Source: Candidatus Omnitrophota bacterium
GTDB lineage: Bacteria > Omnitrophota > Gorgyraeia > Duberdicusellales > 4484-171
Length of the DNA stretch: 64,000 nt
Assembly: GCA_021735655.1 (NCBI GenBank)
Contig: JAIPGM010000001.1
Coordinates: forward strand, 192,001-256,000
Direction of reading: 5' to 3'
In this document: positions 1-64,000 of the stretch, piece after piece
How positions within the stretch are numbered: position 1 is the stretch's first letter
Layout: each line of letters starts with the position of its first letter
Position numbers and translations under genes: made by a program
Notes under the pieces: generated by a model
What the model was told of the DNA's origin: nothing
Seen by the model: only the letters and a program-made list of their open reading frames with translations
The model's database searches: none

Positions 1-797
1 ATCCAAAAACTAAACAGCCTTATCTTGCCCCGGATAAATTAAAATGGTTTAGTGATGTAAAGTTTAGAAGAGCGGTTGCACACGCTATTGATAAAGAGTC
101 GATAGTTAATATTGTAATGAATGGCCTAGGCGCTCCTCAATATTCGGCGATGAGCCCATCAAGTGGATTTTTCCATAATCCTAATGTAGAAAAGTACGAT
201 TATAGCTTGGCGAAAGCCAAAGAGTTACTTAAAGAAATCGGCATAGTAGACCGCGACGATGATGGTAAAGTTGAAGATTCAAAAGGTAATAAAATCCAGT
301 TCAACCTCTTTACTAATGCCGAGAATACTCAAAGGATAACAATAGCTAATATTATCAAAAAAGATCTTGAGCAGCTTGGCTTTATAATAAATTTTGTACC
401 GCTTAGTTTCAATCAGCTAGCTAGTAAATTTGATTCTACTTACGACTGGGATGCAATAATTTTAGGGTTTACCGGCGGAATCGAACCGCATTTTGGAAGT
501 AATGTTTGGCAGTCAAGTGGGCATCTCCATGCTTGGTATCCAAAACAGAAAAAACCAGCTACAAAGTGGGAAGCTGAAATTGATGATATTTTTAATCAAG
601 GGGTTCAGGAATTAGATCGGGAGAAACGAAAAGTTTTTTATGATCGCTGGCAGGAAATAGTTGCCGAGGAGTTACCGTTGATCTATACAGTACTACCTTC
701 AAGCATATTTGCCGTAAGAAATAAGTTTGGCAATTTAAATCCTACTCCTTATGGAGGAGCTTTTCATAACTTAGAAGAAATCTATATAAAAAAATAA
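1..797 (+). CDS. ABC transporter substrate-binding protein, family 5 (OppA/DppA-like), 5'-partial
   Basis: The open frame runs from nt 3 with no stop and continues into the listed ORF 117..797. The motif FRRAVAHAIDKESIV is typical of SBP_bac_5. It sits immediately upstream of the permease and ATPase genes of an Opp/Dpp-type operon. Confidence 0.75.
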   Translation, partial: PKTKQPYLAPDKLKWFSDVKFRRAVAHAIDKESIVNIVMNGLGAPQYSAMSPSSGFFHNPNVEKYDYSLAKAKELLKEIGIVDRDDDGKVEDSKGNKIQFNLFTNAENTQRITIANIIKKDLEQLGFIINFVPLSFNQLASKFDSTYDWDAIILGFTGGIEPHFGSNVWQSSGHLHAWYPKQKKPATKWEAEIDDIFNQGVQELDREKRKVFYDRWQEIVAEELPLIYTVLPSSIFAVRNKFGNLNPTPYGGAFHNLEEIYIKK

Positions 798-1763
798 ATG
801 ACTGCTTATATTATCCGTCGCCTGCTTCTATTTATCCCATTACTTTTAATAATTACCTTTATCGGCTTTGCTTGTATTAATCTTGCTCCCGGTAATTACT
901 TTGATAGCTTAAAGCAAAATCCCCAAGTATCCGAAGATACAATTAAGCAGTATGAAGCTAAATATCATTTAGACAAGAATGTTTTTATTCAGTATTATTA
1001 TTGGTTAGCTAATGTAGCTCGGCTTGACTTTGGATACTCTTTTACTTATAAGATACCGGTTTTTAAGCTCTTGAAGCTACGGATGTTTAATACAATCATT
1101 TTGTCGCTCTCGGTGCTTATTTTCAGTTGGTTAATTGCTATACCTTTGGGAATTTATTGTGCGGTTAATCAATATAAGTTTAGCGATAAGTTTTTTTCTT
1201 TTCTTTCATTCATCGGTCTTTCAATTCCTAATTTTTTCTTTGCTCTCTTACTTTTATATCTAGCTTCGGTAACTGGAATATTACCTTCAGGCGGAATGCA
1301 TTCCTTGGGTTATGAAAATCTAAGTCGCCTCGGAAAGATTTTTGATGTACTTAAACATTTAATTATTCCAACCTTAGTTATTGGTACGTCAAGTATTGCC
1401 GGACTGCAGCGTCTTATGCGGGGAAATATGCTCGAAGTCCTTAGAGCTCAGTATATTACAACAGCCAGAGCTAAAGGCTTGCCAGAGCGCAGAGTCATCT
1501 ATGTCCATGCAGTAAGAAATGCTATTAATCCGATGGTTACTATGTTTGGCGGAACTTTAGCCGGGCTTTTAAGCGGTGCAGCCTTAACCGAGATAATCTG
1601 CAGCTGGCCGGGGTTGGGTCAGTTGATGCTTGAAGCAGTAAGGAGCCAGGATTTATTTTTATTCGTTGGGGATCTGTTGATGATTAGTTTTCTTTTGATT
1701 ACTGGATATTTAATTGCCGATATATTATTAGCCTGGGTAGATCCGCGAATTCAGTATCAATAG
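798..1763 (+). CDS. Oligopeptide/dipeptide ABC transporter permease (OppB/DppB-like)
   Basis: The N-terminus YIIRRLLLFIPLLLIITFIGF is the classic OppB/DppB start. It is a polytopic membrane protein with a BPD_transp_1-like core. The ATG directly abuts the upstream stop. Confidence 0.85.
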   Translation: MTAYIIRRLLLFIPLLLIITFIGFACINLAPGNYFDSLKQNPQVSEDTIKQYEAKYHLDKNVFIQYYYWLANVARLDFGYSFTYKIPVFKLLKLRMFNTIILSLSVLIFSWLIAIPLGIYCAVNQYKFSDKFFSFLSFIGLSIPNFFFALLLLYLASVTGILPSGGMHSLGYENLSRLGKIFDVLKHLIIPTLVIGTSSIAGLQRLMRGNMLEVLRAQYITTARAKGLPERRVIYVHAVRNAINPMVTMFGGTLAGLLSGAALTEIICSWPGLGQLMLEAVRSQDLFLFVGDLLMISFLLITGYLIADILLAWVDPRIQYQ

Positions 1764-1791
1764 AACGATAAGTTAAGATTGAACAATAAAG

Positions 1792-2886
1792 ATGAAAAAA
1801 GAAAATTCCAGCAATTTAACTAAAGGAATTCGCAAATTAAAAAGACACGGCTTGGCCATGGTTGCCTTTTGGACCATAGTGGCTTTATATCTATCGGCTG
1901 TCTTTGCCGGGTTTATTGCTCCTTATCATTATGATAATGAGGAAAGAACTTTAAGCTATGCTCCGCCGGTAAAAATTCACATTATTGATCAAAGCGGTCG
2001 CTTGCAGAGACCGTTTGTCTATAAAAGAACTTTTGAGTTTGACGAGTTTTATAATCGTGTATATAAGGAAGATAGAGCTAAAATGTATCCGATTAAATTT
2101 TTTACCAAAGGAGATAAATATAGCATTCTTTGGTTAGTTAAGAGCAACCGGCATCTTTTTGGCGTTGAAAATGAGGCGAGAATTTATCTTTGGGGTGCTG
2201 ATTCACGCGGTCGGGATATTTTTTCACGCATATTCTACGGTGGACAAATCTCTCTTTCGATTGGTTTTGTCGGAGTGATCATCGCTTTATTATTGGGTTT
2301 GTTTTTTGGCGGAATTTCCGGTTACTTTAGGGGAAAGACCGATACGATTATCATGCGGGTCTGTGAAGTTATTATGATGATTCCGGGATTTTATTTGATG
2401 CTGTCTTTGCGGAGTATATTTTCCTATTCTTTGACTTCTCTACAGATTTACTTTGCTTTGGTTTGCATAATGTCCTTTATCGGCTGGCCGGGCTTAGCCC
2501 GGGTTATCCGGGGGATGAGTCTTTCTCTGCGTGAGCGGGAGTTTGTTTTGGCGGCTAGGGCTTTGGGAGTTTCTGACTTGAAAATTATTTGGCGCCATAT
2601 TATCCCGCATACCTTTTCTTATTTAGTAGTTGCAGTATCACTCTCAATACCAGGATATATTTTAGGTGAATCAGCGATAAGTTTATTAGGTTTGGGTATT
2701 CAAGATCCTTACGCCAGCTGGGGAAATATGTTAAGTGAGTCAATGGCTATTGCTCAGATTAAATTTCACCCTTGGATATTAATACCGGGTGTATTTATTT
2801 TTATTACCGTAATGGCCTTTAATCTTTTGGGTGATGGTTTGCGTGATGTTTTTGATCCGAAGATGACTATTGGTCGGAAATTTTAG
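1792..2886 (+). CDS. Oligopeptide/dipeptide ABC transporter permease (OppC/DppC-like)
   Basis: It has the OppC-like N-terminal extension and an EAA-like loop region (LAARALGVSDLKIIWRHIIPH). It lies in the operon with OppB/D/F-like genes. Confidence 0.85.
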   Translation: MKKENSSNLTKGIRKLKRHGLAMVAFWTIVALYLSAVFAGFIAPYHYDNEERTLSYAPPVKIHIIDQSGRLQRPFVYKRTFEFDEFYNRVYKEDRAKMYPIKFFTKGDKYSILWLVKSNRHLFGVENEARIYLWGADSRGRDIFSRIFYGGQISLSIGFVGVIIALLLGLFFGGISGYFRGKTDTIIMRVCEVIMMIPGFYLMLSLRSIFSYSLTSLQIYFALVCIMSFIGWPGLARVIRGMSLSLREREFVLAARALGVSDLKIIWRHIIPHTFSYLVVAVSLSIPGYILGESAISLLGLGIQDPYASWGNMLSESMAIAQIKFHPWILIPGVFIFITVMAFNLLGDGLRDVFDPKMTIGRKF

Positions 2887-2901
2887 CTTTTTAATTTTAA
2901 T

Positions 2902-3867
2902 ATGGAAAATATATTAGAGATCAAGAATCTGCACACTTATTTTTACACTGAAGACTCAGTCGTTAAGGCGGTAGAGGGGTTGAACCTTTCGGTGAAGAGG
3001 AACGAGGCTTTGGGCTTGGTCGGTGAATCAGCCTGCGGAAAAAGTGTTACCGCTAGTTCAGTGATGCGCTTGATTCAGCCACCGGGTAAGAGTGTTAACG
3101 GCGAAATTATTTTTGAAGGGAACGATATTCTAAAGCTATTTCAAAATCAGATGCAAAAAATTAGAGGTAAGGATATCGCGATTATCTTTCAAGAGCCGTT
3201 TATGGCATTGAATCCGGTATATCGAATTGGTTTTCAAATTGGCGAGGCTATTGGCTTTCATCAAAAAGGGGTATCAAAGGAGACCAAAGAGAAAAAAGTT
3301 ATTGATCTTTTGAACAAAGTTGGAATTCCTGATCCAAAGTCAAGGCTAAATGATTACCCGCATAATTTAAGTGGCGGCCAAGCTCAAAGAGTAGTAATCG
3401 CAATGAGCCTATCTTGTGAGCCTAAGTTAATTATTGCCGATGAACCAACTACCAGCCTAGATGTAACCATCCAGGCTCAAATAATGGAGCTTTTGCTTAA
3501 GTTAAAAAAAGAGAGTAATTTTACTTTTATTTTAATAACCCACAATCTAGCTCTTTGTTCAGAGGTAGTTGACCGGATAGCAATAATGTATGCTGGCCGG
3601 ATAGTTGAATTGGCTAAAACAGAAGAAATATTTAAAAATCCCTTACATCCTTACACTCAGGCTTTGTTTTCATCTATCCCCAGGGGTGATTGTATTAAAA
3701 AGAAACTAAAAGTTATTGAAGGTTCAGTGGCAGATCCGGCTAGTAAACCTTTAGGCTGTCATTTCAATCCGCGTTGTCCAAAGAAAAAAGATAATTGTCT
3801 AAGCCAGTATCCGGAATATAAAGAGATTAGTCCAGGGCATTGGGTGAGTTGTCACTATGTGAAGTAG
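2902..3867 (+). CDS. ABC transporter ATP-binding protein (OppD/DppD-like)
   Basis: Walker A is GESACGKSVTA, the ABC signature is LSGGQAQRV and Walker B is LIIADEPTTSLD. The Cys-rich OppD-type C-terminal tail (CHFNPRCP) is present. Confidence 0.85.
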   Translation: MENILEIKNLHTYFYTEDSVVKAVEGLNLSVKRNEALGLVGESACGKSVTASSVMRLIQPPGKSVNGEIIFEGNDILKLFQNQMQKIRGKDIAIIFQEPFMALNPVYRIGFQIGEAIGFHQKGVSKETKEKKVIDLLNKVGIPDPKSRLNDYPHNLSGGQAQRVVIAMSLSCEPKLIIADEPTTSLDVTIQAQIMELLLKLKKESNFTFILITHNLALCSEVVDRIAIMYAGRIVELAKTEEIFKNPLHPYTQALFSSIPRGDCIKKKLKVIEGSVADPASKPLGCHFNPRCPKKKDNCLSQYPEYKEISPGHWVSCHYVK

Positions 3868-3873
3868 TAGACT

Positions 3874-4842
3874 ATGAGTGCAATATTAGAAGTTAAAAAT
3901 TTAAAGAAATATTATCCGATCAAAAGAGGTTTGTTTTATAAGACGGTTGGTTGGCTGAAAGCAGTTGATCGGGTGAGTTTTTCTCTTGAGCGGGGGAAAA
4001 CTTTAGCTTTAGTCGGTGAGTCTGGTTGTGGAAAAACCACTCTGGCTAGATCAATAGCTAAGCTAATTGAGCTGGACTCAGGCGAGATTAACTTTCTCGG
4101 TCATCAAATAACTAATATGACCGCAAGCCAGATGAGGCCGTTGCGTCGAGATTTGCAGATTATTTTTCAAGATCCGTTTAACTCTTTAGATCCCCGTTTT
4201 ACGGTAGCTAAAATTATTCAGGAAGGGCTAGCTGCTTTACATAGCGTAAAATCAAAACAGGAGATACTTGATTTATCAAAGAAGATGCTTGATCGGGTGG
4301 GTTTACCAGAGAATTGTTTAACTCTTTATCCGCATGAGTTTAGTGGCGGACAGCGCCAAAGAATTAGTATTGCCCGTTCATTAATTCTTAATCCGCAACT
4401 ACTTATTCTTGATGAACCAGTTTCAAGTTTGGATGTTTCTATCCAGGCCCAGATCATTAATTTATTGCTAGAGTTACAGGAAAGGTTTAAACTTACTTAT
4501 TTATTTATTGCCCATGATTTAAATGTAGTTAGGTGCGTCAGCGATGAGGTATGTGTGATGTATTTAGGAAAAATAGTTGAGCGAGCTCAGTCAAAAGAGT
4601 TGTTTGGGAATCCACTACATCCCTACACTGAGACTTTGCTTGCGGCATCACCGCAGCTAGAGGTTAAGAAAATAAAAAGAGTTCATATTGCTAGTGACAC
4701 TAAGGATCAGCCAAGGTCAAAAGGGTGCTCATTTTATTCTCGTTGCAGTTTTCGTTCTGATGGCTGTCGCAAAAAGCCACCGGAGTTAAGAGAGGTAAGT
4801 AGCGGCCATTGGCTTAGTTGTTTTAGGTCAAGCTTGCCATAA
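3874..4842 (+). CDS. ABC transporter ATP-binding protein (OppF/DppF-like)
   Basis: Walker A is GESGCGKTT, the signature is FSGGQRQRISIAR and Walker B is LLILDEPVSSLD. The C-terminal oligopeptide-ABC tail is CSFYSRC. Confidence 0.85.
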   Translation: MSAILEVKNLKKYYPIKRGLFYKTVGWLKAVDRVSFSLERGKTLALVGESGCGKTTLARSIAKLIELDSGEINFLGHQITNMTASQMRPLRRDLQIIFQDPFNSLDPRFTVAKIIQEGLAALHSVKSKQEILDLSKKMLDRVGLPENCLTLYPHEFSGGQRQRISIARSLILNPQLLILDEPVSSLDVSIQAQIINLLLELQERFKLTYLFIAHDLNVVRCVSDEVCVMYLGKIVERAQSKELFGNPLHPYTETLLAASPQLEVKKIKRVHIASDTKDQPRSKGCSFYSRCSFRSDGCRKKPPELREVSSGHWLSCFRSSLP

Positions 4843-4914
4843 AACCGCGCCTTTTTCAGGACTTTTCTTTTTATTCTATTGATTTTTTTCCTTCGCTATT
4901 GATTTGTAATTTGG

Positions 4915-4942
4915 TTGGAATTCATTGAATTTAATGTATAAT
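4915..4942 (+). promoter_or_regulatory. Candidate sigma70-type promoter (TTGGAA - 16 nt - TATAAT) in the 143-nt gap upstream of the glycan locus
   Basis: TTGGAA at 4915-4920 and a perfect TATAAT at 4937-4942 with 16-nt spacing. This is the only sizeable AT-rich intergenic gap before a >22-kb co-directional gene run. A T-rich run at 4862-4890 may act as a weak terminator for the opp operon. Confidence 0.3.
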
Positions 4943-4985
4943 AATTAAGATAATATCAATAAGGCTTTCTAAAGGGGCCTTTGTC

Positions 4986-6293
4986 TTGAAATTACCAATG
5001 AAAAGAAAGAGAATCCTGATTGTCGGAGGCGGGTTAGCCGGCTTAAGTGCTGCCTATTTTTTGGGTAAGCAGGGCCAAGCGGTATCTGTCTTTGAAAGAG
5101 AGAAAGAATGTGGAGGATTGTGCCGTTCAATAAAAAAGAATGGCTTTACCTTTGATTTTGGAGGTCATCTTCTGCACTTCCGAAGAAAGGATATTTTTCT
5201 GCTGGTCAAGAGACTTCTTAAGGGCAATTTGCTAAAACATAAAAGAAGTGCCTGGGTTGATACTCATCAACGTTTATTGCCTTATCCGTTTCAGGCTAAT
5301 CTTTTCGGTCTGCCTAAAAATATAGCTGCAGAATGCCTTCAAAACTTTATTGAGGTTAATACTAATGGACAAAAAACTGCTAAAACCAATAATTTTCGGG
5401 ATTGGATAGATAGCAATTTTGGTAAAGGGATTGCCAGGCATTTTATGGTTCCTTATAACCTTAAATTTTGGAAAATGCCCTTAGAAAACCTTTCTTATGA
5501 ATGGGCAGAGCGATTCGTAGTTCTTCCTTCGCGTAAAGATGTTGTTGAGGGGGCCATTGGAAGCCGAAGTAATAATTTAGGGTATAATTCCTTTTTTTGG
5601 TACCCTAAGCAAGGCGGAATAGAAGAGTTGATAAAGTCTTTTTCCGGTAGGGTGGATGATATTTTTTTAAATTCCGAAGCAGCAGAAATCGACCTAAAGA
5701 ATAAAGCAGTAAGGTTTAAGAATGGTTCCAAAGAGAAATTTGACATTTTAGTTTCTACCATACCTTTACCCGAGCTTGGCAAAATTATTAAAGGATTGCC
5801 AAAAGATATTTTATCTGAATTTAGAAGATTAAACTGGCTATCTATTTATAATATAAATCTAGGGGTAAAAGGAAATATTAGGCCAGGACAACACTGGATT
5901 TACTTTCCGAGAAAAGATAGTTCCTTTTTTAGAGTCGGATTTTTTAATAACTTTTCATCGCAGCTTGCGCCACGAGGCATGAGCTCTTTATATGCCGAAG
6001 CTTCATATCTCGGTGGTTCTGCGATAAGTAAGTCAAGGCTTGCCACGGCGATAAAAAAAGATTTAGCCAGAGCCGGAATTCTCGGAAAGGATAATTCTAC
6101 TTGTTGCGAATACACGAATGATATAGATTACGCTTATCCGATTTATGATAAGAATTATAGGACAGCCAGGCATAGAATTTTTAAGTTTTTGTCGAAAAAC
6201 AAGGTTGTTTCGGTCGGCCGTTATGGCGGTTGGCAATACCTATCTATGGAGGATGTTATTTTGGAGGCCCAAGCTACGGCTAGGAGTATATAA
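4986..6293 (+). CDS. FAD-dependent oxidoreductase, UDP-galactopyranose mutase (Glf)-like / amine-oxidase fold
   Basis: It has an N-terminal Rossmann dinucleotide motif ILIVGGGLAGLSAAYFL...ERE..GG. FGGHLLHF is comparable to the Glf GxHIFH block. The C-terminus YPIYDKNY...VGRYGGWQYLSMEDVI is comparable to the Glf YP...GRL..YKYYDM block. Confidence 0.5.
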   Translation: MKLPMKRKRILIVGGGLAGLSAAYFLGKQGQAVSVFEREKECGGLCRSIKKNGFTFDFGGHLLHFRRKDIFLLVKRLLKGNLLKHKRSAWVDTHQRLLPYPFQANLFGLPKNIAAECLQNFIEVNTNGQKTAKTNNFRDWIDSNFGKGIARHFMVPYNLKFWKMPLENLSYEWAERFVVLPSRKDVVEGAIGSRSNNLGYNSFFWYPKQGGIEELIKSFSGRVDDIFLNSEAAEIDLKNKAVRFKNGSKEKFDILVSTIPLPELGKIIKGLPKDILSEFRRLNWLSIYNINLGVKGNIRPGQHWIYFPRKDSSFFRVGFFNNFSSQLAPRGMSSLYAEASYLGGSAISKSRLATAIKKDLARAGILGKDNSTCCEYTNDIDYAYPIYDKNYRTARHRIFKFLSKNKVVSVGRYGGWQYLSMEDVILEAQATARSI

Positions 6294-7076
6294 ATGAAGT
6301 TTAGAAAAAGAATAAAAAATGTATTTTTCCATAAATCCATTTTGTGGGAGATGTCGATTAAGCAGCTTAAGGCAAAGTATTCTGGTTCTATGTTGGGTAT
6401 TTGGTGGGCAGTGGCGACCCCTCTTATTCTGGCTGTAAGTATTAATTTTATTTTTACTAATGTATTTAAGGTGGGTATTGAAAATTTTACCTTTTTTGTT
6501 TTATCAGGGATAGTCCCTTGGCTATTGTTCTCTAATGCTATAAACGAAGCCGCCGGGTCTTTTATTGCCAATTTTTCGGTATTAAGGCAGGCCATTTTTC
6601 CTCGAGAGTTTGTTCCAATGACTTCGATTATCTCTAATTTTTTAATTTTTCTGATCGGTTTATTGATTCTGCTTCCTTTTTTTATTGTTTCTAATCCGAG
6701 GGTAATTACGGTTTTGCCGTTTCTGTTGGTAGTTTTATTTTTTTATTTATTTTTTCTTGTCGGGCTTGCTATGATTTTTTCATCTTTAAATGTTTTCTTT
6801 CGTGATGTATCCCATCTTTTAGCTATCGGGTTAATGGTTTGGTTTTGGGTTACGCCTATTTTTTACTCTTTGGATATGTTACCGGCTTCATTTCGCTGGA
6901 TCTGCTTAAGTAATCCAGTTACTTACTATGTAGTTTCTTATAGATTAATTTTGTTTGAAGCGAAGCCGTTATCCCTTCCAATTTTGTTAACTTTATTTTT
7001 TATTTCCTTTACGTCATTCATCGTTGGTTATGCCTTTTTCCTTAAAAATGAAAATAGTTTATTAAAACGAGTATGA
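6294..7076 (+). CDS. ABC-2 type polysaccharide exporter permease (Wzm/TagG-like)
   Basis: ILWEMSIKQLKAKYSGSMLGIWWAVATPLI is the canonical ABC-2 (Wzm) N-terminal motif. It has six predicted TM segments. Its ATGA overlap with the downstream ATPase indicates translational coupling. Confidence 0.8.
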   Translation: MKFRKRIKNVFFHKSILWEMSIKQLKAKYSGSMLGIWWAVATPLILAVSINFIFTNVFKVGIENFTFFVLSGIVPWLLFSNAINEAAGSFIANFSVLRQAIFPREFVPMTSIISNFLIFLIGLLILLPFFIVSNPRVITVLPFLLVVLFFYLFFLVGLAMIFSSLNVFFRDVSHLLAIGLMVWFWVTPIFYSLDMLPASFRWICLSNPVTYYVVSYRLILFEAKPLSLPILLTLFFISFTSFIVGYAFFLKNENSLLKRV

Positions 7077-10000
7077 GGATAATAGAATTTAATAATGTTT
7101 GGGAGAAGTACCGGATTAAATTTGTAAGGGACAGGAAAGTTTCTTGGGAAGAAATTTGGGCTTTAAGCAATATAGACTTTACAGTTAATAAGGGTGAAGT
7201 TATAGGAATAATTGGTGAAAATGGTGCCGGAAAAACTACTTTATTAAAATTAATCGCTGGCATGTTTGCTCCGGATAGAGGAGATATATCTGTTCGAGGA
7301 AAGGTATCGGTATTGATGGAGCTAGGGGCTGGTTTTAATCCTGAGTTTACCGGGAGGGAAAATGTTATTCTTAATGCCCGTATCTACGGGTTAGATACAG
7401 ACATAGTTGAACAGCAAATGGAGAAAATCGTCGAATTTGCTGATATTGGTAAATTTATCGATGCCCCGGTTAAATATTATTCACAGGGCATGTATACCCG
7501 TTTAGCATTTGCTTTGGCTATATTTGTAGAGCCGGATATTCTTTTAATTGATGATATTCTATCGGTAGGCGATGCTGACGCACAAAAGAAATGTATTGAT
7601 AAAGTATTCAAGTTAAAGGAATCGGGAAAGACTATTATTTTAGTAAGTCATGACATGCATATGATAAGTAGGCTGTGCGATCGAGTTATCCTTTTGGATA
7701 AAGGTAAACTTATCGACAGAGGTAATCCCGCTGAGATTATCTATCATTACCTAGAGACTGTTGGGGATAAAAGTGGTATTGCAGTTTTAGAAAAGGATAA
7801 ATTAAGATTAGTATTTAATAATGGGAGAATTACTTTTAGCTACGCAGGAGTGCCCCTTACTAAAGAATTTGGTGGTTATGTGGCTTATTTTGTTTCTTCC
7901 CTTGGTAGTTGGCTTTCTTCTTTTGATTTATTCTGGAAGATAAGCCATTTTTCAGCTAATAAAATTGTTGCTGAGGGAGAATATAAAGGTAGAGGGCCTT
8001 CTCAGGTTTGGGTTTTGGAATTTTCTGAAAGCAGATTATGTTGGCAGGTGAAGATAAAAGACAAAGATGTAAGAGATCCGCATATAGATTTATTGCTTAA
8101 CCCTCAATATAAAAAATGGTTAAATTTAGACCAAGGCGGGGGTTTTCCTTCCTTTATTTCTAAATCTACTTGGCAGAATTTGGGTTTAGCTAATTTTCCC
8201 CAAGCTATGGTCGGTTTAACCGCAGACTTGGAAGTTAAGAGTTGTCCTTCTTTTGTTTTGACCGCAGAGGATAAGGATACTCAGATTAGACTTTTCAATA
8301 CAGGTTATGACCAGGAAGGACGCATTATTCAGTTGGATTTAAAGTTAGCCGGAGACAATCTATTTTTTCTTAAAATATTTCCTGAGAAAAATATATTTGA
8401 AGAGTATATTAAAAAAGAGAAAGATATATTTGAAGAGAGCATTAAAAAAGTAAACCAGCAACTAGCTTTAGAGAAAGAAGCGCAACAGGTCAGATTGCGG
8501 GATTTATCAACTTTTGCTTGGGGCAATTTTAGTCTTTTTGCTGATAAGGAGGAAAAGTCTTTAAAGCTATACTTTAAGAATAAAGAAGTCACCAAAAAAG
8601 AAGGATTCCATATATCTTTTTTGATCAATAATATCTGGTACGATACTACTTCTGCGGATTGGCAGATAACTAAAGAAAAGGAAGTTTTCATAATTAAACT
8701 ATTTTGGAAAGTGTTTGATTTTAAACAAACTTGGAAATTTTCAGTTAAGAATGGGGGGCTTCTTTGGAATTTAAATTCCATCGTAAAGAAAACCTTCAAT
8801 CCAGAGATTATGAAAATCGGTTTACTATTAATAAGTGAGTACAAAACTTTCTTTTGCGGTTATCAGCAGGAAGATTTTCCAGATAAATTCAGCTCTTGGC
8901 AGGATATGTCTCTCAAAGACCCGAAAGCAAGATGTTTTGGTTTAAGAAAACAAACATCGTTACCGGCGATTGCTTTAGATAACAATGAAAGTTTTGATTG
9001 TATTGTACAGAACAGCGATGAAGAAAATTCCTGTCGGGTACTACAGCTAAGCCTTCCCAGGCAAAGTTTTATTCAAAAAAATACATCTTTTGGTGTTCAA
9101 CTTAGCCTGCTTGAAGAGGAAAGTCCCATTGATCATTACCTTAAACAAGAAAGACAGGACCATTTACTTAGGCAACAAGAAGCAAAAAGATTGCTTAGCG
9201 CTAAAAGTACTATATCAAAAGATAATTTTCGTTTTTTTGTTGATAAGGAAGAAAAATCTTTAAGGATATACTTTAAGGACAAAGAGATTACTAAAGGGGC
9301 CGGTCTACATAGTTCATTATGCGTTTTCGGGAAGTGGTTTCATAGGGAGGAAACTAGGTGGCAGACAAAAAAGATTTCCGATGAAGAAGTAGTTTTAATT
9401 TTAAGTTATGACTCACTACCGCTTTTACAAATTTTTTCTCTTAGTTTCAAAAGAAAGGGTATTCTAAGAGTTAAAGTCGAAATGGAAATAAGCGAGCAGA
9501 TTCATTTGTCTGATCATCATCTGAAGCTTGAGCTTCAAGATGACTATAATAATTGGGATACTGGCTATGAGCAAGGCAATTTTTTTATTGATCGATATGT
9601 GGATGAGATCGGTCCGATTAGACTAAAAGATAATAGAATTTCGAATATACTATTGAGATCAAACAATGAAAGTAAAATTCCAAAAATGCTTTTGAAAATT
9701 ATTTCCCAAATTGATAGACGAATTATAAACCTTTATAAGCGAAGAAGTGAAGATGGAGAATGCGTTGGCCTTTGCTCTCCTTTGATTGTATCTAAAAAAG
9801 AAGAACTGGTTAAACCTGGAAAGTATACTTATTTCGAAGGAGAAATCATATTTGGAAAAGAAGCTAAATTAGAAAGAGAAGCTTCTAGGGTAGATATTGT
9901 CGAGCTTAAAAAAGATGATATAAGATTTGTTTTTGATCGTGGCAGAGTTAAAATTTTCTGGAAGGAAGAAGAGTTAACTTCGGAATTAGGAATTTATACC

Positions 10001-10540
10001 TCATTGCGTTCAAAAGGAATCTGGCAGGATTCTTACCAGGCAGCTTGGGAAATAGAGCATAAAGCTAAGGAAAAAATTGTGGCAACTGGAGGTTGGCCTT
10101 ACCTTCCCATTTCTCAAACATGGAAATTAGAGTTGCTCGGCAAGAATTCAATATCTTGGCAAGTTGACATGGAGATTTACGGTGAAGTTAATTTAGAGAT
10201 AGAACAGGCTAGTGTAATGATTTCTTCTAAATACAGGAATTGGGAAATTCCCAGTTTTAACAGCGGTAAATTTCTTGATGTCTATGTTAAGAATCACGAT
10301 ATTCTACCTTTTAGATTTTGGTCTGGGGATGCAAACAAGATAGCTGCTGTTTCAGAATGTTTTCCCTCGATAATTTTTAAAAGCGAAAGACAAGATAAAG
10401 AAATGCAGGCGGTTATAGAAAATACAGGTATTTTATATAGGGCAAGGTTGTTGCAGTATCAAAGTACAAGTAATAATGCAATTTTGCCAGGTAAATATCC
10501 ATACTTTAGGGGGATGATAGAAATTGAGACTAGGAAGTAA
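7073..10540 (+). CDS. ABC-2 exporter ATP-binding protein (Wzt/TagH-like) with ~900-aa C-terminal extension containing four repeats of a ~100-aa module
   Basis: The N-terminal 230 aa form an ABC ATPase (Walker A GENGAGKTT, LSVGD, Walker B ILLIDDILSVGD, H-loop SHD). The remaining sequence contains four related modules beginning near nt 7800, 8540, 9220 and 9900 (for example FADKEEKSLKLYFKNKEV...W...W and FVDKEEKSLRIYFKDKEI...). Confidence 0.8.
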   Translation: MRIIEFNNVWEKYRIKFVRDRKVSWEEIWALSNIDFTVNKGEVIGIIGENGAGKTTLLKLIAGMFAPDRGDISVRGKVSVLMELGAGFNPEFTGRENVILNARIYGLDTDIVEQQMEKIVEFADIGKFIDAPVKYYSQGMYTRLAFALAIFVEPDILLIDDILSVGDADAQKKCIDKVFKLKESGKTIILVSHDMHMISRLCDRVILLDKGKLIDRGNPAEIIYHYLETVGDKSGIAVLEKDKLRLVFNNGRITFSYAGVPLTKEFGGYVAYFVSSLGSWLSSFDLFWKISHFSANKIVAEGEYKGRGPSQVWVLEFSESRLCWQVKIKDKDVRDPHIDLLLNPQYKKWLNLDQGGGFPSFISKSTWQNLGLANFPQAMVGLTADLEVKSCPSFVLTAEDKDTQIRLFNTGYDQEGRIIQLDLKLAGDNLFFLKIFPEKNIFEEYIKKEKDIFEESIKKVNQQLALEKEAQQVRLRDLSTFAWGNFSLFADKEEKSLKLYFKNKEVTKKEGFHISFLINNIWYDTTSADWQITKEKEVFIIKLFWKVFDFKQTWKFSVKNGGLLWNLNSIVKKTFNPEIMKIGLLLISEYKTFFCGYQQEDFPDKFSSWQDMSLKDPKARCFGLRKQTSLPAIALDNNESFDCIVQNSDEENSCRVLQLSLPRQSFIQKNTSFGVQLSLLEEESPIDHYLKQERQDHLLRQQEAKRLLSAKSTISKDNFRFFVDKEEKSLRIYFKDKEITKGAGLHSSLCVFGKWFHREETRWQTKKISDEEVVLILSYDSLPLLQIFSLSFKRKGILRVKVEMEISEQIHLSDHHLKLELQDDYNNWDTGYEQGNFFIDRYVDEIGPIRLKDNRISNILLRSNNESKIPKMLLKIISQIDRRIINLYKRRSEDGECVGLCSPLIVSKKEELVKPGKYTYFEGEIIFGKEAKLEREASRVDIVELKKDDIRFVFDRGRVKIFWKEEELTSELGIYTSLRSKGIWQDSYQAAWEIEHKAKEKIVATGGWPYLPISQTWKLELLGKNSISWQVDMEIYGEVNLEIEQASVMISSKYRNWEIPSFNSGKFLDVYVKNHDILPFRFWSGDANKIAAVSECFPSIIFKSERQDKEMQAVIENTGILYRARLLQYQSTSNNAILPGKYPYFRGMIEIETRK
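7790..10250 (+). repeat. Four tandem in-frame copies of a ~100-120 aa protein module inside the Wzt C-terminal extension
   Basis: Read directly in the translation. Each unit has the shape hxhxF(x)...G-h-x-F/W...W...W-x-h-x-h with conserved Trp spacing. The same module recurs in the B12-rSAM genes at 10524 and 18468. Confidence 0.5.
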
Positions 10541-12890
10541 TTATCAAAAGTTTCGAAATCATCTAAGCGCGGGGGGTTTGATTTATGCTGTCTATAGAGG
10601 TATAAAATATTTTATTTATTTGCCGCAGAGGAGAAATTGTAAGCGTAAACAAAAACAAATAATGCTTATTAACGGCAAGCTAAGAATAGATTATTTGGAT
10701 AAAGGGATTGGCATGTCTTGGAATAATTCCCCAATTACCGAAAATGTACACTTTAATGTCGGGCTTAATACTTTAGGATTATGGACAGATTCTTCAAAGG
10801 CTCATTGGCAAATTATGGATCAAGGAGAAGATTATCTCAAGGTCAAGGTAATTTTCCAGGAGTTACCTTTGAGCCAGAATTGGCTAATAAAGTTAGAGGG
10901 CGACCACCAAATATACTGGAAGATAGATTTAGAAATAGAAGAGCATCTTCATATTGATGAATTCCGGATGGTTTGCGGAGTTAACCGTAAGTATAAAACT
11001 TGGATTAATAGCTTTCAGGAGAAAGTTTTTCCCCGGCTTAATCAATATTGGCAAGATTTATGTCTAGATAATGTTTTTACTTCTTTTGTGGGAGTAAGGT
11101 TTCCTACTGGAAACACTCTCTTGCCTTCATTGGTATTTGAATCTTGCGATGATAGCAGAGTTTTTTCCCCCCTTGTTCAAAATACCCCTTTAGATATTAA
11201 TACCCATATTATAGGATTTAGAAAGATTAATCACGAAGATGAAAGGGATTATCCGCCGGGTTGTTATCAGCTTTTTGCTGGCAGAATAAAATTATACGAA
11301 GACAATTATCTGTTAGATAAGAAAATAGAAGATGTGCGTCAAGATTACTTTAAGTCTACAATGAAACGAGTAAGTGCTATTTCCGAAGCCAAAGAATTAA
11401 AAGTTATGCTAGTAAATCTACCTTGGCAGAATAACGGGGTAGGGGGAGTAAGGGCTGGCTCTCGTTGGCCGCACATGAAAGATTTAAGCGAAGGAAATTA
11501 CTTACCATTTCCTTTTTTTCTTGCTTACGCCACCTCTCTTTTAGAAAAAAACGGTATCAAGGCTGACTTAGTTGATGCTATCGCAGAATGTTTATCCGAA
11601 GATAAGTTTATCGAGCGGCTTTTAGGAGCTAATTGTAATGTTTTAGTTGTTGAGACCTCTGTGCCTTCATTTTACCATGATCTGCAGCTATTAAGGAAGT
11701 TATCAAATTTTGGTTTTACAATAATTTTATGCGGTCCAAATTCTGAAATTTATAAATTTGAATTTTTAAAAGAAAATAGATTCATTAATTATGTTTTATT
11801 CGGAGAATATGAATTTACGCTTTTGGAATTGACGAAGATTATTTCTAAGGGCAAAAAAGATCTTACTTTTGTAAAAGGCCTTATTTGGAGAGATGAAAAA
11901 GGTAATATTATTAAGAATCATCCTCGGGAGCCTTTTGATATAAATTGTTTACCTTGGCCTCACAGGGATAAGCTTCCGATGGAAAAATATTGGGATTTAC
12001 CTGGTGATATTCCTCATCCTTCGGTTCAAATAGTTGCCTCGCGGGGTTGTCCTTTTGGTTGCAGTTTTTGCCTTTGGCCTCAGATTCTTTTTGGCGGAAA
12101 GACCTATAGAGTGAGGGACGTAACTGATTGCATTGATGAAATGGAGTACTTAGTAAGAGAAAAAGGCTTTAAATCAGTCTATTTCGATGATGATACTTTT
12201 AATGTCGGAAAAGCTAGGATGCTTGATTTTTGCAATGAGATTATAAAGAGAAAGCTAGATAATGTCCCCTGGGCAATTATGGCTAAAGCCGACCTTATGG
12301 ATGAGGAGATTTTAGATAAGATGAAGGAGGCTGGGTTACATGCGGTAAAGTATGGAGTAGAGAGTGCTTCGCAAGAGTTAGTGGATAGGTGTGGAAAATG
12401 TCTAGACCTTAAAAAAGCAGAGCAGATGATTAAATATAGCCAACATTTAGGCATAAAGGTTCATTTGACTTTTTCCTTTGGTCTTCCTGGAGAAACTAAG
12501 GAGACAATTAAAAAAACAGTTGATTATGCTTTAAAATTAGATCCACAGTCAGTTCAATTTTCAATTATTACACCTTTTCCAGGCACAACTCTTTTTGAAG
12601 AGCTAGATAAAAAGGAAAAAATTCTTACTAAGAATTGGTCTTTGTATGATGGTCATTATAGTTGTGTTTTCCAGCCGGATAACCTTTCTTTGGGAGATTT
12701 AGAAGAATCAAAACAACATGCTTACAGGTTGTGGCTAGATTATCAAAGGAAAAAAAGAGGATTGCTGGGTGATCTAAAAAGGTTCTATAATTATGCACAA
12801 AAAGATGGTTTAGGCAATGCAGTTAAGAAGACTAAAGATTACTTGAATTATTCTATTTTTCATAGAAAGAAGTTTATCGGTAAGATATGA
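10524..12890 (+). CDS. B12-binding radical SAM (class B) enzyme with N-terminal copy of the Wzt repeat module
   Basis: TTG start at 10524 with AGGGGGA 9 nt upstream. The repeat module spans nt ~10660-10950. The B12-binding-like region is KVMLVNLPWQ...LAYATSLLEKNGIKADLVD. The rSAM CxxxCxxC is ASRGCPFGCSFC at ~12046-12075. Confidence 0.75.
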   Translation: MRLGSNYQKFRNHLSAGGLIYAVYRGIKYFIYLPQRRNCKRKQKQIMLINGKLRIDYLDKGIGMSWNNSPITENVHFNVGLNTLGLWTDSSKAHWQIMDQGEDYLKVKVIFQELPLSQNWLIKLEGDHQIYWKIDLEIEEHLHIDEFRMVCGVNRKYKTWINSFQEKVFPRLNQYWQDLCLDNVFTSFVGVRFPTGNTLLPSLVFESCDDSRVFSPLVQNTPLDINTHIIGFRKINHEDERDYPPGCYQLFAGRIKLYEDNYLLDKKIEDVRQDYFKSTMKRVSAISEAKELKVMLVNLPWQNNGVGGVRAGSRWPHMKDLSEGNYLPFPFFLAYATSLLEKNGIKADLVDAIAECLSEDKFIERLLGANCNVLVVETSVPSFYHDLQLLRKLSNFGFTIILCGPNSEIYKFEFLKENRFINYVLFGEYEFTLLELTKIISKGKKDLTFVKGLIWRDEKGNIIKNHPREPFDINCLPWPHRDKLPMEKYWDLPGDIPHPSVQIVASRGCPFGCSFCLWPQILFGGKTYRVRDVTDCIDEMEYLVREKGFKSVYFDDDTFNVGKARMLDFCNEIIKRKLDNVPWAIMAKADLMDEEILDKMKEAGLHAVKYGVESASQELVDRCGKCLDLKKAEQMIKYSQHLGIKVHLTFSFGLPGETKETIKKTVDYALKLDPQSVQFSIITPFPGTTLFEELDKKEKILTKNWSLYDGHYSCVFQPDNLSLGDLEESKQHAYRLWLDYQRKKRGLLGDLKRFYNYAQKDGLGNAVKKTKDYLNYSIFHRKKFIGKI

Positions 12891-15800
12891 AGAATTATCT
12901 AGTCACCTGGGATAAAATATGTAAGGGTATAACTAAGCAAAAGAAGATATTTTGTGGCCCACACACTGTCCAAATAGATTTAACCGACAAATGCAATAGT
13001 AGCTGCGTTGCTTGTTGGATTCACTCACCTTTAGTTGAGGAAAAAAAATCATTTCCAGAAGGCAAAAAACAACTTTCTTTCGAATTAGTTAAAAGTTTGA
13101 TTAATGATTTGTCTGATTTAGGAACTCAGGAGGTAATTTTATCCGGATCAGGGGAGCCATTTTTATATCCAGAAATAAAAGAGGTTATAAAAAATATAAA
13201 GTCAAAAAATATGTATCTAAATATAATTACCAATGCTTCTCTTATCGATGAGGAAATGGCAGAGCTGTTAGTAAAATGCAAAGTCGATTTAATTACTGCC
13301 AGCATATGGGCCGGTGATGCTGAAACTTACAGCTTAACTCATCCAGGAAAAAGCGAAGCTGATTTCGAAAAAATAAAGAGTAACTTAAAGAAATTGGCTT
13401 TTTATAAGAAGCGGTATGGTTCATTGGAGCCGCATTTAAAATTATATAATGTAATTTGCAGTAAAAATTATAGAAATATTGAGGAAATGGTTGATTTTGC
13501 TAAATCAATGGATGCCGATTCTTTAGAGTTTCAGGTTGTTGATATAATTTCTGGGAAAACAGATCATTTGGCCCTGAAAGATGCCTATAAGAGCGAGATA
13601 GTAAATCAATTGGACAATATAAGAAAGCGAAAAGATTTAATATCTTTTAATACGCCTAAAGAAATGCCGATAGATAGTTTTATTGATGAGGAATTTTTTG
13701 ATTTTGGAAAGATTTGGAAAAATTACAAAAACGGCTTTTGCGTTTCTCAGTGTAGCAGTTCTTTGGTTTGCAAAAAAGATCACGAGATAAAAGATAAGAG
13801 AATTATTGTTTCAGAGTCGACATCAACCAGAGGGACTCGTCCGGTTGCATTTTGGTATAAATTTGAAAATAATATATGTAAAACTTGCGAGGAAAATATT
13901 GAGTGCGTTGACGATGAAAATGCAGTGAGCATAAAATTGTTGAATATGTTGGGTATTGGTTCATTTTTGAGGAGATTATTGCGCTCTGATTTAGAGAGAG
14001 GGATATATGAAAAGCAAATAAATAGCATCCCATGTTATATAGGGTGGTATTATTCTCGTATTTTAGCTAATGGTGATGTTATCCCTTGTTGCAAGGCAGG
14101 TAAGTTATCTTTAGGTAATATTAAGAAAAGAACTTTTTCTAAAATTTGGCATTCCTATCGATATAAAAAGTTTCGGCTTAACGCTAAGAATTTAACTAAG
14201 CATCATAAGTATTTTTCTAACATCAATTGCATCAAGAGTTGCGATAATTGGGGAGTAAATTTAGAAATCGACGGGAGATTGAAGGAATTTGAAAATAAAG
14301 AGAAAAAAAAGGAGCCTTACCTTTTAACTATCAAGAATAGCATTATAAAGGGTAGGGTTGAGGATACGCTTGCAAAAATTACTCGTAATATTAAACCGAA
14401 TAATTTAAAAAAGAGATATTCAGAAATTTTAGGTGTATTTGATGGTGAACATGGTTATAAAGGTCCATTCCACGTTCAGATAGACTTGACTAATGATTGC
14501 AATAACACTTGCATTGCTTGTTGGTGCAATTCACCTCTTTTGAAAGAGAAACGATTATCGGCTGATAAAAAAAATCAATATTTACCTTTAGGAATGGTAA
14601 AGGAATTATTGGATGAGATTACTAATATGGGTGCTACTGAGGTCTATTATTCAGGAAGTGGTGAACCATTTATGCATCCAGCGATTATGGAGATTCTCGA
14701 TTATTCAAAAAAGAAAGGTTTAATCTGTCACGTAAATACTAATTTTACTCTTCTTAATCAAGAAAAGATAGATTGCTTAATCGATATGGAGGTTGACCAT
14801 CTTACGGTGAGTGTTTGGGCGGCTACGGCCGAAACTTATGCAAAAACTCATCCTAATAAAACCGAGGCTGACTTTCAACGGATAAAAGAGAATTTACTAT
14901 ATCTGAACTTACGAAAGAAAAGTAAGCCCTGTATAAAAATTTATAACGTTATTTTTAACATGAATTACCTTGAAGTTGAGAAGATGCTTGATTTTGCCGT
15001 TGAGACTAAATCTGAATCTTTAGAATTTACCCTTGTAGATACTATGCCTGGGGCTACTGATATGCTTGCTTTAAATCAAGGACAGTTGGATGAGCTTAAT
15101 GATTTATGCAGGAAAATAAAATTAAAATTAGATAAAAATTACATAATTAGGAGTAAAAAGGTATTGCTTTTTCAGTTTGAGCAGTTTTTGAGAAGGATTT
15201 CTGTTTCTCAAGATGTCCAGGAGGCAAAATACGATAGAGGTGTTATTGATAGTATGCCTTGTTATATTGGTTGGCTTTTTGCACGAATAATTCCTAACGG
15301 GGAAGTTCATTCTTGTCTTAAGGCGCATAGAATTCCGACCGGTTCTTTGTATAAAGATAGATTTTTCGAAATTTGGAATAGTGCTAAACAGGCACATTTT
15401 CGTAAAAAGACTTTAGTTTGCAGAAAAGATGATCCTTTCTTTAGGTTGATTGGCAACGATCCCAATACAAAGGAGGCCGGTTGTTACAAGAGTTGCGATG
15501 ATATCGGGAGGAACACTTGGATGCATAACAAGATGAATATGTTGACGCCACTGGGAAGGCTGACACTTAAGTACGTAGCTAAAGCCATGAAGCCTCTAAG
15601 GAGGCTTAGGTCCAAAAACGATAATTTTAAGAATTACCACAGTGACCCTTTAATTGCCGGGGTCATCCATGGCCGGAAGGCTTTTTTGGGACCCGAACAA
15701 GTAGTAATTGATCCGACCAATAAGTGTAATTTGCAATGCATTTCTTGTTGGATGTATTCGCCATTATTGAAAAAAAATAAACCAGCTTTGGATTTATTGA

Positions 15801-16741
15801 AACAAGAATTATCTAAAGAGGTACTTATTAAATTAATCGATGATTTAGCTGATTTAGGAACAAAGCGTATTAGGTTCACTGGTGGCGGAGAGCCTTTTAT
15901 GCATAAAGATTTGATGACAGTAATAGAGCATGCCCGAAAAAAGAATATTTTAGTTGCGGTAACTACGAACTTTGGTTTGGTCTCTAGACAGGATATTCTT
16001 AGATTGTGTGATTTGGGATTGGAGGAGTTATGCATAAGCATTTGGGGTTCTTCATCGAGAGTCTACAATTTGGTTCATCCTGGTACCGGTGAGGATTATT
16101 TTAAGAAATTAAAAGAAAATCTTTCTTATTTGAAAGGGCTAAATAAGTATAAACCGCGGACTACCTTTGCTAATGTAATCATGAATAATAATTTCACTGA
16201 TTTTGAAGCAATGTATGATTTTGCTTTAGATCATGGAGCTGATGCAGCCTATTTTACCTTGGTTGATATTATTTCCGGTCAAACCGATAAGTTCTTGTTG
16301 AATAAAGATGAACGAAGCGAATTGCTAAAGAGAGCTCTTATGGTTCAGCAACGAAATAAAGATAACAAGCTGCAGCTTGAATTTTTTGAGAATTTTCTAA
16401 AAAGAGTATCTAGTTTCCAAGGAGACTTTGAAAAAGGAGAATATGATAAATCGAGCATTGATCAATTGCCTTGTTATGCCGGCTGGATTTTTTCAAGAGT
16501 TTTGGCAGACGGAAGCGTTGCGCCCTGCTGCCGGGGGGTTAAAAAAATAATCGGCAACATCAAGACTAAATCTTTTAAAGATATTTGGTTTTCGCCCGAA
16601 TACAATGAGTTTAGAGTTAAAGCAAAGTATTTATCGAAAAGCAACGCTTACTTTAAGGATATAGGCTGTATAAAAGAATGTGATAATTTGATGCATAATC
16701 AGGAGTTTCATAAAAGAATAAATCTAAAAGAAGGAGGTTGA
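12887..16741 (+). CDS. Triple tandem radical SAM/SPASM(twitch)-type fusion protein (three complete rSAM domains in one 1284-aa polypeptide)
   Basis: Three CxxxCxxC motifs are present: DKCNSSCVAC (~12992), NDCNNTCIAC (~14509) and NKCNLQCISC (~15730). Each is followed about 330 aa later by a Cys-rich auxiliary-cluster region of the form PCYIGW...NGDVIPCC...GNI...IW...C..C. The ATGA overlap with the upstream gene indicates coupling. Confidence 0.8.
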   Translation: MKNYLVTWDKICKGITKQKKIFCGPHTVQIDLTDKCNSSCVACWIHSPLVEEKKSFPEGKKQLSFELVKSLINDLSDLGTQEVILSGSGEPFLYPEIKEVIKNIKSKNMYLNIITNASLIDEEMAELLVKCKVDLITASIWAGDAETYSLTHPGKSEADFEKIKSNLKKLAFYKKRYGSLEPHLKLYNVICSKNYRNIEEMVDFAKSMDADSLEFQVVDIISGKTDHLALKDAYKSEIVNQLDNIRKRKDLISFNTPKEMPIDSFIDEEFFDFGKIWKNYKNGFCVSQCSSSLVCKKDHEIKDKRIIVSESTSTRGTRPVAFWYKFENNICKTCEENIECVDDENAVSIKLLNMLGIGSFLRRLLRSDLERGIYEKQINSIPCYIGWYYSRILANGDVIPCCKAGKLSLGNIKKRTFSKIWHSYRYKKFRLNAKNLTKHHKYFSNINCIKSCDNWGVNLEIDGRLKEFENKEKKKEPYLLTIKNSIIKGRVEDTLAKITRNIKPNNLKKRYSEILGVFDGEHGYKGPFHVQIDLTNDCNNTCIACWCNSPLLKEKRLSADKKNQYLPLGMVKELLDEITNMGATEVYYSGSGEPFMHPAIMEILDYSKKKGLICHVNTNFTLLNQEKIDCLIDMEVDHLTVSVWAATAETYAKTHPNKTEADFQRIKENLLYLNLRKKSKPCIKIYNVIFNMNYLEVEKMLDFAVETKSESLEFTLVDTMPGATDMLALNQGQLDELNDLCRKIKLKLDKNYIIRSKKVLLFQFEQFLRRISVSQDVQEAKYDRGVIDSMPCYIGWLFARIIPNGEVHSCLKAHRIPTGSLYKDRFFEIWNSAKQAHFRKKTLVCRKDDPFFRLIGNDPNTKEAGCYKSCDDIGRNTWMHNKMNMLTPLGRLTLKYVAKAMKPLRRLRSKNDNFKNYHSDPLIAGVIHGRKAFLGPEQVVIDPTNKCNLQCISCWMYSPLLKKNKPALDLLKQELSKEVLIKLIDDLADLGTKRIRFTGGGEPFMHKDLMTVIEHARKKNILVAVTTNFGLVSRQDILRLCDLGLEELCISIWGSSSRVYNLVHPGTGEDYFKKLKENLSYLKGLNKYKPRTTFANVIMNNNFTDFEAMYDFALDHGADAAYFTLVDIISGQTDKFLLNKDERSELLKRALMVQQRNKDNKLQLEFFENFLKRVSSFQGDFEKGEYDKSSIDQLPCYAGWIFSRVLADGSVAPCCRGVKKIIGNIKTKSFKDIWFSPEYNEFRVKAKYLSKSNAYFKDIGCIKECDNLMHNQEFHKRINLKEGG

Positions 16742-16747
16742 AGTTAA

Positions 16748-17566
16748 TTGAATATGGCGGGTAAAGTGGGTGCTATCGATTTTCAATTATTTTTAAGAAA
16801 AATCAGCCTTGAGCGTTTTTTTCAAAGTTTTTATTATTTTAAATGGTTGGAATACCCTTTAGTCTACAATAACCTTGAACTAAAAGCAGGTGAACAGTAT
16901 CTCGATATCGGTAGTGGAAAGTCCATTTTTCCTCTATTTGTCGTAGCGAAAAATAACTGTAACGTGCACGTATTTGATGATCAGTCCATTATAAAAGACA
17001 GTATTACTTATTATCAGAGCAATATTAGAAAGATGGGGTTATGCAATATTTCTGGAAAAAATTTCTTGATTCACGAAGCTACAGAGAAAGGACAGCTCGA
17101 TTTTCCTGATAATTACTTTGATAGAGTTTCTTGTATTTCGGTATTAGAGCATATTAAGGGCAATGGTGATAGTGTAATGATGCAGGAAATATCAAGAATT
17201 TTAAAAAAAGGCGGGAGGGCTGTGATAACTTTTCCGTTTAATGGCAAGGATTATATAGAAGAAGATAACCCAGAAGGGGTAGGATATTTCCAGCGGAAGT
17301 ATAGTGTAGCGGCGATTAAAGAGCGGATAATTGATCCAGCCAATTTAAAGGTTAAGAAGGTTATATATTTTGGAGAACGTTATATAAGTTTTGGGGAACA
17401 ATACTTGCAGAATAAATTTAGAAAAATAAATTGGCTCATACCTTTATTCGCGCCTATTTTATGGAGGGTGTGCCATTATTATGAAGGTGAATATCGCAAT
17501 TTTTATGAGCGAGCAATAGATAAAAAAGGTACTGGCGTAGCGTGTATTGTTTTTGATAAGATTTGA
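16748..17566 (+). CDS. Class I SAM-dependent methyltransferase
   Basis: Motif I is YLDIGSGKSIFPL. The post-I acidic residue is VFDDQ and the motif II-like block is RVSCISVLEHI. RBS GAAGGAGG lies at 16732-16739. Confidence 0.7.
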   Translation: MNMAGKVGAIDFQLFLRKISLERFFQSFYYFKWLEYPLVYNNLELKAGEQYLDIGSGKSIFPLFVVAKNNCNVHVFDDQSIIKDSITYYQSNIRKMGLCNISGKNFLIHEATEKGQLDFPDNYFDRVSCISVLEHIKGNGDSVMMQEISRILKKGGRAVITFPFNGKDYIEEDNPEGVGYFQRKYSVAAIKERIIDPANLKVKKVIYFGERYISFGEQYLQNKFRKINWLIPLFAPILWRVCHYYEGEYRNFYERAIDKKGTGVACIVFDKI

Positions 17567-17591
17567 ATAAGCAAAATTGTGAAAATTTAAG

Positions 17592-18464
17592 ATGCTGACT
17601 TTTCCTAAATATCTTTCAATCCAAACTACTTCTCTATGCAATGCTTCTTGTGTATTTTGTCCCTATAAAGATATAAAAGATGTAAGGTTCAAGACAATAA
17701 TGGATAGAGGCCTTTATGAAAAAGTTATTAATGAATGCAGTAACCATAAAGATATTGAATGCATTATAGTTTACATGAATAACGAGCCCTTAACTGATCC
17801 TTGCATAGTTGAGAGAATAAATTATGCCAAAGATAAAGTTCCTTGGGCTAGTGTGCATATCTTGACCAATGGAGCCTTACTTAGCGATGACCTGGCTGAT
17901 AAACTTATTGATTCTCGTCTAGACTGGATCGGGGTAAGCTTTCATGGGATCAGAAAAGAAACTATAGAGCGGGCAATGGGCATTCCTTATGAGATCAGCT
18001 TGAAGAGAATAACCAATTTTATCGAAAAAGCAAAAGCGAAGAAAAATATAAAGAACTATTTTATGCTAACTTTTTTGCGCCATGTATATTTGACTCCTCA
18101 AGAGCGGGAAGAGGCTATTAGTTTTTGGAGAAAACTGGGGATAGAAAGAATAAGCTATTTTGACGGGCCCATATCTCGGGCCAGCAATGTAACTAATTTA
18201 CCAAAAGTCTACCATCAAGGCAAGATCAGTGGATGTAATTCTATCTGGGCTGATGAGATGCTTCATGTGGTAGAGGATGGTAAGGTTATTTTGTGCTGCA
18301 TGGATTGGCGAAGAGAAGTAATTTTAGGCGACCTAAACAAACAAAGCATCCATGAAATATGGAATGGCAAAAGAAGAAAGATTTGGGATATGATTCGTGG
18401 AACAGGAGAGGTTCCTGAAGGATTTTTGTGCCGCAGGTGCGAAGAGGCTAAGCAAGAGATTTAA
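17592..18464 (+). CDS. Radical SAM enzyme with C-terminal SPASM/twitch-like Cys cluster (same family as the triple fusion)
   Basis: The motif is SLCNASCVFC (~17634-17663). The C-terminus SGCNSIWADEM...DGKVILCC...LGDLNKQSIHEIW...CRRCEEA matches the auxiliary-cluster pattern of the 12887 and 39797 proteins. Confidence 0.75.
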   Translation: MLTFPKYLSIQTTSLCNASCVFCPYKDIKDVRFKTIMDRGLYEKVINECSNHKDIECIIVYMNNEPLTDPCIVERINYAKDKVPWASVHILTNGALLSDDLADKLIDSRLDWIGVSFHGIRKETIERAMGIPYEISLKRITNFIEKAKAKKNIKNYFMLTFLRHVYLTPQEREEAISFWRKLGIERISYFDGPISRASNVTNLPKVYHQGKISGCNSIWADEMLHVVEDGKVILCCMDWRREVILGDLNKQSIHEIWNGKRRKIWDMIRGTGEVPEGFLCRRCEEAKQEI

Positions 18465-18467
18465 AGG

Positions 18468-20636
18468 ATGCTCATGAAAAATGAAAATTGCGAATTAATT
18501 TTTGTAATGACTCCGCCTTGGCAGACAAAGATGCCGCCTTTAGGCTTGGCCTATTTAGCCAGTTTTTTGAAGTCAAACAATATTAACGTAGATGTCATAG
18601 ATTTGAATGTGGATCTTTTTAATAATGCTCAAGAATGCCATAAATATTTTTGGGATATAGAAACAATAAGTAATTTTGGTTCGCTTCGGATTGCCCAAGA
18701 TTTTATTAAGGCATTCAATAAAGAACTTGAAAATTTTGTTGATCGAATCTGTAGTCATCCTGCAAAGTTGGTCGGTTTTTCTACTACGGTAGCTAGTATA
18801 AATATCGCCACCTACCTTACTCATCGGATAAAATCAAAAGATCCTTCGAAAATAATTATTTTAGGCGGGCCAGGATGTTTTTTGGATACTTGCAATATAG
18901 ATCCTGAAAGGGTGGTAGATATTTTTGTCATTGGCGACGGAGAGCTGCCTTTATTGGATATAGTTAAAAGATTTAAAGATAAACAGTCTTTGTCTGATTT
19001 GTTGGAGGTTCCTGGGACAATAATTTGTCTAGATAAGAAATATCATGACTTTTCACCGGCGAATCCTGTTAAGCAGATAAACGATATTCCTTTTCCTACT
19101 TTTTCGGAGTTCGAGCTGGATGAATACCATAAAGAACATGTTTACAAACCAATTCCAATTATTACCAGCAGAGGCTGTATAAATAAATGCAGTTTTTGCG
19201 TAGACCATAAGCTCAGTAATCCTTTTAGATTTCGAAATCCGCACAAAATATTTGAAGAGATAAAATACCATGTAGAAAATAATTGTAAAAAAGAGTTTGA
19301 GTATAACGATCTACTATGTAATGGAAATTTAAAGCAATTGGAGCAGCTTTGCGACCTGATCATTGAAAGCGGCCTGTCTATAAAATGGACAAGCTATGCG
19401 GCCATAAGGAAAGGTATGAGTTTAGAGTTATTTCAGAAGATGCAGAAGGCGGGATGCAGATTTTTATGTTATGGTATGGAGTCAGCTTCAGATTTAGTTT
19501 TAGATAAGATGAATAAAAGATATAATTCTCATACGGCAGAGGATGTTATTAGAAAAACCCATTCCTCAGGTATCGAGACAGGAATCAACATTATAGTTGG
19601 CCACCCCGGTGAGTCGAATAAAGAATTTAACCAAACTTATAGATTTATCAAAAGAAACAAAGACTACATTGATCAAATCACAAACCTGTCTACTTGTTTT
19701 TTAATACCGACTTCGGATTTAGCTGAGAATATGAGCAATTTCGGTATTTATTTTTATTCTCCTTTGAAAAGGATGCCAAAATTCTTATTTCGAAATAAAG
19801 AGCTTGAGCCTAATTATGAAAATTTCTGCGCCTATCCTCATAATACTCCTGCGATTAGAGCAAAACGAGCCAGAAAAATTATAACTCTTGCTTCAAAGAT
19901 AGCTATACCGATTACTATTTTGAACTATCAAAAGCAGCACGATATGGGTATGGGGGATTTTCTAGTCCAAACTCAAGAAGCGGAAAAAGTTTTTCGTTGT
20001 AAGAAGTTAAAGATAGACTTTAGTCAAAAAGGAAGCGGTAGGTTATATTATGACAATAAGGCCTTAACTAAAGACGTAGGCCTAAATGCTTCCTTTCATG
20101 CCAATGGGCGATGGTTTGATTCTTCTTCGGCAAAGTGTCGGGTAGCCAGATCCAACAGAGGCTTGGAAATAAGAATGAGTTGGCCGGAGATTTCTTTGTT
20201 TCAATGCTGGACGATAAAAACAGAAGGTGATTCTTCTGTCGAATGGCGGGTAAAAACAGAGTTTAAAAGGTCTTTGGAGCTATCTCAATATAAGATCGGC
20301 ATTATCTTGTCACAGGAATACGATAGTTGCCAAGTTAATGGTGAAGAACACCGATTCTCCGATAATTTTACCGAGAACTGGGAGGAAGCATTGTTTTTGA
20401 AGCTTGATTCGATAAGCATCGGCTCTAAGGGATTTTTACCGATGATGACCCTGAAGGAAGAATCCAAGGGTGGTGTGTTCGTGCAGGTCCATAATACCCC
20501 GCTTCACTTGCATACTCGAATGATTAATTTTTGCCGTTTTGGCGAGAACCTTAAAGATGACCACAGCACTGAATCTTTATTGATCAAAAAAGGTGATGTT
20601 TGGAAAAATAAGCTAAAAATAAAATTAAAGGTTTAA
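18468..20636 (+). CDS. B12-binding radical SAM (class B) enzyme with C-terminal copy of the Wzt repeat module
   Basis: The N-terminal B12-binding-like region is LIFVMTPPWQTKMPPLGLAYLASFLKSNNINVDVIDLN. The rSAM motif is ITSRGCINKCSFC (~19172-19200). The C-terminal segment ~19990-20290 (KKLKIDFSQKGSGRLYY...W...W) matches the Wzt module. Confidence 0.75.
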   Translation: MLMKNENCELIFVMTPPWQTKMPPLGLAYLASFLKSNNINVDVIDLNVDLFNNAQECHKYFWDIETISNFGSLRIAQDFIKAFNKELENFVDRICSHPAKLVGFSTTVASINIATYLTHRIKSKDPSKIIILGGPGCFLDTCNIDPERVVDIFVIGDGELPLLDIVKRFKDKQSLSDLLEVPGTIICLDKKYHDFSPANPVKQINDIPFPTFSEFELDEYHKEHVYKPIPIITSRGCINKCSFCVDHKLSNPFRFRNPHKIFEEIKYHVENNCKKEFEYNDLLCNGNLKQLEQLCDLIIESGLSIKWTSYAAIRKGMSLELFQKMQKAGCRFLCYGMESASDLVLDKMNKRYNSHTAEDVIRKTHSSGIETGINIIVGHPGESNKEFNQTYRFIKRNKDYIDQITNLSTCFLIPTSDLAENMSNFGIYFYSPLKRMPKFLFRNKELEPNYENFCAYPHNTPAIRAKRARKIITLASKIAIPITILNYQKQHDMGMGDFLVQTQEAEKVFRCKKLKIDFSQKGSGRLYYDNKALTKDVGLNASFHANGRWFDSSSAKCRVARSNRGLEIRMSWPEISLFQCWTIKTEGDSSVEWRVKTEFKRSLELSQYKIGIILSQEYDSCQVNGEEHRFSDNFTENWEEALFLKLDSISIGSKGFLPMMTLKEESKGGVFVQVHNTPLHLHTRMINFCRFGENLKDDHSTESLLIKKGDVWKNKLKIKLKV

Positions 20637-20646
20637 AAATTTACAT

Positions 20647-23600
20647 ATGAATCTAACAGATAAAATTTTATTAGTGGGTCTTGCTCCTTGGGGAGTAGAT
20701 ACGCCACCCCTAGCCTTAGCTTGTTTAAGTACCTCTTTGAGGAATGCAAATATTAGCACTGAAGTATTTGATATGAATATTGAGCTTTACAATGCCGTTA
20801 ATGAGCAAAGTAAATATTTGTGGAGTATGAATTATTCTCATTGGTGGCGAGAGCCAGAAAGATATTCTGATATTAGAAAGGAATTAGATGTTTACATAGA
20901 ACCTTTAATAAAGAAAATTTTAAGTTTTAAGCATAAGATAGTTGGCTTTTCACTTTCTACTAATTGCTCTGACCTTTTGTTGGAGGAGATAGTAAAAAGA
21001 ATAAAAACTAGCGATCCCGATAAGGTAATAATTCTAGGTGGTGTTTCAATTTCAATAAATGAGCAGAGAAATGATTTAATTAGGAAGTTAAGGACGCAGA
21101 TAGATTACTGTGTGATTGGAGAAGGAGAAGAGGTACTTGTCGAATTGGTAAAGAAAATAGCTAGCAATAAGCTAGAAGATATAGGTCGATTGCCAGGCAT
21201 AATTAAGAAGGGTGAGTTTGAAGGAGTTAAACAGAGGGCAGAGATCAAAGATTTTAATTCGCTGCCATTTCCTACATTTGAAGAATTCAATTTAAAAAAA
21301 TATAAAGCACCCGTGAGCTTACCTATGGAATTTTCTCGTGGCTGCGTAGGTAGTTGTCCTTTCTGCGATTTTAAAAGCGTTTCTTCTGCCTTTAAGTCAA
21401 AAGCACCTTATTATATTATAAGCCAGATAAAATTCTATAAAGAAAAATACAATATTATTCATATGAGCCTATCTGACCCAGCAGTAAATGGAGATATTAG
21501 GGTTCTTGAGCAAATATGTGATTTATTAATCGAAGCTAACCTTTCTGTAAATATAAATTCTCTGGCAATTCCCCGCAAGGAAATGACCTTAGAACTATTA
21601 GAGAGAATGAAGAAAGCAGGTTTTTATCGTTTGGAGTATGGTCTAGAGAGCGGTTCGAATAAGATTCTCAAAGCAATGAGGAAAATATTTACTGTCGAAA
21701 TTGCCGAGAAAGTTATCCGAGATACTTATCAAGCAGGGATAAAAACATATCTCTATTTAATTGTGGGTTATCCACAGGAGACAGAGGATGATCTCAATCA
21801 GACCAAAGATTTTTTGAATAGAAACCGTCAGTATATTTCCATGATAAAGTCTATCAACCCTCTTTATGTAATGGCCGGTTCAGAGATATTTTGCAATCCC
21901 GATAAATATCAAGTCACATTACCGGCTAAAGATAGTGACAAGAGATGGTTTATTGGTGATAAGAATACATATTCTTTGCGAAAAGCCCGGATATTTGAAC
22001 TTAAAAAAGTAGTTGCTAGTTTAAATATTCCCTTTACCGAAGAGGCGGAATCTTTAGAGTTTACTGGAAACTCTTTAAATAAACAACAAGGAATCGTTGT
22101 AGGTGGAGGCAATCCATACGATAAAGATGAGTCAACTACAGAAAATAAAATTATGTCTAGAGGATATGCAGAACAAAAAACAGATAAATATAGAGATAGT
22201 TTTTTATTAATTAATTTGCCCCCTTGGGGTCAAGAAAATCCTCATATCGGAGTAGGCTATGTGTGTAGCTATCTTCGTCATAAAGGCTTTAAGCCATCGG
22301 TCTTAGACTTGAATAAGAAATTTTATTTGAGTCAGCCAAATTTTCAAATGCTCTGGCATGTAGAAAATAAAAACTTTTGGTCAAATCAAGATTCTTTTCC
22401 TTTGATTTTAAAATTATTTAAGAAGGAAATAGATAAGGCAATAAATGATATTTTGTCTTCAGGTTGCAGCCTATTAGGTTTCTCGGTAGTTGACCCTAAA
22501 GAAAAAATAACTATAGAGTTCATTAGGAGAATAAAACGTAGGGATAAAAGTAAAAAGATAATTTTAGGTGGTCCGGCAACTTCTACTTATGAGCAGAGAA
22601 AGATATTTTTGGATAATGTTGAGGAAGAGATAGATACTTTTGTGATCGGCGAAGGCGAGCAAACTTTGTTTAAGGTAGTAGACCGAATTTTAAAGAAAAA
22701 AGAGCTTAAAGGTATCGAGGGTTGTTGCAGCCGGGATAATGGTAAGTGGGTTTGTCGAGAAAGCGGTGAGATTGTTTCTTTAGATAAGATTCCTTTCCCG
22801 ACCTATGAGGAATTTGATTTGAGTCTATACGGTAAATCTTTCCTTGTTGAATGGTCAAGAGGCTGTAGGAGTAAATGCGCTTTTTGCAAAAATTATCGGC
22901 TTTTTTCTTCTTATCGGTCAAAGTCAGCTGAATCGGTTATGAAGGAATTGAGATATCATAAGCAAAAGTATAATGTAGATGAATTCACTGTAGTCGATAA
23001 TATTTTGAATGGTGATCTAAATACCTTGAATGATATTTGCGACAGGATAATAAAGGAAAATCTTCAAATTAGATGGACTGGGCAAATTGCCCCCCGCAAA
23101 GATATGAATTTTGAATATTTCCAAAAAATGAAGCAGGCCGGATGTTTTAAACTTCAAATTGGCCTTGAGTCTGGTTCGAACAAGGTGTTAAAGTTAATGC
23201 ATAAGAGCTTTACGGCAGAGATTTCTGAAAAAAATATAATTTTTGCTAAGAAAGCAGGCATTGAGACAGAAATTTTTACAATGATTGGTTTTCCCGGGGA
23301 GGCTGAGAAAGATTTTCAAGAAACTTACGATTTTATAAAAAGAAATGCAAAATATCTGGATACCATAAAATCGATAAACACCTTACATCTAATAGCCGGA
23401 ACTGAAATCTATGAGCAGAGAGAGCGTTTTAAAATAAAGCCTTTACCTCAAGAAAACTGGCATTATTTATGGGAAACTTATGAGGGAAATACATACAAGG
23501 TACGGGAAGAAAGAGCTAAGCGTATTCTAGGGTTAGCTTGCGATCTTAAGATTAAAGTTATGGAGACTAATATTATAGAGGGAAAAGAGCAAAAAGTTTT

Positions 23601-23805
23601 GCTTGAAAATCTCGGCTTATTGGAAAAATCCCTGAATTCTTTGCAAGAGTTACCAGAAAAAGAAGAATTTAAGCTAAAAAGAAGAAATATTAATAAATGG
23701 TTAATCCTGATTTTTGTTTCTTTTTACACATTTTTTTATATTATTTATTTTTGGGTATTTATGATTTTTAGAAATAAAGTTCTCTTGGGGGGAAGAAAAA
23801 AGTGA
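20647..23805 (+). CDS. Double B12-binding radical SAM fusion (two complete class-B rSAM units) with C-terminal transmembrane helix
   Basis: Unit 1 has LLVGLAPWGVDTPPLALACL... followed by EFSRGCVGSCPFC (~21331-21369). Unit 2 has LLINLPPWGQENPHIGVGYV... followed by EWSRGCRSKCAFC (~22861-22890). The C-terminus WLILIFVSFYTFFYIIYFWVFMIF is a predicted TM anchor. Confidence 0.75.
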   Translation: MNLTDKILLVGLAPWGVDTPPLALACLSTSLRNANISTEVFDMNIELYNAVNEQSKYLWSMNYSHWWREPERYSDIRKELDVYIEPLIKKILSFKHKIVGFSLSTNCSDLLLEEIVKRIKTSDPDKVIILGGVSISINEQRNDLIRKLRTQIDYCVIGEGEEVLVELVKKIASNKLEDIGRLPGIIKKGEFEGVKQRAEIKDFNSLPFPTFEEFNLKKYKAPVSLPMEFSRGCVGSCPFCDFKSVSSAFKSKAPYYIISQIKFYKEKYNIIHMSLSDPAVNGDIRVLEQICDLLIEANLSVNINSLAIPRKEMTLELLERMKKAGFYRLEYGLESGSNKILKAMRKIFTVEIAEKVIRDTYQAGIKTYLYLIVGYPQETEDDLNQTKDFLNRNRQYISMIKSINPLYVMAGSEIFCNPDKYQVTLPAKDSDKRWFIGDKNTYSLRKARIFELKKVVASLNIPFTEEAESLEFTGNSLNKQQGIVVGGGNPYDKDESTTENKIMSRGYAEQKTDKYRDSFLLINLPPWGQENPHIGVGYVCSYLRHKGFKPSVLDLNKKFYLSQPNFQMLWHVENKNFWSNQDSFPLILKLFKKEIDKAINDILSSGCSLLGFSVVDPKEKITIEFIRRIKRRDKSKKIILGGPATSTYEQRKIFLDNVEEEIDTFVIGEGEQTLFKVVDRILKKKELKGIEGCCSRDNGKWVCRESGEIVSLDKIPFPTYEEFDLSLYGKSFLVEWSRGCRSKCAFCKNYRLFSSYRSKSAESVMKELRYHKQKYNVDEFTVVDNILNGDLNTLNDICDRIIKENLQIRWTGQIAPRKDMNFEYFQKMKQAGCFKLQIGLESGSNKVLKLMHKSFTAEISEKNIIFAKKAGIETEIFTMIGFPGEAEKDFQETYDFIKRNAKYLDTIKSINTLHLIAGTEIYEQRERFKIKPLPQENWHYLWETYEGNTYKVREERAKRILGLACDLKIKVMETNIIEGKEQKVLLENLGLLEKSLNSLQELPEKEEFKLKRRNINKWLILIFVSFYTFFYIIYFWVFMIFRNKVLLGGRKK

Positions 23806-24962
23806 AAATACTAATGGTGCACCCCCATGATTTATTTGATCGGTCTGAACCTTGGACGATAAGAATTAAGAGTATAGCCAGAGAATTTGAGAAAAAGGAT
23901 CACAAGGTTAAATTGTGTTATTTCCCTTTAACTATAAATGAAAAACATTATCCTAAAAATATGGGATCTATAGAACTGATCCCCTTAGATCGAACACCTT
24001 CTCCGAAAGCTTTTATTATAAATATAATTAAACTTATAAAATTGTGTAAATGGGCGAATATCGTCCACTTGCAGAAATGTCATCATTACTCTTCAATCCC
24101 TACGGTAATTGCTGCCTATATTGCCGCTAAGCCTCTTCATTATGACTGGGATGATTGGGAGGAGAAAATTTGGTATGAATCCTGCGGTAGAGGTTTACAT
24201 TCCCGTTTCATCGGTTTTTCATTTAAAGTATTAGAGAGATGGCTTCCGGTTTTAGCTGATTCAACTTCTTGTGCTAGCAAGTGTTTGAGAAACTTAACTT
24301 ATAAGTTTGGAGTAAAAAAAGAATACATATTTGATACTCCGGTAGGAGCTGATCTAGATAAATTTAAGCCTAGCCTAAATGGTCAATGGGTTAAGAAAAA
24401 ATTCAATATTAGTTCAGATTTAGTTTTATATATTGGTCAGTTACACGGAGCCCAATACGTAGATATATTTATAAAAGCGGCCAATATCCTTTCTTCTGAG
24501 CGGCCGGATGTCAAATTTATGATTGTTGGTGAAGGTTTTTCGGAACATTCATTGAAACAGCTTACTTATGATTTAGGCTTAAAAGATAAAGTTATTTTTA
24601 CCGGGAGCATACCTTATGGTGATATTCCCGATTATGTTAATGCTGCATCAGTATGCGTGGCACCCTTTAAAGATACTGAGGTAACTCGTTGCAAGAGTCC
24701 TTTAAAAATTGCAGAGTATTTAGCCAGCGGTAAACCAATAGTGGCAAGTTTAGTAGGTGAAGTAAGAAATATGATCGGCGGCTGTGGAGTTTTAGTCAAG
24801 CCGGGGGATCATCATTCTTTAGCTGAAGGAATTCTGCGCCTAGTTGAAGATAAAGAATTAAGAGGTAAATTATCTAAGCATGCACGTAAGCGGGCTGAGA
24901 GAAAGTATAACTGGACCAACACGGCAGATTCCTTAATTTGCGCCTACAAAAAGATACTGTAA
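23802..24962 (+). CDS. Glycosyltransferase family 4 (GT-B, retaining)
   Basis: The GT4 C-terminal domain has the EX7E-type region EGFSEH...KIAEYLASGKPIVAS. The ATGA overlap with the upstream gene indicates coupling. Confidence 0.8.
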   Translation: MKILMVHPHDLFDRSEPWTIRIKSIAREFEKKDHKVKLCYFPLTINEKHYPKNMGSIELIPLDRTPSPKAFIINIIKLIKLCKWANIVHLQKCHHYSSIPTVIAAYIAAKPLHYDWDDWEEKIWYESCGRGLHSRFIGFSFKVLERWLPVLADSTSCASKCLRNLTYKFGVKKEYIFDTPVGADLDKFKPSLNGQWVKKKFNISSDLVLYIGQLHGAQYVDIFIKAANILSSERPDVKFMIVGEGFSEHSLKQLTYDLGLKDKVIFTGSIPYGDIPDYVNAASVCVAPFKDTEVTRCKSPLKIAEYLASGKPIVASLVGEVRNMIGGCGVLVKPGDHHSLAEGILRLVEDKELRGKLSKHARKRAERKYNWTNTADSLICAYKKIL

Positions 24963-26062
24963 TGAAGTTTGTATTTATAACTCGAGAAGGCCTTGAGAAT
25001 CCGGGAGCCAGAACCCGTTGTTATAGTTTATCGGCTAAACTAAGGCAAAAAGGACTAAGGGCTGATGTTTTTTCTTTTTCCGATAGGTTGGGTGCTAAAT
25101 CAGGAAAAGATGAAATTGATTTTACTTTTTTTGAGAAGTTTAAGCATATTTATAAGGGATTTAAGTTACTCTCAAAAGAAAAAGATAAGCCGATCTTTAT
25201 CGTAAATCGCTTTAATTATCATACAATTCCGGCATGGCTAGTTTCTAAGCTTAAAAAGATACCTTTGGTGTTTGATATGGATGATTGGGAGGCAAGAGAA
25301 GATATAGGGTATTATTTTGGACTATTCCCTAAGTCAAAAGCCGAATACCTTGCTGGTTTATTTGCAAAGAACAGCATGTTTTGTATTGCGGCTAGTAATT
25401 ATTTAAGAGATTATCTTTTGCAGTTTAACAAGAAGGTTTATTATCTGCCCACCGGAGTAGATACTGATAAATTTAAGTCCCTTGGTCGTAAAGACAAGAA
25501 AGATTTTATTTTTTCATGGCATGGTTCGGTGAATAGGATAGAGGTTTTAAAATATATAAAATTTATCATTGATTGCTTTTTGGCTATTCGTAAAAAATAT
25601 CCTTTTATTAAGCTGGTTATTGCCGGAGACGGTATTTTCGGAAATGAATTGCGAAAATTAGTCAAAGCTTCGAGTTCTAACAGTATAATATATGCTGGGT
25701 GGATTAATTATCGGAGTATTCCCAGTCATCTAGATAGTATTGATGTTGGATTGGTACCGCTTTTGGATAAGACCCGGTTTAATTTATCAAAAAGCCCGGT
25801 TAAATTATTTGAATATATGGCTATGGCCAAGCCAACCATCTCTAGTAATATCGGAGAAGCAGCCAGTATTATTGATAATGGCGAGAATGGATTTTTAGCT
25901 GGAACCGAGGAAGAATTTTTAGAAAGGATGGAAGCTCTGATTAAAGATAAAGATTTGGGTAAAAAGATAGGGGATAATGCTCGTAAAACAGTAGAGAAGC
26001 AATACTCTTTAGATGTCGTTAGTGAATCAGCCTATGAAATATTGGCTGGTATCAATGCTTAG
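24962..26062 (+). CDS. Glycosyltransferase family 4
   Basis: TAATG overlap start. The motifs are GDGIFGNELRKL...KLFEYMAMAKPTISS (EX7E-like) and GFLAG. The ORF-track start 24938 would overlap the upstream gene by 25 nt, so the ATG at 24962 is preferred. Confidence 0.8.
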   Translation: MKFVFITREGLENPGARTRCYSLSAKLRQKGLRADVFSFSDRLGAKSGKDEIDFTFFEKFKHIYKGFKLLSKEKDKPIFIVNRFNYHTIPAWLVSKLKKIPLVFDMDDWEAREDIGYYFGLFPKSKAEYLAGLFAKNSMFCIAASNYLRDYLLQFNKKVYYLPTGVDTDKFKSLGRKDKKDFIFSWHGSVNRIEVLKYIKFIIDCFLAIRKKYPFIKLVIAGDGIFGNELRKLVKASSSNSIIYAGWINYRSIPSHLDSIDVGLVPLLDKTRFNLSKSPVKLFEYMAMAKPTISSNIGEAASIIDNGENGFLAGTEEEFLERMEALIKDKDLGKKIGDNARKTVEKQYSLDVVSESAYEILAGINA

Positions 26063-26107
26063 AATTTTCACAGTTGCTATAACTTAAGGAATAAAGGAGA
26101 ATTTGAT

Positions 26108-26785
26108 TTGGGTTATCTTGTTGAGACGCATCAACTAACTAAAATATTTAAGCCACACAAAGGCATTGGTGAGAAGCTTAGAGGCTCAGCAGCTCGAACC
26201 GAGGTAAAGGCTGTAGATAGAGTTAGTTTTTCTTTAGAAGCAGGTTCCACCATGGCTATTATGGGTCCTAATGCTGCCGGAAAAACAACTCTTTTAAAAC
26301 TAATCGCTTCTTTAATTATTCCAACCAGTGGTCGGATTTCGGTTAAAGGTACAATTGGTTTGGTTACCGGGGAAGAGAGGAGTTTTTACTGGCGCTTGAG
26401 CGGTCAGCAGAATTTAGAGTTTTTTGCTGCTTTGTACGGTTTGGGAAAATCCGAAGCCAAGAGGCGAATCCAGCAGTTGGTTGAATTGCTGGGCATCGAG
26501 GATATGAGTGATGTTCTGGTTCAAGAGTATTCCTCGGGATACAAACAGAGGCTGGCTATTGCTAGAGGATTATTGCATGATCCGGATATCTTGCTTTTAG
26601 ATGAACCCACTAAAAATTTGGATTCTTCTCACGCTGAACATTTAAGAATTTTTATAAGAGAAAACTTAGGTAAAGAAAGCAAAAAGACAGTTATTTTTAC
26701 TAGTCATAACTTAGAGGAAGCTTCGTTTTTAGCGAATAAATTAGCAGTAATGGATAAGGGTTGCCTAAGGCAACAGGATAGTTGA
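26108..26785 (+). CDS. ABC transporter ATP-binding protein (ABC-2 exporter type)
   Basis: TTG start with AAGGAG 9 nt upstream. Walker A is GPNAAGKTT, the signature is SSGYKQRLAIARG, Walker B is LLLDEP and the H-loop is TSHN. Confidence 0.8.
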   Translation: MGYLVETHQLTKIFKPHKGIGEKLRGSAARTEVKAVDRVSFSLEAGSTMAIMGPNAAGKTTLLKLIASLIIPTSGRISVKGTIGLVTGEERSFYWRLSGQQNLEFFAALYGLGKSEAKRRIQQLVELLGIEDMSDVLVQEYSSGYKQRLAIARGLLHDPDILLLDEPTKNLDSSHAEHLRIFIRENLGKESKKTVIFTSHNLEEASFLANKLAVMDKGCLRQQDS

Positions 26786-26786
26786 T

Positions 26787-27590
26787 ATGGGAAAAATTAT
26801 AGCATTTATTAAGAAAGATTTTCAAATTTTTTTAAGTTATAAGCTATTTTTCATGTTGCGTTGGGCGGGTATTGTTATACCGGTTGTTACTTTTTATTTT
26901 ATATCTAAGTTTATCGACCAGCAGGGGAATATTGCCTTCAGCGAATATCGAGGAGGGTACTTCCCTTTTGTGGTTATAGGCTTGTCAGTATACGGCTATC
27001 TTCTTGTCTTGTTGCGTTCAGCTTCTGAAGGTATGCGGCAGGAGCAGATGTACGGAACTTTAGAGGTTATTTTTGCTACCCCGGTAAAAAGTAGTATCGT
27101 AGCAATTTCGGCAGGTTTGTGGAATAGTCTTATTGCTTTAGTTGCTATGGTGGTATGTTTGGTAACCGGAATTTTATTGTTTAAGGAGGGCATTGTTGCT
27201 TTGGATTGGTTTGCCTTATTTTTAACTTTAATTATGATTGTCGTTAATTTTTTAAGCATAGGTATATTGGCTGCTGCAGTAATAGTGGTTTGTAAAAGAG
27301 GTGATCCGATTGCTTGGTTTGCTAGTACATTCTTTGCTTTTTTTGGCGGAGTTTATTATCCAGTGAGTGTTTTGCCTAAAGGGTTTCAGAAAATATCTCA
27401 GTTTTTACCGATCACTTATGCTGTCAGGGCTTTGCGTAAAGTTATACTTGCCGGGGCAACATCTGTCGAGATAACTAACGAGTTAGTTGTGTTGTTTATT
27501 TGTGCAGTATGTTTGTTGCCTTTATCTTTAATTATTTTTAGTTATGCTGTGCGGCGAGCTAAGATGAGCGGTAGCTTATCTTATTATTAG
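26787..27590 (+). CDS. ABC-2 family exporter permease
   Basis: It has six predicted TM helices and sits immediately after its ATPase with a 1-nt gap. It has no similarity to importer permeases. Confidence 0.7.
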   Translation: MGKIIAFIKKDFQIFLSYKLFFMLRWAGIVIPVVTFYFISKFIDQQGNIAFSEYRGGYFPFVVIGLSVYGYLLVLLRSASEGMRQEQMYGTLEVIFATPVKSSIVAISAGLWNSLIALVAMVVCLVTGILLFKEGIVALDWFALFLTLIMIVVNFLSIGILAAAVIVVCKRGDPIAWFASTFFAFFGGVYYPVSVLPKGFQKISQFLPITYAVRALRKVILAGATSVEITNELVVLFICAVCLLPLSLIIFSYAVRRAKMSGSLSYY

Positions 27591-27597
27591 GTAATGA

Positions 27598-28944
27598 TTA
27601 TTCACTTAAATTGTTGGTAATATTTTGCTGGGCATAAACTTCATTAACATAAATTCCTAGCCCTTCTGGGGAGAATCGCTTTTTTGGAACAATGCGTATA
27701 CACCCTTTATATTTTTCAATTACATCTTTTCGAATCATTTTTTTAAATGTTTTTAAACTTTTGTTGTAGTCGTGGCTCGGCCAGAAATTGTATTTTTTAT
27801 TTAGGCGGGAGTAATTTAAAAAACGATCCGGGTTAGATATTATTTTTTCCAGATCGCAGTTAAACCGGTCATTGAAATAATCTATATTTATTCCCTCGGG
27901 TAATAGAAGCTGTAGGTAGATAGCACGTAGAAGGCTCCAGTAAAATGGTTTGTCGTTAGAGAGAAGCGCTTTGGTTTGGCTGAGAGGATTTTTGATGTAC
28001 TCTTTGATATTTATTGAATTCATGCCGTCCCAGCCTATGGCTCCGGCGCCAAGGCCCATAAAGGGAACGCAGAAAACAAAGATTAGTTCTGATAGAAACT
28101 CTTTTCCTTTTTTGGCAAAATAAGTATGAAAATAATTAGGATATCCATTGTTAGATAAATAGTCGTAGGCATGGAGGATTAAATCTAAATTGCCCGCTAT
28201 CAAGTTCATTCGGTATGGGTTGAATATTTTTTTTTCGATTATGTTCGTTGATTTATCAAATAAGGGGCCAGGCACCGGGAGTAAGGTGGCATAAGACATG
28301 TGGTCTGGTTCCATGCTAACAGCAATTTTTAAGTCATCTTTGCATTCGGAAAACGTCTGGCCTGGAAAGTTGCATAGCAAGTCAAGGTTTACGTTTTTAA
28401 AACCAACCTTACGTATGCGATCGTAACTAGAATAAATATCCTTTGCTCGGTGGTCGCGGTTTAAGCCTGAGAGGATTTTGTTATTAAAAGTTTGCACCCC
28501 GATACTTATTCGGTTAAACCCTATAGATTTTAAGCCGCGGACTTTTTGGTCAGTTAAAGAATCAGGAGTTGCTTCTATGCTTATTTCTACGATGTCGCTT
28601 CTATTTTGTCCGGAGCAGGAAAGTATTGAAGAAATTATCTTATCCAGTTCTTTTACCGAGAGTAAAGACGGAGTTCCTCCGCCAAAATAAATTGCTTTTA
28701 GCTTTGTTTTTCGGTTTTTTTCGGAACAAAAGCTTTTTACCGCGAGCTCTTTTAAGAGAGCTTTGATGTAAGGGGTTTTTAGTTCTTTTAAGGCTAGAAA
28801 ATCATTATTATACCTGCGGCAGAAACAACAGAAGTGACATTTGTATTTACAAAAAGGGATGTGGACATATACTAGTGATAAGTCATTGGATTGTCGTAAC
28901 TGCGGTATGGTAAGAGTTGCTTTGGATTTTTGTAGATTGCCCAT
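27598..28944 (-). CDS. HemN/HemW-like radical SAM enzyme (class-C rSAM fold; coproporphyrinogen-III-oxidase family)
   Basis: The N-terminus is VYVHIPFCKYKCHFCCF (CxxxCxxC, ~28810-28860 on the - strand). The family-specific YFGGGTPSLL motif is present. Confidence 0.7.
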   Translation of the reverse strand: MGNLQKSKATLTIPQLRQSNDLSLVYVHIPFCKYKCHFCCFCRRYNNDFLALKELKTPYIKALLKELAVKSFCSEKNRKTKLKAIYFGGGTPSLLSVKELDKIISSILSCSGQNRSDIVEISIEATPDSLTDQKVRGLKSIGFNRISIGVQTFNNKILSGLNRDHRAKDIYSSYDRIRKVGFKNVNLDLLCNFPGQTFSECKDDLKIAVSMEPDHMSYATLLPVPGPLFDKSTNIIEKKIFNPYRMNLIAGNLDLILHAYDYLSNNGYPNYFHTYFAKKGKEFLSELIFVFCVPFMGLGAGAIGWDGMNSINIKEYIKNPLSQTKALLSNDKPFYWSLLRAIYLQLLLPEGINIDYFNDRFNCDLEKIISNPDRFLNYSRLNKKYNFWPSHDYNKSLKTFKKMIRKDVIEKYKGCIRIVPKKRFSPEGLGIYVNEVYAQQNITNNLSE

Positions 28945-29064
28945 GATTGGAAGTTATTATATCTCTTGTAACTAAACCGGGCAATGCTTTTCTTGGTGGT
29001 GTTTTACTGATTGGAAGCAAATTCGTGCGATAATTCATGATTTTAGATAATAAACAGCGTATAT

Positions 29065-30204
29065 ATGAGTTGGAAAAAGCTAAATCATAAGACGGTTCCC
29101 GGCAACAAAGACTTAAACCTGACAACATGGAAATTTAGTCCGGTTTCGGGAGACAAACATGGGGTTATTTCTTTGGAGCGAATCAGAGATAAAGCAAGCA
29201 CAAAGGCAAAATCTACTCTTCTTTATTTACCGGGAACCTGGGGAAATTCTACTTTAATTGATTATCGGGAGAACTACGAGTTTCGTATTTATCTTGCTCG
29301 GAACCAGGTAGACATTTTTAGCTTAGATTATCGGACCCACAGTGCTGATATCCAAGACCAAGATAATTTATCGTTTATGGCCGATTGGACTTATGGGGTA
29401 TTTTTGGAAGATATTAAAAAAAGCGTCGATTTTATCAAGAAAATTACCAAAACAGATAAAATATTTATTGCTGGGATGAGCAGAGGTGGGACTCTGGCTT
29501 ATTATTATGCTTGTCGTAATTGGTTTAGCGATCTTGCCGGTTTGATTATCCTCGACGGCTCTCTTTGGTGGGATTATTTTTCCTTTGATCACAAAATTAC
29601 CTTAAAAGAGGCCTTAGATTCTTTTCGTATTCAGGCAGCTTTTCAAGAAGAGACAGCTTCCCGAGAACAATTAATGAATGTTGGACGGTACTCTATTAAT
29701 CTTAATTTTACTAAGCAGCTAATACAGCAAGCGATTGATAACCCCAATGCTCCTAGTCCAGTTGAGGGGCCTAAGAATTTAGCGGAATATATGGCCGAAA
29801 GGATACATAACAGTCGAGGGCCTTGCTGGGGGTCTAAAGGTATAGCTAATCTATTTGAAGGGTATAATAATATTGAAATTTTGCTAGCTTGGCTGCTGTC
29901 TAAGGATCCTTACTGGCCTATTGTTCAGATTGCTGAATCAATATCTTTGCACAGCCAAGGTATAGGGTCTTCTGAGATAACTTATGCAAATCAAATAAAT
30001 GAGGTAGATGTGCCAGTAATTGCTTTTTTCTCTCAATGGTACTATTCTTTAGATGAAAAACTAAAGGCAACAAAATATATAGGCAGTCGCGATGTTACAA
30101 CGCAGATATTAAATAACTGGGGGCATGCTGATATTCTTTTTGGTGAATATGCACATAAAAAAGTCTTTAAGCCAATGTGTAGATGGTTAAAAGAAAAGGT
30201 ATAG
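29065..30204 (+). CDS. Alpha/beta-hydrolase fold protein
   Basis: The nucleophile elbow is IFIAGMSRGGTLA (GxSxG). The C-terminus NWGHADILFG provides an acid/His region. Its function cannot be assigned. Confidence 0.6.
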   Translation: MSWKKLNHKTVPGNKDLNLTTWKFSPVSGDKHGVISLERIRDKASTKAKSTLLYLPGTWGNSTLIDYRENYEFRIYLARNQVDIFSLDYRTHSADIQDQDNLSFMADWTYGVFLEDIKKSVDFIKKITKTDKIFIAGMSRGGTLAYYYACRNWFSDLAGLIILDGSLWWDYFSFDHKITLKEALDSFRIQAAFQEETASREQLMNVGRYSINLNFTKQLIQQAIDNPNAPSPVEGPKNLAEYMAERIHNSRGPCWGSKGIANLFEGYNNIEILLAWLLSKDPYWPIVQIAESISLHSQGIGSSEITYANQINEVDVPVIAFFSQWYYSLDEKLKATKYIGSRDVTTQILNNWGHADILFGEYAHKKVFKPMCRWLKEKV

Positions 30205-30271
30205 ATGTTAAACTGTATTCATGATAAAATAGTTTTCATTTTACTGGAAAGGAAGGGATTAAGGGCAAACA

Positions 30272-31510
30272 ATGAATATATGTATATTAGGTAAATATCC
30301 TCCGATACAAGGAGGGGTTTCAACTTGCAATTATTGGTTGAGCAAGGCTTTAGGGCAACGTGGACATAAGGTTTTTGTTGTAACCAATGCTGAAGAAGCT
30401 GGTTTTGAATATAGAGAGCAGATTTATCCTTCTGATGCCCGTCAGCTTGAGCCAAAAAATGTAAGAGTATTCAGTACGCAGCCTTTGAGTAGGCGTTTTA
30501 TCCCTCAGTATCAGCCGTTTATTGCTAAGCTTGCCAGCATGGCAATAGAAATTGTGAAAAAGAATAAAATAGATGTGCTTTACTCAAATTATCTGCTTCC
30601 TTATGGGGTTGCTGGTCTTTTGGTTAAGCAAGCTACGGGTGTGCCTTGGTTTTTAGATCATGCTGGCAGTGACATTACTAATTTATTTGATGAGCCAGAG
30701 CTTAGGCCTATTTTTCTTGAGCTGTTTAAAAATGCAGATTTGGTAGTTAATTCGCCCCAGGTCAAAAGCCGGTTGGTAGATTCAGGGGTTATCCCTGAAG
30801 ATAAACTATCACCTTCTATTGGAAAGATGTCTTACACTAGGGCTCTAGACGATAGTTTTCACCCTCAAGCAAAACCTTTTGATTTAAGTGATTATTTTGA
30901 TCGGTTTAACAGACGCTTACCAGTTTTTACTTTTCTAGGAAAGATTTCTCCCCTCAAAAAAACTTTTGCCTTTGTTGAAGCTGCAGCTAAATTGCCTAAA
31001 GGTAAGTTTTATCTTTTGTTTGTTACCGAAAAAGGGCGGATGCGGATTCATTTGAGGAATTTAATAAGAGAAAAGGGTTTGTTGCCTTACACTTGCCTGT
31101 TGGATTTTAAGCCGCCTTGGCTGGTACCTTCTATCATTACCGCTTCTACGGCAGTGGTTGCCCCAGAAAGCGAAGAGACTCCTTATTTGCCTGAAGGCAC
31201 TCACGGATCCAAAATAGGTTTAGAGGCAATGCTTTGTGGGCGTTGTGCGGTAATCGGAAAAGGAATGAGTAAGAAAGCTTTTTATTATGGTTGTAAAGAT
31301 AAAGAACACTTTTTGGTGGTTGATCCTCATAATATTAATACTTTTGCTAAAAAACTTAAGCTTATTGTAGATGATCCTGGTTTAGCTTATAAAATTGGAA
31401 AAAAAGCCAGGGCTGTTTGGACTGCCAGACGGAATTTTTTTGAGGCTTCCCTAGACTTGTTTGTTAAAAATTTCAAAATAGCTATCCTAAAGAATTCATG
31501 CCTAAGGTAA
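30272..31510 (+). CDS. Glycosyltransferase, GT4-like (GT-B fold)
   Basis: The N-terminus ICILGKYPPIQGGVSTCNYWLSKALGQRGHKVFVVT resembles the Glyco_transf_4 N-domain. The C-terminal domain is divergent. Confidence 0.55.
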   Translation: MNICILGKYPPIQGGVSTCNYWLSKALGQRGHKVFVVTNAEEAGFEYREQIYPSDARQLEPKNVRVFSTQPLSRRFIPQYQPFIAKLASMAIEIVKKNKIDVLYSNYLLPYGVAGLLVKQATGVPWFLDHAGSDITNLFDEPELRPIFLELFKNADLVVNSPQVKSRLVDSGVIPEDKLSPSIGKMSYTRALDDSFHPQAKPFDLSDYFDRFNRRLPVFTFLGKISPLKKTFAFVEAAAKLPKGKFYLLFVTEKGRMRIHLRNLIREKGLLPYTCLLDFKPPWLVPSIITASTAVVAPESEETPYLPEGTHGSKIGLEAMLCGRCAVIGKGMSKKAFYYGCKDKEHFLVVDPHNINTFAKKLKLIVDDPGLAYKIGKKARAVWTARRNFFEASLDLFVKNFKIAILKNSCLR

Positions 31511-32991
31511 TACTTATAAGTATTGATGGGGCTTGTTGGCCGGCAATGAATCACTTGTTTAAGAAAGGTGATTTACCGGTTTTAAGCCGCTTAGTAGACC
31601 AAGGGGTCAGCGGGACTCTTAATAATATTAATATGCTTGAGGCTGATCTTTGGGAGATTTTTGATATATACCGAGAGTATATCAAGAAGATCCCTCGTTT
31701 AGGGAGCCATTCGGATTTATCGGATTGGTTGACTTCAATGACTGGTTTTTTACCTAAGGTTCATGGAGTTATTTCCTCAACCGAAAAAGATTCACGTGGC
31801 AGAGAAATACCAGCTTCTCGAAGGACCAGGAAACGTCCGGTAGCATGGGAGATCTTGGCAAATAAAGGCAAAACAATAGGGGTAATTGGCTGTATGGGTG
31901 ATTGGCCCCCGATAGCTTTGCCTCATTATAATGTATCTAGATTTTACAATGTTGATGATATTTATTTTCGCAAAGCTAATAAGGATGCTGACAGTGGCTG
32001 GAAGCTAAACTTAGATAATCTGCATTCCCGGTTAACTTACCCGGCTAACTTAGCAAAAGAGCTGCTTAAGTTTAAGCCGGATAGTCAAATAGAGTCATTC
32101 ATTCAGAGAGGTAAGCCTTATATTAGAGGGGCTTTGTCTTATAAATTACGCTACGATAGTTTGTATTGCCAATGGGCTAAATATCTTCTTAAACGTTTTC
32201 CTCAGCCTGATTTTTTTGCCCTTTCTTTGCATGAAATACATTCCTTGTCACATCTTTTCTGGGATTGCCTGCCTCTGGCCAAGAAAAGATTTAAGGGCGC
32301 GGTTCATCGGCGTCGACAAAAAAAGTATGGCGGGATAATTGAGGATTATTATCGTTACATTGATAAAAATATTGGCGAAGTATTGAAACTGAGCGATAGT
32401 GATTCTACGGTTATGATTCTTTCTCACTACGGCATGGTCGATTCACGAATATTTAAGAAGTACATATTTATGGATAAAATTTATCATAAATTAAATTTTT
32501 TCTTTTATGATGACGGTATTGATTGGGATCGAACCAGCGTGTATGATAATGTTAATCCTTGGGGTATATACGCTGTACGAAAGGGTTTTATCCGCGGACG
32601 CAACCCCCAAAAAATATTTTTATCTTTAAGCAGGAAAATGAAAAAGATAATCACCAATAAAGGTGAGCCTTTGTTTTTGGATATATCATTTGAAAAACAA
32701 GATAATTCATTTAAAGTAGTGCCGAATTACAAGGCCATAAACTATTCGACAAAGATATTAATCAAGGGCGAGGAGATACCAGTAAAGGAGTTAGTAGATT
32801 TTAAACCGCATTATTCTATACATAATCCTGAAGGGGTTTTCATTGTCTCAAGTCGCAAGAGACAATCTTTAAAGGTTATCAAGGATAAAGTTGATTTTTT
32901 GGACATTTTGCCTACGATTTTTTCCTTTTATGGGATAAAAAAAGATCCTAAAATGTCCGGTGAGGTATTTGTAGACAGAAAAAGGAGGTAA
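31498..32991 (+). CDS. Alkaline-phosphatase superfamily protein (type I phosphodiesterase/nucleotide pyrophosphatase-like)
   Basis: The N-terminus KVILISIDGACWPAMNHL matches the Phosphodiest (PF01663) start (metal-binding Asp in ISIDG). It has a long C-terminal extension. Confidence 0.6.
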   Translation: MPKVILISIDGACWPAMNHLFKKGDLPVLSRLVDQGVSGTLNNINMLEADLWEIFDIYREYIKKIPRLGSHSDLSDWLTSMTGFLPKVHGVISSTEKDSRGREIPASRRTRKRPVAWEILANKGKTIGVIGCMGDWPPIALPHYNVSRFYNVDDIYFRKANKDADSGWKLNLDNLHSRLTYPANLAKELLKFKPDSQIESFIQRGKPYIRGALSYKLRYDSLYCQWAKYLLKRFPQPDFFALSLHEIHSLSHLFWDCLPLAKKRFKGAVHRRRQKKYGGIIEDYYRYIDKNIGEVLKLSDSDSTVMILSHYGMVDSRIFKKYIFMDKIYHKLNFFFYDDGIDWDRTSVYDNVNPWGIYAVRKGFIRGRNPQKIFLSLSRKMKKIITNKGEPLFLDISFEKQDNSFKVVPNYKAINYSTKILIKGEEIPVKELVDFKPHYSIHNPEGVFIVSSRKRQSLKVIKDKVDFLDILPTIFSFYGIKKDPKMSGEVFVDRKRR

Positions 32992-32994
32992 GTT

Positions 32995-33288
32995 ATGAAA
33001 GCCGACCAGTTAAAGGGCAAGTGCATGACTATTAACGAAGAAATTATTTCTTGGCGAGAGATCGACAAAGAGGTAGTATTTCTTAATAAACAGGAAAAAA
33101 GTTTTTACGAATTAAACAAAACAGCTGAGATCATTTGGCGCCAGTTAGCCAAAGGCGGTAAACTGACTCAGGTAATTTCTCAGGTTCAAAAGAAATATAA
33201 GAAAGTAGGTAAGCAAGACATAGAAAGAGATGTAATTGCTTTTATTGCAGATGGAATTAAGAAAAAAATATTTATTGTTAATAAATAA
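32995..33288 (+). CDS. PqqD-family peptide chaperone / RiPP recognition element (RRE)
   Basis: It is 97 aa. VVFLNKQEKSFYELNKTAEIIWRQLAKGGKLTQVISQV...DVIAFIADGI fits the PqqD/RRE winged-helix consensus (hhLN..t...h.LN.tA..IW..L.G..t...I). RBS AAGGAGG lies at 32982-32988. Its stop overlaps the start of the rSAM/SPASM gene by 1 nt. Confidence 0.7.
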   Translation: MKADQLKGKCMTINEEIISWREIDKEVVFLNKQEKSFYELNKTAEIIWRQLAKGGKLTQVISQVQKKYKKVGKQDIERDVIAFIADGIKKKIFIVNK

Positions 33289-34442
33289 TGGCTAAGAAAA
33301 AACATTTTCTTCAAAATCCATTTTTTATTATCCAATGGCATATAACTGAACGCTGTAATTGGCAGTGTAAGCATTGCTATCAGGACAAGGCGCCGGTGCC
33401 TGAACTGCCTTTTGGCAAGCTAGAAGGGGTTCTTGGCCAATGTATGGAACTGTTTAAGACTCTAAACGTTCCCGCTAAGCAAGCTTACATGCATATAGGG
33501 GGAGGAGAGCCTTTCTTGCGGAAGGATTTTTTTAAATTCTTAAAGTTGCTGAGCGTGCATAATGATTATTTAAGAATTCAGATAATGACTAACGGCTCAT
33601 TACTTACGCAGTCGGTAGTTAAAGAATTAAAAAGAATGAAGGTGAACGCAGTGCAGGTTAGCTTAGAAGGATTTGAGCAAACTAATGATCAAATAAGAGG
33701 TCCGGGAAGTTTTAATAAGGCTTTGCGGGCTATAGAGTTGCTGATAAAGAACAAAATTTCCACCAGAGTTTCGCTTACCTTGACCAGGATGAATTTAAAC
33801 GAAATAGATGATTTAGCTGTGTATCTTAAAAGCCTCGGGGTCAGGTCTTTTGGAATCCGCAGATACTTTCCTGAAGGAGAAGGTGGGCAGCTGAAGGAGT
33901 TCATGCTTTCGCCTTTAGAAATGAAAGAGTATTATCTTAGGCGTGAGGCTTTGAAGAAAAAATTAGATGTACCGGGAAAATTTTGGGTTTCTAAAGTTTG
34001 TGAAGATGCATGCTATCTAAGCAGTCAGGATCAGTCTTGTCCAAGCTGCGGTATTACTAGAGGATGTCATCTAAATATTTTTACCAACGGCGACATTCTC
34101 GCCTGTAGGCGTTGTCCGATAGTAGTTGGTAATGTATTAAAGGATAGGTTGCTTGATGTTTACTTTTCTTCCGATACCTTGTGGGCTTTGCGGAATTTAG
34201 ATAATGTCAATCCAGAATGTAGGAAATGCACCTATTTCGATAGATGCCTCGGTGGTGCTAAGTGCGAGTCTTATTCTTATTTTAATAATCCATTTGCTCC
34301 TGATCCCCAATGTTTTAGGTTATTTACCGATCTCCCGGATCCACAGAGATATAATAGGCAGGCAGAGAAAATGGAAGTACAAAAGGTTAGTGCTTTTAAG
34401 GGAGAAAAAAAGTTTACGGATGAGATTGAAGATGTGATATAA
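33288..34442 (+). CDS. Radical SAM/SPASM-domain enzyme (peptide-modifying maturase type)
   Basis: The motif is ERCNWQCKHC at ~33354-33377. The C-terminal SPASM region has seven or more Cys (CPSCGITRGCHLNIF...CRRCP...CRKCTYFDRCLGGAKC). It is flanked by a PqqD protein and a small Cys-rich ORF. Confidence 0.85.
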   Translation: MAKKKHFLQNPFFIIQWHITERCNWQCKHCYQDKAPVPELPFGKLEGVLGQCMELFKTLNVPAKQAYMHIGGGEPFLRKDFFKFLKLLSVHNDYLRIQIMTNGSLLTQSVVKELKRMKVNAVQVSLEGFEQTNDQIRGPGSFNKALRAIELLIKNKISTRVSLTLTRMNLNEIDDLAVYLKSLGVRSFGIRRYFPEGEGGQLKEFMLSPLEMKEYYLRREALKKKLDVPGKFWVSKVCEDACYLSSQDQSCPSCGITRGCHLNIFTNGDILACRRCPIVVGNVLKDRLLDVYFSSDTLWALRNLDNVNPECRKCTYFDRCLGGAKCESYSYFNNPFAPDPQCFRLFTDLPDPQRYNRQAEKMEVQKVSAFKGEKKFTDEIEDVI

Positions 34443-34479
34443 TTATAGTGATAATATTATAGTAGACAGGAGATTAGCT

Positions 34480-34653
34480 ATGGTTAGCCATTCGAAAAAG
34501 AAAAAAGAGAAAAACCAAGACAAAATTGCCTCTTCAGTTGCTGCGTACGAAAAACCTAAGTTTAAAAAAATTAAACTGCTCGATCCCAAAGAGGCAGGCA
34601 TTGCCGGAACTACGGCTGGCTGCGGCTGCTGCGGTTGTTGCTGTTGTTGGTAA
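34480..34653 (+). CDS. Unannotated 57-aa small ORF, candidate RiPP/cofactor precursor peptide: Lys-rich leader + Cys-rich core GCGCCGCCCCW
   Basis: Absent from the ORF track because it is under 60 aa. ATG at 34480 has AGGAG 6-10 nt upstream (34469-34473). The translation is MVSHSKKKKEKNQDKIASSVAAYEKPKFKKIKLLDPKEAGIAGTTAGCGCCGCCCCW, ending in TAA at 34651-34653. It lies 38 nt after the rSAM/SPASM gene and 16 nt before the kinase gene, on the same strand. Confidence 0.6.
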   Translation: MVSHSKKKKEKNQDKIASSVAAYEKPKFKKIKLLDPKEAGIAGTTAGCGCCGCCCCW

Positions 34654-34668
34654 TTTTCTAACTTTTGT

Positions 34669-35559
34669 ATGAGTAAATACTACAATGTAGGTTACCCTCT
34701 TGCAGGAGATTGTCGTGGAGTTATCCAAATACGTACTAAAAGTAAATACCTGTGGGACCTCTTGTGTGGTAAATATGCTATGCTTTTTGGCCGTAAGGCC
34801 TTAAGTGGAAACAATGCTATCCGACGAGATTTTTTCATAGATTTTAATTTTATCTCTGATTATCAAGGTTTAGCCAAAAAAAACAAATCTAAATCTTTAG
34901 ATTTTTCTTGCCAGTTTGATAAAAAGTCAATAATTTATAACTTGGTTACCCCTAGGGGGTCCTCATTGGAAATAAACTATTTTAAGCGTTACGCCCAAGT
35001 GGGCTTGATTGAAAAAGATCCGATGATAACTTACTTTGTTGACAGGATGATTCTTTTTACCTATTCGTTAGCTAGAATGTTTATGGTCCATGGTGCTTGG
35101 GTAAAAAGAGGTAAATCTTCATTTTTTCTCATTGGTCGCAGTGGGGTAGGTAAAACAACCATAAGTTCTTTGTTAACCAATCAAAGTAAAGATTACAAAC
35201 TTATGGATGATGACAGTCCGTTTATTTTTCAGGCTGATGACACTTTGTTTGCTGCCTCCAGAGATCAGCGGCTAGTTGAATATTCACCAAATTATTTGTT
35301 TTTTATATCGAAGAAACCGCGCTTAAAGAGTGAAGCCTGCCCTTTAAGTTCTAAAGAGTCATTTAAGAGGTTAATTGAACACTCAGACGTAATTTTTAGA
35401 AAAAATGACCCGATGACCGATTATCGTTTGGATGTCTTAAGGAAATTGGCAATGCGTTGTAAATCATATCTATTGATTAACGGCAAAGATTTGATTGGTA
35501 GCAAAGTTTTGGCTTCTACTTTATTTAATGGTATTATCAAAAGGAGAAAAAATGCGTAG
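34669..35559 (+). CDS. HprK-related serine kinase (HPr kinase C-terminal-domain-like P-loop kinase)
   Basis: SSFFLIGRSGVGKTTISSLLTNQSKDYKLMDDDSPFI is comparable to the HprK/P block vLitGdSGvGKSE..LeLi.rGhrLvaDD (P-loop plus the downstream DD). It has no N-terminal HprK domain, so it resembles the stand-alone HprK-related kinases seen in RiPP clusters. Confidence 0.7.
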   Translation: MSKYYNVGYPLAGDCRGVIQIRTKSKYLWDLLCGKYAMLFGRKALSGNNAIRRDFFIDFNFISDYQGLAKKNKSKSLDFSCQFDKKSIIYNLVTPRGSSLEINYFKRYAQVGLIEKDPMITYFVDRMILFTYSLARMFMVHGAWVKRGKSSFFLIGRSGVGKTTISSLLTNQSKDYKLMDDDSPFIFQADDTLFAASRDQRLVEYSPNYLFFISKKPRLKSEACPLSSKESFKRLIEHSDVIFRKNDPMTDYRLDVLRKLAMRCKSYLLINGKDLIGSKVLASTLFNGIIKRRKNA

Positions 35560-36277
35560 TAAAATTATGTTTTATTTAGGGTTAGCGGTATTTAGTATGC
35601 TTGTTAATATAACAGTGTTCGGTGCAGATATTTCATATCAGGATTTGGTTCAGAGTGCTAAAGATAATTTTGCTTACCAGGTTTCAAATATAAAAAGTAT
35701 TGAGTATAAAGTAGTGGTTTCTGATATTGATGCTGAAACTATTTTATATATAGATGTTTGGGCGAAGTCCCCGGGGAGAGTTAAGGTGAAGCGTTTGGAT
35801 GTTCGTCCTGAGGCAAGCGATGATGGTGAATTCATTTTTGATAAAGGCAAAAGTTGGTCTAATTCTTCGATGGTTCCGGTAGAGATGTATATGGGGATGG
35901 TCGAGCAAGCTTTGTCTGGTGACCTAAGAGGTGGGGCGGTTCTAGAAGAGGAGAGCGGCCTAAGAGAAGTTTCTGGTACAACATATGCAGTAGCTACTTT
36001 ATTGTTTTTCGGAAAGTGTAAGGTAAAGGCATATTATAAGATACCTGATTCCCGCCGACCGGATAAATACGAAGTATTTTTGCTTCAGGGAGATAATTGG
36101 AACAAGTTAATGGATCTAAAACCACAGGATTACCAGGAGGTTGAAGGATCAGTATTTCCCCGCAGGACTGTCCAAACTCTTTATGAGCCCGAAGGCCAAG
36201 AGGAAAGGGTTATGGAGTTTTACAAAATAAAGGTTAATCAGGAAATAGATGACAGTATTTTTCAGATTCCTCAATAA
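35552..36277 (+). CDS. Secreted protein of unknown function (Sec signal peptide)
   Basis: The ATG at 35552 has AAGGAG at 35541-35546. The ORF-track start 35495 lies inside the kinase gene. MRSKIMFYLGLAVFSMLVNITVFGADIS has an n-region, h-region and AxA-like cleavage site. Confidence 0.5.
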   Translation: MRSKIMFYLGLAVFSMLVNITVFGADISYQDLVQSAKDNFAYQVSNIKSIEYKVVVSDIDAETILYIDVWAKSPGRVKVKRLDVRPEASDDGEFIFDKGKSWSNSSMVPVEMYMGMVEQALSGDLRGGAVLEEESGLREVSGTTYAVATLLFFGKCKVKAYYKIPDSRRPDKYEVFLLQGDNWNKLMDLKPQDYQEVEGSVFPRRTVQTLYEPEGQEERVMEFYKIKVNQEIDDSIFQIPQ

Positions 36278-36345
36278 ATTTTCTTAACTGCATAGATAGG
36301 ATTTTGTTTATAGCATTATCCTTTTTTTACGTCTTGCCTTTTAAA

Positions 36346-37149
36346 ATGAAGAAAAACTATACAGTATCATTTATCGAAAGCGACAGTATGTGGCCGGTCT
36401 TGAGGCCTTCAGATAAGGTATTGATTAAGGCAGTATCTTCTGCTTCGTTAAGAGTAGGAGATATTATTGTTTATCGGAAAAAAGAATTTTCGGTTGCCCA
36501 CCGGATTGTCCGAGTAGTTAATAATAAGGGGTTTTCCACTTATTGGACCAGAGGTGACTTTAATTATAAGCTCGATCAGGTTTCTACTGAAAATATAATT
36601 GGTAAAATAGCTGGAGTTTATCGTGATGGCCACCTAAAGCCAGTAAGAGGTCCTGGGTGCTGCTGGCTGTTTTTTATTGTGTTTTTAGGGAAAGAGGCTT
36701 CAACCAGGGTTTTGGAAGGAATATATTCTCTTGGGTTTTTTCGTAGTTGGATTAAAAGATTGTTTCCTTTAAAGGTTTCTTATGTCGTGGTGGGGGACAT
36801 AAAAAGCAATGATGATTTTAAAAGCTTTTATCATCGGTCATTTGATTCTTTATGTGAAGGTGGAACTCAGACAGGAATTATGGCTTTGTTTAAGGGTAAG
36901 CCCATAGGTAAACTTTGGATTTTAATTGACAAAGAAGGCAGCTTTTTTTTCTATGGTCCTTATGTAAGGTTGCTTTACCGTGTGAGGGGAGTTGCTGGAG
37001 GATTGATTAAGCAAGCTGTGTGCTATCTTGAAGGCTCTGGTTTAAAAAGGTCTAAAGTGTATGCTTTTACAGGAGGTAGCCGAATCCTGCTCAACTGCTT
37101 TAGCCGAGAGGAAATAGAAGCTAGAGGAGATTTTCCAGATAAACTTTAG
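36346..37149 (+). CDS. ER/SipW-type signal-peptidase-like (S26B) domain fused to a ~150-aa C-terminal domain of unknown function
   Basis: ESDSMWPVLRPSDKVLIK contains the catalytic-Ser box SMxP. GDIIVYRKK...VAHRIVRV is a box-D equivalent with His in place of the bacterial Lys, as in archaeal/ER-type and SipW enzymes. The start is uncertain; a TTG at 36304 is also possible. Confidence 0.5.
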   Translation: MKKNYTVSFIESDSMWPVLRPSDKVLIKAVSSASLRVGDIIVYRKKEFSVAHRIVRVVNNKGFSTYWTRGDFNYKLDQVSTENIIGKIAGVYRDGHLKPVRGPGCCWLFFIVFLGKEASTRVLEGIYSLGFFRSWIKRLFPLKVSYVVVGDIKSNDDFKSFYHRSFDSLCEGGTQTGIMALFKGKPIGKLWILIDKEGSFFFYGPYVRLLYRVRGVAGGLIKQAVCYLEGSGLKRSKVYAFTGGSRILLNCFSREEIEARGDFPDKL

Positions 37150-37160
37150 AAGAATTAAAA

Positions 37161-38594
37161 ATGGAACAATTTGACTGTGTTTTAATCCATCATTCCGGGC
37201 CGGGCCCTAATGCTAAGCATATTGCTCCTAATGTCTCGATGGGTGTATTTGCTTTGGCAGATATTTTGCAGAGAAACGGCTACAGGACTGAAATAATTCA
37301 TTTAGGCATAGAAGAATATCTTGATAATAGTTTTTCTTTGGCCAGATATTTAAGAGTTAAAAAGCCATTATTGGTTGGAGTTACTTTGCATTGGCATTTA
37401 CAATGCTCTAAAACCGTAGGCTTAGTTAGAAGTATAAAAAAAATAGTTCCTGGCGTTAAAGTTATTTTAGGAGGTTATACGGCAAGCTTTTTTGCCGATC
37501 AAATAATGCCTGAAGTTAAGGAAGTTGATTTTATTATTAGAGGTGATGCTGAGAAACCTCTGCTGGAGTTGATGCGACAGTTAAAAGACGGCCATTTTGA
37601 CTTAAGTTCTGTGCCGAATCTTACTTGGCGTAGAGCCAAAAAGGTAATACATAACAAGCAGAGTTATGTAGCAAAAAAGGAGGATCTTGATCAGTTAAAT
37701 TTCTCTAATTTTAAACTTATGAAAAATAGTCAGTTTTATTTAGGTTCATTAGCTAAAATTTACCAGTCAGTGCAGGATACAGAAACATACAATCTTCTTA
37801 AACTGAATCCTTTTTATCTTTCTGTTGGTCGAGGCTGTCGGTTTAATTGTCTGTTTTGCGGTGGATCGGCAATGGCGCAGAAATTAATTAACAACCGAAA
37901 TAATTTAGTTTTTCGTTCTTCCAAAAAAGTCATCTCTACCATTAAAGACGCTTTTCGAGAAGGAGTAGATACTTTTTGTATTTGTTTTGATCCTAATCTT
38001 GACAAATCTTATTATTTTGATTTATTTCAGTCTATCCGCAAAAATAGAATAAAAATTTCAATGATGTTTGATTGTTGGTCTTTGCCATCATTTGAGTTCA
38101 TTGATGCATTTGCTAAGACTTTTCAAGATGGAAAACATAGTAGCTTAGCCTTATCTCCAGAAACCGGTTCTGAGCGCTTACGAAAAAAGTATAAAGGTTC
38201 ATTCCATACTAACCAGGAATACTTTGAGGTATTTCGTTATTTACGGGCAAAAGGCATAAAATGTGTTGTGCAGTTTGGCTATATATTTCCGGGTGAAAGC
38301 ATGGTAGATTTTAAGAAGACTAGTGACTTCATTGAAACCACCAATGAAATTTTTAAAGGACGAGTGCTTGTAATTATAAATAAATGCGTGATTGACCCGG
38401 CTTCTTTGTTTTATATGTTTCCGAAAAAGTATAAAATAACCAGAAAAGCGGTTAGCTTCTCTGATTATTGTAGATTAGATCCCTGGAAGAGCTATTCTTT
38501 TTTTCCCGCCCAGCAAAAGAAAATGAAAGCTGTTTTAAAGATGTGGCAAAAGGTTGAGGCTCTTCAGTTATTGGATATTGCTGATCCGATCTGA
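37161..38594 (+). CDS. B12-binding radical SAM (class B) enzyme
   Basis: The N-terminal B12-binding-like region is CVLIHHSGPGPNAKHIAPNVSMGVFALADILQRNGYRTEIIHLG. The rSAM motif is SVGRGCRFNCLFCGG (~37830-37860). Confidence 0.75.
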   Translation: MEQFDCVLIHHSGPGPNAKHIAPNVSMGVFALADILQRNGYRTEIIHLGIEEYLDNSFSLARYLRVKKPLLVGVTLHWHLQCSKTVGLVRSIKKIVPGVKVILGGYTASFFADQIMPEVKEVDFIIRGDAEKPLLELMRQLKDGHFDLSSVPNLTWRRAKKVIHNKQSYVAKKEDLDQLNFSNFKLMKNSQFYLGSLAKIYQSVQDTETYNLLKLNPFYLSVGRGCRFNCLFCGGSAMAQKLINNRNNLVFRSSKKVISTIKDAFREGVDTFCICFDPNLDKSYYFDLFQSIRKNRIKISMMFDCWSLPSFEFIDAFAKTFQDGKHSSLALSPETGSERLRKKYKGSFHTNQEYFEVFRYLRAKGIKCVVQFGYIFPGESMVDFKKTSDFIETTNEIFKGRVLVIINKCVIDPASLFYMFPKKYKITRKAVSFSDYCRLDPWKSYSFFPAQQKKMKAVLKMWQKVEALQLLDIADPI

Positions 38595-38613
38595 CCGCGT
38601 TTTAAAGGCGCTT

Positions 38614-39774
38614 TTAAAAAATCATCTTGAAAATGTGTTTTATAAGTCTATAGGGTATATAGAAAATTCTTAGGTGGTATTTTCTAGCTGTTGTTACACA
38701 ACGTTGGGGCAGAGAATAATACTTAGCAAATTGTTCCTGTGGTACGGTTAAAATGTATTTTAAGGGGTAGCTTATGGTGTCGTAATAGATAAATTGACAG
38801 AGGGTGTAGATATAAGGTAGATTTTCCATTCTTACTGGGGTGTAGGTAAAGCGCTGCACGATAGAAGATATTAAATATTTTTGCCAACCAGGCACTTTAA
38901 GTTTTTTCAGGAAAAATTTAAGGTCGACATCCAAAACGAATTGCATTTGATATAATAGAAGGTAGAGGCTTGCTTTGGCTTTTTCTTGTTCAGCTGCCTT
39001 TAAGATATATTCCCAGTTAAGATTTTCCTCTTTTAGGATAATCCCCAAGTCACAAATGTATTTTAAATTAAGTATTTTTCCGAACCGTCGCTGATGTAAG
39101 GCAAGGCTTAGAATAGTGTCTTCGGCGCTTAAAGCTCTAAAGGAGTATCCTGGGCCTTGGATTAGGCGCAGGCGATTCCATGCATCAGGCAATACTTTTT
39201 GCTTAAAGCGATTGCAATCTAAAGCCCAGTGCAGTTCGACTAGTGTAGCTTGGCCATTAGTTTCTTTAGTGAAAGAGAGGTGACATTGGTGCTTTCGCCA
39301 GTAAGCTTCGTCAGATCCGAGAAATTCCTTTTTATAGCCCATGGCCAGAAGAAGAAAAGTTGCTTTTTCAAAGTTTTTTTCAGTGGTGAACAGGTCTATG
39401 TCTGATGAAGGACGTATCCCAAAATGCTTGTAGTATTTATCAGGCAAAGAAAAGCCCTTAATCGGAATAATTAGGGTATCGGATTTTTCCGCTTCTTTGA
39501 GTATATTTGATAATTCAATACATAGATTTTCATGGTTAAAAATTTTTAAGCAATAAAACTTTTTATAAAGTTGTTCAAAGCCTTTCGGTATCGGGTATGA
39601 ATTTTCTTTAAGTATAACCTGAAGAAAGTGAGGTAGCTCATGGTAAAAAATAGCATAACCTAGGTTTTTTCCGTGTATGTTTTCTGCTTTGAGGCTTTTT
39701 AGGAGTAGATCACGTTGGTTTCCATAGACTATTTCCTTCGCTAGGTATTTGATTATTTTTTCTTCAGTTTTCAT
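38614..39774 (-). CDS. Nucleotidyltransferase-fold protein (minimal NTase / NTP_transf_5-like)
   Basis: GIRPSSDIDLFTTEKNFEKATFLLLAMGY matches the G[SG]x9-13DhD NTase signature (SDIDL). The ORF track extends to 39882 but would overlap the upstream rSAM gene by 86 nt. The internal start MKTEEK at 39774 is preferred, though it lacks a clear RBS. Confidence 0.5.
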   Translation of the reverse strand: MKTEEKIIKYLAKEIVYGNQRDLLLKSLKAENIHGKNLGYAIFYHELPHFLQVILKENSYPIPKGFEQLYKKFYCLKIFNHENLCIELSNILKEAEKSDTLIIPIKGFSLPDKYYKHFGIRPSSDIDLFTTEKNFEKATFLLLAMGYKKEFLGSDEAYWRKHQCHLSFTKETNGQATLVELHWALDCNRFKQKVLPDAWNRLRLIQGPGYSFRALSAEDTILSLALHQRRFGKILNLKYICDLGIILKEENLNWEYILKAAEQEKAKASLYLLLYQMQFVLDVDLKFFLKKLKVPGWQKYLISSIVQRFTYTPVRMENLPYIYTLCQFIYYDTISYPLKYILTVPQEQFAKYYSLPQRCVTTARKYHLRIFYIPYRLIKHIFKMIF

Positions 39775-39796
39775 CTTGTAGTAATTAAACTTAGTA

Positions 39797-40843
39797 TTAT
39801 AAAAATAAAGGATAAATGGTTTTGCCCGGGCATTCTTCCGGACAGGATTTTCCTTTACGAAAGGTCCGGTATTTTTCTCCATACCATATATCCTTAAAAG
39901 ATAACTTATTTATATTTCCGAGTGATTTTTTTTCGGCATAAACACAACCTAAGACTTCACCTTCTAAAGTTATAACTGATTGAACCCAAGACAGATAGCA
40001 GGGTTTTTGTTTAGTCTGGCTTTGAATTTTCTGAGGTATTTTGTTACCACTGGCAAAATTTAAGAAACTTTTAATATTGTTGGGAATTTTTATCTTACTG
40101 GAAATGCTTGAGATTTTTTCCACGAATTCTTCCTGCTCAGACTCCGGAGGAATAAGTCTTTTATTTAGTTCCGGAGTCATAAGTAGAGGTTTAAACAGCA
40201 GCTTATCTGCCGATAATTTCTGGCTAAGAGCGATCATCTCGGCAGCATTGTGGTAATTAAGATTAGATATTACGTTTACCAGAAACAAGAGAGGGTATCG
40301 TTTTTTGCCTTTTAGGGACTTTATCAGGAAGAGATTGTTTAATAAAGTATTGAAATCTTTTTTGTTTCTGGAGGGCCTGATCCTTTGGAAAGTTTCAGCA
40401 TCCGCGCAATGAAGACTTACCAGAATTTTTTTTACACCCTTTTCTATTAGCTTGGCTATATTAGTTTTATCAAGATAAAAGGCATTGGTCATTAGCTCAA
40501 CATTGATTTTTTGCTCACCGGCTATGCTTATAAGTTTAAACAGATCGGGATGCATTAGTGGTTCACCTTCTCCGGTAAATAAAATAGTGTTTACCTGAAG
40601 GGTTTTTAATTGCTTAACCAGGGCAGAAAATGTATCACAGGAGATATGCTGATCCGGTTTTTTTTTGGATATCGCCCCTGAATGATACCAACACATTTCG
40701 CAAGCCATGTCGCATTTATTGGTTATATCAAGAGTTATCTTAAGCGGTCCGGTAAAAGCTCTGCTTCGGGAAAGTATTCCTAGGAGGCGGAGCATATTGT
40801 GAGAATTTGAAAGATAGTGTAGATTGTTTTTTAACGAAAACAT
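39797..40843 (-). CDS. Radical SAM enzyme with SPASM/twitch-like C-terminal Cys cluster (same family as 12887/17592/62098)
   Basis: The motif is NKCDMACEMC (~40690-40730 on the - strand). The C-terminus is KPCYLSWVQSVITLEGEVLGCVYAEKKSLGNINKLSFKDIW...KSCPEECPG. Confidence 0.8.
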   Translation of the reverse strand: MFSLKNNLHYLSNSHNMLRLLGILSRSRAFTGPLKITLDITNKCDMACEMCWYHSGAISKKKPDQHISCDTFSALVKQLKTLQVNTILFTGEGEPLMHPDLFKLISIAGEQKINVELMTNAFYLDKTNIAKLIEKGVKKILVSLHCADAETFQRIRPSRNKKDFNTLLNNLFLIKSLKGKKRYPLLFLVNVISNLNYHNAAEMIALSQKLSADKLLFKPLLMTPELNKRLIPPESEQEEFVEKISSISSKIKIPNNIKSFLNFASGNKIPQKIQSQTKQKPCYLSWVQSVITLEGEVLGCVYAEKKSLGNINKLSFKDIWYGEKYRTFRKGKSCPEECPGKTIYPLFL

Positions 40844-41059
40844 AAGGTGATGTAATATGAGTACAATTAAAAATTATTATATCATTTTTAGCCCCGTAAA
40901 GACAGGGTTTTGAAGGGGATTTCTAGGCTTAAGACAGGCTATTGTGTTATGGTCATTAAGTATATATAATATATATTCCCAGGTAGATACACTAGTATTT
41001 TTCATAATAGTGCTAATTTTAAAGTTTTTAGTAGAATCTAACAAAGAGCTTGAGTATTT

Positions 41060-41911
41060 ATGAGCAAACCTTTATTATCGGTGATTATCCCAGCTTTTAA
41101 CGCCGAAATTTACATTGAAAAATGTTTGCAACCATTGATTAAGAATCTGTCTGATGGTTTAGAAGTAATTGTTGTCGATAATGGGTCAGTTGATAAAACA
41201 GCAGCTATTGTAACTGAGGGATACCCTCAGGTAACTTTGTTGAAAAATCAGGAAAATCTCGGTGCTTGTAGGGCTAGGAATCAAGCTATCGAAGTCTCAT
41301 CTGGAGAATGGGTTTTGACTCTTGATTGTGATGTGGTTTTGGAAGATGACTTTATTTTAAAAGTATCTCAGTTGATAGATGATCTGCCGTCTGATCGTAT
41401 TGGAATAATCCAGCCAAAAATATTGCAAGCTGACAAAAAAACTATTGATTCCTGTGGAATCCATCTTTCCTGGTTGAGGAGATTCTATGATCTTGGGAAG
41501 GGGAAAACTGACTCCGGCCAATTCAATGAATCTATCTATGTTTTCGGCGCCTGCTCAGCCTGCGCTCTTTATCGGCGGACGATGCTTGAGGATTTAAAAG
41601 AAAGTGGAGAATACTTTGATCAAAAGTTCTTTTTTTTAGTGGAAGATGTGGACTTGGCCTGGCGAGCAAATAATAGGCAGTGGCAATCATTCTTTTTTCC
41701 TTTTATTTCTTGTTGTCATATCGGAAAAAGTTCAGGTTTTCCTAAGAAATTCCGGCAGTATCTTTGTTTTCGCAATCGCTACTACACAATAGCTAAAAAC
41801 GAGGGGTTGGGTAGGTATGCCGGAAAAATTTTACCTGTGATTATATATGATTTTCCTAGGTTGGTTTATTTGGCTTTAACTAATAAATATTTCTGGACTA
41901 GAAAATTGTGA
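41060..41911 (+). CDS. Glycosyltransferase family 2 (GT-A, inverting)
   Basis: The N-terminus LLSVIIPAFNAEIYIEKCL and VVDNGSVDKT are typical of GT2. TLDCDVVL provides a DxD-like motif. Confidence 0.8.
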   Translation: MSKPLLSVIIPAFNAEIYIEKCLQPLIKNLSDGLEVIVVDNGSVDKTAAIVTEGYPQVTLLKNQENLGACRARNQAIEVSSGEWVLTLDCDVVLEDDFILKVSQLIDDLPSDRIGIIQPKILQADKKTIDSCGIHLSWLRRFYDLGKGKTDSGQFNESIYVFGACSACALYRRTMLEDLKESGEYFDQKFFFLVEDVDLAWRANNRQWQSFFFPFISCCHIGKSSGFPKKFRQYLCFRNRYYTIAKNEGLGRYAGKILPVIIYDFPRLVYLALTNKYFWTRKL

Positions 41912-43407
41912 AAACCGAAAACGGAATTACAAACCGGCGTGATTTTTGGATAAAGATTTCTCTGTTCTTTTTTGCTCTTTTTCTGCTTAGGGTATATGGT
42001 CTTAGCCGGCATGAGTTTTGGTATGATGAAATATACTCGGTTGATTTTGCCCGTTCTCCCTTGCTCAGTTGGAACGCCCCTCTTTATTGGATTATTATTC
42101 ATTTTTGGTCAAAGTTATTTGGTTTGTCTGAATTCAGCCTGCGTTTTCCTTCTGCTATTTTTAGTCTGGCTACTTGCGTAGGGACCTATGTTTTGGGAAA
42201 GATGATATTTAGCCGGAGGATCGGGCTTTTGTCAGCTTTGATCATTGGCTTGTCACCTTTCCACCTCTGGTATGCTCAGGAAGCCAGGAATTACAGCCTG
42301 GTAACTTTTTTGGGAATATTTTCTTCTTATTTATTTTTTCGGGCTCTTAATGAGAGAAAAACAATATTTTGGGTTTACTTTGTAGTAATTTCTTTGCTTG
42401 GCGTGTACACAAACTACTTTTATTTGTTTTTGTTGTTTTTTCAAGGGGTCTATTTTGTTTGCTTCCGGGGGGTCAGATTCAAGCTTAAAGAAATATGGCC
42501 TTTTTTAATAGTTCTTGCCGGATTTATGTTTTATTTTCCGGGATTTATCAGTAAGTTTGCTTTTGTAAAATTAGGTTTTTGGGTGCCTAAGCCAGAGCTT
42601 GGGGCACTACTTATTAGTTTTGAGAATTTTCTTTTGGGTTATAGCGGAAACAGATTTTTTTATCTAGTGGCTAGTTTAATAACTTTAGTTTGTATTGGTG
42701 CGTTATTATATAAAGTAATAAAGGATAAGGCTATTTGCCAGGGGGTATTTTTTTGTTTTTGTTTATCGTTTGCTCCGATATTATTGATATTTTTGTTTTC
42801 CAGTATTTTTTTCTCAATTTATTTAGATCGGGGCCTGATGTTGTTCAGTCCTTATTTTTATATTCTTCTTTCTTTGGGATTGTTTTATTTGGTTCGACGC
42901 TGGAGAATCATTGTTTTTATTTCTCTTGTTTTTTTACAGATAGTTGCTATTTTCGGATTTTATCAGGATCGGATGTATCCGCCGCTTAAGCATCATATCG
43001 GAACTTATCTTAAAAAACCGGTTAAACCGGCCATAACTTTTCTTGAGGACAATGTCCGAGAGGGTGATATTGTTGCTTATACTAATCCTTCGGCCATACG
43101 TTCTATGGAATATTATAGCCAGCGGAGATTAGCTGATTTTTATATGTTTTTTGATCCGAGCTTGTCGGAATCATCTTGGCAAAGGCCTATCCAGGAAACA
43201 GCCACTATAGTTCCATATAATAAAATAAGAGGCTTACCTGCTGAACGTATTTGGGTTATTTTTAATGATTGGGGTAGAACCGGTGGCTTGGATGAACATT
43301 CAAAAATAGTAAAGGATTGGATGGATGAAAATCTTACCTTGAAAACTTCCCGGGAATTTGATGGCTTGTGGGTATTGGAGTATACAAAGAAAGTCATTAG
43401 CCCATAG
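41908..43407 (+). CDS. GT-C fold membrane glycosyltransferase, PMT/ArnT-like (GT39/GT83 family)
   Basis: It has more than ten predicted TM helices. The first periplasmic loop carries the family hallmark RHEFWYDEIYSVDFA (DE motif). The ATGA overlap with the upstream gene indicates coupling. Confidence 0.7.
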   Translation: MKTENGITNRRDFWIKISLFFFALFLLRVYGLSRHEFWYDEIYSVDFARSPLLSWNAPLYWIIIHFWSKLFGLSEFSLRFPSAIFSLATCVGTYVLGKMIFSRRIGLLSALIIGLSPFHLWYAQEARNYSLVTFLGIFSSYLFFRALNERKTIFWVYFVVISLLGVYTNYFYLFLLFFQGVYFVCFRGVRFKLKEIWPFLIVLAGFMFYFPGFISKFAFVKLGFWVPKPELGALLISFENFLLGYSGNRFFYLVASLITLVCIGALLYKVIKDKAICQGVFFCFCLSFAPILLIFLFSSIFFSIYLDRGLMLFSPYFYILLSLGLFYLVRRWRIIVFISLVFLQIVAIFGFYQDRMYPPLKHHIGTYLKKPVKPAITFLEDNVREGDIVAYTNPSAIRSMEYYSQRRLADFYMFFDPSLSESSWQRPIQETATIVPYNKIRGLPAERIWVIFNDWGRTGGLDEHSKIVKDWMDENLTLKTSREFDGLWVLEYTKKVISP

Positions 43408-43518
43408 TAGGCCTGTGTTTTGTTGATGATTTAGCTGGGGTTATGATAAAATATGTAGACTAATGAGAATTACTGTATTAAACGAGACTCATTTACAGCA
43501 AAAGCTTAACCGAAAACA

Positions 43519-45081
43519 ATGAAAGCCTTATCTAGCAAGAAGCATTTTATAGTAATTTCATTGATAATGATTTTGTCTTTTCATTTTATAAATAACTTTA
43601 TATGGCTGGCAATTGACGATACTCCGGACGGGGTTGACACTGCTTGGCATTTGATAGAGGCCGCAAAATTCCAGATATTGTTTAGGGGGATATCAGAATC
43701 CAAACAATCGTTATTTAGTAAGATAAAACAAATGTTTTATACGTTTAGAGAAGGGAGCGGCCATATAGCTTGGCCGCCACTTATCTATCTTATTTCTTGG
43801 TTATTGGTCCCTTCTCACTTTTCGCTTTTTTCAATCAGGCTGTATGTAGATTTTTTATTTTTTTCCTTGTTGATAATTTCTGTATATTTTTTAGGGAAGA
43901 AGATTTTTAACAAAAAGACTGGTTTGCTGGCTGCTTTTTTGATAAGTTTTTATCCTTCTGTTTATTTTTCTTCTCGGCAATTTGGACTAGACCTACCGTT
44001 GACAACTTTCACGGCTTTGTGTACTTGTTTTATTTTGTATTCTGAGAGTTTTTCCCGGAGAGGCTACTCTTTGTTGTTTGGCTTAAGTCTGGGCCTCGCG
44101 ACTTGGGCTAAGCTGCAGATAGCTTTTTTCCTGCTGGTGCCATTATGCTGGGAAACTTTTAAAATATTTTCTAAAGCTGTGGAAAAAAAATCCAAATCAT
44201 TGTTTAACTTGATTCTTAGCTTGGCGGTAACATTTATTTTATTTTGGGTATATTGGGGTTCTAAGCTTCAATCAGCCTGGGTAAGCTTTTGTGAGTACGC
44301 TACGTTTCTTTATCCTTCTTTTAAGAACAATTTGTTTATTTTAAGCGAACCGGAAATACCGATATTTAGTATAAGTAATATGTTTTTTTACCCGTCTCAG
44401 ATGCTAAACTACACATCTTGGGTTCTTTTTGCCTTATTCGTAATTGCCTTGATATTATCCTGGCGATACAAAATGAAACGAAGAGGCTTCTTCTTAGCAA
44501 GTTTGATTGTGCCTTATCTTATTTATACTTTTATATCTATGAAATGGGCACGTTACACATTGCCGTTTCTTGTATTCATTGCTTTAATTTCTGCTTGGTC
44601 AATTGATAGTCTTAGGCGTAAATACTTAAAGAAATTTATGTTGAGGGGAATAATTATTTATTGCCTAGGAGTTTTTTTCATAATATCTTGGGTAATTCCT
44701 TACAATAAAACACCTTTTTTCTGCGGAGATTTTTTCGGGTATCATCTTCCTTATTTTCGTCCGCCGGCTTTTGATGCTTACGCTGAAACAGTTAGCGAGA
44801 AAGGAATCATTAACGACATTAAGGGTAAAATCAGCGGTAGCGAGGAAGTAACCATAAGCTATAATAATCACGGAGCCCGCACAGTGCTCGTTTTTTACGA
44901 CATTTTTAGTGACTATATTTTGTCTGGTAAAATAAACTTACGAAGGGACGATGAGCTAAGTTTTTCTGATGCCGACTATATAGTTTTAGGAAATCAGGAT
45001 TGGTTTGAAAAAAAAGATATTCTAAAAAAATATAAGGTTTTGTCTAAGTTGAAAGAAGAAACAGTTTTGTTTAAGGAGTAA
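43519..45081 (+). CDS. GT-C fold membrane glycosyltransferase, PMT/ArnT-like
   Basis: It is a polytopic membrane protein. The first-loop acidic motif is AIDDTPDGVDTAWHL. Its architecture (TM core plus ~130-aa soluble C-terminal domain) matches the neighbouring GT-C paralogs. Confidence 0.6.
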   Translation: MKALSSKKHFIVISLIMILSFHFINNFIWLAIDDTPDGVDTAWHLIEAAKFQILFRGISESKQSLFSKIKQMFYTFREGSGHIAWPPLIYLISWLLVPSHFSLFSIRLYVDFLFFSLLIISVYFLGKKIFNKKTGLLAAFLISFYPSVYFSSRQFGLDLPLTTFTALCTCFILYSESFSRRGYSLLFGLSLGLATWAKLQIAFFLLVPLCWETFKIFSKAVEKKSKSLFNLILSLAVTFILFWVYWGSKLQSAWVSFCEYATFLYPSFKNNLFILSEPEIPIFSISNMFFYPSQMLNYTSWVLFALFVIALILSWRYKMKRRGFFLASLIVPYLIYTFISMKWARYTLPFLVFIALISAWSIDSLRRKYLKKFMLRGIIIYCLGVFFIISWVIPYNKTPFFCGDFFGYHLPYFRPPAFDAYAETVSEKGIINDIKGKISGSEEVTISYNNHGARTVLVFYDIFSDYILSGKINLRRDDELSFSDADYIVLGNQDWFEKKDILKKYKVLSKLKEETVLFKE

Positions 45082-45091
45082 GCAGTAGATT

Positions 45092-46288
45092 ATGTTTTTG
45101 TTTCTTTCGTTGTTGCCTTTAATGGTTGTGTTTTATTGGTTCGGCCTGCCCCGAAAGTGGCGAAGCTTATTTTTATTTGCAATGAGCCTTGTGTTTGCCG
45201 CGTCCATTAGCTTAAGGTATACGTTCTATTTTCTTTTCAATATAGTGATAGTTTATGTCGGCGGAGCCTCAATGCGTAAAACCGACAAAAGAAAAAAAAT
45301 TATTCTTAAATTGTTATTAGTTTGGCTGGTTGGTAATATCTGCTTTTTCAAATACATTGGTCTACTAGCTGTTAGCATGTCGAGGATATCTTGGTTTGCA
45401 TCAATGCCAAAAATACCAATGCCGGGGATAGTTTTACCTTTAGGAATTTCTTATATAATATTCAGGCTCATACATTACATTGTTGAGGTTTATAGAAGGA
45501 ATATGCCCGAGAGTTCCTTTAGTGATTTCGGACTATATATTTTATTCTTTCCGACATTTTTAGCTGGTCCGGTTGAAAGATTTCATAATTTTCATTCCCA
45601 AACTAGAGCCCAGAAAAGTATTTCCGCGGGCACCAGCCTTGGCGATATCAATTACGGATTATTTCGCATTATTTGCGGTATGGTTAAGAAATTCATTATC
45701 GGCGATAGTTTAGCAAGATTGATAATGCCGTTGCTTAATTCACCGCAGAATTATTCGCGTTTGCTGGTGTTGGTGTCTATATACGGTTTAGCTGTACGAA
45801 TCTATATGGATTTCTCAGGTTATACTGACATGGCTATTGGAATAGCTAGATTGTTTGGATACCGGATTGTTGAGAATTTTAAAAAGCCCTTTTTTCAAAA
45901 AAATATAGCTTTATTTTGGAGAAATTGGCATATATCAGTGTATACCTGGATAAGAGATTATTTCTTTTTTCCATTTTTCGGCCATCGGGCTTCCAGTGTA
46001 AAAGTTTATGCTGGCGTGTTTTTTTCTATGCTTGTATTTATGTTATGGCACGGAGGAAACTTTAATTTTTTTATTTTAGGAATTTATCATGGCTTGGGTC
46101 TTTTAACCTGGTATGGGTTTCAGGAGATAAAAAGAAAACATCCTGCGATTCGTCGCTTGACCGTCAAGCCTTATCTGGACCCGTTGGCTATTTTTTTTAC
46201 ATTTAGTTTTGTAAGTTTCGGTTTTATTGTTTTCGCTTTGGACATTAATTGTGCAAAGGCTATTTTACAAAGAGTATTTTTTGTTTAG
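45092..46288 (+). CDS. MBOAT-family membrane O-acyltransferase (DltB/AlgI-like)
   Basis: FWRNWHISVYTWIRDYFFFPF contains the invariant MBOAT His and is comparable to the DltB/AlgI block FWRRWHISLSSWLRDY. A second conserved His lies in LWHGGNFNF. Confidence 0.8.
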   Translation: MFLFLSLLPLMVVFYWFGLPRKWRSLFLFAMSLVFAASISLRYTFYFLFNIVIVYVGGASMRKTDKRKKIILKLLLVWLVGNICFFKYIGLLAVSMSRISWFASMPKIPMPGIVLPLGISYIIFRLIHYIVEVYRRNMPESSFSDFGLYILFFPTFLAGPVERFHNFHSQTRAQKSISAGTSLGDINYGLFRIICGMVKKFIIGDSLARLIMPLLNSPQNYSRLLVLVSIYGLAVRIYMDFSGYTDMAIGIARLFGYRIVENFKKPFFQKNIALFWRNWHISVYTWIRDYFFFPFFGHRASSVKVYAGVFFSMLVFMLWHGGNFNFFILGIYHGLGLLTWYGFQEIKRKHPAIRRLTVKPYLDPLAIFFTFSFVSFGFIVFALDINCAKAILQRVFFV

Positions 46289-46307
46289 CTAAAAAAAGGA
46301 GTCACAA

Positions 46308-46544
46308 TTGAAGGACAAAATAAGAAACTTTATCATTAGCAATTTTATGTTTGATGAGGGTAGTTTAGGAGATGATGATTTACTATTTGAGACAGGGATC
46401 ATAGATTCTATGGGATTTATCAAACTGCTCGCTTTCATTGATAAGACATTTAATCTATCTATGGATATGAGTGAAATAAGCATCGATAATTTTAATACTT
46501 TAAACAATATTGTTAAGAGCTTAGAGCGTAAGATTAATAGGTAA
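46308..46544 (+). CDS. DltC-like acyl/peptidyl carrier protein (78 aa)
   Basis: It is 78 aa. FETGIIDSMGFIKLLAFI is comparable to DltC FEEGIIDSFQTVGLLLEI, which carries the phosphopantetheine-attachment Ser. It lies between the MBOAT and adenylation genes. Confidence 0.7.
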   Translation: MKDKIRNFIISNFMFDEGSLGDDDLLFETGIIDSMGFIKLLAFIDKTFNLSMDMSEISIDNFNTLNNIVKSLERKINR

Positions 46545-46571
46545 TTATTTTATAAAAAGGAGATTCGGAAT

Positions 46572-47717
46572 ATGAATTTTTCCTGGAGTAAAAATCAAGA
46601 AGAACTCAAAAGGGCGGCAACAAAATTTGCGGCGGCCAAACTCAATGATGATATTATTCAAAGGGACAAGAACGGTAAATTTTCCTTAGACGGCTGGAAG
46701 GCCTGCGCTGACTTTGGTCTCCAGGGCATGTTAATGCCCAAAAAGTATGGTGGATTGGGATTTGGGTTACTTGATATAGTAGCTATCTTGGAAGGTATAG
46801 GCTACGGATGTAAAGATAATGGACTTATATTTTCAATCAATGCCCATATTTGGGGGGCAGAGGCGCCGATTTATCATTTTGGTACAGAAACCCAGAAGAA
46901 AAAATTACTTCCCGGTTTTTGTAACGGTAGCTTAATTGGGGCAAATGCAATGACTGAACCCGGTTCAGGTTCGGATGTCTATTCCCTTAGAACTACCGCT
47001 GTTAAAAAGAATAATTATTACACTTTGAACGGAACCAAGATCTTTGTCACCAATGCCCCTTTGGCTGATATATTTATTGTTTACGCTCGTACCGCTAAGT
47101 CTCGAGGATTCTCCGGTTTATCTTGCTTTTTAGTCGAGAAAGGTACCAAGGGATTAGTTATAGGTGAAAATTTCGAAAAAATGGGGCTTAGGACCAGTCC
47201 GATGTCGGAAGTGATTTTTAATAATTGTAAGATACCGAAAAACAATTTAGTCGGTCAAAAAGGTTCAGGAGCCTTGGTTTTTAATGATAGCATGGAATGG
47301 GAAAGGGTTTTTATTTTAGCTAATTGTGTAGGTATTATGGATCGCCAGCTGAAATATTGCATAGAATACGCAAATTCCAGAAAGTTGGATACCAAGCCAA
47401 TCGGTAAATACCAATCCGTAGCCAATAAGATTGTAGATATCCAGTCGAACCTTGAAGTAAGCCGCTTGCTTCTTCATAAGGCCGCTTGGCTTAAGAGCTG
47501 CAAAGAATCGGCATCAATGGCTTCAGCAATGACAAAATTGTATCTTAGCGAAGCTTATATTAAAAGTATTCGCTGTGTCATGGATATCTTTGGTGGATAT
47601 GGATATATGACTGAGTATGAATTGGAGCGCGAATTGAGAGATGCTCTAGCGAGCACTGCCTATTCGGGAACATCGCAGATACAAAAAAATATCATTGCCG
47701 GTCTTAGCGGATTATAA
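46572..47717 (+). CDS. Acyl-CoA dehydrogenase-family flavoenzyme
   Basis: It has the ACAD N-, middle- and C-domain signatures GANAMTEPGSGSDV, GTKIFVTNA and the catalytic-base region DIFGGYGYMTEYELERELRDA. Confidence 0.8.
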   Translation: MNFSWSKNQEELKRAATKFAAAKLNDDIIQRDKNGKFSLDGWKACADFGLQGMLMPKKYGGLGFGLLDIVAILEGIGYGCKDNGLIFSINAHIWGAEAPIYHFGTETQKKKLLPGFCNGSLIGANAMTEPGSGSDVYSLRTTAVKKNNYYTLNGTKIFVTNAPLADIFIVYARTAKSRGFSGLSCFLVEKGTKGLVIGENFEKMGLRTSPMSEVIFNNCKIPKNNLVGQKGSGALVFNDSMEWERVFILANCVGIMDRQLKYCIEYANSRKLDTKPIGKYQSVANKIVDIQSNLEVSRLLLHKAAWLKSCKESASMASAMTKLYLSEAYIKSIRCVMDIFGGYGYMTEYELERELRDALASTAYSGTSQIQKNIIAGLSGL

Positions 47718-47718
47718 T

Positions 47719-49302
47719 ATGGAATACCGATTACCGACATTATTGCGGCAAAGCGCAAAGAGTCAACCTTTTAAAGTTGCCATTAGACAGGGCGAAGAAG
47801 AACTTTCATATGAAGATTTGAATTTGTTGAGTGATAAGTTGGCCTCTTGCTTAGTCGATAAAGGCCTAAAGGTTGGCGACAGAGTAGGAATATATATAGA
47901 TAAATCGATTGATGCTGTTATTGCTATATTTGGTATTTTAAAATCGGGCGGTTGTTATGTTTCTTTGGATCCTTTGGATAATTCCCGGAGGCAGACCTTA
48001 ATTGTTAAGGATTGTTCATTGAAATATTTGATTTCTTCTTCAAAAAAGTTACCATCTCTGGTTAAAATAATACGCGGTATAGATAGTCTAGAGTATATAT
48101 TTGTAGTTGACGCCAACAAAAAAGAAAGTAGCAGGGATTGGTGCGACATTAAGATGGTTTTTAAAAAGGAGATATTTAATTCAGATGTTAGCATTTCCCC
48201 AAGGTCGAGAAGATTAAAAGACAACAACTCGGCATATATACTTTATACTTCTGGTTCAACCGGAAAACCCAGAGGAGTAGAGATTAGTCATCGGGCTTCA
48301 CTTGCTTTCATAAATTGGGCCAATAAGTATTTTAATATTACTAAAGCCGACATTGTGGCGGCTCAGTCTCCGTTTCATTTCGACCTTTCCATTTTTGATA
48401 TTTTCGTCAGCATAAAGGCCGGCGCGACCATTTGTATTGTTCCTCAGTCTTTATCAATTTTTCCTAAATCTTTGGCAGATTTTATCGAGAGCCAGAAAAT
48501 TAGCACTTGGTATTCTACACCTTCGGTTTTAATCAAGCTTCTTTACTACGGTAATCTTCAGAAAAGGAATTTATCAGCCCTAAAAAGAATTATTTTCGCC
48601 GGTGAGGTATTTCCCCCAAAGCATCTGCATAAGCTAATGAAGATATTGCCGGGAGCTAAATACTATAATTTATACGGACCTACCGAAACGAATGTCTGTA
48701 CTTGTTATTTTTTAAAGCGTATTCCTAAGGTAGATAAACCGATCCCGATAGGGTGTCCTTGTCGCGGCCAATATATTTTCATAGTTGATAAGGCTGGCAA
48801 TCTTGTTAAAAACGGTCAATCGGGCGAATTATGTGTTAGCGGACCCACACTTATGCAGGGATACTGGAATAATTCTCAGGCAACCGAGAAAGCTATGATT
48901 AAGCTCAATTTTTTAAATAAAGCCAGTAAGGTATATAGAACTGGTGATTTGGCCAAAATTAGAAAAAACGGAGATATTCTTTATTGTGGCCGTAATGATG
49001 AAATGTTAAAGGTAAGGGGATATCGGGTTGAGCCGGCTGAAATTGAAGCAGTTTTGCATTCATGTCCGGGAATAAAAGAAGCAGCTGTGGTAGGAGTCTC
49101 AGCTGATGCAGCTGGGGACAGAATCAAAGCCGTGATTAGCCTAAAAACTAACTATTCTGTTTCTGAGAGTAAGGTAAAGCTTTTTTGTTCCAGGCAGTTG
49201 CCTTCCTATATGGTTCCTGCGGAAATATTTTTTAAAAAGTCGTTACCTCGGCTTTCTACCGGAAAAATTGATAGGAAGAAATTGAAAACAATTCGAAGAT
49301 GA
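47719..49302 (+). CDS. AMP-dependent adenylation enzyme (DltA-like carrier-protein ligase)
   Basis: Adenylation core motifs are present: YTSGSTGKPRGV (A3), YGPTETN (A5), YRTGDLAKI, GRNDEMLKVRGYRVEPAEIE (A8) and LPRLSTGKIDRKKL (A10). The ATG at 47719 is preferred over the overlapping ORF-track start 47695. Confidence 0.8.
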   Translation: MEYRLPTLLRQSAKSQPFKVAIRQGEEELSYEDLNLLSDKLASCLVDKGLKVGDRVGIYIDKSIDAVIAIFGILKSGGCYVSLDPLDNSRRQTLIVKDCSLKYLISSSKKLPSLVKIIRGIDSLEYIFVVDANKKESSRDWCDIKMVFKKEIFNSDVSISPRSRRLKDNNSAYILYTSGSTGKPRGVEISHRASLAFINWANKYFNITKADIVAAQSPFHFDLSIFDIFVSIKAGATICIVPQSLSIFPKSLADFIESQKISTWYSTPSVLIKLLYYGNLQKRNLSALKRIIFAGEVFPPKHLHKLMKILPGAKYYNLYGPTETNVCTCYFLKRIPKVDKPIPIGCPCRGQYIFIVDKAGNLVKNGQSGELCVSGPTLMQGYWNNSQATEKAMIKLNFLNKASKVYRTGDLAKIRKNGDILYCGRNDEMLKVRGYRVEPAEIEAVLHSCPGIKEAAVVGVSADAAGDRIKAVISLKTNYSVSESKVKLFCSRQLPSYMVPAEIFFKKSLPRLSTGKIDRKKLKTIRR

Positions 49303-49452
49303 AAAAAAACCATAAAACACTCATGGTAACAATTGTTCTCTGTGGTATTATATTTATAATCAGCTATATTTTATATTTTTTTATAAAGCCTCCGCTTGAA
49401 TTTATATATCAACAATTCTAGGATGGCGAATCTTTTTTAAAGGCATGCTATT

Positions 49453-50748
49453 ATGAAGGATTACAATAAGGAGTCTCTTTTTACTGCAGCTGGAAAGTTT
49501 ATTTTTGGCACAGGTATCATCTTTTTACTGCTTTTTTTATTTTATCAGAAGTCATTAATTCTGTCTTTAGATCCTAATCCAAATTTGTCTGAAATTACAG
49601 TTGAGAAAATAAAACTTACCAGGCTTTATTTATTATCGATATCTTTGGTGTTGATTTTCATATCAGGGGCAGCAAAGATGTTGCCGGTTTTTAACCGTTA
49701 TATAAATCGAATAATGGCAATTAAACCAGTGCGGTATTTTTTGTTGATAATGCTGCCGATAGTTATTTTCGAACTATACTTTCAACCTTTAGCTTTGCAA
49801 AAACCGACAATTTTAATGCGGGATGATGATTTAATCTGGAAATTACGGCCAAATAGCGAATCTATATGGGCTGAAGCGATAGTAAAGATAAATTCCAAAG
49901 GCTTAAGGGGTCCCGAGTTAGATTACGCTAAACCGGCTGATACAAAAAGAATCCTTTATTTGGGCGATTCTATAACTTTTGGTTTTAGCTTGAAAAGCTA
50001 CGATCAAACATTTCCCTGTCAGGTTGAGGAAATTTTAGAGGAAGATAATAATAGAAAAGTTGAAACAATAAATGCCGGTGTGGGCGGTTATTCTCCCTGG
50101 CAGGAATATATCTATTTATCAAAAGAAGGTATTAACTATGATCCGGATTTAGTTGTAGTCGCTTTTACCTTAACCGATGTTAGTGAGAAGCTTGGCTTGA
50201 GACGATTCGGCGGCGACAGCGAAGGGGCTCAGCTGGCAGCTTCGGCTATTACGATATTTGATTGGTTAAGTAACAAAAGCCGCATTTTATATTTCATAAA
50301 GGAGGCGGTTACTAACCTAAGATTCAACGGCGATATTGAAAAAATGGTACCGGTTGAAGAAGGGCTTAAAATTACCCAGCTAATAGATGAAGCAAACGAT
50401 CCGGACATTAAAAATGCATGGGAGATTACCTTAAATAATCTTGGTAAAATATTCGATTTTTGTAAAAGTGGAAATGTCCCGGTAATATTAGTTATTTTTC
50501 CGGTAGCGTCTCAATTTGATGATGTTGAGAACATGTCAGGGCCACAACTTTTTGTGAGCAGGTTTGCTAGTAAAAAAAATGTTCTGTCATTGGACTTGCT
50601 GCCTTTGTTATCTCAGAGAGTCAAAAATAAAAAAGTAGACCTAGAAGATTATTTTTTGGGTCCACTTCACTTATCAGCTGAGGGAAATAAGGTAGTTGCT
50701 GAATTAATAGCTGACTTTATTAAGGAAAGTAATATTTTATATTTTTGA
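49453..50748 (+). CDS. SGNH/GDSL-fold hydrolase/acyltransferase with N-terminal membrane anchor (DltD-like role)
   Basis: Two N-terminal TM helices are followed by SGNH block I ILYLGDSITFG, then a GxxG block AGVGG and the C-terminal LGPLHLSAEGN (DxxH-like). Confidence 0.55.
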   Translation: MKDYNKESLFTAAGKFIFGTGIIFLLLFLFYQKSLILSLDPNPNLSEITVEKIKLTRLYLLSISLVLIFISGAAKMLPVFNRYINRIMAIKPVRYFLLIMLPIVIFELYFQPLALQKPTILMRDDDLIWKLRPNSESIWAEAIVKINSKGLRGPELDYAKPADTKRILYLGDSITFGFSLKSYDQTFPCQVEEILEEDNNRKVETINAGVGGYSPWQEYIYLSKEGINYDPDLVVVAFTLTDVSEKLGLRRFGGDSEGAQLAASAITIFDWLSNKSRILYFIKEAVTNLRFNGDIEKMVPVEEGLKITQLIDEANDPDIKNAWEITLNNLGKIFDFCKSGNVPVILVIFPVASQFDDVENMSGPQLFVSRFASKKNVLSLDLLPLLSQRVKNKKVDLEDYFLGPLHLSAEGNKVVAELIADFIKESNILYF

Positions 50749-51620
50749 CTTTTATCAAAATGAGTAAAACCTTAAATATTGAAGATTTGGATAGGGCTGT
50801 ACTTAGGAAATTGGAAACTCTGCAGAGTATTTTTTCTGATATGGGAAGTGCTTTAATAGCCTATTCCGGAGGTGTAGATAGCACGCTTTTAACCAAGGTG
50901 GCCAAGGATGTTCTAAAAAGTAAGGCGGTTGCTGTGACTTCAGAGTCAGAAACTTATCCTTTACGGGAATCAAGGCAGGCTAAGGAATTGGCAAGGCAGC
51001 TGGGAATAAGGCATATTATTATTAATACCCGTGAACTAGATAATGAAGAGTTTTCTAAAAATTCACCTCAAAGATGTTATTTTTGCAAAAAAGAATTGTT
51101 TTCCAGACTTTTGGATTTAGCAAAACAGCATAGTTTAGATTATGTTGTTGAGGGCTCAAATCACGACGATCGGTCTGATTATCGGCCGGGCCTAAAGGCA
51201 ATAGAGGAACTAGGCATAAGAAGTCCTTTAAAAGAAGCCGAGCTAACCAAGAAAGAAATCAGAATACTTTCGAAGATGTTCGGTTTAAGCTCTTGGAATA
51301 AACCGTCTTTTGCCTGCCTATCTTCAAGATTCCCTTACGGAACTAAAATAACCAAAGATGGATTAATAAAGGTTGATCGGGCTGAGGGGGTGTTGCTTAA
51401 ATTTGGCTTTAGCCAGTTAAGAGTAAGAATACATGGGCCAATAGCAAGGATAGAGGTTCCCAAGGAAGATATTTCTTTATTTTTTAAGGCTGGTTTGTCA
51501 GACAGAGTTGTTGAAGAATTTAAAAAAATCGGTTTTTTCTATGTAACTTTAGATTTGGCAGGTTATGAAACTGGCAGTATGAATAAGCTGCTTAAGAGCG
51601 AGGATAAATTTGGATACTAA
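50745..51620 (+). CDS. larE: ATP-dependent sacrificial sulfur transferase LarE (nickel-pincer nucleotide cofactor biosynthesis)
   Basis: The PP-loop is IAYSGGVDSTLL. The C-terminus ...DYRPGLKAIEELGIRSPLKEAELTKKEIRILSKMFGLSSWNKPSFACLSSRFPYG...RVRIHGPIARIEV matches the LarE family consensus, including the sacrificial Cys. Confidence 0.8.
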   Translation: MTFIKMSKTLNIEDLDRAVLRKLETLQSIFSDMGSALIAYSGGVDSTLLTKVAKDVLKSKAVAVTSESETYPLRESRQAKELARQLGIRHIIINTRELDNEEFSKNSPQRCYFCKKELFSRLLDLAKQHSLDYVVEGSNHDDRSDYRPGLKAIEELGIRSPLKEAELTKKEIRILSKMFGLSSWNKPSFACLSSRFPYGTKITKDGLIKVDRAEGVLLKFGFSQLRVRIHGPIARIEVPKEDISLFFKAGLSDRVVEEFKKIGFFYVTLDLAGYETGSMNKLLKSEDKFGY

Positions 51621-52356
51621 AAGACTAAAAAAATTACTTCAGGATATAAAATCGGGCAAAAAAAATGTAGCCTCAGCTATGCGGGCATTAAAGTCTCTAC
51701 CTTTTGAGGATTTAGGTTTTGCTAAGGTGGATACTCATAGAGATTTACGTTGTGGATTCTCAGAAGTCGTATTCTGTCAGGGGAAAACTTTAAACCAAGT
51801 AACAACTATCGTTAAAAAACTTTCCTTGGTTAACTCTTGTGTTTTGGCAACTAAAGCCGATAAAAAGGTTTATAGGGCTATAAAACGAATCAGAAAGAAT
51901 GCTGTTTATTATGAACAGGCAAAAATAGTAGTTATTGGAAAAAATAAAAAGTTAAAGTCAGAAAAAACTATTTTGGTTGTCAGTGCCGGTACTTCGGATA
52001 TTCCAGTAGCCGAAGAAGCCGCGGTTACAGCCATGGTTTTAGGCAATAAAGTTCAAAAGGTATATGATGTGGGGGTCGCCGGTGTACACCGGTTGCTTAA
52101 ACATAAACAAAAACTGTTTAAAGCCAGTGTGATTATAGTTGTTGCCGGAATGGAGGGGGCCTTGGCAAGTATAGTCGGAGGGTTGGTGGATAAGCCGGTT
52201 ATAGCTGTTCCTACCAGTGTGGGTTATGGAGCAAGCTTTAAGGGACTTTCGGCATTACTTACTATGCTTAATTGCTGTGCTCCGGGAATTACAGTGGTAA
52301 ATATAGATAATGGATTTGGGGCAGGGTACGCTGCTAGTATAATAAATCGACAATGA
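51610..52356 (+). CDS. larB: Nickel-pincer cofactor biosynthesis protein LarB (PurE-like carboxylase/hydrolase)
   Basis: It is 248 aa. The N-terminal LarB-specific region contains HRDLRCGFSEVVFCQGKT. The PurE-like core is ILVVSAGTSDIPVAEEA...VAGVHRLL. Confidence 0.75.
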   Translation: MDTKRLKKLLQDIKSGKKNVASAMRALKSLPFEDLGFAKVDTHRDLRCGFSEVVFCQGKTLNQVTTIVKKLSLVNSCVLATKADKKVYRAIKRIRKNAVYYEQAKIVVIGKNKKLKSEKTILVVSAGTSDIPVAEEAAVTAMVLGNKVQKVYDVGVAGVHRLLKHKQKLFKASVIIVVAGMEGALASIVGGLVDKPVIAVPTSVGYGASFKGLSALLTMLNCCAPGITVVNIDNGFGAGYAASIINRQ

Positions 52357-53534
52357 AGATAGCTTATTTTGATTGTTTTTGTGGGATAAGTGGGGATATG
52401 ATTTTGGGGGCATTTTTGGACTGTGGGTTAGATATTGAAGATTTGCGAAAAGAATTGAATAAGTTAAAGTTATCCGATTATCAAATAAAAATTGAGAAAG
52501 TAAAAAAAGGTGTTATCTCAGGTACTAAATTCAGCGTTGACATAAAAAAACAAAAAATCGAGCGTAGCTTAAAAGATATCCTTAAGATTATAGGAGAAAG
52601 TAATTTGGATGCTGATATAAAAAAATCATCCAGAGAGACATTTGAGTTGTTAGCAAAGGTAGAAGCCGAAATACATAATCAAGATATAGAAAAAATACAT
52701 TTTCATGAAGTAGGGGCAGTTGATTCTATAGTAGATATAGTGGGAGCTTTTATAGGAATAAAACTTTTAGGTATTGAATGTATTTATTCGTCAAAGATTC
52801 ATGTCGGGGATGGCTTTGTTAGGTGTCAGCATGGTACTTTGCCTGTTCCTTCGCCGGCCACGATAGCTTTGCTAAAAGGCATTCCGATTTATTCAAAAGG
52901 GATAGACTCTGAATTGGTTACGCCTACTGGAGCTTGCATTATAAGGAAAGTTTCTAAAGGGTTCGGTCTCTTACCAGACATGGAGATAAAAAAAATAGGC
53001 TATGGCGGAGGAAGAAAAGATTTGTCAATTCCTAATCTTTTAAGAATTTTTATAGGGGAAACCGAGGAGGATAATATATACGATAATGATGAAGTAATAC
53101 TTATTGAGACAAACATAGATGATATGAGCCCCGAGGCAGTAGGCTATATTTCAGAAAGATTGCTTAGCCGAGATGCTTTGGATGTTTTCACTACTCCAAT
53201 TTTTATGAAAAAAAACCGGCCGGCAGTAACTTTAAGTATTTTGACCGAACCTAGCAAGCTCGACGACATGCTTTCTTGTTTATTCTCGGAAACAACTACC
53301 TTTGGTATAAGGATGCGTGGTTTTAAGCGGAGAAAACTTTTACGCAAGATTGCTATGATTGATACAAAGTTTGGTCCGATTGCGGTTAAAGTTGGCCGGA
53401 CTAGTGAAGGGATAAAGACTATCGCTCCTGAATATGAATCTTGTAAACAAGTTGCTCAAAAGGAAAATATTCCTTTTAAAAATATATACAGCGAAGTAAA
53501 GAAAATAGCTGATCAAGTTTTAAAAGAAACCTAA
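52353..53534 (+). CDS. larC: Nickel insertion protein LarC (DUF111 family)
   Basis: The N-terminus MKIAYFDCFCGISGDMILGAFLDCG is the LarC/DUF111 signature. At 393 aa it is the right size to contain both the LarC1 and LarC2 parts. Confidence 0.8.
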   Translation: MKIAYFDCFCGISGDMILGAFLDCGLDIEDLRKELNKLKLSDYQIKIEKVKKGVISGTKFSVDIKKQKIERSLKDILKIIGESNLDADIKKSSRETFELLAKVEAEIHNQDIEKIHFHEVGAVDSIVDIVGAFIGIKLLGIECIYSSKIHVGDGFVRCQHGTLPVPSPATIALLKGIPIYSKGIDSELVTPTGACIIRKVSKGFGLLPDMEIKKIGYGGGRKDLSIPNLLRIFIGETEEDNIYDNDEVILIETNIDDMSPEAVGYISERLLSRDALDVFTTPIFMKKNRPAVTLSILTEPSKLDDMLSCLFSETTTFGIRMRGFKRRKLLRKIAMIDTKFGPIAVKVGRTSEGIKTIAPEYESCKQVAQKENIPFKNIYSEVKKIADQVLKET

Positions 53535-53545
53535 AGGCTTAGCTG

Positions 53546-54760
53546 ATGTCGGTGAAACTTAAGCGTCTATTTGGATCATTTGTGAGATTGTGTTCATTTA
53601 TTGTGCTTATCTTTAGGCCTTACGCCGATAACGAGATTCAGGCATCTAGTGAGCCTTTGCCCGGTGAGCATAAAAATATACCGGCACCTTTCTATCCGCC
53701 GAAAAATTCCAAAATTATATCTTTACCACAACAGAAACAAGTGGTTACGACTGAAGTTTCGATAATAAAAGGTTATAATTTATATTCTATTACCAGAGAA
53801 GCTATCGATGCAATCGGTGGTATGAAAAGTATAGTAAAAAAGGGTAATAAAGTATTTATAAAGCCTAACTATGTAAGTGGCGGCCTTAATGGGCATGATC
53901 CAGTTACAACCGGAGAAATTGCTCATCCGGAAGTAGTTGCTTCGGTAGCGGAAGAATGCTTGAAGGCCGGAGCTAAAGAAGTAATAATTGGTGAGTGGGT
54001 CGAGCGTCCTTATAAAATAAACTTTGGTGGCGAGGAAGGAAAAGATGGTGCTCAAGTTAAGCATTTAATCGATTTATTAAATAAAAAATATGGACATAAG
54101 ATTTATTTGATAAATTTAATGGACCATACTACTAATTTTAAATACTTTCCTTCAAGGACTAAATTAGGCTTTTTGGCAATTCCTGACATAGTAGCTGAAG
54201 CAGATGTAATTATCTCGATCCCTTCTCTGAAAACTCATCATAAACCATGCCCGGTAAGTTTAGGTATGAAGAATTTTATGGGTATTATGCCTTCTATTTT
54301 TTATGGCGAGCCGCGGTATAAATTGCATGAAGCTGGAGTTCATCAGGTAATAGTGGACATTAACCAAGCTTTAAAGCCATCTTTAGTTGTTATCGATGGA
54401 AGCTTTGGGATGGAAAAGGGTGGTGCCTCAGTGTTTTTAGGAGGCAAACCAGTAGATGTTAGCAAGCGTATAGGAGGGTTTTTGGTGATTGCCGGGAGAG
54501 ATCCGGTGGCGACAGACGCAACTGCTACTCGGTTGATTACTAAAGATTGGGGGCCGAGACCTGAAGATTCCAATTTGGGTACTCCTTGGTATGTACATCA
54601 TCTTCGGATGGCTAGCGAACAAGGATTGGGGGTTTTGGATGCTTCGCGAATAATTATTAAGGGTGAGAGCTTAAAAAGCGTTGAAATGAATTGGCAGGCT
54701 TCGGATGATGGAGTATATCCTGAAATTAAGAAAGATGAAAATCCTAAAGACAACAATTAA
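53546..54760 (+). CDS. DUF362-family protein, LarA-related (candidate nickel-pincer-nucleotide-dependent enzyme), with N-terminal hydrophobic segment
   Basis: The DUF362 blocks are VFIKPNYVSGG...EVIIGEW and VVIDGSFGMEKGG. IVAEADVIISIPSLKTHHKPCPVSLGMKNFMGIMPS aligns with the LarA catalytic-core segment KVAAEADLLISEGFIESHFFAGFSGGRKSVLPGIAS, with His and Lys preserved. Which LarA catalytic residues these positions correspond to is from memory. Confidence 0.5.
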   Translation: MSVKLKRLFGSFVRLCSFIVLIFRPYADNEIQASSEPLPGEHKNIPAPFYPPKNSKIISLPQQKQVVTTEVSIIKGYNLYSITREAIDAIGGMKSIVKKGNKVFIKPNYVSGGLNGHDPVTTGEIAHPEVVASVAEECLKAGAKEVIIGEWVERPYKINFGGEEGKDGAQVKHLIDLLNKKYGHKIYLINLMDHTTNFKYFPSRTKLGFLAIPDIVAEADVIISIPSLKTHHKPCPVSLGMKNFMGIMPSIFYGEPRYKLHEAGVHQVIVDINQALKPSLVVIDGSFGMEKGGASVFLGGKPVDVSKRIGGFLVIAGRDPVATDATATRLITKDWGPRPEDSNLGTPWYVHHLRMASEQGLGVLDASRIIIKGESLKSVEMNWQASDDGVYPEIKKDENPKDNN

Positions 54761-55676
54761 GTGCATATTTTATTGTTTTCTTTTGATTTATTCTACTGGA
54801 GGAGATGTCCGGTCAGAAACCTCTTTGGTAATCGAAACTAATGATTTACAAGGATATTGGAAACAGGGGGTGGTTGGATCAAGAAAAGTAGTTTTTACCG
54901 ATAAGGCAGATAATTTTTCAGAGATTAGAGCATCTGTGCCTAAAGATGGAAAATATAATTTATTGGTATATCTTCATCATGATTGGAGAAATAGAGAAGC
55001 TTTCCCTGGTATTTATGTTGAAGCGGTTGATTCAAAAGGAATCCAGCATAAAGGGTATCACCTAGTTGAAAATATTTGGTATTTAGATGAAGAAGCCCAA
55101 GGTCGTTGGTTTTTTGTTTCCTTATCAAAAAATCCTTATTGGGTTCTCCCTCAAGGAGAGTTGTATTTAAAATTCTGGGCTGTGGGAAAAACCTTTCCCT
55201 GGGAAGGTCAATCCATTCCTTTAGAAGGTAAGGTTTCGATTAATAGTTTTTTTCTTATGCCGGTATTTAACTCCGATTCTGGTATGTTTTCTTTAGGCAT
55301 AATTAATCCTGAAAGCGGCAAGGGGGATTGGGAGGTTCATAATTATCATCCGTTGCATGCCACCAACTTTATTAAGACCGATAAAAAAAATGCACAATTT
55401 TTGTGTGAAACCGATATTGTGAAGGCAGGGTATTATCAAGCATTCCTTTCAGTTTTTTCGCCTTCAGGTGGTAATTTGGAGTTAAACTTGAAAGGCCAGT
55501 CAGACAATAGGGCAACCGTCATCAGATTAGATTCTAGTAAGGAGTGGTTGTTGATTCCAACCGAAACTATGTATTTAGATAAAGGCTATTATTCGTTGAT
55601 GTTTAAAAATTTAACCTCAAAAGAAGTAATGATTGATTTTGTTTTCTTAGCGCCATCGGAAAAATCTTTTAAATGA
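54735..55676 (+). CDS. Secreted protein of unknown function
   Basis: The ATG at 54735 gives MKILKTTIKCIFYCFLLIYSTGG, a signal peptide. The ORF-track start 54705 would overlap the upstream gene further. The rest of the protein is Trp/Tyr-rich and beta-rich. Confidence 0.4.
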   Translation: MKILKTTIKCIFYCFLLIYSTGGDVRSETSLVIETNDLQGYWKQGVVGSRKVVFTDKADNFSEIRASVPKDGKYNLLVYLHHDWRNREAFPGIYVEAVDSKGIQHKGYHLVENIWYLDEEAQGRWFFVSLSKNPYWVLPQGELYLKFWAVGKTFPWEGQSIPLEGKVSINSFFLMPVFNSDSGMFSLGIINPESGKGDWEVHNYHPLHATNFIKTDKKNAQFLCETDIVKAGYYQAFLSVFSPSGGNLELNLKGQSDNRATVIRLDSSKEWLLIPTETMYLDKGYYSLMFKNLTSKEVMIDFVFLAPSEKSFK

Positions 55677-57244
55677 ATTTAAAAGCAATACCACAAAATA
55701 AAGTTTTAATAATTTTTGCTATTTTAATCGTTGGTTTATTACTGCGTGTATATAAGTTAGATAGTAAGAGTCTTTGGTATGATGAAGCCTGCGCTTTAAG
55801 CTTTACTGAGTATAATTTGAGTGATGTGCCGTCTCACCGTTATATAGCTAAACCGGTATATTTTTTAATTTTAAAACCATGGGTTAGTTTATTTGGATCC
55901 AGTGAATCTGCTGGTCGGTCTTTATCAGTTATTTTTGGGTTAGTTTCAATTTTTTTAATCTATAAACTAGCTAAAATACTTTTTGGCCGGTCAGTAGGAG
56001 CGTGGAGTGCTTTTATCTTGGCTATCTCGCCTTATCATATTTATCATTCCCAGCAGCTAAGAAATTACAGCTTATTTGTTTTGCTGGGTATTTTGTCGAT
56101 GTTTTTATTTGTAAAAAGCCTGGAAAAAACCAAAAATAGTTTATATCTTGTTTTTCATACCTTGATCAATGGCCTTCTTATTTATACGCATCCTTACGGA
56201 ATATTTATAATAATTGCTCAGAGTATAGTTTTATTTGCTCAAAGAAAGAGAGTAAAATTTAAAAGAAGATGGGTTATTTCCCAGATAATAGTTTTATTAT
56301 GCTTTATTTCTTTGGTTTCGGTGATAGTCACAAACCCTAAGACTAATGAAATCGATTATATTCAGAAACCCGATCTTGCTTTGGTGCTTGAAACCTTTGA
56401 GGCTTTCAGCTACGGGGGGCCCAGGCAGGCGCATGGTGGTTTGGGGTTTTGGATTGATTCCCAGCGTTTAGTTGTGCCCAGAATTACTGTTTTTATATTT
56501 TTGATTTTCTGTTTAATGGGATTAATCCCTAAAAAGAAATTCAGGAAAGATTCTGACCTTTCTTCTGATCCCTTAGGCGGAATTATTTTGATTTTGCTCT
56601 GGCTGGTAGTGCCGATTATTTGTGCCTATAGTTTTTCAAAGATTTTTTTTCCGATTTATATAACTAGGTATCTCGTTGCTTCCGCCCCGGCTTTTTATAT
56701 CATTGTTGCTAGGGGAATAAGTCAGATGCCAAGATTAACTCGTCAAACAGTTATTCCAGTAGTTATTATTTTTCTGTCAGTATTTTCTTTAAACATTCTA
56801 TATAATCCGCAGGTAAAAGGCGACTGGCGAGATGGGGCTATTTTCTTAAAAGAACGGATAAAAAAAGAAGATGCTATTGTGTTTGTCCCTTTACAGCAAA
56901 TTGTTCCTTTTTGGTATTACTATAAATACGGCCAAAAGCATGCCTTAAAGAACATAGATAGATTTGGCAGGCTGGTAAACGGAAAGCAGTATCGGGAGTT
57001 TTACGATAAGGCTAATTTTATTACGGGTATAGAATTAGATGCCCGGCAAGAGGATATAGAAAATAACTTTAATAATCTAGCTAAGAACGATGAAGATATC
57101 TGGCTTATTGTTTCTCCGGGGTGGATGTCGCAGAAATCCCTTGAGTTTACGCAGAAGTATCTTGATGAATTTTATGTTTTAAAGAGTAAAAGTTCTTATT
57201 CTTATAATGGTGTGGAAATTTTACAATATAGCGTTAAAAATTAA
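55673..57244 (+). CDS. GT-C fold membrane glycosyltransferase, PMT/ArnT-like (third paralog)
   Basis: The first-loop motif is KSLWYDEACALSFTE. The DE hallmark and TM topology are the same as in the 41908 protein, including the downstream block QQLRNYSL, which is comparable to QEARNYSL. Confidence 0.7.
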   Translation: MNLKAIPQNKVLIIFAILIVGLLLRVYKLDSKSLWYDEACALSFTEYNLSDVPSHRYIAKPVYFLILKPWVSLFGSSESAGRSLSVIFGLVSIFLIYKLAKILFGRSVGAWSAFILAISPYHIYHSQQLRNYSLFVLLGILSMFLFVKSLEKTKNSLYLVFHTLINGLLIYTHPYGIFIIIAQSIVLFAQRKRVKFKRRWVISQIIVLLCFISLVSVIVTNPKTNEIDYIQKPDLALVLETFEAFSYGGPRQAHGGLGFWIDSQRLVVPRITVFIFLIFCLMGLIPKKKFRKDSDLSSDPLGGIILILLWLVVPIICAYSFSKIFFPIYITRYLVASAPAFYIIVARGISQMPRLTRQTVIPVVIIFLSVFSLNILYNPQVKGDWRDGAIFLKERIKKEDAIVFVPLQQIVPFWYYYKYGQKHALKNIDRFGRLVNGKQYREFYDKANFITGIELDARQEDIENNFNNLAKNDEDIWLIVSPGWMSQKSLEFTQKYLDEFYVLKSKSSYSYNGVEILQYSVKN

Positions 57245-57259
57245 AGGTATATATTTAAA

Positions 57260-59194
57260 ATGATTAAGTTTTTATATCAGGAAATGTACCAGCGCAGAAA
57301 TATTATCGCAATTTTAGTCATTATGCTTATTGTCGGAATGTTCTATTTTCCGACGATAAAGGATATCGATTCTACAATTATAAGCGAGGATGACTGGTTT
57401 GGTTTTTATTACTATGCGGGCATATCAAGATTAACAGCCTTGAAATATCATCAGTTGCCGTTGCGTACTCCTTATCTAGGCGGAGGGTACCCTTCGATTG
57501 CTCACCCTTTCGATTATACCCTAAGCCCTTTTTTCTTTTTTATTTTATTGTTTGGGGAAGTAGCAGGATTAAGGTTGATGGTGTACTTTATTTTTATGTT
57601 TGGTTCTTTGGGGATGTTTTACTTTACTAGATATGTTTTGAAATACAATCTCATGGGAGCTATTTTCTCTTGCTTGACTTTTTCTCTCTGCAGTTGGGGG
57701 GCTTTTGAGGTAGTTGACGGAAATATCCCTAAGATATTTTGTTATCTTTTGCCTTGGCTATTTGCTTTTTTGCTGCAATCTAAAAAAGATAAGCGATTCT
57801 TAATCCTTGCTTGTTTAGTTTTGAGTCCGATTCTGACCCTATCTGGTTTATCTTTTATCCCGGTAGTGCTGGCTTTGTTTTTATTAGCCTGCTTTTATGC
57901 CGTCAGTATAAATAAGGGGTTTAAGTTTAAAATCAGAGGATCGTATATAGCTTTTTTTCTGGCCATAATAATCGGAACCTGTCTTTTATTTGCTATTAAA
58001 GTCATTCCGATGTTTGAACTTTATAAAATGCGCACAGAGTATATTCATTTGCCATACGAGAATTCTTATTCTGCGATTTCCCGAGCCACTAAGGCCTTTG
58101 GCGCTTGTTTGGATATGGAATTACTTAAAAAGTCCTTGTTGGATAAGAGCTTTCGTGGATATTCAACAATGTATTTAGGGTATCTTCCACTCGTTTTTAT
58201 GTTTTTATCGATTTTAATCTATGCAAAAAAAAATATGCGCTACATATTGCTTCTGATCGTATTTGCCCTCATTCAGTTTGGATCGAGAAGTCCCCTGGAT
58301 TTATTTAAGATATTTTGGCAGATTCATCCGTCAGTTCATGGGATATGGAGGCTTAATAAATATTTTGGTTTTTTTATTCCCTTTTTTATTTCTATAATTG
58401 CCGGGAGGTTTTTCTTAATTTTTAGACATAAAAAGATAATTAAACCGCTGGTATTTATAATCATCGGGATTAGTGCATATCATATGTATTCGAATAATAG
58501 ATTGATTTTTAGTCCTATGGTTTACGAAAGAAAGCCGTCTTTGGAGGTGTATGATTCGTTTTTTCCGGTTGAGATAGAAAACACTACCATAGAAAGAGCT
58601 TGGCCGGGATTTCATGAGGTTAAAGACATACGGTCCTATCAGCCTTTTTGGTTGCTGTTACGTCAAAATATAGGAGTGGTGAATTTTAATTGGTCGGGGA
58701 ATTTAAACCTTTCTCAATACGCTCAGCCTAAATATATACTTCCTACTGGTAAACAGGTAGGAGAAATTGTCTATGTCCGTGGTTACGAACAGTTATCCCA
58801 AGATATAAATGTACCAATTGATTTAATGACTGTAGCAAGGGACAACCCTCATTATCAAGGAGAAGTATTTTTTTTGAAAAAAAACAACAAGGTGGACTCG
58901 ACATATCTTAGTCCTAATATAGTAAAAGCTGATGTTAGTCTTAGAAGTCCTGATCGGCTTATTATAAATCAGAATTACCACAAGAGTTGGACAGTGGACA
59001 AGGGCAAGCTGATAAATCACAAAGGCTTGCTGGCAGTTGAGCTTGTAGATCAAGGTGTTCATCAGGTGACATTTAGATATGTTCCTCTAGATTTTTATTT
59101 AGGCGCGATTGTAAGTTTTTTTACACTTATAGGTATGTTGGCTTACTTTTGGTTCGTGCCTGGGAAAAAAATTAGTTTCAATAAAGCTAAATAA
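57260..59194 (+). CDS. Polytopic membrane protein with C-terminal soluble domain, GT-C-like architecture (paralog A of a tandem pair)
   Basis: It is 644 aa, with about 12 TM segments over the first ~430 aa. It is clearly paralogous to the next gene over its full length (DWFGFYYYAGISRL...LPLRTPYLGGGYPSIAHPFDY, compared with DWSFYTFYASAYRT...LPIRTHLLAGGYPLIAHPRDW). Confidence 0.45.
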   Translation: MIKFLYQEMYQRRNIIAILVIMLIVGMFYFPTIKDIDSTIISEDDWFGFYYYAGISRLTALKYHQLPLRTPYLGGGYPSIAHPFDYTLSPFFFFILLFGEVAGLRLMVYFIFMFGSLGMFYFTRYVLKYNLMGAIFSCLTFSLCSWGAFEVVDGNIPKIFCYLLPWLFAFLLQSKKDKRFLILACLVLSPILTLSGLSFIPVVLALFLLACFYAVSINKGFKFKIRGSYIAFFLAIIIGTCLLFAIKVIPMFELYKMRTEYIHLPYENSYSAISRATKAFGACLDMELLKKSLLDKSFRGYSTMYLGYLPLVFMFLSILIYAKKNMRYILLLIVFALIQFGSRSPLDLFKIFWQIHPSVHGIWRLNKYFGFFIPFFISIIAGRFFLIFRHKKIIKPLVFIIIGISAYHMYSNNRLIFSPMVYERKPSLEVYDSFFPVEIENTTIERAWPGFHEVKDIRSYQPFWLLLRQNIGVVNFNWSGNLNLSQYAQPKYILPTGKQVGEIVYVRGYEQLSQDINVPIDLMTVARDNPHYQGEVFFLKKNNKVDSTYLSPNIVKADVSLRSPDRLIINQNYHKSWTVDKGKLINHKGLLAVELVDQGVHQVTFRYVPLDFYLGAIVSFFTLIGMLAYFWFVPGKKISFNKAK

Positions 59195-61128
59195 TGAGAG
59201 TAGATAAAAAGTATCTTCTAAGTGTATTACTGATAGTTATTATGGTAGCGATGGCTTATTTTCCTTTATTAAAAAATATAAATTCTATGATCACCAGCGA
59301 CAACGATTGGTCTTTTTATACTTTTTATGCTTCTGCCTATCGCACTAGTGTGCTTGAATATAAACAACTTCCGATACGAACTCATCTCTTAGCCGGAGGT
59401 TATCCTTTGATAGCTCATCCTCGTGATTGGAGCTTGAACCCTTTGGCTTTTTTAATCCTTATATTTGGTGAAATCGCCGGACTAAAGCTAAGCATGTTTA
59501 TTTTATTTCTTTTGGGTGGCCTAGGGATGTTTTATTTGGCTAAGAATGTTTTGGGCTATAACTACCTAGGTGCCTTATTTTCTTCATTTTTATATATATT
59601 TTCTAGTTGGGGAGCTTACCATACTGTTCAGGCAAATTTTAGCGTTCTTTTAAGCTATATGCTCCCTTGGGTGATTGCTTTTTATCTTAAATCTATACAT
59701 AAAAGAAAATTTATTATATACGCTTCATTGGCTTTGGCTATGGTAATTACGCTTGGTTCCCTTCTTGTCATACCGACAATTATTTTCTTTTTCATTTTTT
59801 CCCTTATGAAATCTTTAAGCATTCAGAAGCGGTTGAGGTTGAGGTTTAATTCAGGGTATTTAAAGAATTTTACGATGATAGTTTTATGTGCTGTTTTGTT
59901 GTGTTCGGTTAAAATATTGCCTATGGTTGGATTGTTGAATTCACGAACCGATGTCTATTTTCATGGCGCCGGTGAAGAAACCACTTATGATACGATAGAT
60001 CGAAACCATTTTTTTACTTCCGAAAAACTCATTAAGTCAATTTTTGATAAAGGGTACCAACATCGTTTAAAAATTTACTTTGGCTATATTCCTATAGTTT
60101 TTTTTCTGCTAGCTTTATGTTTTTATGGCAAGAAGATGTTTTCGTTTTTCTTTCCGTTCATATTTTTTACCATAGTTATGTTCGGGCCCTATAGCCATCT
60201 AGATTTATATCGATTATTATGGAATTTACACCCTTTCATTCGAGCGATTGTTGAACAAGATAGGTACTTTTTGCCATTTGTTATTTTTCCGGTTGCCCTT
60301 ATATCGGGTAGCGTTTTTCTTTTACTGAAAAGACTAACGAGATTTCGGCCGTTTTGGGCTATCGCAGTAGGAATACTTATAATCTATAGCTTTTTTGATA
60401 CATTTTTTGTTCAGCAAAATATTATGAAGCGGATAGTATATAAGCCAGTTCCGAATACAGCTTCTTTCATTCGGTCACCAGAATCATTTTTCCAGATTGC
60501 CTTTGATGATCCGATTCAAGATATCGAAGAAGAAAAAGGAGAGTTGTCAGTTTGCAGCTCTTCTAATTCCCCTAAGCCTTGTCGGCCGCAGGACTATGTA
60601 TTAATTAAAGATTATACTAAAATATTTCCCCTGATTCGTCAGAATATCGGCGTGGTAACTTTTTGTGGATATGCTGAAAGCTTAGACATAGCCGAATCAG
60701 CAATTCCTAAATATATCATTAATAAGAATAACTACTATGAGCCATTTAGCAATATACATCAATTTAGGTCTATAGCTGATAAACTTGCCGTTAATCCTAA
60801 TTACCGGGGTGAGGCCTTTGCTTTAGGTAAGGACAATAAAATAGAGATTGTGTCACTGGGGCCGACGCGAATAGAAATAAACGCTAATTTTTTAACGCCT
60901 GATACTCTGATTATAAATCAAAATTACCATAGAAGCTGGAAGTCAAACACAGGATTGATTGCTAATCATCAGGGGCTTTTAGCGGTAGATTTACCCGAAG
61001 GAAGGCATGATATTGTATTGCGATATGTTCCTTTAGATTTTTATTTAGGCGCGGCAATTAGCCTGTTGGCTTTGCTGGGTATTGGTGGTTATATTATTTT
61101 TTTAAAGAATGAGCAGGATGGAGAATAA
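59194..61128 (+). CDS. Polytopic membrane protein, GT-C-like architecture (paralog B of tandem pair)
   Basis: The two paralogs have the same length (644 aa) and collinear similarity, including the C-terminal LIINQNYH[KR]SW...GLLAV[ED]L...RYVPLDFYLGA. TAATG start-stop overlap with paralog A. Confidence 0.45.
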   Translation: MRVDKKYLLSVLLIVIMVAMAYFPLLKNINSMITSDNDWSFYTFYASAYRTSVLEYKQLPIRTHLLAGGYPLIAHPRDWSLNPLAFLILIFGEIAGLKLSMFILFLLGGLGMFYLAKNVLGYNYLGALFSSFLYIFSSWGAYHTVQANFSVLLSYMLPWVIAFYLKSIHKRKFIIYASLALAMVITLGSLLVIPTIIFFFIFSLMKSLSIQKRLRLRFNSGYLKNFTMIVLCAVLLCSVKILPMVGLLNSRTDVYFHGAGEETTYDTIDRNHFFTSEKLIKSIFDKGYQHRLKIYFGYIPIVFFLLALCFYGKKMFSFFFPFIFFTIVMFGPYSHLDLYRLLWNLHPFIRAIVEQDRYFLPFVIFPVALISGSVFLLLKRLTRFRPFWAIAVGILIIYSFFDTFFVQQNIMKRIVYKPVPNTASFIRSPESFFQIAFDDPIQDIEEEKGELSVCSSSNSPKPCRPQDYVLIKDYTKIFPLIRQNIGVVTFCGYAESLDIAESAIPKYIINKNNYYEPFSNIHQFRSIADKLAVNPNYRGEAFALGKDNKIEIVSLGPTRIEINANFLTPDTLIINQNYHRSWKSNTGLIANHQGLLAVDLPEGRHDIVLRYVPLDFYLGAAISLLALLGIGGYIIFLKNEQDGE

Positions 61129-62101
61129 TAAAGGAATTTCGGTGATAGTGCCTTGTTATAACGATCAGGCGACGTTGAAGCTTTGCCTTGATGCAATCGT
61201 TGCTAACCAATATCCCGATTGTGAAATCATTGTGGTAGATGATAACTCTAAAGATTCATCATTAGCAATCGCACGCTCATATGATGCTCAGGTGATCTCA
61301 TCGGGTGAGAATCTTGGCGCAGGCTGGGCAAGGACTCACGGTGCAAGTTTTGCCAGTAAGGACATATTGCTTTTTATCGATGCAGACATAATAATTCCCG
61401 GTGATTTTCTTAGGCGGATAAGCCAAAAGTTTAGCGGGGGAACCTCGGATGTAATTATGGGGGTTATGGATAAGGAACCTTGTAACCGAGGCTTTATGGC
61501 GTCTCTTTTAGCTTTAGAGGCAAATTTTTACCACTCCTGTAAAGATACTGCCATAGATGAGGTGCATACTTTTAGTTTTGCAATAAGAAGGAGCGTGTTC
61601 TCGGCCAGTGGCGGATTTAGTTCTACCTTTAGGGGTGCCGGCGGCGAGGAATACGAATTCGGATATAAACTGACTAATAAAGGTTGCGTTTTAAAAGTAG
61701 ATCCAAAACTTAAGGTCGGGCATTATTTTGATAGTTTTTTTAAAAGAACTGTTAAATTATTCAGAAGGTCTGTTAATTGGTTTTATGTGTTTGCAAAACA
61801 AAGAAGGTTTGGTGTTAAGGGAACAAGTTTAAGGGTAGGGTTAGGTAAAGTATTCGGGTCACTTTTCTTAATAACCCTAGCAATGTCAGCATTAAAGCCG
61901 CAACCGTTTATATATATAAGTTTGATCGTTTTTATAATCGAGCTGTTGTTACTATCGAACTTTTTTTATTTTATTTATAAAGAGAAGGGTACTTGGTTTT
62001 TATTGAGAGCAGTGTTTATTTTACAGTTTTGGTCTTTAGTCGTAGTGGTTGGTGTAATTGTAGGATTTTTACAGATTTTATTTAAGAGTAGGAAATTATG
62101 A
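61109..62101 (+). CDS. Glycosyltransferase family 2 with C-terminal membrane segment
   Basis: GISVIVPCYNDQATLKLCLDAIVANQYPDCEIIVVDDNS is the GT2 N-terminus. The DxD is FIDADI. Three or four C-terminal TM helices are predicted. The ATG at 61118 is an alternative start. Confidence 0.75.
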   Translation: MSRMENNKGISVIVPCYNDQATLKLCLDAIVANQYPDCEIIVVDDNSKDSSLAIARSYDAQVISSGENLGAGWARTHGASFASKDILLFIDADIIIPGDFLRRISQKFSGGTSDVIMGVMDKEPCNRGFMASLLALEANFYHSCKDTAIDEVHTFSFAIRRSVFSASGGFSSTFRGAGGEEYEFGYKLTNKGCVLKVDPKLKVGHYFDSFFKRTVKLFRRSVNWFYVFAKQRRFGVKGTSLRVGLGKVFGSLFLITLAMSALKPQPFIYISLIVFIIELLLLSNFFYFIYKEKGTWFLLRAVFILQFWSLVVVVGVIVGFLQILFKSRKL

Positions 62102-63213
62102 TTGGAAAGTATTTTAAAGCCTTAAAATTTTTATTTTACAATTACCCTACCTATTTAATACTTTTTACTACTGCAAGATGCAATGCTAGATGTCGACACT
62201 GTTTTTACCTTGATTCTATAGATAAGTCTAATGTTGATAGCGAACTTACTTTGGATGAGTATGAAAAAATATCTAAATCTTTGAAACATGTAAAAGCACT
62301 GATTATAACCGGAGGAGAACCTACTCTTAGGGATGATATACCTGAGATTTGCCGTATTTTTTATAAAAATAATGGAGTTCAGTACATAGCAGTACATACT
62401 AACGGTTTTTTTACCGATAAGATAGGGGACATTTCTAAAACGATATTGAATAGCTTACAAGATGCCTATCTGGATGTTAAAATATCCATAGATAATATAG
62501 GCGAAAAACATGATTATATACGTAGCGTAGACGGTATATTTAGTAAAGCGAAAAAGACGATTGGGCTGATAGATAGGATGAGAGAAGATTATCCAAATCT
62601 GGGGTTAGGCGTAGCTACTGTTTTTTCTAGTTATAATTCAAAAGATATACCTGAAGTATTGAATTTTGTAAATGAATTTGAAGTTGATTCTTTTGATTTA
62701 AATTATATGCGCGGCAATGTGGGAATCGAAGCATGCGAAGATATATCGTTAGAGATGTTTGAAAAAGCAATAAATTATGTAAATTTAAATAAAAGGCCTT
62801 CATTGAGGAGCAGCTTGCCGTTGTCGTCTTTTGTCTGGCCAGTGAAAAGCTTGGTATCAAAATATCTCATAGGGGCTTTGCGGAATCGAAAGATGCCTAT
62901 ATCTTGCAGTGTTGCTAAAAAGAAGATGGTTGTTATTTCTGAAGATGGTGAACTGCGGCCTTGTGAGATTTTATCCCAGAGCTACGGTAATTTAAGGAAC
63001 GTTAAGTATGATATATTTAAACTTATCAATTCATCAAAAGCCAAAGAAATTCAGAGGCAGATAGCCAAGGGCGATTGTTATTGTTCTTGGGAGTGCGCTA
63101 TAGTTAACAGCATAGTACACAATTTTAGTACTTACCCTTCAATTTTGAAAGAATGGCTGGCTCAAAGAAAAACTTTTATCAACTTTGTAAAAGAAGAGAC
63201 GAAATTTAAATAA
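62098..63213 (+). CDS. Radical SAM enzyme with SPASM/twitch-like C-terminal Cys cluster
   Basis: The motif is TARCNARCRHC (~62173-62204). The C-terminus is SCSVAKKKMVVISEDGELRPCEI...GNLRNV...GDCYCSWECA. It is in the same family as the 12887, 17592 and 39797 proteins. Confidence 0.8.
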   Translation: MIGKYFKALKFLFYNYPTYLILFTTARCNARCRHCFYLDSIDKSNVDSELTLDEYEKISKSLKHVKALIITGGEPTLRDDIPEICRIFYKNNGVQYIAVHTNGFFTDKIGDISKTILNSLQDAYLDVKISIDNIGEKHDYIRSVDGIFSKAKKTIGLIDRMREDYPNLGLGVATVFSSYNSKDIPEVLNFVNEFEVDSFDLNYMRGNVGIEACEDISLEMFEKAINYVNLNKRPSLRSSLPLSSFVWPVKSLVSKYLIGALRNRKMPISCSVAKKKMVVISEDGELRPCEILSQSYGNLRNVKYDIFKLINSSKAKEIQRQIAKGDCYCSWECAIVNSIVHNFSTYPSILKEWLAQRKTFINFVKEETKFK

Positions 63214-64000
63214 TGAAAATAGCCTTAATACATCCATTGTATCGACATAAAATATTTTCCGAGAATTTACGGGTTGTTGATGAAGAGTTTTGTCAGGCAC
63301 CGCCGATAATTTTGGCTTATGTTGCGTCTATTTTACGCCAAGCTGGTCACAAAGTAATTTTAATAGATGCTTACACCCTTAGGCTTTCAAAAAAGAAGGT
63401 TTTGGGTATTTTGCGTAATTTCAAGCCAGATTTTCTTGGGTTTCGGTTGGAATCTTACCATTTTCATAACACTCTTGACTGGATAAAAACTTTAAAGTCG
63501 GAGTTGGGTATTCCAATCATAGTTGGCGGAATCAATCTAAAATTATATCTTAAAGAGTCACTTTTTTATCAGGAGATAGATTACGGCATCTTGGATGATG
63601 CCCTGGAGAGTTTGCCTAAGCTTCTTCGGGCTTTGGCCGAAAGCAGAGACCTTAGAACTATAGAAGGTCTTGCCTATCGGCATAAGGGAAAACTGATGAT
63701 TAACCCGCCTTCCGATAAAGCCATCGGCTTTGACAATTTTCCTTTTCCGGCCCGGGATTTACTTCCTAACGATAAATATGTTTCTTTTCTTTCAAAGAGA
63801 AAGAATTTTACGATTATGGTTACTAGCCGGGGTTGTCCGTATAATTGTTATTTTTGCGCGATTTCTAACAGCCAGGTTTATGAGGAAAGGTCAGCCCAAA
63901 ACGTCGTTGACGAAATCGAAGAGTGCTACCATAAATATAATATTCGTGAGATAGACTTTTTTGACGCCACATTCTTTTTTAATAAGAAAAGATTTTTCGA
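63213..64000 (+). CDS. B12-binding radical SAM (class B) enzyme, 3'-partial
   Basis: TAATG overlap start at 63213; no stop occurs before the window end. The B12-binding-like N-terminus is IALIHPLYRHK...APPIILAYVASILRQAGHKVILIDAY. The rSAM motif is TSRGCPYNCYFC (~63823-63860). Confidence 0.75.
   Translation, partial: MKIALIHPLYRHKIFSENLRVVDEEFCQAPPIILAYVASILRQAGHKVILIDAYTLRLSKKKVLGILRNFKPDFLGFRLESYHFHNTLDWIKTLKSELGIPIIVGGINLKLYLKESLFYQEIDYGILDDALESLPKLLRALAESRDLRTIEGLAYRHKGKLMINPPSDKAIGFDNFPFPARDLLPNDKYVSFLSKRKNFTIMVTSRGCPYNCYFCAISNSQVYEERSAQNVVDEIEECYHKYNIREIDFFDATFFFNKKRFF

Follow-up and report, generated by a model that had tools for sequence, protein, structure and literature searches.

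The 64-kb window, by which the whole stretch of DNA analysed is meant, carries on its forward strand a small gene (34480-34653) coding for a putative 57-aa precursor peptide and, directly downstream of it, a gene (34669-35559, ATG start, TAG stop) coding for a 296-aa P-loop phosphotransferase of the HprK/PEPCK superfamily, hereafter called the kinase after its predicted activity. The precursor gene is preceded by an AGGAG ribosome-binding site, and its product consists of a leader with a YEKP motif, a GIA motif and the core GTTAGCGCCGCCCCW, in which there are two Thr and seven Cys residues. It is the sole YEKP-containing or Cys-rich small ORF of the window, where no second precursor was found. 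The precursor gene stops at 34653 and the kinase gene starts at 34669, with the start codon of the latter being supported because the N-terminus lines up with those of the homologs. At the junction between the two genes, the promoter and terminator scan and RNA folding gave results no better than chance (z -0.82), and no attenuator is proposed.

Both motifs reported for the kinase gene in an earlier note on this DNA are present. The Walker A motif, or P-loop, is GRSGVGKTT (aa 156-164, 35134-35160), with G156, G161 and K162 being invariant in 30 sequences of the family, and the second motif in the ORF translation is YKLMDDD (aa 176-182, 35194-35214), the aspartates of which, D180-D181-D182 (35206-35214), were placed by alignment to the Mycoplasma pneumoniae HprK/P (1knx). 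D182 is at least 90% conserved in the 30 sequences and invariant in the ten closest relatives. Ahead of the P-loop lies His141 (codon CAT, 35089-35091), followed by Gly, which is invariant (30/30) and aligned to the HG of 1knx. Judging by the alignments, H141 is the counterpart of the pre-P-loop His in HprK/P and PEPCK, and the equivalents of D181-D182 are the "DD" of HprK and D158/D159 of PsmK. Taken together, H141, the P-loop and DD complete the HprK/PEPCK-type pattern H..GxxGxGK[ST]..DD with HprK/P-like spacing, and the pattern is also retained, according to a motif scan, in 27 more distant relatives. In a few family members (P0004, P0019, P0022 and P0023) the first Asp of the DD or P-loop glycines are substituted.

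The kinase had also been described in the earlier note as the HprK/P catalytic block without the N-terminal HprK domain. That domain is indeed absent, and no Pfam match was found for aa 1-130, but the protein is more than a stand-alone catalytic block, as it carries an extra family-specific beta-rich N-terminal domain of about 118 residues (approximately aa 1-118, 34669-35022), delimited from the secondary structure of the model. Within this domain, G97-S98 and D117 are conserved in the alignments of 30 sequences and of the ten closest relatives, and hhalign (query columns 17-299) shows homology of the domain between the A1 and A3 families.

The best PDB sequence match for the single kinase protein is again 1knx, though a weak one (E 0.58), and it covers aa 132-199, a region which takes in the His, the P-loop and the DD. 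The family profile built from 30 sequences matches the same structure at E 5.5e-4 across 91 residues. The best 50 of the 57 Foldseek matches at E <= 0.001 are to PEPCK or HprK/P only, and the full-length fold of the model matches PEPCK, an enzyme acting on small molecules, at least as well as HprK/P, which is a point against a peptide kinase; the two-domain layout gives the better alignment with PEPCK. The catalytic C-terminal P-loop domain of PEPCK-like fold, with its His, Walker A and DD, by which HprK/P is recognized, is thus found in the kinase. A generic AAA or ABC ATPase was rejected, with Pfam matches of this kind being confined to the P-loop of about 25 residues and the fold matches being specific to PEPCK and HprK.

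The curated models were matched weakly. The top one for the window protein is HprK_rel_A (TIGR04352), which aligns with residues 77-196 only and falls far short of its cutoff of 200 bits (16.2 bits, E 0.0043); no match to HprK_rel_B (TIGR04355) was obtained at E <= 0.1, so that the HMM search proposed in the earlier note does not place the protein in either family. The scores against TIGR00679 (hpr-ser) and PF07475 are 14.6 bits (cutoff 240) and 15.4 bits (cutoff 33.3), respectively; TIGR04249 (ScmC, cutoff 125 bits) was not matched at E <= 0.1, nor was PF01293 (cutoff 26.5 bits) at E <= 10, the latter being weakly matched by relatives. In the precomputed Pfam annotation, PF27840 is assigned to P0069-P0072 and not to the window kinase (P0001), and one of the annotated proteins, P0071, has no ScmC match in the Pfam scan at E <= 10. 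Across the family, the profile matches (HprK_rel_A, HprK_rel_B, hpr-ser, ScmC and PEPCK) are weak but consistent: HprK_rel_A is matched by 22 of the 30 family members and 25 of the 27 distant relatives, HprK_rel_B by 22 of the 27 distant relatives, Hpr_kinase_C or hpr-ser by 12 of the 30 members, and ScmC, weakly, by nine of the 30 members and 16 of the 27 distant relatives. The family profile itself matches the more distant relatives of about 300 aa at E 5e-35 with 272 columns aligned. The window kinase thus belongs to the HprK/PEPCK P-loop superfamily and to none of its curated families.

Upstream of the precursor, the cassette comprises four genes on the forward strand. A GT4 glycosyltransferase identified by Pfam (30272-31510) has orthologs with 57-66% identity in three related loci (L005, L012 and L015) and 35% in L018, and the adjoining gene (31498-32991), coding for a Phosphodiest protein of the alkaline phosphatase superfamily, also identified by Pfam, has orthologs in these three loci as well, with 39-49% identity; judging by these orthologs, the pair (30272-32991) travels with the cassette. 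Next come a PqqD-family peptide-binding protein, or RRE (32995-33288, PF05402, E 4e-11), kept in L005, L010, L012, L014, L015 and L018, and a radical SAM/SPASM maturase (33288-34442) with 49-60% identical orthologs in five loci, for which the closest model is the ACGX-system radical SAM protein TIGR04340 (169 bits, cutoff 400).

Downstream of the kinase, and on the same strand, there is a gene coding for a secreted LolA-like protein (35552-36277) with a weak LolA_like match and a signal-peptide-like N-terminus, and L001, L004 and L012 have homologs of it at the equivalent place. From its ATG to the kinase stop this gene shares 8 nt with the kinase gene, an arrangement suggestive of translational coupling. 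It is followed by an S26 signal-peptidase-I-like protease (36304-37149, TIGR02228 with 67.6 bits above the cutoff of 51.85), which is extended at its C-terminus by a GNAT-like region and has orthologs in L001, L005, L012 and L015, the Acetyltransf_1 matches in the related loci being weak or faint (L001/L002, L012, L015). This protease is likely to be the leader peptidase. A B12-binding radical SAM enzyme (37161-38594, forward strand) lies inside the cluster, and no orthologs of it were found in the other loci (tblastn, E <= 1e-5). On the reverse strand there are an NTP_transf_5 nucleotidyltransferase (38614-39882, PF14907, E 5.8e-30) and a second radical SAM/SPASM enzyme (39797-40843) with orthologs in five loci, the two genes overlapping by 86 nt. 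Orthologs of the nucleotidyltransferase with 39-49% identity are found in L001, L005, L012, L015 and L018, meaning that the gene is conserved in all six long contexts (the window and five related loci), and in L018 it is fused to a radical SAM/SPASM domain. The genes recurring with the kinase are those coding for NTP_transf_5, PqqD, two radical SAM/SPASM enzymes, the S26 peptidase, GT4 and Phosphodiest proteins. The surrounding locus is rich in glycosyltransferases, PMT_2 and Wzy-type genes, and a sugar or glycan acceptor of the kinase is therefore plausible as well.

The relatives of the kinase (68 sequences, all of them metagenomic) are about 280-340 aa long and of the same short type, and they are not full-length HprK/P enzymes. 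All of the clusters looked up are singletons. Queried with the kinase protein alone, the word-index homolog search returned only the protein itself, and the family profile as query gave six proteins; the search with an alignment of ten sequences gave no loci in the genome contigs and three loci, two of them new, in the metagenome contigs. In 11 of the 13 distinct contexts a precursor with a Cys-rich core lies directly upstream of the kinase homolog, as noted earlier for the window itself, with none being found at this position in the short contexts L007 and L017. Besides the 34480 peptide there are hence ten more homologous precursors adjoining kinase homologs. The leader motif Y-E/K-K/A-P is YEKP in nine of the 11, YKKP in L015 and YEAP in L018. 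A more distant relative annotated by Pfam as ScmC (PF27840), that of L016, is also preceded by a peptide with a PYEKP leader, and the cassette on this contig includes PqqD, a radical SAM enzyme, the precursor, the kinase-like protein and an S24 peptidase, with no sugar genes visible. Among the conserved cassette genes, identities are lowest for the kinase (27-40%, compared with 39-66% for the rest), a divergence that would fit an enzyme tracking a fast-evolving peptide substrate but is only suggestive. A literature search found nothing on this cassette.

The precursor alignment includes nine sequences, namely that of the window and eight others, with the L015 and L018 peptides being compared by eye. 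A single column in it is always Ser or Thr (9/9), and in the window precursor this is T45 (codon 34612-34614, forward strand), three residues past the GxA motif. The L015 peptide fits the column by eye; in L018, the most divergent precursor, the hydroxyl is out of register, the first Cys being immediately preceded by a Ser. T45 is the proposed candidate for the phosphorylation site. Of the two places suggested in the earlier note, it is the threonine of TTAG before the core that falls in the conserved column, whereas the "SS" of the leader is unconserved among the nine precursors and was rejected. The C-terminal residue was rejected as well, since it is Trp here: the window precursor ends in CCCCW, and the last residue of the related peptides is W, Y, L or A, in most of them Trp or Tyr.

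HprK homologs are known to phosphorylate RiPP precursors in the paeninodin system, as the earlier note correctly stated, and also in the pseudomycoidin system (PMC6993621). The residue phosphorylated by PadeK (paeninodin), ThcoK and PsmK (pseudomycoidin) is the C-terminal Ser, and the DD motif is experimentally essential in PsmK (PMC6993621). The phosphate installed by PsmK is decorated by PsmN, so that the kinase and an "uncharacterised NTP transferase" together give phospho-hexosyl-Ser in pseudomycoidin (PMC6993621); from this description, PsmN would probably be a member of PF14907. The window kinase resembles PadeK, ThcoK and PsmK in that it is a P-loop enzyme of the short HprK type, lacks the HprK N-terminal domain and is encoded beside a RiPP precursor, a likeness drawn from description and gene context with about 16 bits to the related model HprK_rel_A. 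The DD motif is present and conserved in it as in PsmK, and the cassette contains a nucleotidyltransferase and a PqqD-family protein like the clusters of those kinases. Unlike the lasso peptide clusters, the window has no macrolactam synthetase (C) or transglutaminase-type B protein, the only Asn_synthase-like match being a 291-aa PP-loop protein located 15 kb away, and its PqqD protein adjoins a radical SAM/SPASM enzyme as the probable partner. The hosts are also different, with Omnitrophota-type uncultured bacteria here versus Firmicutes or Proteobacteria for PadeK, ThcoK and PsmK. Since the known RiPP kinases target a C-terminal Ser and the precursor here has none, ending in Trp, both the site and the mode of recognition must differ, and the proposed internal site would have no direct precedent in the HprK/PEPCK superfamily.

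Another similar arrangement is that of SynChlorMet, a bioinformatically defined cassette with ScmC (TIGR04249/PF27840), ScmD (PqqD) and ScmE/ScmF (radical SAM/SPASM). Its layout, with an HprK-like protein of about 300 aa, PqqD and two radical SAM/SPASM enzymes, is also seen in the window, the window kinase itself having no ScmC match at E <= 0.1. The scores of the window proteins against ScmD, ScmE and ScmF are 21.6, 105 and 84.9 bits, with the cutoffs being 100, 400 and 400, respectively. The PF27840-annotated L016 protein also follows a peptide, the one with the PYEKP leader, and precedes a peptidase of the S24/S26 type. In the window, unlike in SynChlorMet, the core is a run of cysteines, and there are additional genes for NTP_transf_5, GT4 and Phosphodiest proteins. 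PqqD and nucleotidyltransferase genes go along with the HPr-rel-A system, whose HprK-related kinases A/B are similar to the window kinase in size and have the same catalytic motif. The identity of the kinase to HprK/P from Lactobacillus casei (1JB1, 1KKL) and M. pneumoniae (1KNX) is 13-17%, and its genomic role is different. With about 530 aa, ATP-dependent PEPCK is longer than the kinase (296 aa), the Foldseek TM-score being only 0.36 and the identity 10-15%, and the window context holds no hint of oxaloacetate or PEP chemistry.

Based on gene order and homology, the kinase is probably dedicated to the RiPP cassette and most likely phosphorylates the Cys-rich peptide during its maturation. 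The interpretation given in the earlier note was thus borne out wherever sequence analysis could address it, with the caveats stated above on model scores, on the leader "SS", on the C-terminal residue and on the extra N-terminal domain. More specifically, there is about an even chance, in our view, that it is a Ser/Thr kinase of the precursor and that the phosphate is decorated further, as by PsmK and PsmN in pseudomycoidin. In such a pathway the 57-aa precursor would be bound by way of its YEKP leader, with PqqD binding it for the radical SAM enzymes and the kinase possibly doing so via its own N-terminal beta domain. The gamma-phosphate of ATP, held by K162 of the P-loop, would be transferred to the conserved Ser/Thr at the N-terminal edge of the Cys-rich core (T45 in GIA-GTT45AGCGC), with H141 together with D181/D182 serving in metal holding and activation of the hydroxyl. 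The NTP_transf_5 protein, proposed here by analogy as a PsmN-like partner, would then add a sugar or a nucleotide-derived group to the phosphate, possibly aided by GT4 and the alkaline-phosphatase-like protein. The cysteines would be modified by the radical SAM/SPASM enzymes, and the S26 peptidase would cut the leader off after the small-x-small GxA site.

The acceptor might instead be something other than a peptide, as the earlier note also considered, namely a sugar, a nucleotide-sugar precursor or a lipid-linked glycan, with the product being used by GT4, NTP_transf_5, Phosphodiest and PMT_2 either to glycosylate the peptide or to build an envelope glycan. The recurrence of the GT4 and Phosphodiest genes with the cassette, and often of PMT_2, Wzy_C and GT2, would fit this, as would the usual requirement of nucleotidyltransferases for a sugar-1-phosphate, a compound that a kinase might provide. 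It is nevertheless rather unlikely: the tight placement after the precursor in most contexts is typical of peptide-modifying enzymes, minimal cassettes of the ScmC type such as L016 retain the kinase where no sugar genes are seen on the contig, those short HprK homologs that have been characterised by experiment are all peptide kinases, and a sugar kinase is expected to be well conserved, whereas this one is the least conserved protein of the cassette. Alternatively, phosphorylation may be a transient activation, in which the phosphate is eliminated from the core Ser/Thr to give Dha/Dhb, followed by the attack of Cys with the formation of a lanthionine-type thioether and a phosphate-free product. 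The phosphorylate-then-eliminate chemistry is established in RiPPs, in class III/IV lanthipeptide synthetases and kinase/lyase pairs, and the cores do mix Ser/Thr with many Cys, their counts being about equal in L001 and the minimal core of L012 being GVSSCY. Yet the window core offers two Thr for seven Cys, the domain searches of the cluster in the window revealed neither a LanC-like cyclase nor a phospho-Ser/Thr lyase of the OspF/HopA1-like or LanL type, and the conserved NTP_transf_5 points to a phosphate that is retained and decorated as in pseudomycoidin, which makes this route quite improbable.

It is still less probable that the protein has some role other than that of a kinase in vivo and acts as an ATP-binding scaffold or chaperone, as an ATPase presenting or releasing the precursor for the radical SAM enzymes, or as a phosphorylase or PPi-dependent enzyme resembling HprK/P in its reverse reaction. 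HprK/P itself is bifunctional, being both kinase and phosphorylase, and this, together with the substitutions of the first Asp of the DD or of P-loop glycines in the few members mentioned above, would be compatible with such a role, but H141, K162 and D182 show little or no variation across about 57 diverse sequences, which argues for retained catalysis rather than mere binding. As for an ordinary carbon-catabolite HPr kinase/phosphorylase located here by chance, only the shared catalytic motif and fold speak for it, and its probability is practically negligible. The TIGR00679 and PF07475 scores are far under the cutoffs, the HprK N-terminal domain is absent from the protein, the loci of the relatives are RiPP cassettes, and tblastn with the B. 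subtilis and E. coli HPr sequences as queries (E <= 10) found no HPr gene in the 64-kb window, in line with the earlier remark that no ptsH is seen there. This explanation is effectively refuted.

Returning to the phosphorylation of the precursor by the kinase, a broader reading is also possible, although it is to be taken as tentative: the kinase and its relatives might represent an unannotated HprK/PEPCK-like branch of peptide kinases serving an undescribed class of YEKP polycysteine RiPPs, internally phosphorylated and extended by NTP_transf_5/GT4, in uncultured Omnitrophota-type bacteria. Several radical SAM enzymes would then cross-link or otherwise rewrite the YEKP peptides, and phosphorylation would take place on an internal Ser/Thr where the core starts, as opposed to the C-terminal Ser in lasso peptides. 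The NTP_transf_5/GT4 pair would build a phosphoglycosyl or phosphodiester-linked appendage on the phosphate, by which the peptide may be anchored to a glycan or a lipid of the envelope, and the SynChlorMet (ScmC) cassettes would be the same kind of system.

To our knowledge, few modifications of ribosomal natural products are as rare as phosphorylation, all HprK-type peptide kinases that have been studied come from lasso peptide systems and act on a C-terminal serine, and there are no cultured producers in this Omnitrophota-type phylum. Here the same superfamily appears to have been recruited into a different chemistry, that of the radical SAM/SPASM maturation of polycysteine peptides, with the kinase being accompanied by what is probably the same kind of nucleotidyltransferase as the one forming the phosphoglycosyl group of pseudomycoidin. 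Should the kinase turn out to be a sugar kinase instead, this would help to explain the supply of substrate to the glycosylation genes of the cassette. If it does phosphorylate the precursor, a new site rule for RiPP phosphorylation would follow, the YEKP leader together with an HprK-like gene would provide a handle for genome mining, and the kinase and its phosphoglycosylation partner would make a potentially portable pair for engineering. It would also give a function to the "hypothetical" ScmC/HprK-related proteins recurring in radical SAM cassettes, which for ScmC would be the first.

The kinase-like gene is an uninterrupted ORF (34669-35559, + strand) running from ATG to TAG, and its 296-aa product is identical to the 'hypothetical protein' K9L86_00380, encoded on a 341-kb contig of a Candidatus Omnitrophica MAG. 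Both strings on which the earlier note had relied are present, namely the Walker-A string GRSGVGKTT (aa 156-164, nt 35134-35160) and YKLMDDD (aa 176-182, nt 35194-35214), and a His-Gly (H141) lies 15 residues ahead of the P-loop. As was also described there, the gene directly follows the precursor, a 57-aa Cys-rich peptide; 15 nt separate the end of its ORF (34653) from the start codon at 34669. At the other end, the stop codon overlaps the ATG (35552) of the next gene by 8 nt, and the 3' end of the kinase-like gene contains a strong AAGGAG ribosome-binding site for that gene. The two junctions place the kinase-like gene within an operon-like run of + strand genes.

Searched singly, the window protein stayed below the curated cutoffs of HprK_rel_A (E 0.0043, 16.2 bits, cutoff 200), hpr-ser (14.6 bits, cutoff 240) and Hpr_kinase_C (15.4 bits, cutoff 33.3), with the remaining curated-model matches being AAA/ABC families on the P-loop only. 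The HMM search against the HprK_rel_A/B models, suggested in the earlier note, thus did not yield membership, and assignment to HprK_rel_A, HprK_rel_B, ScmC or HprK/P was rejected as all curated cutoffs failed. The top PDB sequence match is M. pneumoniae HprK/P, in an alignment spanning the His, the P-loop and the DD pair. Run exhaustively against 1.84 billion representatives, phmmer returned 68 relatives, 33 of them with E <= 1e-10 and nearly all 280-340 aa long. In a 30-sequence alignment H141, G156, G161 and K162 never vary, and conservation of D182 is at least 90%. The commonest named family among these members is HprK_rel_A (22/30, best E 4e-9), followed by hpr-ser, PEPCK, ScmC and HprK_rel_B. 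The family profile aligned over 272 columns with that of 27 more distant relatives (probability 99.9%, E 5e-35), which themselves match HprK_rel_A (25/27), HprK_rel_B (22/27), ScmC (16/27) and hpr-ser (15/27). Only two sources of the family are organism-labelled, both of them Omnitrophica MAGs, the other members being metagenomic singletons. Two long protein hits, P0035 (2223 aa) and P0042 (756 aa), matched the P-loop region of the query repeatedly, in 15 and 7 stretches respectively, and appear to consist of repeated P-loop modules.

From the 30-sequence alignment, AlphaFold2 gave a confident model (pLDDT 90.6, pTM 0.88). Among the best 50 of 57 Foldseek matches with E <= 0.001, all are PEPCK or HprK/P; in the fold comparison one complex-I subunit scored 9.9 and ordinary P-loop NTPases at most 7. 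The two-domain superposition covers 169-173 residues on PEPCK versus 111-144 on HprK/P. Conserved motifs, family profiles and fold matches together confirm, at the superfamily level, both the proposed HprK relatedness and membership in the PEPCK-like P-loop fold common to HprK/P and PEPCK. The protein had been described as a catalytic block without the HprK N-terminal domain; that domain indeed has no match in residues 1 to ~118, but the block is not bare, as these residues form a beta-rich domain with conserved positions of its own (G97-S98, D117), which the 27 distant relatives share.

In the window, the kinase-like gene and its neighbours comprise, on the + strand, genes for a GT4 glycosyltransferase (30272-31510), an alkaline-phosphatase-superfamily 'Phosphodiest' protein (31498-32991), PqqD (32995-33288), a rSAM/SPASM enzyme (33288-34442; nearest model ACGX-system rSAM, 169 bits, cutoff 400), the precursor (34480-34653), the kinase-like protein, a secreted LolA-like protein (35552-36277), an S26 signal-peptidase-like protein with a C-terminal extension (36304-37149; TIGR02228, 67.6 bits, above cutoff) and a B12-rSAM enzyme (37161-38594), and on the - strand those for a NTP_transf_5 protein (PF14907; 38614-39882) and a second rSAM/SPASM enzyme (39797-40843). 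The precursor is the only YEKP/Cys-rich small ORF in the window, and no HPr-like ORF is detectable there, in agreement with the first reading. The LolA-like protein has a signal peptide (MRSKIMFYLGLAVFSMLVNITVFGA); its gene keeps the same position in loci L001, L004 and L012, and the 8-nt overlap suggests translational coupling to the kinase-like gene. Such a protein might carry a hydrophobic or lipidated product in the periplasm or outside the cell.

The density of rSAM genes in the window is extraordinary, with nine genes and 13 rSAM domains by Pfam stretch counts (10524-23805, 27598-28944, 33288-34442, 37161-38594, 39797-40843). One of the products, of 1284 aa (12887-16741), fuses three rSAM domains with three SPASM domains, and another, of 1052 aa (20647-23805), combines a B12-binding domain with two rSAM domains. 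The window also holds two transporter pairs of the ABC-2 type (6294-10540 and 26108-27590), and in one of them the ATPase subunit is unusually long (1155 aa). GT2, two PMT_2 glycosyltransferases and MBOAT flank the cluster (41060-46288), so the RiPP genes look to be inside an envelope-glycan or lipid-modification locus.

The contigs of twelve relatives were examined, and 13 distinct contexts were counted. In 11/13 the kinase-like gene is immediately preceded by an ORF of 44-63 aa, the two contexts lacking it (L007, L017) being on contigs shorter than 2 kb. Comparison of the window proteins with the longer related loci by tblastn indicates a conserved cassette, with identities of 57-66% for GT4 (35% in L018), 49-60% for rSAM/SPASM, 40-47% for the second rSAM/SPASM, 39-49% for both Phosphodiest and NTP_transf_5, 35-41% for PMT_2, 34-43% for PqqD and 31-38% for S26-GNAT; the kinase-like gene is the most divergent (27-40%). 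L018 encodes NTP_transf_5 and rSAM/SPASM as a single fused protein (13106-15388, - strand, 760 aa), and in the window the corresponding genes are adjacent with an 86-nt overlap (38614-40843, - strand), suggesting that the nucleotidyltransferase and this rSAM enzyme cooperate. Accessory enzymes vary between cassettes. L018 has a ThiF-YcaO fusion beside the kinase-like gene (7319-9685, - strand), L005 has a U32 peptidase (5087-7841), and in L004 (802-2388), L005 (5087-7841) and L012 (8266-9882) a methyltransferase of ~530 aa directly precedes the precursor; the window cluster lacks all of these.

The upstream ORFs share a basic N-terminus, a Y-E/K-K/A-P motif with basic residues behind it, a hydrophobic-G-x-A motif and a Cys-rich core whose last residue is usually Trp or Tyr. 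They were found in the window (34480-34653, ...AAYEKPKFKKIKLLDPKEAGIAGTTAGCGCCGCCCCW), L001 (989-1180), L004 (2367-2522, ...VYEKPLIKEIKFKNLNKKAGAAATSGCGCCGCGCGCW), L005 (7828-7983), L006 (279-461), L010 (~508-690), L011 (3-170), L012 (9848-9982, ...AYEKPRLKKIKWLDFRKDIGAAGVSSCY), L014 (787-957), L015 (6596-6751) and L018 (~9700-9990, ...EYEAPSFKKV...LPSALAGSCASCGSACSSGGCSCGCGGACACSSSW). The leader motif is YEKP in nine of these 11 precursors, YKKP in L015 and YEAP in L018. The cores carry Ser/Thr followed by a C/G/S/A run such as GCGCCGCCCCW, and range from ~6 residues (GVSSCY) to ~27. No NCBIfam or Pfam model matched, and the YEKP polycysteine precursors apparently represent an undescribed family.

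When nine precursors were aligned with MAFFT, only Y-E-K-P and the last Cys were invariant, and one more column was Ser/Thr in 9/9 (five Ser, four Thr). This column lies three residues past G-x-A; in the window peptide it falls on T45, the later of the two Thr in 'TTAG'. Of the two candidate sites named previously, 'TTAG' before the core therefore gains support, whereas none of the other peptides has an equivalent of the leader 'SS'. The L015 peptide (…ELVASSGGGGCSCY), compared by eye, is compatible with the column, and L018 has instead a Ser directly before the first Cys. Signal peptidase I classically requires small residues at -3 and -1; the G-x-A motif provides these and fits such a cleavage site, so the S26 protein is likely the leader peptidase. 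S26 proteases of the cassettes (36304-37149; L001 3008-3877; L012 12634-13470; L015 11319-12122) carry an SDSMWP motif, and the conserved C-terminal extension of ~170 aa has homologs weakly matching GNAT (Acetyltransf_1).

The kinase-like protein is very probably a catalytically active phosphotransferase dedicated to the cassette. By analogy with the only short HprK homologs characterised so far, there is about an even chance that it uses ATP to phosphorylate a Ser/Thr of the precursor. The analysis shows the fold, the motifs, the synteny and the conserved hydroxyl column; from these we infer that the protein is active, on which substrate and residue, and in what order the steps run, as follows. 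K162 would bind the ATP phosphates, and H141 and D181/D182 would bind the metal and activate the hydroxyl, as the His and DD residues do in HprK/P and PEPCK. T45 would accept the phosphate, to which the NTP_transf_5 protein may then add a phosphodiester-linked appendage, possibly built with the help of the GT4 and Phosphodiest proteins. The precedent comes from lasso peptides, where PadeK, ThcoK and PsmK phosphorylate precursors before cyclisation, PsmK requires its D158/D159 pair, and PsmN, an 'uncharacterised NTP transferase', puts one or two hexoses on the phosphate after the kinase (PMC8498205; PMC6993621).

A sugar or glycan kinase supplying the nucleotidyltransferase and glycosyltransferases would suit the overall PEPCK-like fold and a locus rich in sugar genes, but it is unlikely given the conserved position beside the precursor, the minimal ScmC-type cassettes and the high divergence of the kinase-like gene. 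Phosphorylation might alternatively lead to elimination to Dha/Dhb and subsequent thioether formation, a route chemically attractive for cores with Ser/Thr plus Cys yet quite doubtful here, as no lyase or cyclase was found in the window cluster. The invariance of the catalytic residues makes a non-kinase ATPase, scaffold or phosphorylase improbable, and a true HprK/P is effectively refuted.

Closest in working mode to the proposed precursor kinase are the HprK-type kinases of lasso peptides; the window, however, has no lasso enzymes and its precursor no C-terminal Ser, so the protein lies outside their defining context. Size, motif and cassette logic are like those of ScmC and HprK_rel_A/B, but the protein remains below every curated cutoff. 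In open-access text, we found no papers on this cassette or its YEKP polycysteine precursors, and none on an HprK-type kinase within a radical SAM RiPP pathway. This type of enzyme and its general role are already known; the RiPP class, the sequence family and, probably, the site rule are new. In L016 (855-3977), a distant relative annotated as Pfam ScmC (PF27840) belongs to a minimal cassette of PqqD, rSAM, a 55-aa precursor with a PYEKP leader (PYEKPAVRTIKL...), kinase-like protein and S24-type peptidase. This gene order ties the kinase-like family to Haft's SynChlorMet cassettes, which appear to share the leader motif and gene order, and the L016 peptide may identify the previously unclear SynChlorMet precursor. 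The kinase-like gene, well supported by sequence comparison, is a solid lead that can be tested, although the concept itself is unsurprising.

Follow-up and report, generated by a model that had tools for sequence, protein, structure and literature searches.

A minus-strand radical SAM and nucleotidyltransferase gene pair that appears to serve a conserved peptide-modifying gene set in Omnitrophota

RiPP and surface-polysaccharide loci often contain enzymes of the PF14907 (NTP_transf_5) nucleotidyltransferase family, and genetic data are available for PsmN only. PsmN belongs to the pseudomycoidin cluster of Bacillus pseudomycoides, where the HprK-like kinase PsmK sets a phosphate on Ser and PsmN is needed in vivo to put one or two hexoses on that phosphate (PMC6993621). 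The D134A/D136A variant is its published inactive mutant (PMC6993621). Activity of PsmN in vitro has not been demonstrated, and the hexose possibly comes from a host enzyme (PMC6993621, PMC11912497). The description of the family as uncharacterised, used in the initial annotation, no longer holds in full, given the PsmN genetics (PMC6993621). Recurrence of the family in lasso clusters, also claimed there, is confirmed by a reported nucleotidyltransferase fused to a lasso B2 peptidase (PMC8498205) and by lasso-cluster loci found in this work. Literature searches on PF14907/NTP_transf_5, on SynChlorMet, on the HprK-related kinase, and on HPr kinase with radical SAM RiPP and nucleotidyltransferase returned nothing relevant.

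The window analysed here, a stretch of 64,000 nucleotides from a Candidatus Omnitrophota bacterium, contains the following features.

30272-31510, plus strand: GT1/GT4 glycosyltransferase (Pfam)
31498-32991, plus strand: type I phosphodiesterase / nucleotide pyrophosphatase family protein (Pfam)
32995-33288, plus strand: PqqD (Pfam and NCBIfam)
33288-34442, plus strand: full radical SAM/SPASM enzyme (Pfam and NCBIfam)
34480-34653, plus strand: precursor peptide of 57 aa, leader AYEKPKFKKIKLL, core GTTAGCGCCGCCCCW
34669-35559, plus strand: HprK/ScmC-like P-loop protein (GRSGVGKTT), presumed peptide kinase (weak HprK_rel_A match; orthologs)
36304-37149, plus strand: SipW-type S24/S26 signal-peptidase-like domain fused to a GNAT-like C-terminal domain (TIGR02228)
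38614-39774, minus strand: PF14907 (NTP_transf_5) nucleotidyltransferase (NTase), 386 aa (ORF map and Pfam)
39775-39796, minus strand: intergenic gap of 22 nt between the rSAM and NTase genes (ORF map)
39797-39882, minus strand: upstream part of the longest NTase ORF, untranslated as NTase, overlapping the 3' end of the rSAM gene
39797-40843, minus strand: short radical SAM (rSAM) enzyme, 348 aa (ORF map and Pfam)
40844-41059: divergent intergenic region of 216 nt between the rSAM/NTase operon and the GT2/PMT_2 operon (ORF map)
41060-41911, plus strand: GT2 glycosyltransferase (Pfam)
41908-43407, plus strand: PMT_2 family GT-C glycosyltransferase (Pfam)

Both minus-strand ORFs are present as first described, with rSAM (39797-40843) upstream of the NTase. 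The label of a convergent gene pair holds only relative to the plus-strand cassette, towards which the NTase converges (stops at 38594 and 38614); the two genes themselves lie in tandem, separated by 22 nt, and the pair is divergent from the GT2 gene starting at 41060. A terminator scan found none in the 19-nt convergent gap and a promoter scan of the 216-nt region 40844-41059 gave weak consensus matches only, with promoter and terminator counts no higher than in shuffled sequence. We propose that rSAM and NTase form a small minus-strand operon encoding tailoring parts of a conserved Omnitrophota system.

The 86-nt overlap between the two genes (39797-39882) is seen solely in the longest-ORF track, and its suggested resolution by an internal Met is borne out. 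The NCBI protein identical to the window NTase has 386 aa, as expected from a start at Met 39774, and the equivalent start is found in 23/23 aligned NTase homologs. In orthologous loci the gap between rSAM and NTase is 10-20 nt. The longer ORF of 422 aa, with ATG 39882 preceded by AAGGA, was rejected: the AAGGA lies within the conserved FKDIW codons of the rSAM gene, and the homologs start at the later Met. The lack of a Shine-Dalgarno-like motif at 39774 carries little weight because such motifs are scarce in the window (13/37 starts). On sequence grounds, the true NTase start is the internal Met 39774.

The rSAM enzyme carries the motif DITNKCDMACEMCWYHS (CxxxCxxC; CDMACEMC), whose residues C44 (40714-40712), C48 and C51 (40693-40691) are invariant among its orthologs. 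It matches the Pfam models Radical_SAM (PF04055, 56.5 bits) and SPASM (44.4 bits), both over their cut-offs. The SPASM region contains only four Cys (C282, C300, C334 and C338), short of the full seven-Cys motif, and all orthologs terminate at the same place, about 10 residues past CPxxC. Because of this shared end point, a frameshift or truncation artefact was ruled out as the origin of the short domain. The best fold match is BlsE, whose substrate is a nucleoside-sugar. Identity to the Twitch enzymes BlsE, BtrN, MoaA and SkfB is 18-24%, the Pfam SPASM model still matching, and the NCBIfam model N_Twi_rSAM gives 67 bits against a 170-bit cut-off. The auxiliary domain is predicted to be a conserved, abbreviated, Twitch-like stub of four Cys with one auxiliary site. 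The expression "rSAM/SPASM-like" is supported by the CxxxCxxC motif and by the HMM matches, but not in the sense of a second SPASM cluster, and the four-Cys site and the BlsE fold match do not favour a full SPASM enzyme cross-linking the peptide. We propose instead an accessory enzyme that is specific to its clade, has one auxiliary cluster and always accompanies the PF14907 NTase.

The NTase ORF (38614-39882, minus strand) contains RPSSDIDLF, and the search against PF14907 suggested in the initial annotation returned 105.1 bits (E 5.8e-30; gathering threshold 31.2) over residues 101-313 of the 422-aa ORF, confirming a nucleotidyltransferase with an SDIDL signature. Numbered from Met 39774, its motifs are K106-G107-F-S109, D125-I-D127 (D125 at 39402-39400 and D127 at 39396-39394), E180-L-H182-W183, E218-D219 and H227. 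The protein has the fold of a Pol-beta-type nucleotidyltransferase, hG[GS], DxD and a third acidic residue included, and the KG..DxD..E arrangement is intact; the motifs predict a catalytically intact PF14907 enzyme. The epithet "minimal" applies only to the core (about residues 100-215), which is flanked by a helical domain on either side. These large N- and C-terminal domains also bear on the proposal that the NTase lies beside the cluster without a biosynthetic role, serving in self-immunity, in resistance or as a toxin (LnuA/ANT-like or MenT-like). Such enzymes lack the helical domains and share 13-19% identity with the NTase, in the core only; no antitoxin-like partner is present, and synteny and fusions of the NTase with biosynthetic genes are stable over dozens of loci, which makes this role very improbable.

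The family profile A1 was aligned by hhalign with the NTase of a Paenibacillus cellulosilyticus lasso cluster with a probability of 99.7% (E 3.3e-25, 257 columns), the Paenibacillus DVD (D135/D137) falling on the window DID (D125/D127). This lasso cluster has the pseudomycoidin layout and served as a proxy for PsmN, and the link to PsmN rests on the proxy and on Pfam membership. The NTase-family profile search returned no Bacillus member. NTase matches on Bacillus and Priestia plasmids were considered as PsmN-type and set aside, as they are not in lasso clusters. The NTase profile had no match among PDB sequences. Loci were scanned with a profile from alignment A2, alignment A1 being too diverse for the scan.

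Partner counts were made on 25 Omnitrophota NTase loci with at least 5 kb of flank on each side. Near the NTase, an HprK/ScmC-like kinase (detected by iterated HMM) is found in 18/25 loci, PqqD in 16/25 and any radical SAM gene in 20/25, compared with no PqqD, HprK or NTase match to the same HMMs at 20 control loci anchored on unrelated radical SAM genes. An NTase is present at all eight well-flanked loci of rSAM orthologs (the window, L009, L010, L011, L054, L058, L059 and L060) and directly adjoins the ortholog in the window, L010, L011, L059 and L060; seven rSAM/NTase ortholog pairs come from contigs of equal size. Conservation of the pair with the PqqD, radical SAM and kinase genes, which the initial annotation had proposed to check, is therefore observed. 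Outside Omnitrophota, a Desulfobacterium locus combines the NTase with ScmC/HprK, PqqD, an S24-like peptidase and a WEKPRL peptide, and the trio of NTase, kinase and PqqD is found in two metagenomic lasso clusters. The NTase also occurs on plasmids, with an HPr kinase on one from Crinalium and with PqqD on one from Halopiger. Four distinct loci, and further proteins, carry the NTase and an S24/S26 peptidase as a single fused polypeptide (P0033, P0066-68, L012, L013 and L027). An ABC exporter family occurring at 26 NTase loci was discarded as a window component, since the window has no ortholog and matches only at the level of the nucleotide-binding domain.

The genes on the far side of the pair belong to glycosylation. 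GT2 and PMT_2 are the commonest immediate neighbours of the NTase in other genomes, PMT_2 lying directly upstream of it in 16/46 loci. Arrays of the form GT2-PMT_2-NTase or PMT_2-NTase are seen in L012, L018, L023, L025, L028, L029 and L032-L035, and further in L038, L043, L046, L053 and L060. The pair had been taken to close the cassette; because GT2 (41060) and PMT_2 (41908), which lie beyond it, are the most frequent NTase neighbours elsewhere, it is not the end of the system. GT1 and the phosphodiesterase (PDE) are co-conserved with the rSAM ortholog (order GT1-PDE-rSAM2 in L009 and L062), and GT1-PDE is also found in L058. This neighbourhood raises the alternative that the NTase, and perhaps rSAM, act on the glycan side, the substrate being a sugar, nucleotide-sugar or polyprenyl-phosphate intermediate for GT2/PMT_2 rather than the peptide, for example by LicD/FKRP-like phospho-alcohol transfer. 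Against a peptide role, the gene most tightly adjacent to the NTase is PMT_2, not the kinase; glycan genes accompany the NTase in L004/L005, L023, L043 and L044, where PqqD, kinase and radical SAM genes are all missing within 10 kb; and an Azospirillum homolog lies in a plain EPS locus. Conversely, the NTase occurs in one polypeptide with peptidases of the leader type (this analysis; PMC8498205), its trio with kinase and PqqD persists outside Omnitrophota where PMT_2 is absent, and PsmN genetics indicate a peptide-borne product (PMC6993621). A glycan-side role is accordingly doubtful. The pair belongs to a conserved gene set that appears to make a cysteine-rich modified peptide.

The RiPP part of this gene set would comprise PqqD, the SPASM enzyme, the Cys-rich precursor, the HprK/ScmC-like kinase, the S26-type peptidase and a B12-radical SAM enzyme, and its glycosylation part GT1, the phosphodiesterase, GT2 and PMT_2. 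The precursor has a PqqA-like [YW]xKPxh leader, shared by homologs in L001, L009, L011, L046, L058, L059 and L055, and its Cys-rich sequence ends in Trp. The window kinase homolog scores 16 bits with HprK_rel_A (cut-off 200), and its orthologs carry the precomputed annotation PF27840 ScmC / Hpr_kinase_C. The protein at 36304-37149 reaches 67.6 bits with TIGR02228 (cut-off 51.85), and its ortholog at L059 3511-4380 matches Peptidase_S24/S26 and Acetyltransf_1; it is a candidate leader peptidase. No Asn_synthase or Transglut_core3 was found in the scanned proteins (most ORFs of at least 110 aa in 26108-50748).

The gene set probably decorates its peptide through a phosphate link. By analogy with PsmN, there is about an even chance that the kinase phosphorylates the precursor and the NTase extends the phosphate with a sugar or nucleotide, a route of which we infer every chemical step. 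The precursor would be presented by PqqD, and the HprK-like kinase would phosphorylate its core on Ser or Thr, T45/T46 being candidates. The NTase, with an NTP or NDP-sugar as nucleotide donor, would then extend the phosphate to a phosphodiester- or pyrophosphate-linked sugar or nucleotide, which neighbouring GT and phosphodiesterase enzymes may elaborate or resolve. The rSAM enzyme might introduce a second modification of the peptide or change the attached sugar or nucleotide moiety. The initial annotation instead suggested that the peptide may be nucleotidylated, for example adenylylated. Plain adenylylation, or a nucleotidylated intermediate or product, is possible, but phosphate-dependent decoration is favoured over direct addition of AMP because of the PsmN/PsmK precedent (PMC6993621) and the kinase homolog in the window. 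In its full form, the direct reading has the NTase nucleotidylating (e.g. AMPylating) a peptide hydroxyl independently of the kinase and rSAM acting as a second SPASM cross-linker. It is unlikely: PsmN, the sole genetically studied member, adds a hexose (162 Da) and depends on the phosphate set by the kinase (PMC6993621), a kinase not needed for direct O-nucleotidylation is co-conserved with the NTase across phyla, and rSAM lacks the second SPASM cluster.

A broader extension of the phosphate-dependent route, which we regard as a long shot, is that PqqD, HprK-like kinase, PF14907 NTase and S26 peptidase constitute a general module for nucleotide activation of a phosphorylated ribosomal peptide. 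GT2, PMT_2 or Wzy-like enzymes could then link the resulting "NDP-peptide" by a phosphodiester to a sugar, surface glycan or polyprenyl carrier, and the BlsE-like rSAM would remodel the attached sugar. If so, Omnitrophota, and other phyla at their PEP-CTERM/EPS loci, would be expected to make phosphodiester-linked peptide-glycan conjugates. The trio of kinase, NTase and PqqD is not a lasso speciality, since this locus shows it with radical SAM peptides. The module is portable: it has been fused repeatedly to peptidases of the leader type and, in Omnitrophota, is tied to GT-C/GT2 glycosylation genes. The locus also hints at small ribosomal peptides, overlooked by current annotation, as the substrates of some "EPS-locus" copies of the module. 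With one precursor, one kinase and one NTase, the locus offers a compact test system for PF14907 function.

Among known systems, the small-molecule O-nucleotidyltransferases LnuA and ANT(2'')-Ia differ from the window NTase in build, having about 160-175 residues without the flanking helical domains; they show no detectable sequence similarity to it and have another genomic context. The SynChlorMet / HprK-related kinase A/B systems (TIGR04248-04251, TIGR04352/04355) share with the window PqqD-like and HprK-fold ScmC-like proteins and two radical SAM/SPASM proteins. However, all the window proteins fall far short of the equivalog cut-offs (ScmD 21.6 vs 100, ScmE 105 vs 400, ScmF 84.9 and 55.9 vs 400, HprK_rel_A 16 vs 200), and the ScmC equivalog HMM has no match on the window kinase protein. 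These families are uncharacterised, and to our knowledge their definitions do not include NTase, S26 peptidase or GT-C partners. Pseudomycoidin offers a parallel in the NTase itself: PsmN likewise belongs to an "uncharacterised nucleotidyltransferase" family, its DxD is essential, and its gene too lies with those for an HprK-like kinase and a leader-binding protein of the PqqD type (34669-35559 and 32995-33288 in the window). Unlike in the pseudomycoidin cluster, neither a lasso cyclase (Asn synthase) nor a B2 protease was found among the scanned window proteins, and the peptide would instead be matured by radical SAM/SPASM and B12-radical SAM enzymes. Lasso kinases target Ser at the C-terminus; the last residue of the window precursor is Trp, so that a C-terminal Ser is excluded as the target. 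The Omnitrophota NTases further differ from PsmN in having their own C-terminal extension (the IPQEQFAKFY region) and in being coupled to PMT_2/GT2.

The nucleotidyltransferase (NTase) gene and a radical SAM gene lie in tandem on the minus strand of the window, which comes from an Omnitrophota metagenome-assembled genome, with 22 nt between them:

39797-40843 (-), radical SAM enzyme of 348 aa, containing DITNKCDMACEMC; Pfam Radical_SAM 56.5 bits, SPASM 44.4 bits
38614-39882 (-), longest ORF of the NTase, containing RPSSDIDLF; PF14907 NTP_transf_5, 105.1 bits (cut-off 31.2)

The presence of this pair is real, far beyond chance, and each of the two proteins has a 100% identical NCBI entry under the name Candidatus Omnitrophica. 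The pair is convergent with a plus-strand cassette (stops at 38594 and 38614) and divergent from a GT2 gene at 41060, 216 nt away; a promoter and terminator scan found no terminator-like or promoter signal above background around it. The 86-nt overlap of the two ORFs is an artefact of the longest-ORF choice. The internal Met start at 39774 proposed in the initial annotation is correct, as judged from the aligned NTase homologs, which all begin at this Met, from the database protein of 386 aa, and from the spacing of 10-20 nt between the two genes in orthologous loci. The upstream ATG at 39882 follows an AAGGA by 9 nt, but this AAGGA is part of the radical SAM gene's own conserved FKDIW codons, and the ATG was rejected as start. 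The missing SD-like motif at 39774 is uninformative, because just 13 of the 37 starts in the window have one of any sort.

The NTase is a PF14907 member and displays the membership features tested. Alignment of 24 homologs revealed invariant K106, G107, R121, D125, D127, H182, E218, D219, H227 and W254, with E or D at position 180; judged by sequence, the conserved residues correspond to the hG[GS]...DxD...E pattern of Pol-beta-type nucleotidyltransferases. The AlphaFold model (pLDDT 85) places a small alpha/beta core between helical N- and C-terminal domains. A PDB sequence search gave no match to the NTase, and no membrane segment is predicted in it.

Past the core of the radical SAM enzyme, the only cysteines are C282, C300, C334 and C338. 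Aligned orthologs terminate about 10 residues past CPxxC, and a wider alignment shows little or no variation at C282, C300 and C334; the short auxiliary domain is thus genuine, and truncation is ruled out as its cause. Given this four-Cys domain and PDB sequence matches to BtrN, MoaA, BlsE, Tes and SkfB, the enzyme is provisionally classed as Twitch-like. It would be either a second peptide modifier or a modifier of a sugar or nucleotide, and the fold ranking leans to enzymes acting on sugars or nucleotides, too slightly to decide its substrate.

The plus-strand genes upstream of the pair are, in order:

from 30272 (+), GT1/GT4 glycosyltransferase, first in the cassette
from 31498 (+), type I phosphodiesterase / nucleotide pyrophosphatase
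from 32995 (+), PqqD
from 33288 (+), full radical SAM/SPASM enzyme; top match the ACGX-system family, below cut-off
34480-34653 (+), candidate precursor peptide of 57 aa, C-terminal end GTTAGCGCCGCCCCW
from 34669 (+), HprK/ScmC-like P-loop protein
following it (+), LolA-like lipoprotein
36304-37149 (+), S26 (SipW-type) peptidase fused to a GNAT-like domain
from 37161 (+), B12-radical SAM enzyme, last listed before the pair

Because similar small ORFs occupy the equivalent position elsewhere, the cassette very probably makes a ribosomal peptide. Besides the window member, the precursor family was found in six of the compared homologous loci (L009 15727-15861 (-), L011 13917-14069 (-), L046 17673-17834 (-), L058 6547-6714 (+), L059 6208-6399 (-) and L001 15565-15741 (+)). 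These candidates of 44-63 aa have a K-rich N-terminus, a leader motif [YW]xKPx[LIFM], reminiscent of the WxKPxh of PqqA, and cores rich in Cys and Ser/Thr, such as GCGCCGCCCCW in the window and GCGCCSGCCSACCSGCSSL in L059; the family has no NCBIfam match. A second precursor-like family, with a KPKW[GS]KPKLIILIRGKPEE leader and Cys-containing cores, occurs at NTase loci without a radical SAM ortholog of the window type (three copies in L022, 5735-5929, 9143-9355 and 9455-9640; L032 12043-12231; L048 3282-3473).

The protein at 36304-37149 combines an S24/S26 SipW-type signal-peptidase-like domain with a C-terminal GNAT acetyltransferase-like domain, the GNAT match coming from the L059 ortholog (3511-4380 (-)) and not from the window protein; the combination points to cleavage of the leader being coupled with N-acetylation of the N-terminus so exposed. 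At 26108-27590 (+) lies an ABC-2 type transporter pair; its permease finds a 207-bit homolog in L047, from a gene family shared by seven NTase loci. Since the 578-aa ABC exporter common in other loci is missing from the window, this pair may serve the system as its exporter. Further upstream, very large ORFs of 1155, 788, 1284, 722 and 1052 aa follow one another at 7073-23805 (+), with an ABC ATPase-like segment in just the first.

A search covering a single genome for each species identified 47 NTase loci, from genomes labelled Omnitrophota or carrying generic or Planctomycetes-type names, which were annotated with HMMs built from the window proteins. Counted over 25 non-redundant loci flanked by 5 kb or more on either side, the NTase neighbors any radical SAM gene in 20, an HprK-like gene in 18, PqqD in 16, PMT_2 and GT2 in 14 each, and an S26-like peptidase in 13. 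An ABC exporter family is present in 26 NTase loci. With the same HMMs, 20 loci chosen around unrelated radical SAM genes, a rough specificity control, gave no PqqD, HprK or NTase match. Set beside these neighbors, a role of the NTase as an immunity or toxin enzyme appears highly improbable. PMT_2 is also its most frequent immediate upstream neighbor (16/46 loci, often overlapping), and with PMT_2 and GT2 the NTase could serve the glycan or lipid side, which we consider unlikely.

Metagenomes were scanned separately with the radical SAM enzyme of the pair as anchor, which yielded orthologs in L057-L062. With genomes and metagenomes pooled, every ortholog locus with enough flank (the window, L009/L062, L010, L011/L061, L054, L058, L059 and L060) also carries the NTase and cassette genes, so that the pair is indeed co-conserved with the cassette, the point on which the initial annotation had made its reading depend. 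The converse fails, as L001 and L002 carry close homologs of the NTase without the radical SAM ortholog. The radical SAM gene precedes the NTase in the window, L010, L011 and L059, and follows it in L060; L009 has the full window gene content, rearranged, with PMT_2 between the two. The pair had been thought to close the cassette. It does not, because the GT2 and PMT_2 genes on its far side are part of that recurrent set as well. The downstream genes are GT2, two PMT_2 GT-C enzymes and MBOAT. After the PMT_2 genes, MBOAT, acyl-CoA dehydrogenase, AMP-binding enzyme and GDSL-lipase genes (45092-50748 (+)) look like a surface-polymer acylation set; a GDSL gene is near the NTase in L001 too.

More distant PF14907 members have related neighbors. 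In a Desulfobacterium sp. MAG (L055, 3991-12580), the NTase is found with GT4, radical SAM/SPASM, Bac_transf, ScmC/Hpr_kinase_C, PqqD and an S24-like peptidase in a PEP-CTERM/EPS-type locus that holds a small WEKPRL peptide and a PEP-CTERM protein, so some EPS-locus copies of the module may act on unannotated peptides. Two metagenomic lasso clusters combine a member with GT2, PqqD, B2, Asn synthase and an ScmC/HprK-like gene, and a Paenibacillus lasso cluster comprises NTase, cyclase, a precursor ending in Ser, HprK-like, PqqD, B2 and ABC genes. Members also adjoin PqqD, B2 and AsnB on a Halopiger plasmid, accompany GT-A genes and an HPr kinase on a Crinalium plasmid, and lie in an EPS locus in Azospirillum. 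Single proteins with an N-terminal PF14907 NTase and a C-terminal S24/S26 peptidase (L006 3705-5630, L012 6733-8481, L013 9769-11430, L027 8058-9899, and the proteins P0033 and P0066-P0068) parallel the NTase-B2 peptidase fusions reported for lasso clusters (PMC8498205). In eight Omnitrophota loci a radical SAM and an HprK/ScmC-like domain form one fused protein (L006 6445-8409; ORFs of about 650 aa in L022, L032, L035, L036, L047, L048 and L050), from which the 'kinase' may work in a physical complex with the radical SAM maturase.

The sole studied member of the NTase family is PsmN of the pseudomycoidin lasso cluster, which is needed in vivo to add one or two hexoses (162 Da each) to the phosphate that the HprK-like PsmK places on the C-terminal Ser; a D134A/D136A mutant is inactive, and no in vitro activity is reported for PsmN (PMC6993621, PMC11912497). 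The Paenibacillus NTase, used as a proxy for PsmN, matches the Omnitrophota profile with 99.7% probability, its D135/D137 aligned to D125/D127 of the window protein. By analogy, the window NTase would act on a precursor already phosphorylated by the HprK-like kinase and build on it a phosphate-linked adduct, sugar or nucleotide. We give this model roughly even chances from the cross-phylum NTase/kinase/PqqD trio, the peptidase fusions and the proxy homology. Direct O-nucleotidylation by the NTase, as originally proposed, seems quite unlikely. The co-conserved phosphodiesterase, GT1, GT2 and PMT_2 fit phosphodiester or sugar chemistry, without defining it. We found no literature report that places a PqqD/HprK-like kinase/NTase module in Omnitrophota or alongside radical SAM peptides. 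Among known systems, SynChlorMet and the HprK-related systems are similar to the cassette, yet it scores far below their equivalog cut-offs. The NTase lies outside a lasso context, since neither cyclase nor B2 turned up among the proteins scanned, which cover most ORFs of 110 aa or more between 26108 and 50748; the system that the NTase would work most like is that of PsmN.

Follow-up and report, generated by a model that had tools for sequence, protein, structure and literature searches.

A predicted Dlt-type envelope acylation operon with an inserted prolyl-carrier-protein dehydrogenase in Candidatus Omnitrophota

In MBOAT-SGNH pairs such as PatA/PatB and AlgI/AlgJ/AlgX, the MBOAT moves an acyl group across the membrane to the tyrosine of an FxYxxF motif, the acyl shuttle, and the SGNH protein completes the transfer (PMC12148441). 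In published descriptions, Dlt-type export is used for D-alanine only, and the MBOAT-SGNH pairs otherwise carry acetyl groups. In the thiotemplated pyrrole enzymology of natural products, a relocated catalytic glutamate and its role have been described for the prolyl-carrier-protein dehydrogenases; PltE, RedW and Bmp3 perform a four-electron oxidation, and AnaB is placed among the pyrrole-forming enzymes (PMC10849742). Pyrrole enzymology and cell-envelope acylation have not been linked before. The locus presented here would join them. What can be observed directly is its gene content, its homologies, its catalytic and specificity residues and the recurrence of the cassette in other loci. It probably encodes a Dlt-type, carrier-dependent envelope acylation system whose cargo is oxidised proline instead of D-alanine.

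The locus is part of a window of 64,000 nucleotides, i.e., the whole stretch of DNA that was analysed, and consists of six genes that overlap or are separated by 10-31 bp, see Table 1. The original prediction contained five of them, which are all found on the + strand at the coordinates it gave, while the sixth gene, encoding a DltX-like microprotein, was overlooked. It had also proposed that the module may activate an amino or acyl acid, let the ACAD alter it on the carrier and export it onto a polymer; at the level of sequence, every computational test supports this proposal. Scans for promoters and terminators between 40800 and 55000 gave counts equal to the shuffle level and are uninformative.

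Table 1. Gene row and its upstream context, in window coordinates.
Feature	Coordinates	Strand	Identifying features
Gene row (MBOAT, carrier, ACAD, adenylation enzyme, DltX-like microprotein, SGNH)	45092-50748	+	
DltB-type MBOAT, 398 aa	45092..46288	+	PF03062, TIGR04091
DltC-like carrier protein, 78 aa	46308..46544	+	PF00550, Ser34 in GIIDSMGF
Predicted prolyl-carrier-protein dehydrogenase (ACAD superfamily), 381 aa	46572..47717	+	three ACAD domains, Glu244
Stand-alone adenylation enzyme, proline-type pocket	47695..49302	+	TIGR01733, code DLFYIFLVCK
DltX-like microprotein, 40 aa	49299..49421	+	one TM helix, C-terminal FIYQQF
Membrane-anchored SGNH/GDSL protein, 431 aa, DltD position	49453..50748	+	PF13472
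Context: one GT2 and two PMT_2 (GT-C, ArnT/PMT-like) glycosyltransferases	41060..45081	+	Pfam matches

Judged by sequence matches, the MBOAT is most similar to DltB and the carrier to DltC. The MBOAT matches PF03062 (E=1.3e-20) and, over its full length, TIGR04091 LTA_dltB (E=1.1e-51); the latter score, 176 bits, is below the equivalog cutoff of 375, i.e., the protein is DltB-like rather than a DltB equivalog. DltB is also its only sequence match in the PDB (6BUG, 4.1e-27; 8JEM), and its sequence is 100% identical to that of a protein annotated in a Candidatus Omnitrophica MAG. The histidine highlighted in the original prediction is indeed present in WHISVYTW; it is His280, the predicted catalytic residue. 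The MBOAT itself does not end in an FxYxxF motif. For the carrier (PF00550, E=5e-6), the best NCBIfam matches are the DltC models NF003464 and TIGR01688, with 44 and 38 bits under the cutoffs of 68 and 52. Its best PDB matches are DltC (8JF2 and 6BUG_A, ~3e-9), ahead of PltL (1.4e-5) and PigG (1.2e-4). The conserved serine, on which its role as a carrier would depend, is present, as Ser34 aligns with the serine of DltC and is the predicted phosphopantetheine site. The carrier is 48-59% identical to carriers from MBOAT-linked sibling loci without an ACAD and at most 41% identical to carriers from loci with an ACAD and an adenylation gene but no MBOAT.

The adenylation gene starts at TTG 47695 or, as in the public record, at ATG 47719. 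Its product had been called DltA-like; specificity for D-alanine is not predicted. The amino-acid adenylation domain model TIGR01733 is matched with 360 bits (cutoff 317), while the DltA model TIGR01734 reaches 305 bits with a cutoff of 560. The enzyme is of the amino-acid type, with the core residues Asp235 and Lys517, which argues against a fatty-acyl-AMP ligase. The pocket region is nearest to PltF (6O6E, 6.7e-34), followed by 7THN (6.6e-22), with DltA at 5.7e-18. A prediction of the specificity code had been proposed as a check, and the ten-residue code DLFYIFLVCK turns out to be proline-type; the corresponding residues are DLLYLFLVC in PltF, DLFYVFWVC in 7THN and DLMTFFTVA in DltA (3FCC). 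The agreement is 7/9 compared positions with PltF and the same with 7THN, whereas Tyr278, Leu322 and Cys331, the positions by which proline loaders can be told apart, are not shared with DltA. An identical code is present in seven other adenylation domains of the fetched loci, including the MBOAT-linked L167 and L168, and the commonest code in these loci is DLFYVFLVCK (18). Thus, by its residues, the pocket matches the proline loaders PltF and 7THN and not DltA, and the substrate would be proline.

The flavoenzyme matches all three ACAD domains, in agreement with its original assignment to this family. Its top three PDB matches, AnaB (4IRN, 3.8e-117), Bmp3 (6CXT, 3e-95) and PigA (5ZW0, 3e-86), are all prolyl-carrier-protein dehydrogenases and lie about 40-140 bits over the ordinary ACADs, which match at 6e-74 at best. 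The identity is 46.8% to AnaB (394 bits), 41.8% to Bmp3 and 40.3% to PigA. In NCBIfam, the models of PigA (NF053553, 418 bits, cutoff 500) and RedW (NF045652, 355 bits, cutoff 650) are both matched below equivalog level. As in AnaB, Bmp3 and PigA, the canonical Glu376 of the ACADs is absent and Glu244 is conserved. In the window enzyme, the Glu376 position reads YSGTS instead of YEGT, and Glu244 in MEWER is aligned with the position that is Glu in 5ZW0 and Ala in 6AF6. An ACAD fold with Glu244 and without Glu376 is the pattern of the prolyl-carrier-protein dehydrogenases. The gene lies 27 bp downstream of the carrier gene, and the adenylation gene with the proline code overlaps or abuts it on the other side. 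From these residues and matches, the flavoenzyme is predicted to be a prolyl-carrier-protein dehydrogenase and not a metabolic acyl-CoA dehydrogenase.

In a NJ tree of 86 sequences, the four MBOAT-linked ACADs (window, L082, L168 and L008) form one clade, which by this tree is a distinct sub-lineage of the prolyl-carrier-protein dehydrogenases. An MBOAT and a prolyl dehydrogenase occur together in five other loci that were read directly (L082, L168, L169, L170 and L008). The order MBOAT-carrier-ACAD-adenylation enzyme-microprotein recurs in L082 and L168, and L170 has the same genes in another order. The remaining two are partial; L169 has MBOAT-carrier-ACAD with no adenylation gene inside the locus, and L008 has MBOAT-ACAD-microprotein with no adjacent adenylation gene. 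Further, for 21 of the top ACAD relatives the contig is of equal length to that of a top MBOAT relative, and three of these cases were verified directly. From such equal lengths, the pairing is inferred for about 17 contigs beyond the five loci, and it would occur on ~20 overall. Sibling cassettes have the identical proline code and a B12-radical-SAM enzyme instead of the ACAD. The window is itself rich in radical-SAM/SPASM genes; a B12-radical-SAM partner among them was considered, but their products are at most about 29% identical to the MBOAT-adjacent enzymes of the sibling loci, and no such enzyme is therefore counted in the module. A DUF362 protein adjoining LarEBC has no solved relative by sequence.

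The residues and the conservation together contradict, as far as sequences can, a chance juxtaposition in which a metabolic acyl-CoA dehydrogenase lies inside an ordinary D-alanylation operon. Such an operon would explain the 305 bits of the DltA model and why no named family is nearer than DltB and DltC; however, the scores for DltA, DltB and DltC are all far under the equivalog cutoffs, the three pocket positions given above are unlike DltA, and the ACAD has exchanged Glu376 for the glutamate of the prolyl dehydrogenases. A monophyletic ACAD clade and a pairing with the MBOAT on ~20 contigs, mostly inferred, are not expected from chance either, and we consider this explanation very improbable.

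The extent of the oxidation has to be considered separately. AnaB is the prolyl-ACP dehydrogenase of the anatoxin-a pathway and ends at the two-electron product, and we know of no sequence rule that tells two-electron from four-electron prolyl dehydrogenases. With AnaB as its best PDB match, the flavoenzyme could stop after two electrons, in which case the same machinery would export a reactive cyclic imine, namely a dehydroprolyl group (1-pyrroline-5-carboxyl or an isomer). We find this unlikely, as the other characterised members, PltE, RedW and Bmp3, are four-electron enzymes (PMC10849742), and in the NJ tree the window enzyme is not grouped with AnaB but falls in its own MBOAT-linked clade. 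In addition, if the group decorates the surface, a pyrrole ester would be the chemically stable end point. A point against an oxidation of the prolyl group as such is that the known prolyl dehydrogenases have been assayed with O2 as the electron acceptor, whereas Omnitrophota are mostly anaerobes.

The microprotein, MKKNHKTLMVTIVLCGIIFIISYILYFFIKPPLEFIYQQF, is encoded by an ORF whose start overlaps the stop of the adenylation gene (ATGA). Its C-terminus fits the FxYxxF motif, with Tyr37 as the predicted acyl acceptor. Among the ORFs of 25-90 aa in the window, it is the only one with a TM-like stretch and an F.Y..F end, and no such ORF occurs in 100 Markov-shuffled windows (0/100). Equivalent microproteins are present in 14/14 related MBOAT loci examined, and the tyrosine is invariant (15 relatives). 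In more distant MBOAT loci of the search, the motif is instead fused to the MBOAT. Formal homology to DltX was considered and rejected, because the Pfam DltX model PF12459 does not match the microprotein and an hhalign comparison with Gram-positive-type microproteins aligns only the last 12 residues, covering the motif, with a probability of 17%. The DltX-like function is therefore proposed from these features of the microprotein only.

At the position of DltD there is a membrane-anchored SGNH protein, to which the original prediction gave a DltD-like role. Lipase_GDSL_2 (PF13472, E=8e-10) is the sole Pfam match, and not PF04914, the DltD family; by sequence the protein is placed outside that family and only occupies its position. 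Three N-terminal helices (12-30, 47-76 and 91-113) precede the SGNH domain. The residues Ser173 (GDS) and His406 are present and invariant in the family alignment; in block III, the Asn found in 34/35 relatives is Thr241, and in block V, the triad Asp found in 31/35 relatives is Gly403. In a Foldseek search of the PDB with the AlphaFold model (pLDDT 83), the top 50 matches are generic SGNH esterases and include neither DltD nor PatB; a structural relationship to either was rejected on this basis. An L(Y/F)NEF sequence following TM1 of the family was considered as a built-in tyrosine shuttle and rejected as well, since several members have Phe in place of the Tyr. In L082, the SGNH gene in the equivalent position encodes a protein that is 22% identical to that of the window and not orthologous. 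None of the three close SGNH homologues sampled elsewhere has an MBOAT nearby, so this SGNH family is not restricted to the cassette.

This last observation would fit a different role, in which the proline, ACAD and carrier part of the operon supplies a building block of a small molecule or of a membrane lipid. The MBOAT would then off-load the acyl group to a lipid, a lipoprotein or a diffusible acceptor instead of an envelope polymer, and the SGNH gene would be an unrelated neighbour or encode a hydrolase. The unusual active site of the SGNH protein (N241T and D403G) points in the same direction, and the abundant radical-SAM/SPASM genes of the window could serve a natural-product or lipid pathway. 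While an SGNH gene follows the microprotein gene in the window, L082, L166 and L170, none was detected in the flanks of L169 and L008, which have both the MBOAT and the ACAD. On the other hand, no condensation, ketosynthase, halogenase or thioesterase genes are found near any cassette, and in all descriptions to date the DltX-type tyrosine shuttle delivers to an SGNH transferase (PMC12148441). Moreover, glycosyltransferases (GT2, GT4 and GT-C) flank the cassettes of the window, L082, L166 and L170, although not those of L168 and L008; in L166 and L170 these include PMT_2 and GT2 genes, as in the window. A small-molecule or lipid product is, taken together, rather improbable, and the upstream GT2 and PMT_2 enzymes may modify the same envelope glycoconjugate as the module.

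For the envelope acylation system that we favour, the direction of the transfer and its steps can be suggested by analogy with Dlt and PatAB. The adenylation enzyme would (i) activate L-proline and load it onto the phosphopantetheine of Ser34 of the DltC-like carrier; (ii) the flavoenzyme, through Glu244, would oxidise the carrier-bound prolyl group, most likely by four electrons to a pyrrole-2-carboxyl-S-carrier; (iii) at the cytoplasmic face, the MBOAT, through His280, would accept the acyl group of the carrier, to pass it to Tyr37 of the microprotein at the outer face; and (iv) the SGNH protein, through Ser173 and His406, would move it from the tyrosine ester to a hydroxyl of an extracytoplasmic acceptor. 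This acceptor is probably an envelope glycoconjugate, with the adjacent GT2 and PMT_2 enzymes building or decorating it. A point against the proposal is that Omnitrophota are not known to have a teichoic-acid-like acceptor.

It is quite possible, although we put this forward tentatively, that the window belongs to an undescribed "tailor-then-export" class of envelope acylation systems, in which proline on a DltC-like carrier is remodelled and then exported by a DltB/DltX/SGNH relay, in uncultured Omnitrophota, Nitrospirota, Desulfobacterota, Planctomycetota and Myxococcota. The remodelling on the carrier would be carried out by an ACAD-type dehydrogenase, a B12-radical-SAM enzyme, or both, and the products would be esters of pyrrole-2-carboxylate (or of methylated or dehydro-proline) on cell-envelope glycans. 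Searches of the literature for MBOAT or Dlt with prolyl or pyrrole, and for Omnitrophota with MBOAT, found no relevant description, nor did they reveal a proline-derived or pyrrole decoration of a cell surface; the coverage of these searches is partial and does not prove novelty. As far as they go, a heteroaromatic acyl decoration would be new for bacterial envelopes, as would tailoring on the carrier for a Dlt-type pathway. The cassette suggests that the membrane relay can carry a different, previously remodelled cargo, here an uncharged aromatic ester in place of a cationic aminoacyl ester, which would be a new envelope chemistry in phyla without cultured models. A larger family is indicated, in which carrier-dependent MBOAT systems have swappable tailoring enzymes; it could be mined or engineered to place unnatural acyl groups on bacterial surfaces. 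The set of six genes is compact and could be reconstituted in vitro.

Among the known systems, DltXABCD has the same stand-alone adenylation enzyme loading a small carrier, an MBOAT of ~400 aa without its own shuttle motif, a 40-aa single-TM FxYxxF microprotein and an adjoining SGNH gene. However, the predicted cargo in the window is proline, not D-alanine, and an oxidising enzyme acting on the carrier is inserted, which is absent from the Dlt pathway as published descriptions give it. The gene order is B-C-(ACAD)-A-X-SGNH instead of X-A-B-C-D, the SGNH protein falls outside the DltD family, and the host, a Candidatus Omnitrophica MAG, has no known teichoic acid. PatA/PatB and AlgI/AlgJ/AlgX share the MBOAT, the FxYxxF tyrosine shuttle and the SGNH relay, but their donor is acetyl-CoA, their motif is fused to a longer MBOAT, and neither a carrier protein nor an adenylation enzyme nor a tailoring step is involved. 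In AlmEFG, which adds glycine to lipid A in Vibrio cholerae, a DltA-like enzyme and a DltC-like carrier also aminoacylate a Gram-negative envelope. There, unlike in the window, the last transfer is made at the cytoplasmic face by an LpxL-type acyltransferase, and an MBOAT, a microprotein, an SGNH protein and oxidation on the carrier are all absent.

The proposed pathway resembles the clorobiocin and coumermycin system (CloN1-N7), where a carrier-made pyrrole-2-carboxyl group ends as an ester on a hydroxyl of the sugar noviose. CloN6, the B12-radical-SAM methyltransferase that tailors the pyrrole, parallels the B12-radical-SAM genes of the sibling cassettes, but the acyltransferases of this system are soluble and cytoplasmic, the acceptor is a small molecule and no membrane translocation is involved. 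Finally, the pyrrole cassettes (PltF/PltL/PltE, RedM/RedO/RedW, PigI/PigG/PigA and Bmp) and the dehydroproline cassette AnaC/AnaD/AnaB share with the window a proline-specific type II adenylation enzyme, a small carrier and an ACAD-like dehydrogenase with a relocated catalytic Glu (PMC10849742). The product of these known cassettes is passed to ketosynthases, halogenases or soluble acyltransferases for a small molecule, whereas the operon of the window has a transmembrane MBOAT, a tyrosine-shuttle microprotein and an SGNH protein, and its carrier is nearer to DltC than to PltL or PigG.

The module is a run of six co-directional genes, approximately 6 kb long (45092-50748, + strand), from an uncultured organism, and the GC content of the window is 36%. 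The genes overlap or are separated by gaps of 10-31 bp. At NCBI, entries 100% identical to the MBOAT and to the ACAD-family protein are found in a Candidatus Omnitrophica MAG, on a 341-kb contig. The original prediction listed five of the six reading frames; these are real, have the domains it gave them, and contain the strings it quoted, WHISVYTW in the MBOAT (His280) and GIIDSMGF in the carrier (Ser34).

Genes of the module, and sibling MBOAT-carrier-microprotein cassettes on other contigs
Feature	Position	Strand	Basis or specificity code
MBOAT	45092-46288	+	domain match
Carrier, 78 aa	46308-46544	+	domain match
ACAD-family protein	46572-47717	+	domain match
Adenylation enzyme	47695/47719-49302 (two candidate starts)	+	domain match
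Putative DltX-like microprotein, 40 aa	49299-49421	+	small-ORF listing
SGNH protein, membrane-anchored	49453-50748	+	domain match
Sibling cassette L167	8001-14410		DLFYIFLVCK or DLFYIYLVCK
Sibling cassette L006	3986-8835		DLFYIFLVCK or DLFYIYLVCK
Sibling cassette L170	4639-16508		DLFYIFLVCK or DLFYIYLVCK

The three best solved relatives of the flavoenzyme are AnaB (4IRN, 3.8e-117), Bmp3 (6CXT, 3e-95) and PigA (5ZW0, 3e-86), while ordinary acyl-CoA dehydrogenases rank lower in the PDB search, from 6e-74. All three are prolyl-carrier-protein dehydrogenases; the window protein is no generic acyl-CoA dehydrogenase. The top NCBIfam models are PigA and RedW, with scores under both equivalog cutoffs. 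Where canonical ACADs have their catalytic base (Glu376, in YEGT), the window protein reads YSGTS, a change shared with AnaB, Bmp3 and PigA. Glu244 (MEWER) aligns with the position that is Glu in 5ZW0 and Ala in 6AF6, and this Glu is described as the catalytic base when carrier-bound proline is oxidised (PMC10849742). At the residue level the sequence thus fits the definition of a prolyl-carrier-protein dehydrogenase, and we regard the enzyme as a putative member of this group. Its product may be a pyrrole, which the other characterised relatives make, or a two-electron product, as AnaB, the best single match, is a two-electron enzyme.

The adenylation enzyme passes the model for amino-acid adenylation domains (TIGR01733, 360 bits; cutoff 317). 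Its pocket segment matches the proline loader PltF (6O6E, 6.7e-34), a second L-proline ligase (7THN, 6.6e-22) and the D-Ala loader DltA (5.7e-18). A specificity code had been proposed as a check in the original prediction; the ten Stachelhaus positions, taken from pocket-segment alignments and a MAFFT alignment, read DLFYIFLVCK, which is proline-type. The corresponding positions are DLLYLFLVC in PltF, DLFYVFWVC in 7THN and DLMTFFTVA in DltA. From the pocket matches and the codes, L-proline is the predicted substrate. The same code is present in seven other adenylation domains of the fetched loci, where the commonest code is DLFYVFLVCK (18 times, in domains adjoining prolyl-dehydrogenase homologues).

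The MBOAT (about 400 aa) matches the DltB model across its whole length (E=1e-51, under the equivalog cutoff), and its PDB matches are DltB only. For the carrier, DltC is the best match (3e-9), with the pyrrole-pathway carriers PltL, PigG and Bmp1 behind. It is 48-59% identical to carriers in MBOAT-linked sibling loci without an ACAD, but at most 41% identical to those from loci with an ACAD and an adenylation enzyme and no MBOAT; thus, the carrier travels with the MBOAT.

DltB moves D-Ala from DltC onto the microprotein DltX, at the invariant Tyr of a C-terminal FxYxxF "acyl shuttle" motif, and the SGNH protein DltD receives it from there, and in acetyl-CoA-using MBOATs the motif is fused to their own C-terminus (PMC12148441). 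The window MBOAT has no FxYxxF motif at its own C-terminus. The 40-aa reading frame missing from the original prediction begins with an ATG that overlaps the stop of the adenylation gene and ends 31 bp upstream of the SGNH gene. Its sequence, MKKNHKTLMVTIVLCGIIFIISYILYFFIKPPLEFIYQQF, comprises a single hydrophobic helix and, at the C-terminus, FIYQQF. One reading frame of this type occurs in the 64-kb window and none in 100 shuffled windows. In each of the 14 related loci examined, an equivalent microprotein adjoins the MBOAT, with an invariant Tyr, and more distant MBOATs from this search themselves end in the motif. No formal support was obtained for homology to Pfam DltX, and it is on its features and conservation that we assign the protein as putatively DltX-like.

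The SGNH protein had been placed in a DltD-like role. It has the SGNH fold (model pLDDT 83; the Foldseek matches are generic SGNH esterases), and Ser173 of block I and His406 of block V are invariant in the family. It does not belong to the DltD family. No MBOAT lies near the closest homologues (at most 48% identity) in the three loci sampled, the gene at the same position in L082, a related cassette, is only 22% identical, and L170, L167 and L007 (another fetched locus) have an SGNH domain in fusion with TPR repeats. Therefore, the DltD-like role is positional and by analogy. Among 35 aligned sequences, the window protein alone has Thr at the position of the block III Asn (residue 241), and it is one of four (4/35) in which Gly takes the place of the block V Asp (residue 403). 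These changes could be a fit to an unusual acyl group or could mark a weakened enzyme. In this three-TM SGNH family, a nearly conserved L(Y/F)NEF is seen just past the first TM helix (N-terminal ~40 residues in the window protein; homologues P0001-P0120); it is similar to the FxYxxF shuttle motif of DltX and PatA, but its Tyr is Phe in several members.

Scanning genome contigs with the MBOAT gives a tight clade at 46-56% identity, hosted by Nitrospirae, Syntrophaceae, Planctomycetia and Myxococcales MAGs, followed by a drop to at most 37%. Five loci were read directly. L082 contains all six genes (MBOAT 58%, carrier 55%, ACAD 62%, adenylation enzyme 51%, microprotein, SGNH), and in L168 the first five are followed by a TPR protein. 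L170 has a different order: carrier, MBOAT, ACAD, adenylation enzyme, B12-radical-SAM enzyme, microprotein and SGNH-TPR. L169 contains MBOAT-carrier-ACAD and a microprotein with no adenylation gene within the locus, and L008 MBOAT-ACAD-microprotein only. In L008 (6222-11183, a Myxococcales MAG) Hsp70 and DnaJ genes flank these three genes, and the surrounding 8 kb contain neither a carrier gene nor an adenylation gene.

For 21 of the best ACAD relatives, the length of the longest contig is exactly that given for one of the best MBOAT relatives; three of these pairs were verified directly, the match is indirect for 17 and one is the window's own MAG contig. A distance-based (NJ) tree with 86 sequences places the four MBOAT-linked ACADs that it includes, those of the window, L082, L168 and L008, in a single clade apart from AnaB, Bmp3, PigA and a large soil clade. 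Soil and sediment metagenome contigs (L084-L155) supply a large clade of prolyl-dehydrogenase homologues with 52-56% identity to the window enzyme; in about half of these loci an adenylation enzyme with a Pro code was detected, often on the divergent strand, and an MBOAT is near none of them. A trio of adenylation enzyme, carrier and ACAD makes up the standard thiotemplated pyrrole cassette (PMC10849742), and L084-L155 appear to be uncharacterised cassettes of this kind.

In L167 and L006, whose Pro code is identical or almost identical, a B12-radical-SAM enzyme replaces the ACAD, and in L170 both are present. This suggests a methylated proline or pyrrole as cargo of the B12-radical-SAM siblings; in clorobiocin biosynthesis, CloN6 plays a comparable part. 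The adenylating enzymes of further siblings, L002, L003, L005, L166 and L007, lack the amino-binding Asp, and some are fused to a radical-SAM domain. With enzymes swapped or added between sibling cassettes, on-carrier tailoring therefore seems to be done by several exchangeable modules across a wider carrier-dependent MBOAT family, and the ACAD seems to be one of these.

Several other features of the window were recorded. LarE, LarB and LarC (nickel-pincer cofactor synthesis), all above NCBIfam cutoffs, lie directly 3' of the SGNH gene (within 50745-54760); next comes a DUF362 protein (53546-54760) with no solved relative by sequence. No LarA-type family was matched among the scanned proteins (41060-54760 and part of the remainder), and the cofactor may instead be used by the DUF362 protein, as a candidate. 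L082 has no Lar genes. Very large radical-SAM genes follow one another at 7073-23805; this stretch encodes two large B12-binding radical-SAM proteins, an ABC_tran protein of 1155 aa and a protein of 1284 aa (12887-16741) that has three radical-SAM/SPASM units; similar ABC and three SPASM genes are found upstream of the MBOAT cassette in L167. A flavoprotein of ~435 aa (Amino_oxidase/NAD_binding_8) is near three cassettes (window 4986-6293, L082 13916-15226, L169 10352-11671). Two adjacent 644-aa polytopic membrane proteins (57260-61128), 35% identical to each other and without a Pfam match, have a PMT_2 gene on one side and a GT2 gene on the other.

From the present results and what is published on the mechanisms of Dlt and PatAB, we suggest that proline would be loaded onto the carrier and oxidised in place, that the MBOAT would hand the acyl group to Tyr37 of the microprotein, and that the SGNH protein would take it off the Tyr, the end point being an extracytoplasmic acceptor. 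Homology and gene context are what we infer the substrate, the product, each transfer step and the acceptor from. Directly upstream of the module are a GT2 and two PMT_2 GT-C enzymes, a third PMT_2 is downstream, and GT4s and ABC transporters are further off. Because of these genes, an envelope glycoconjugate is the most plausible acceptor.

The full-text library searched held no paper linking MBOAT or Dlt systems to prolyl or pyrrolyl carrier chemistry, and current mechanistic papers describe carrier-dependent MBOAT export for D-alanine only. The module falls outside the Dlt pathway proper, both by its adenylation code, which is not of the D-Ala type, and by its SGNH protein, which is not of the DltD family. 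From its sequence we file it as a probable Dlt-type export system, which would differ from the Dlt pathway in its cargo and in the tailoring of this cargo while on the carrier.
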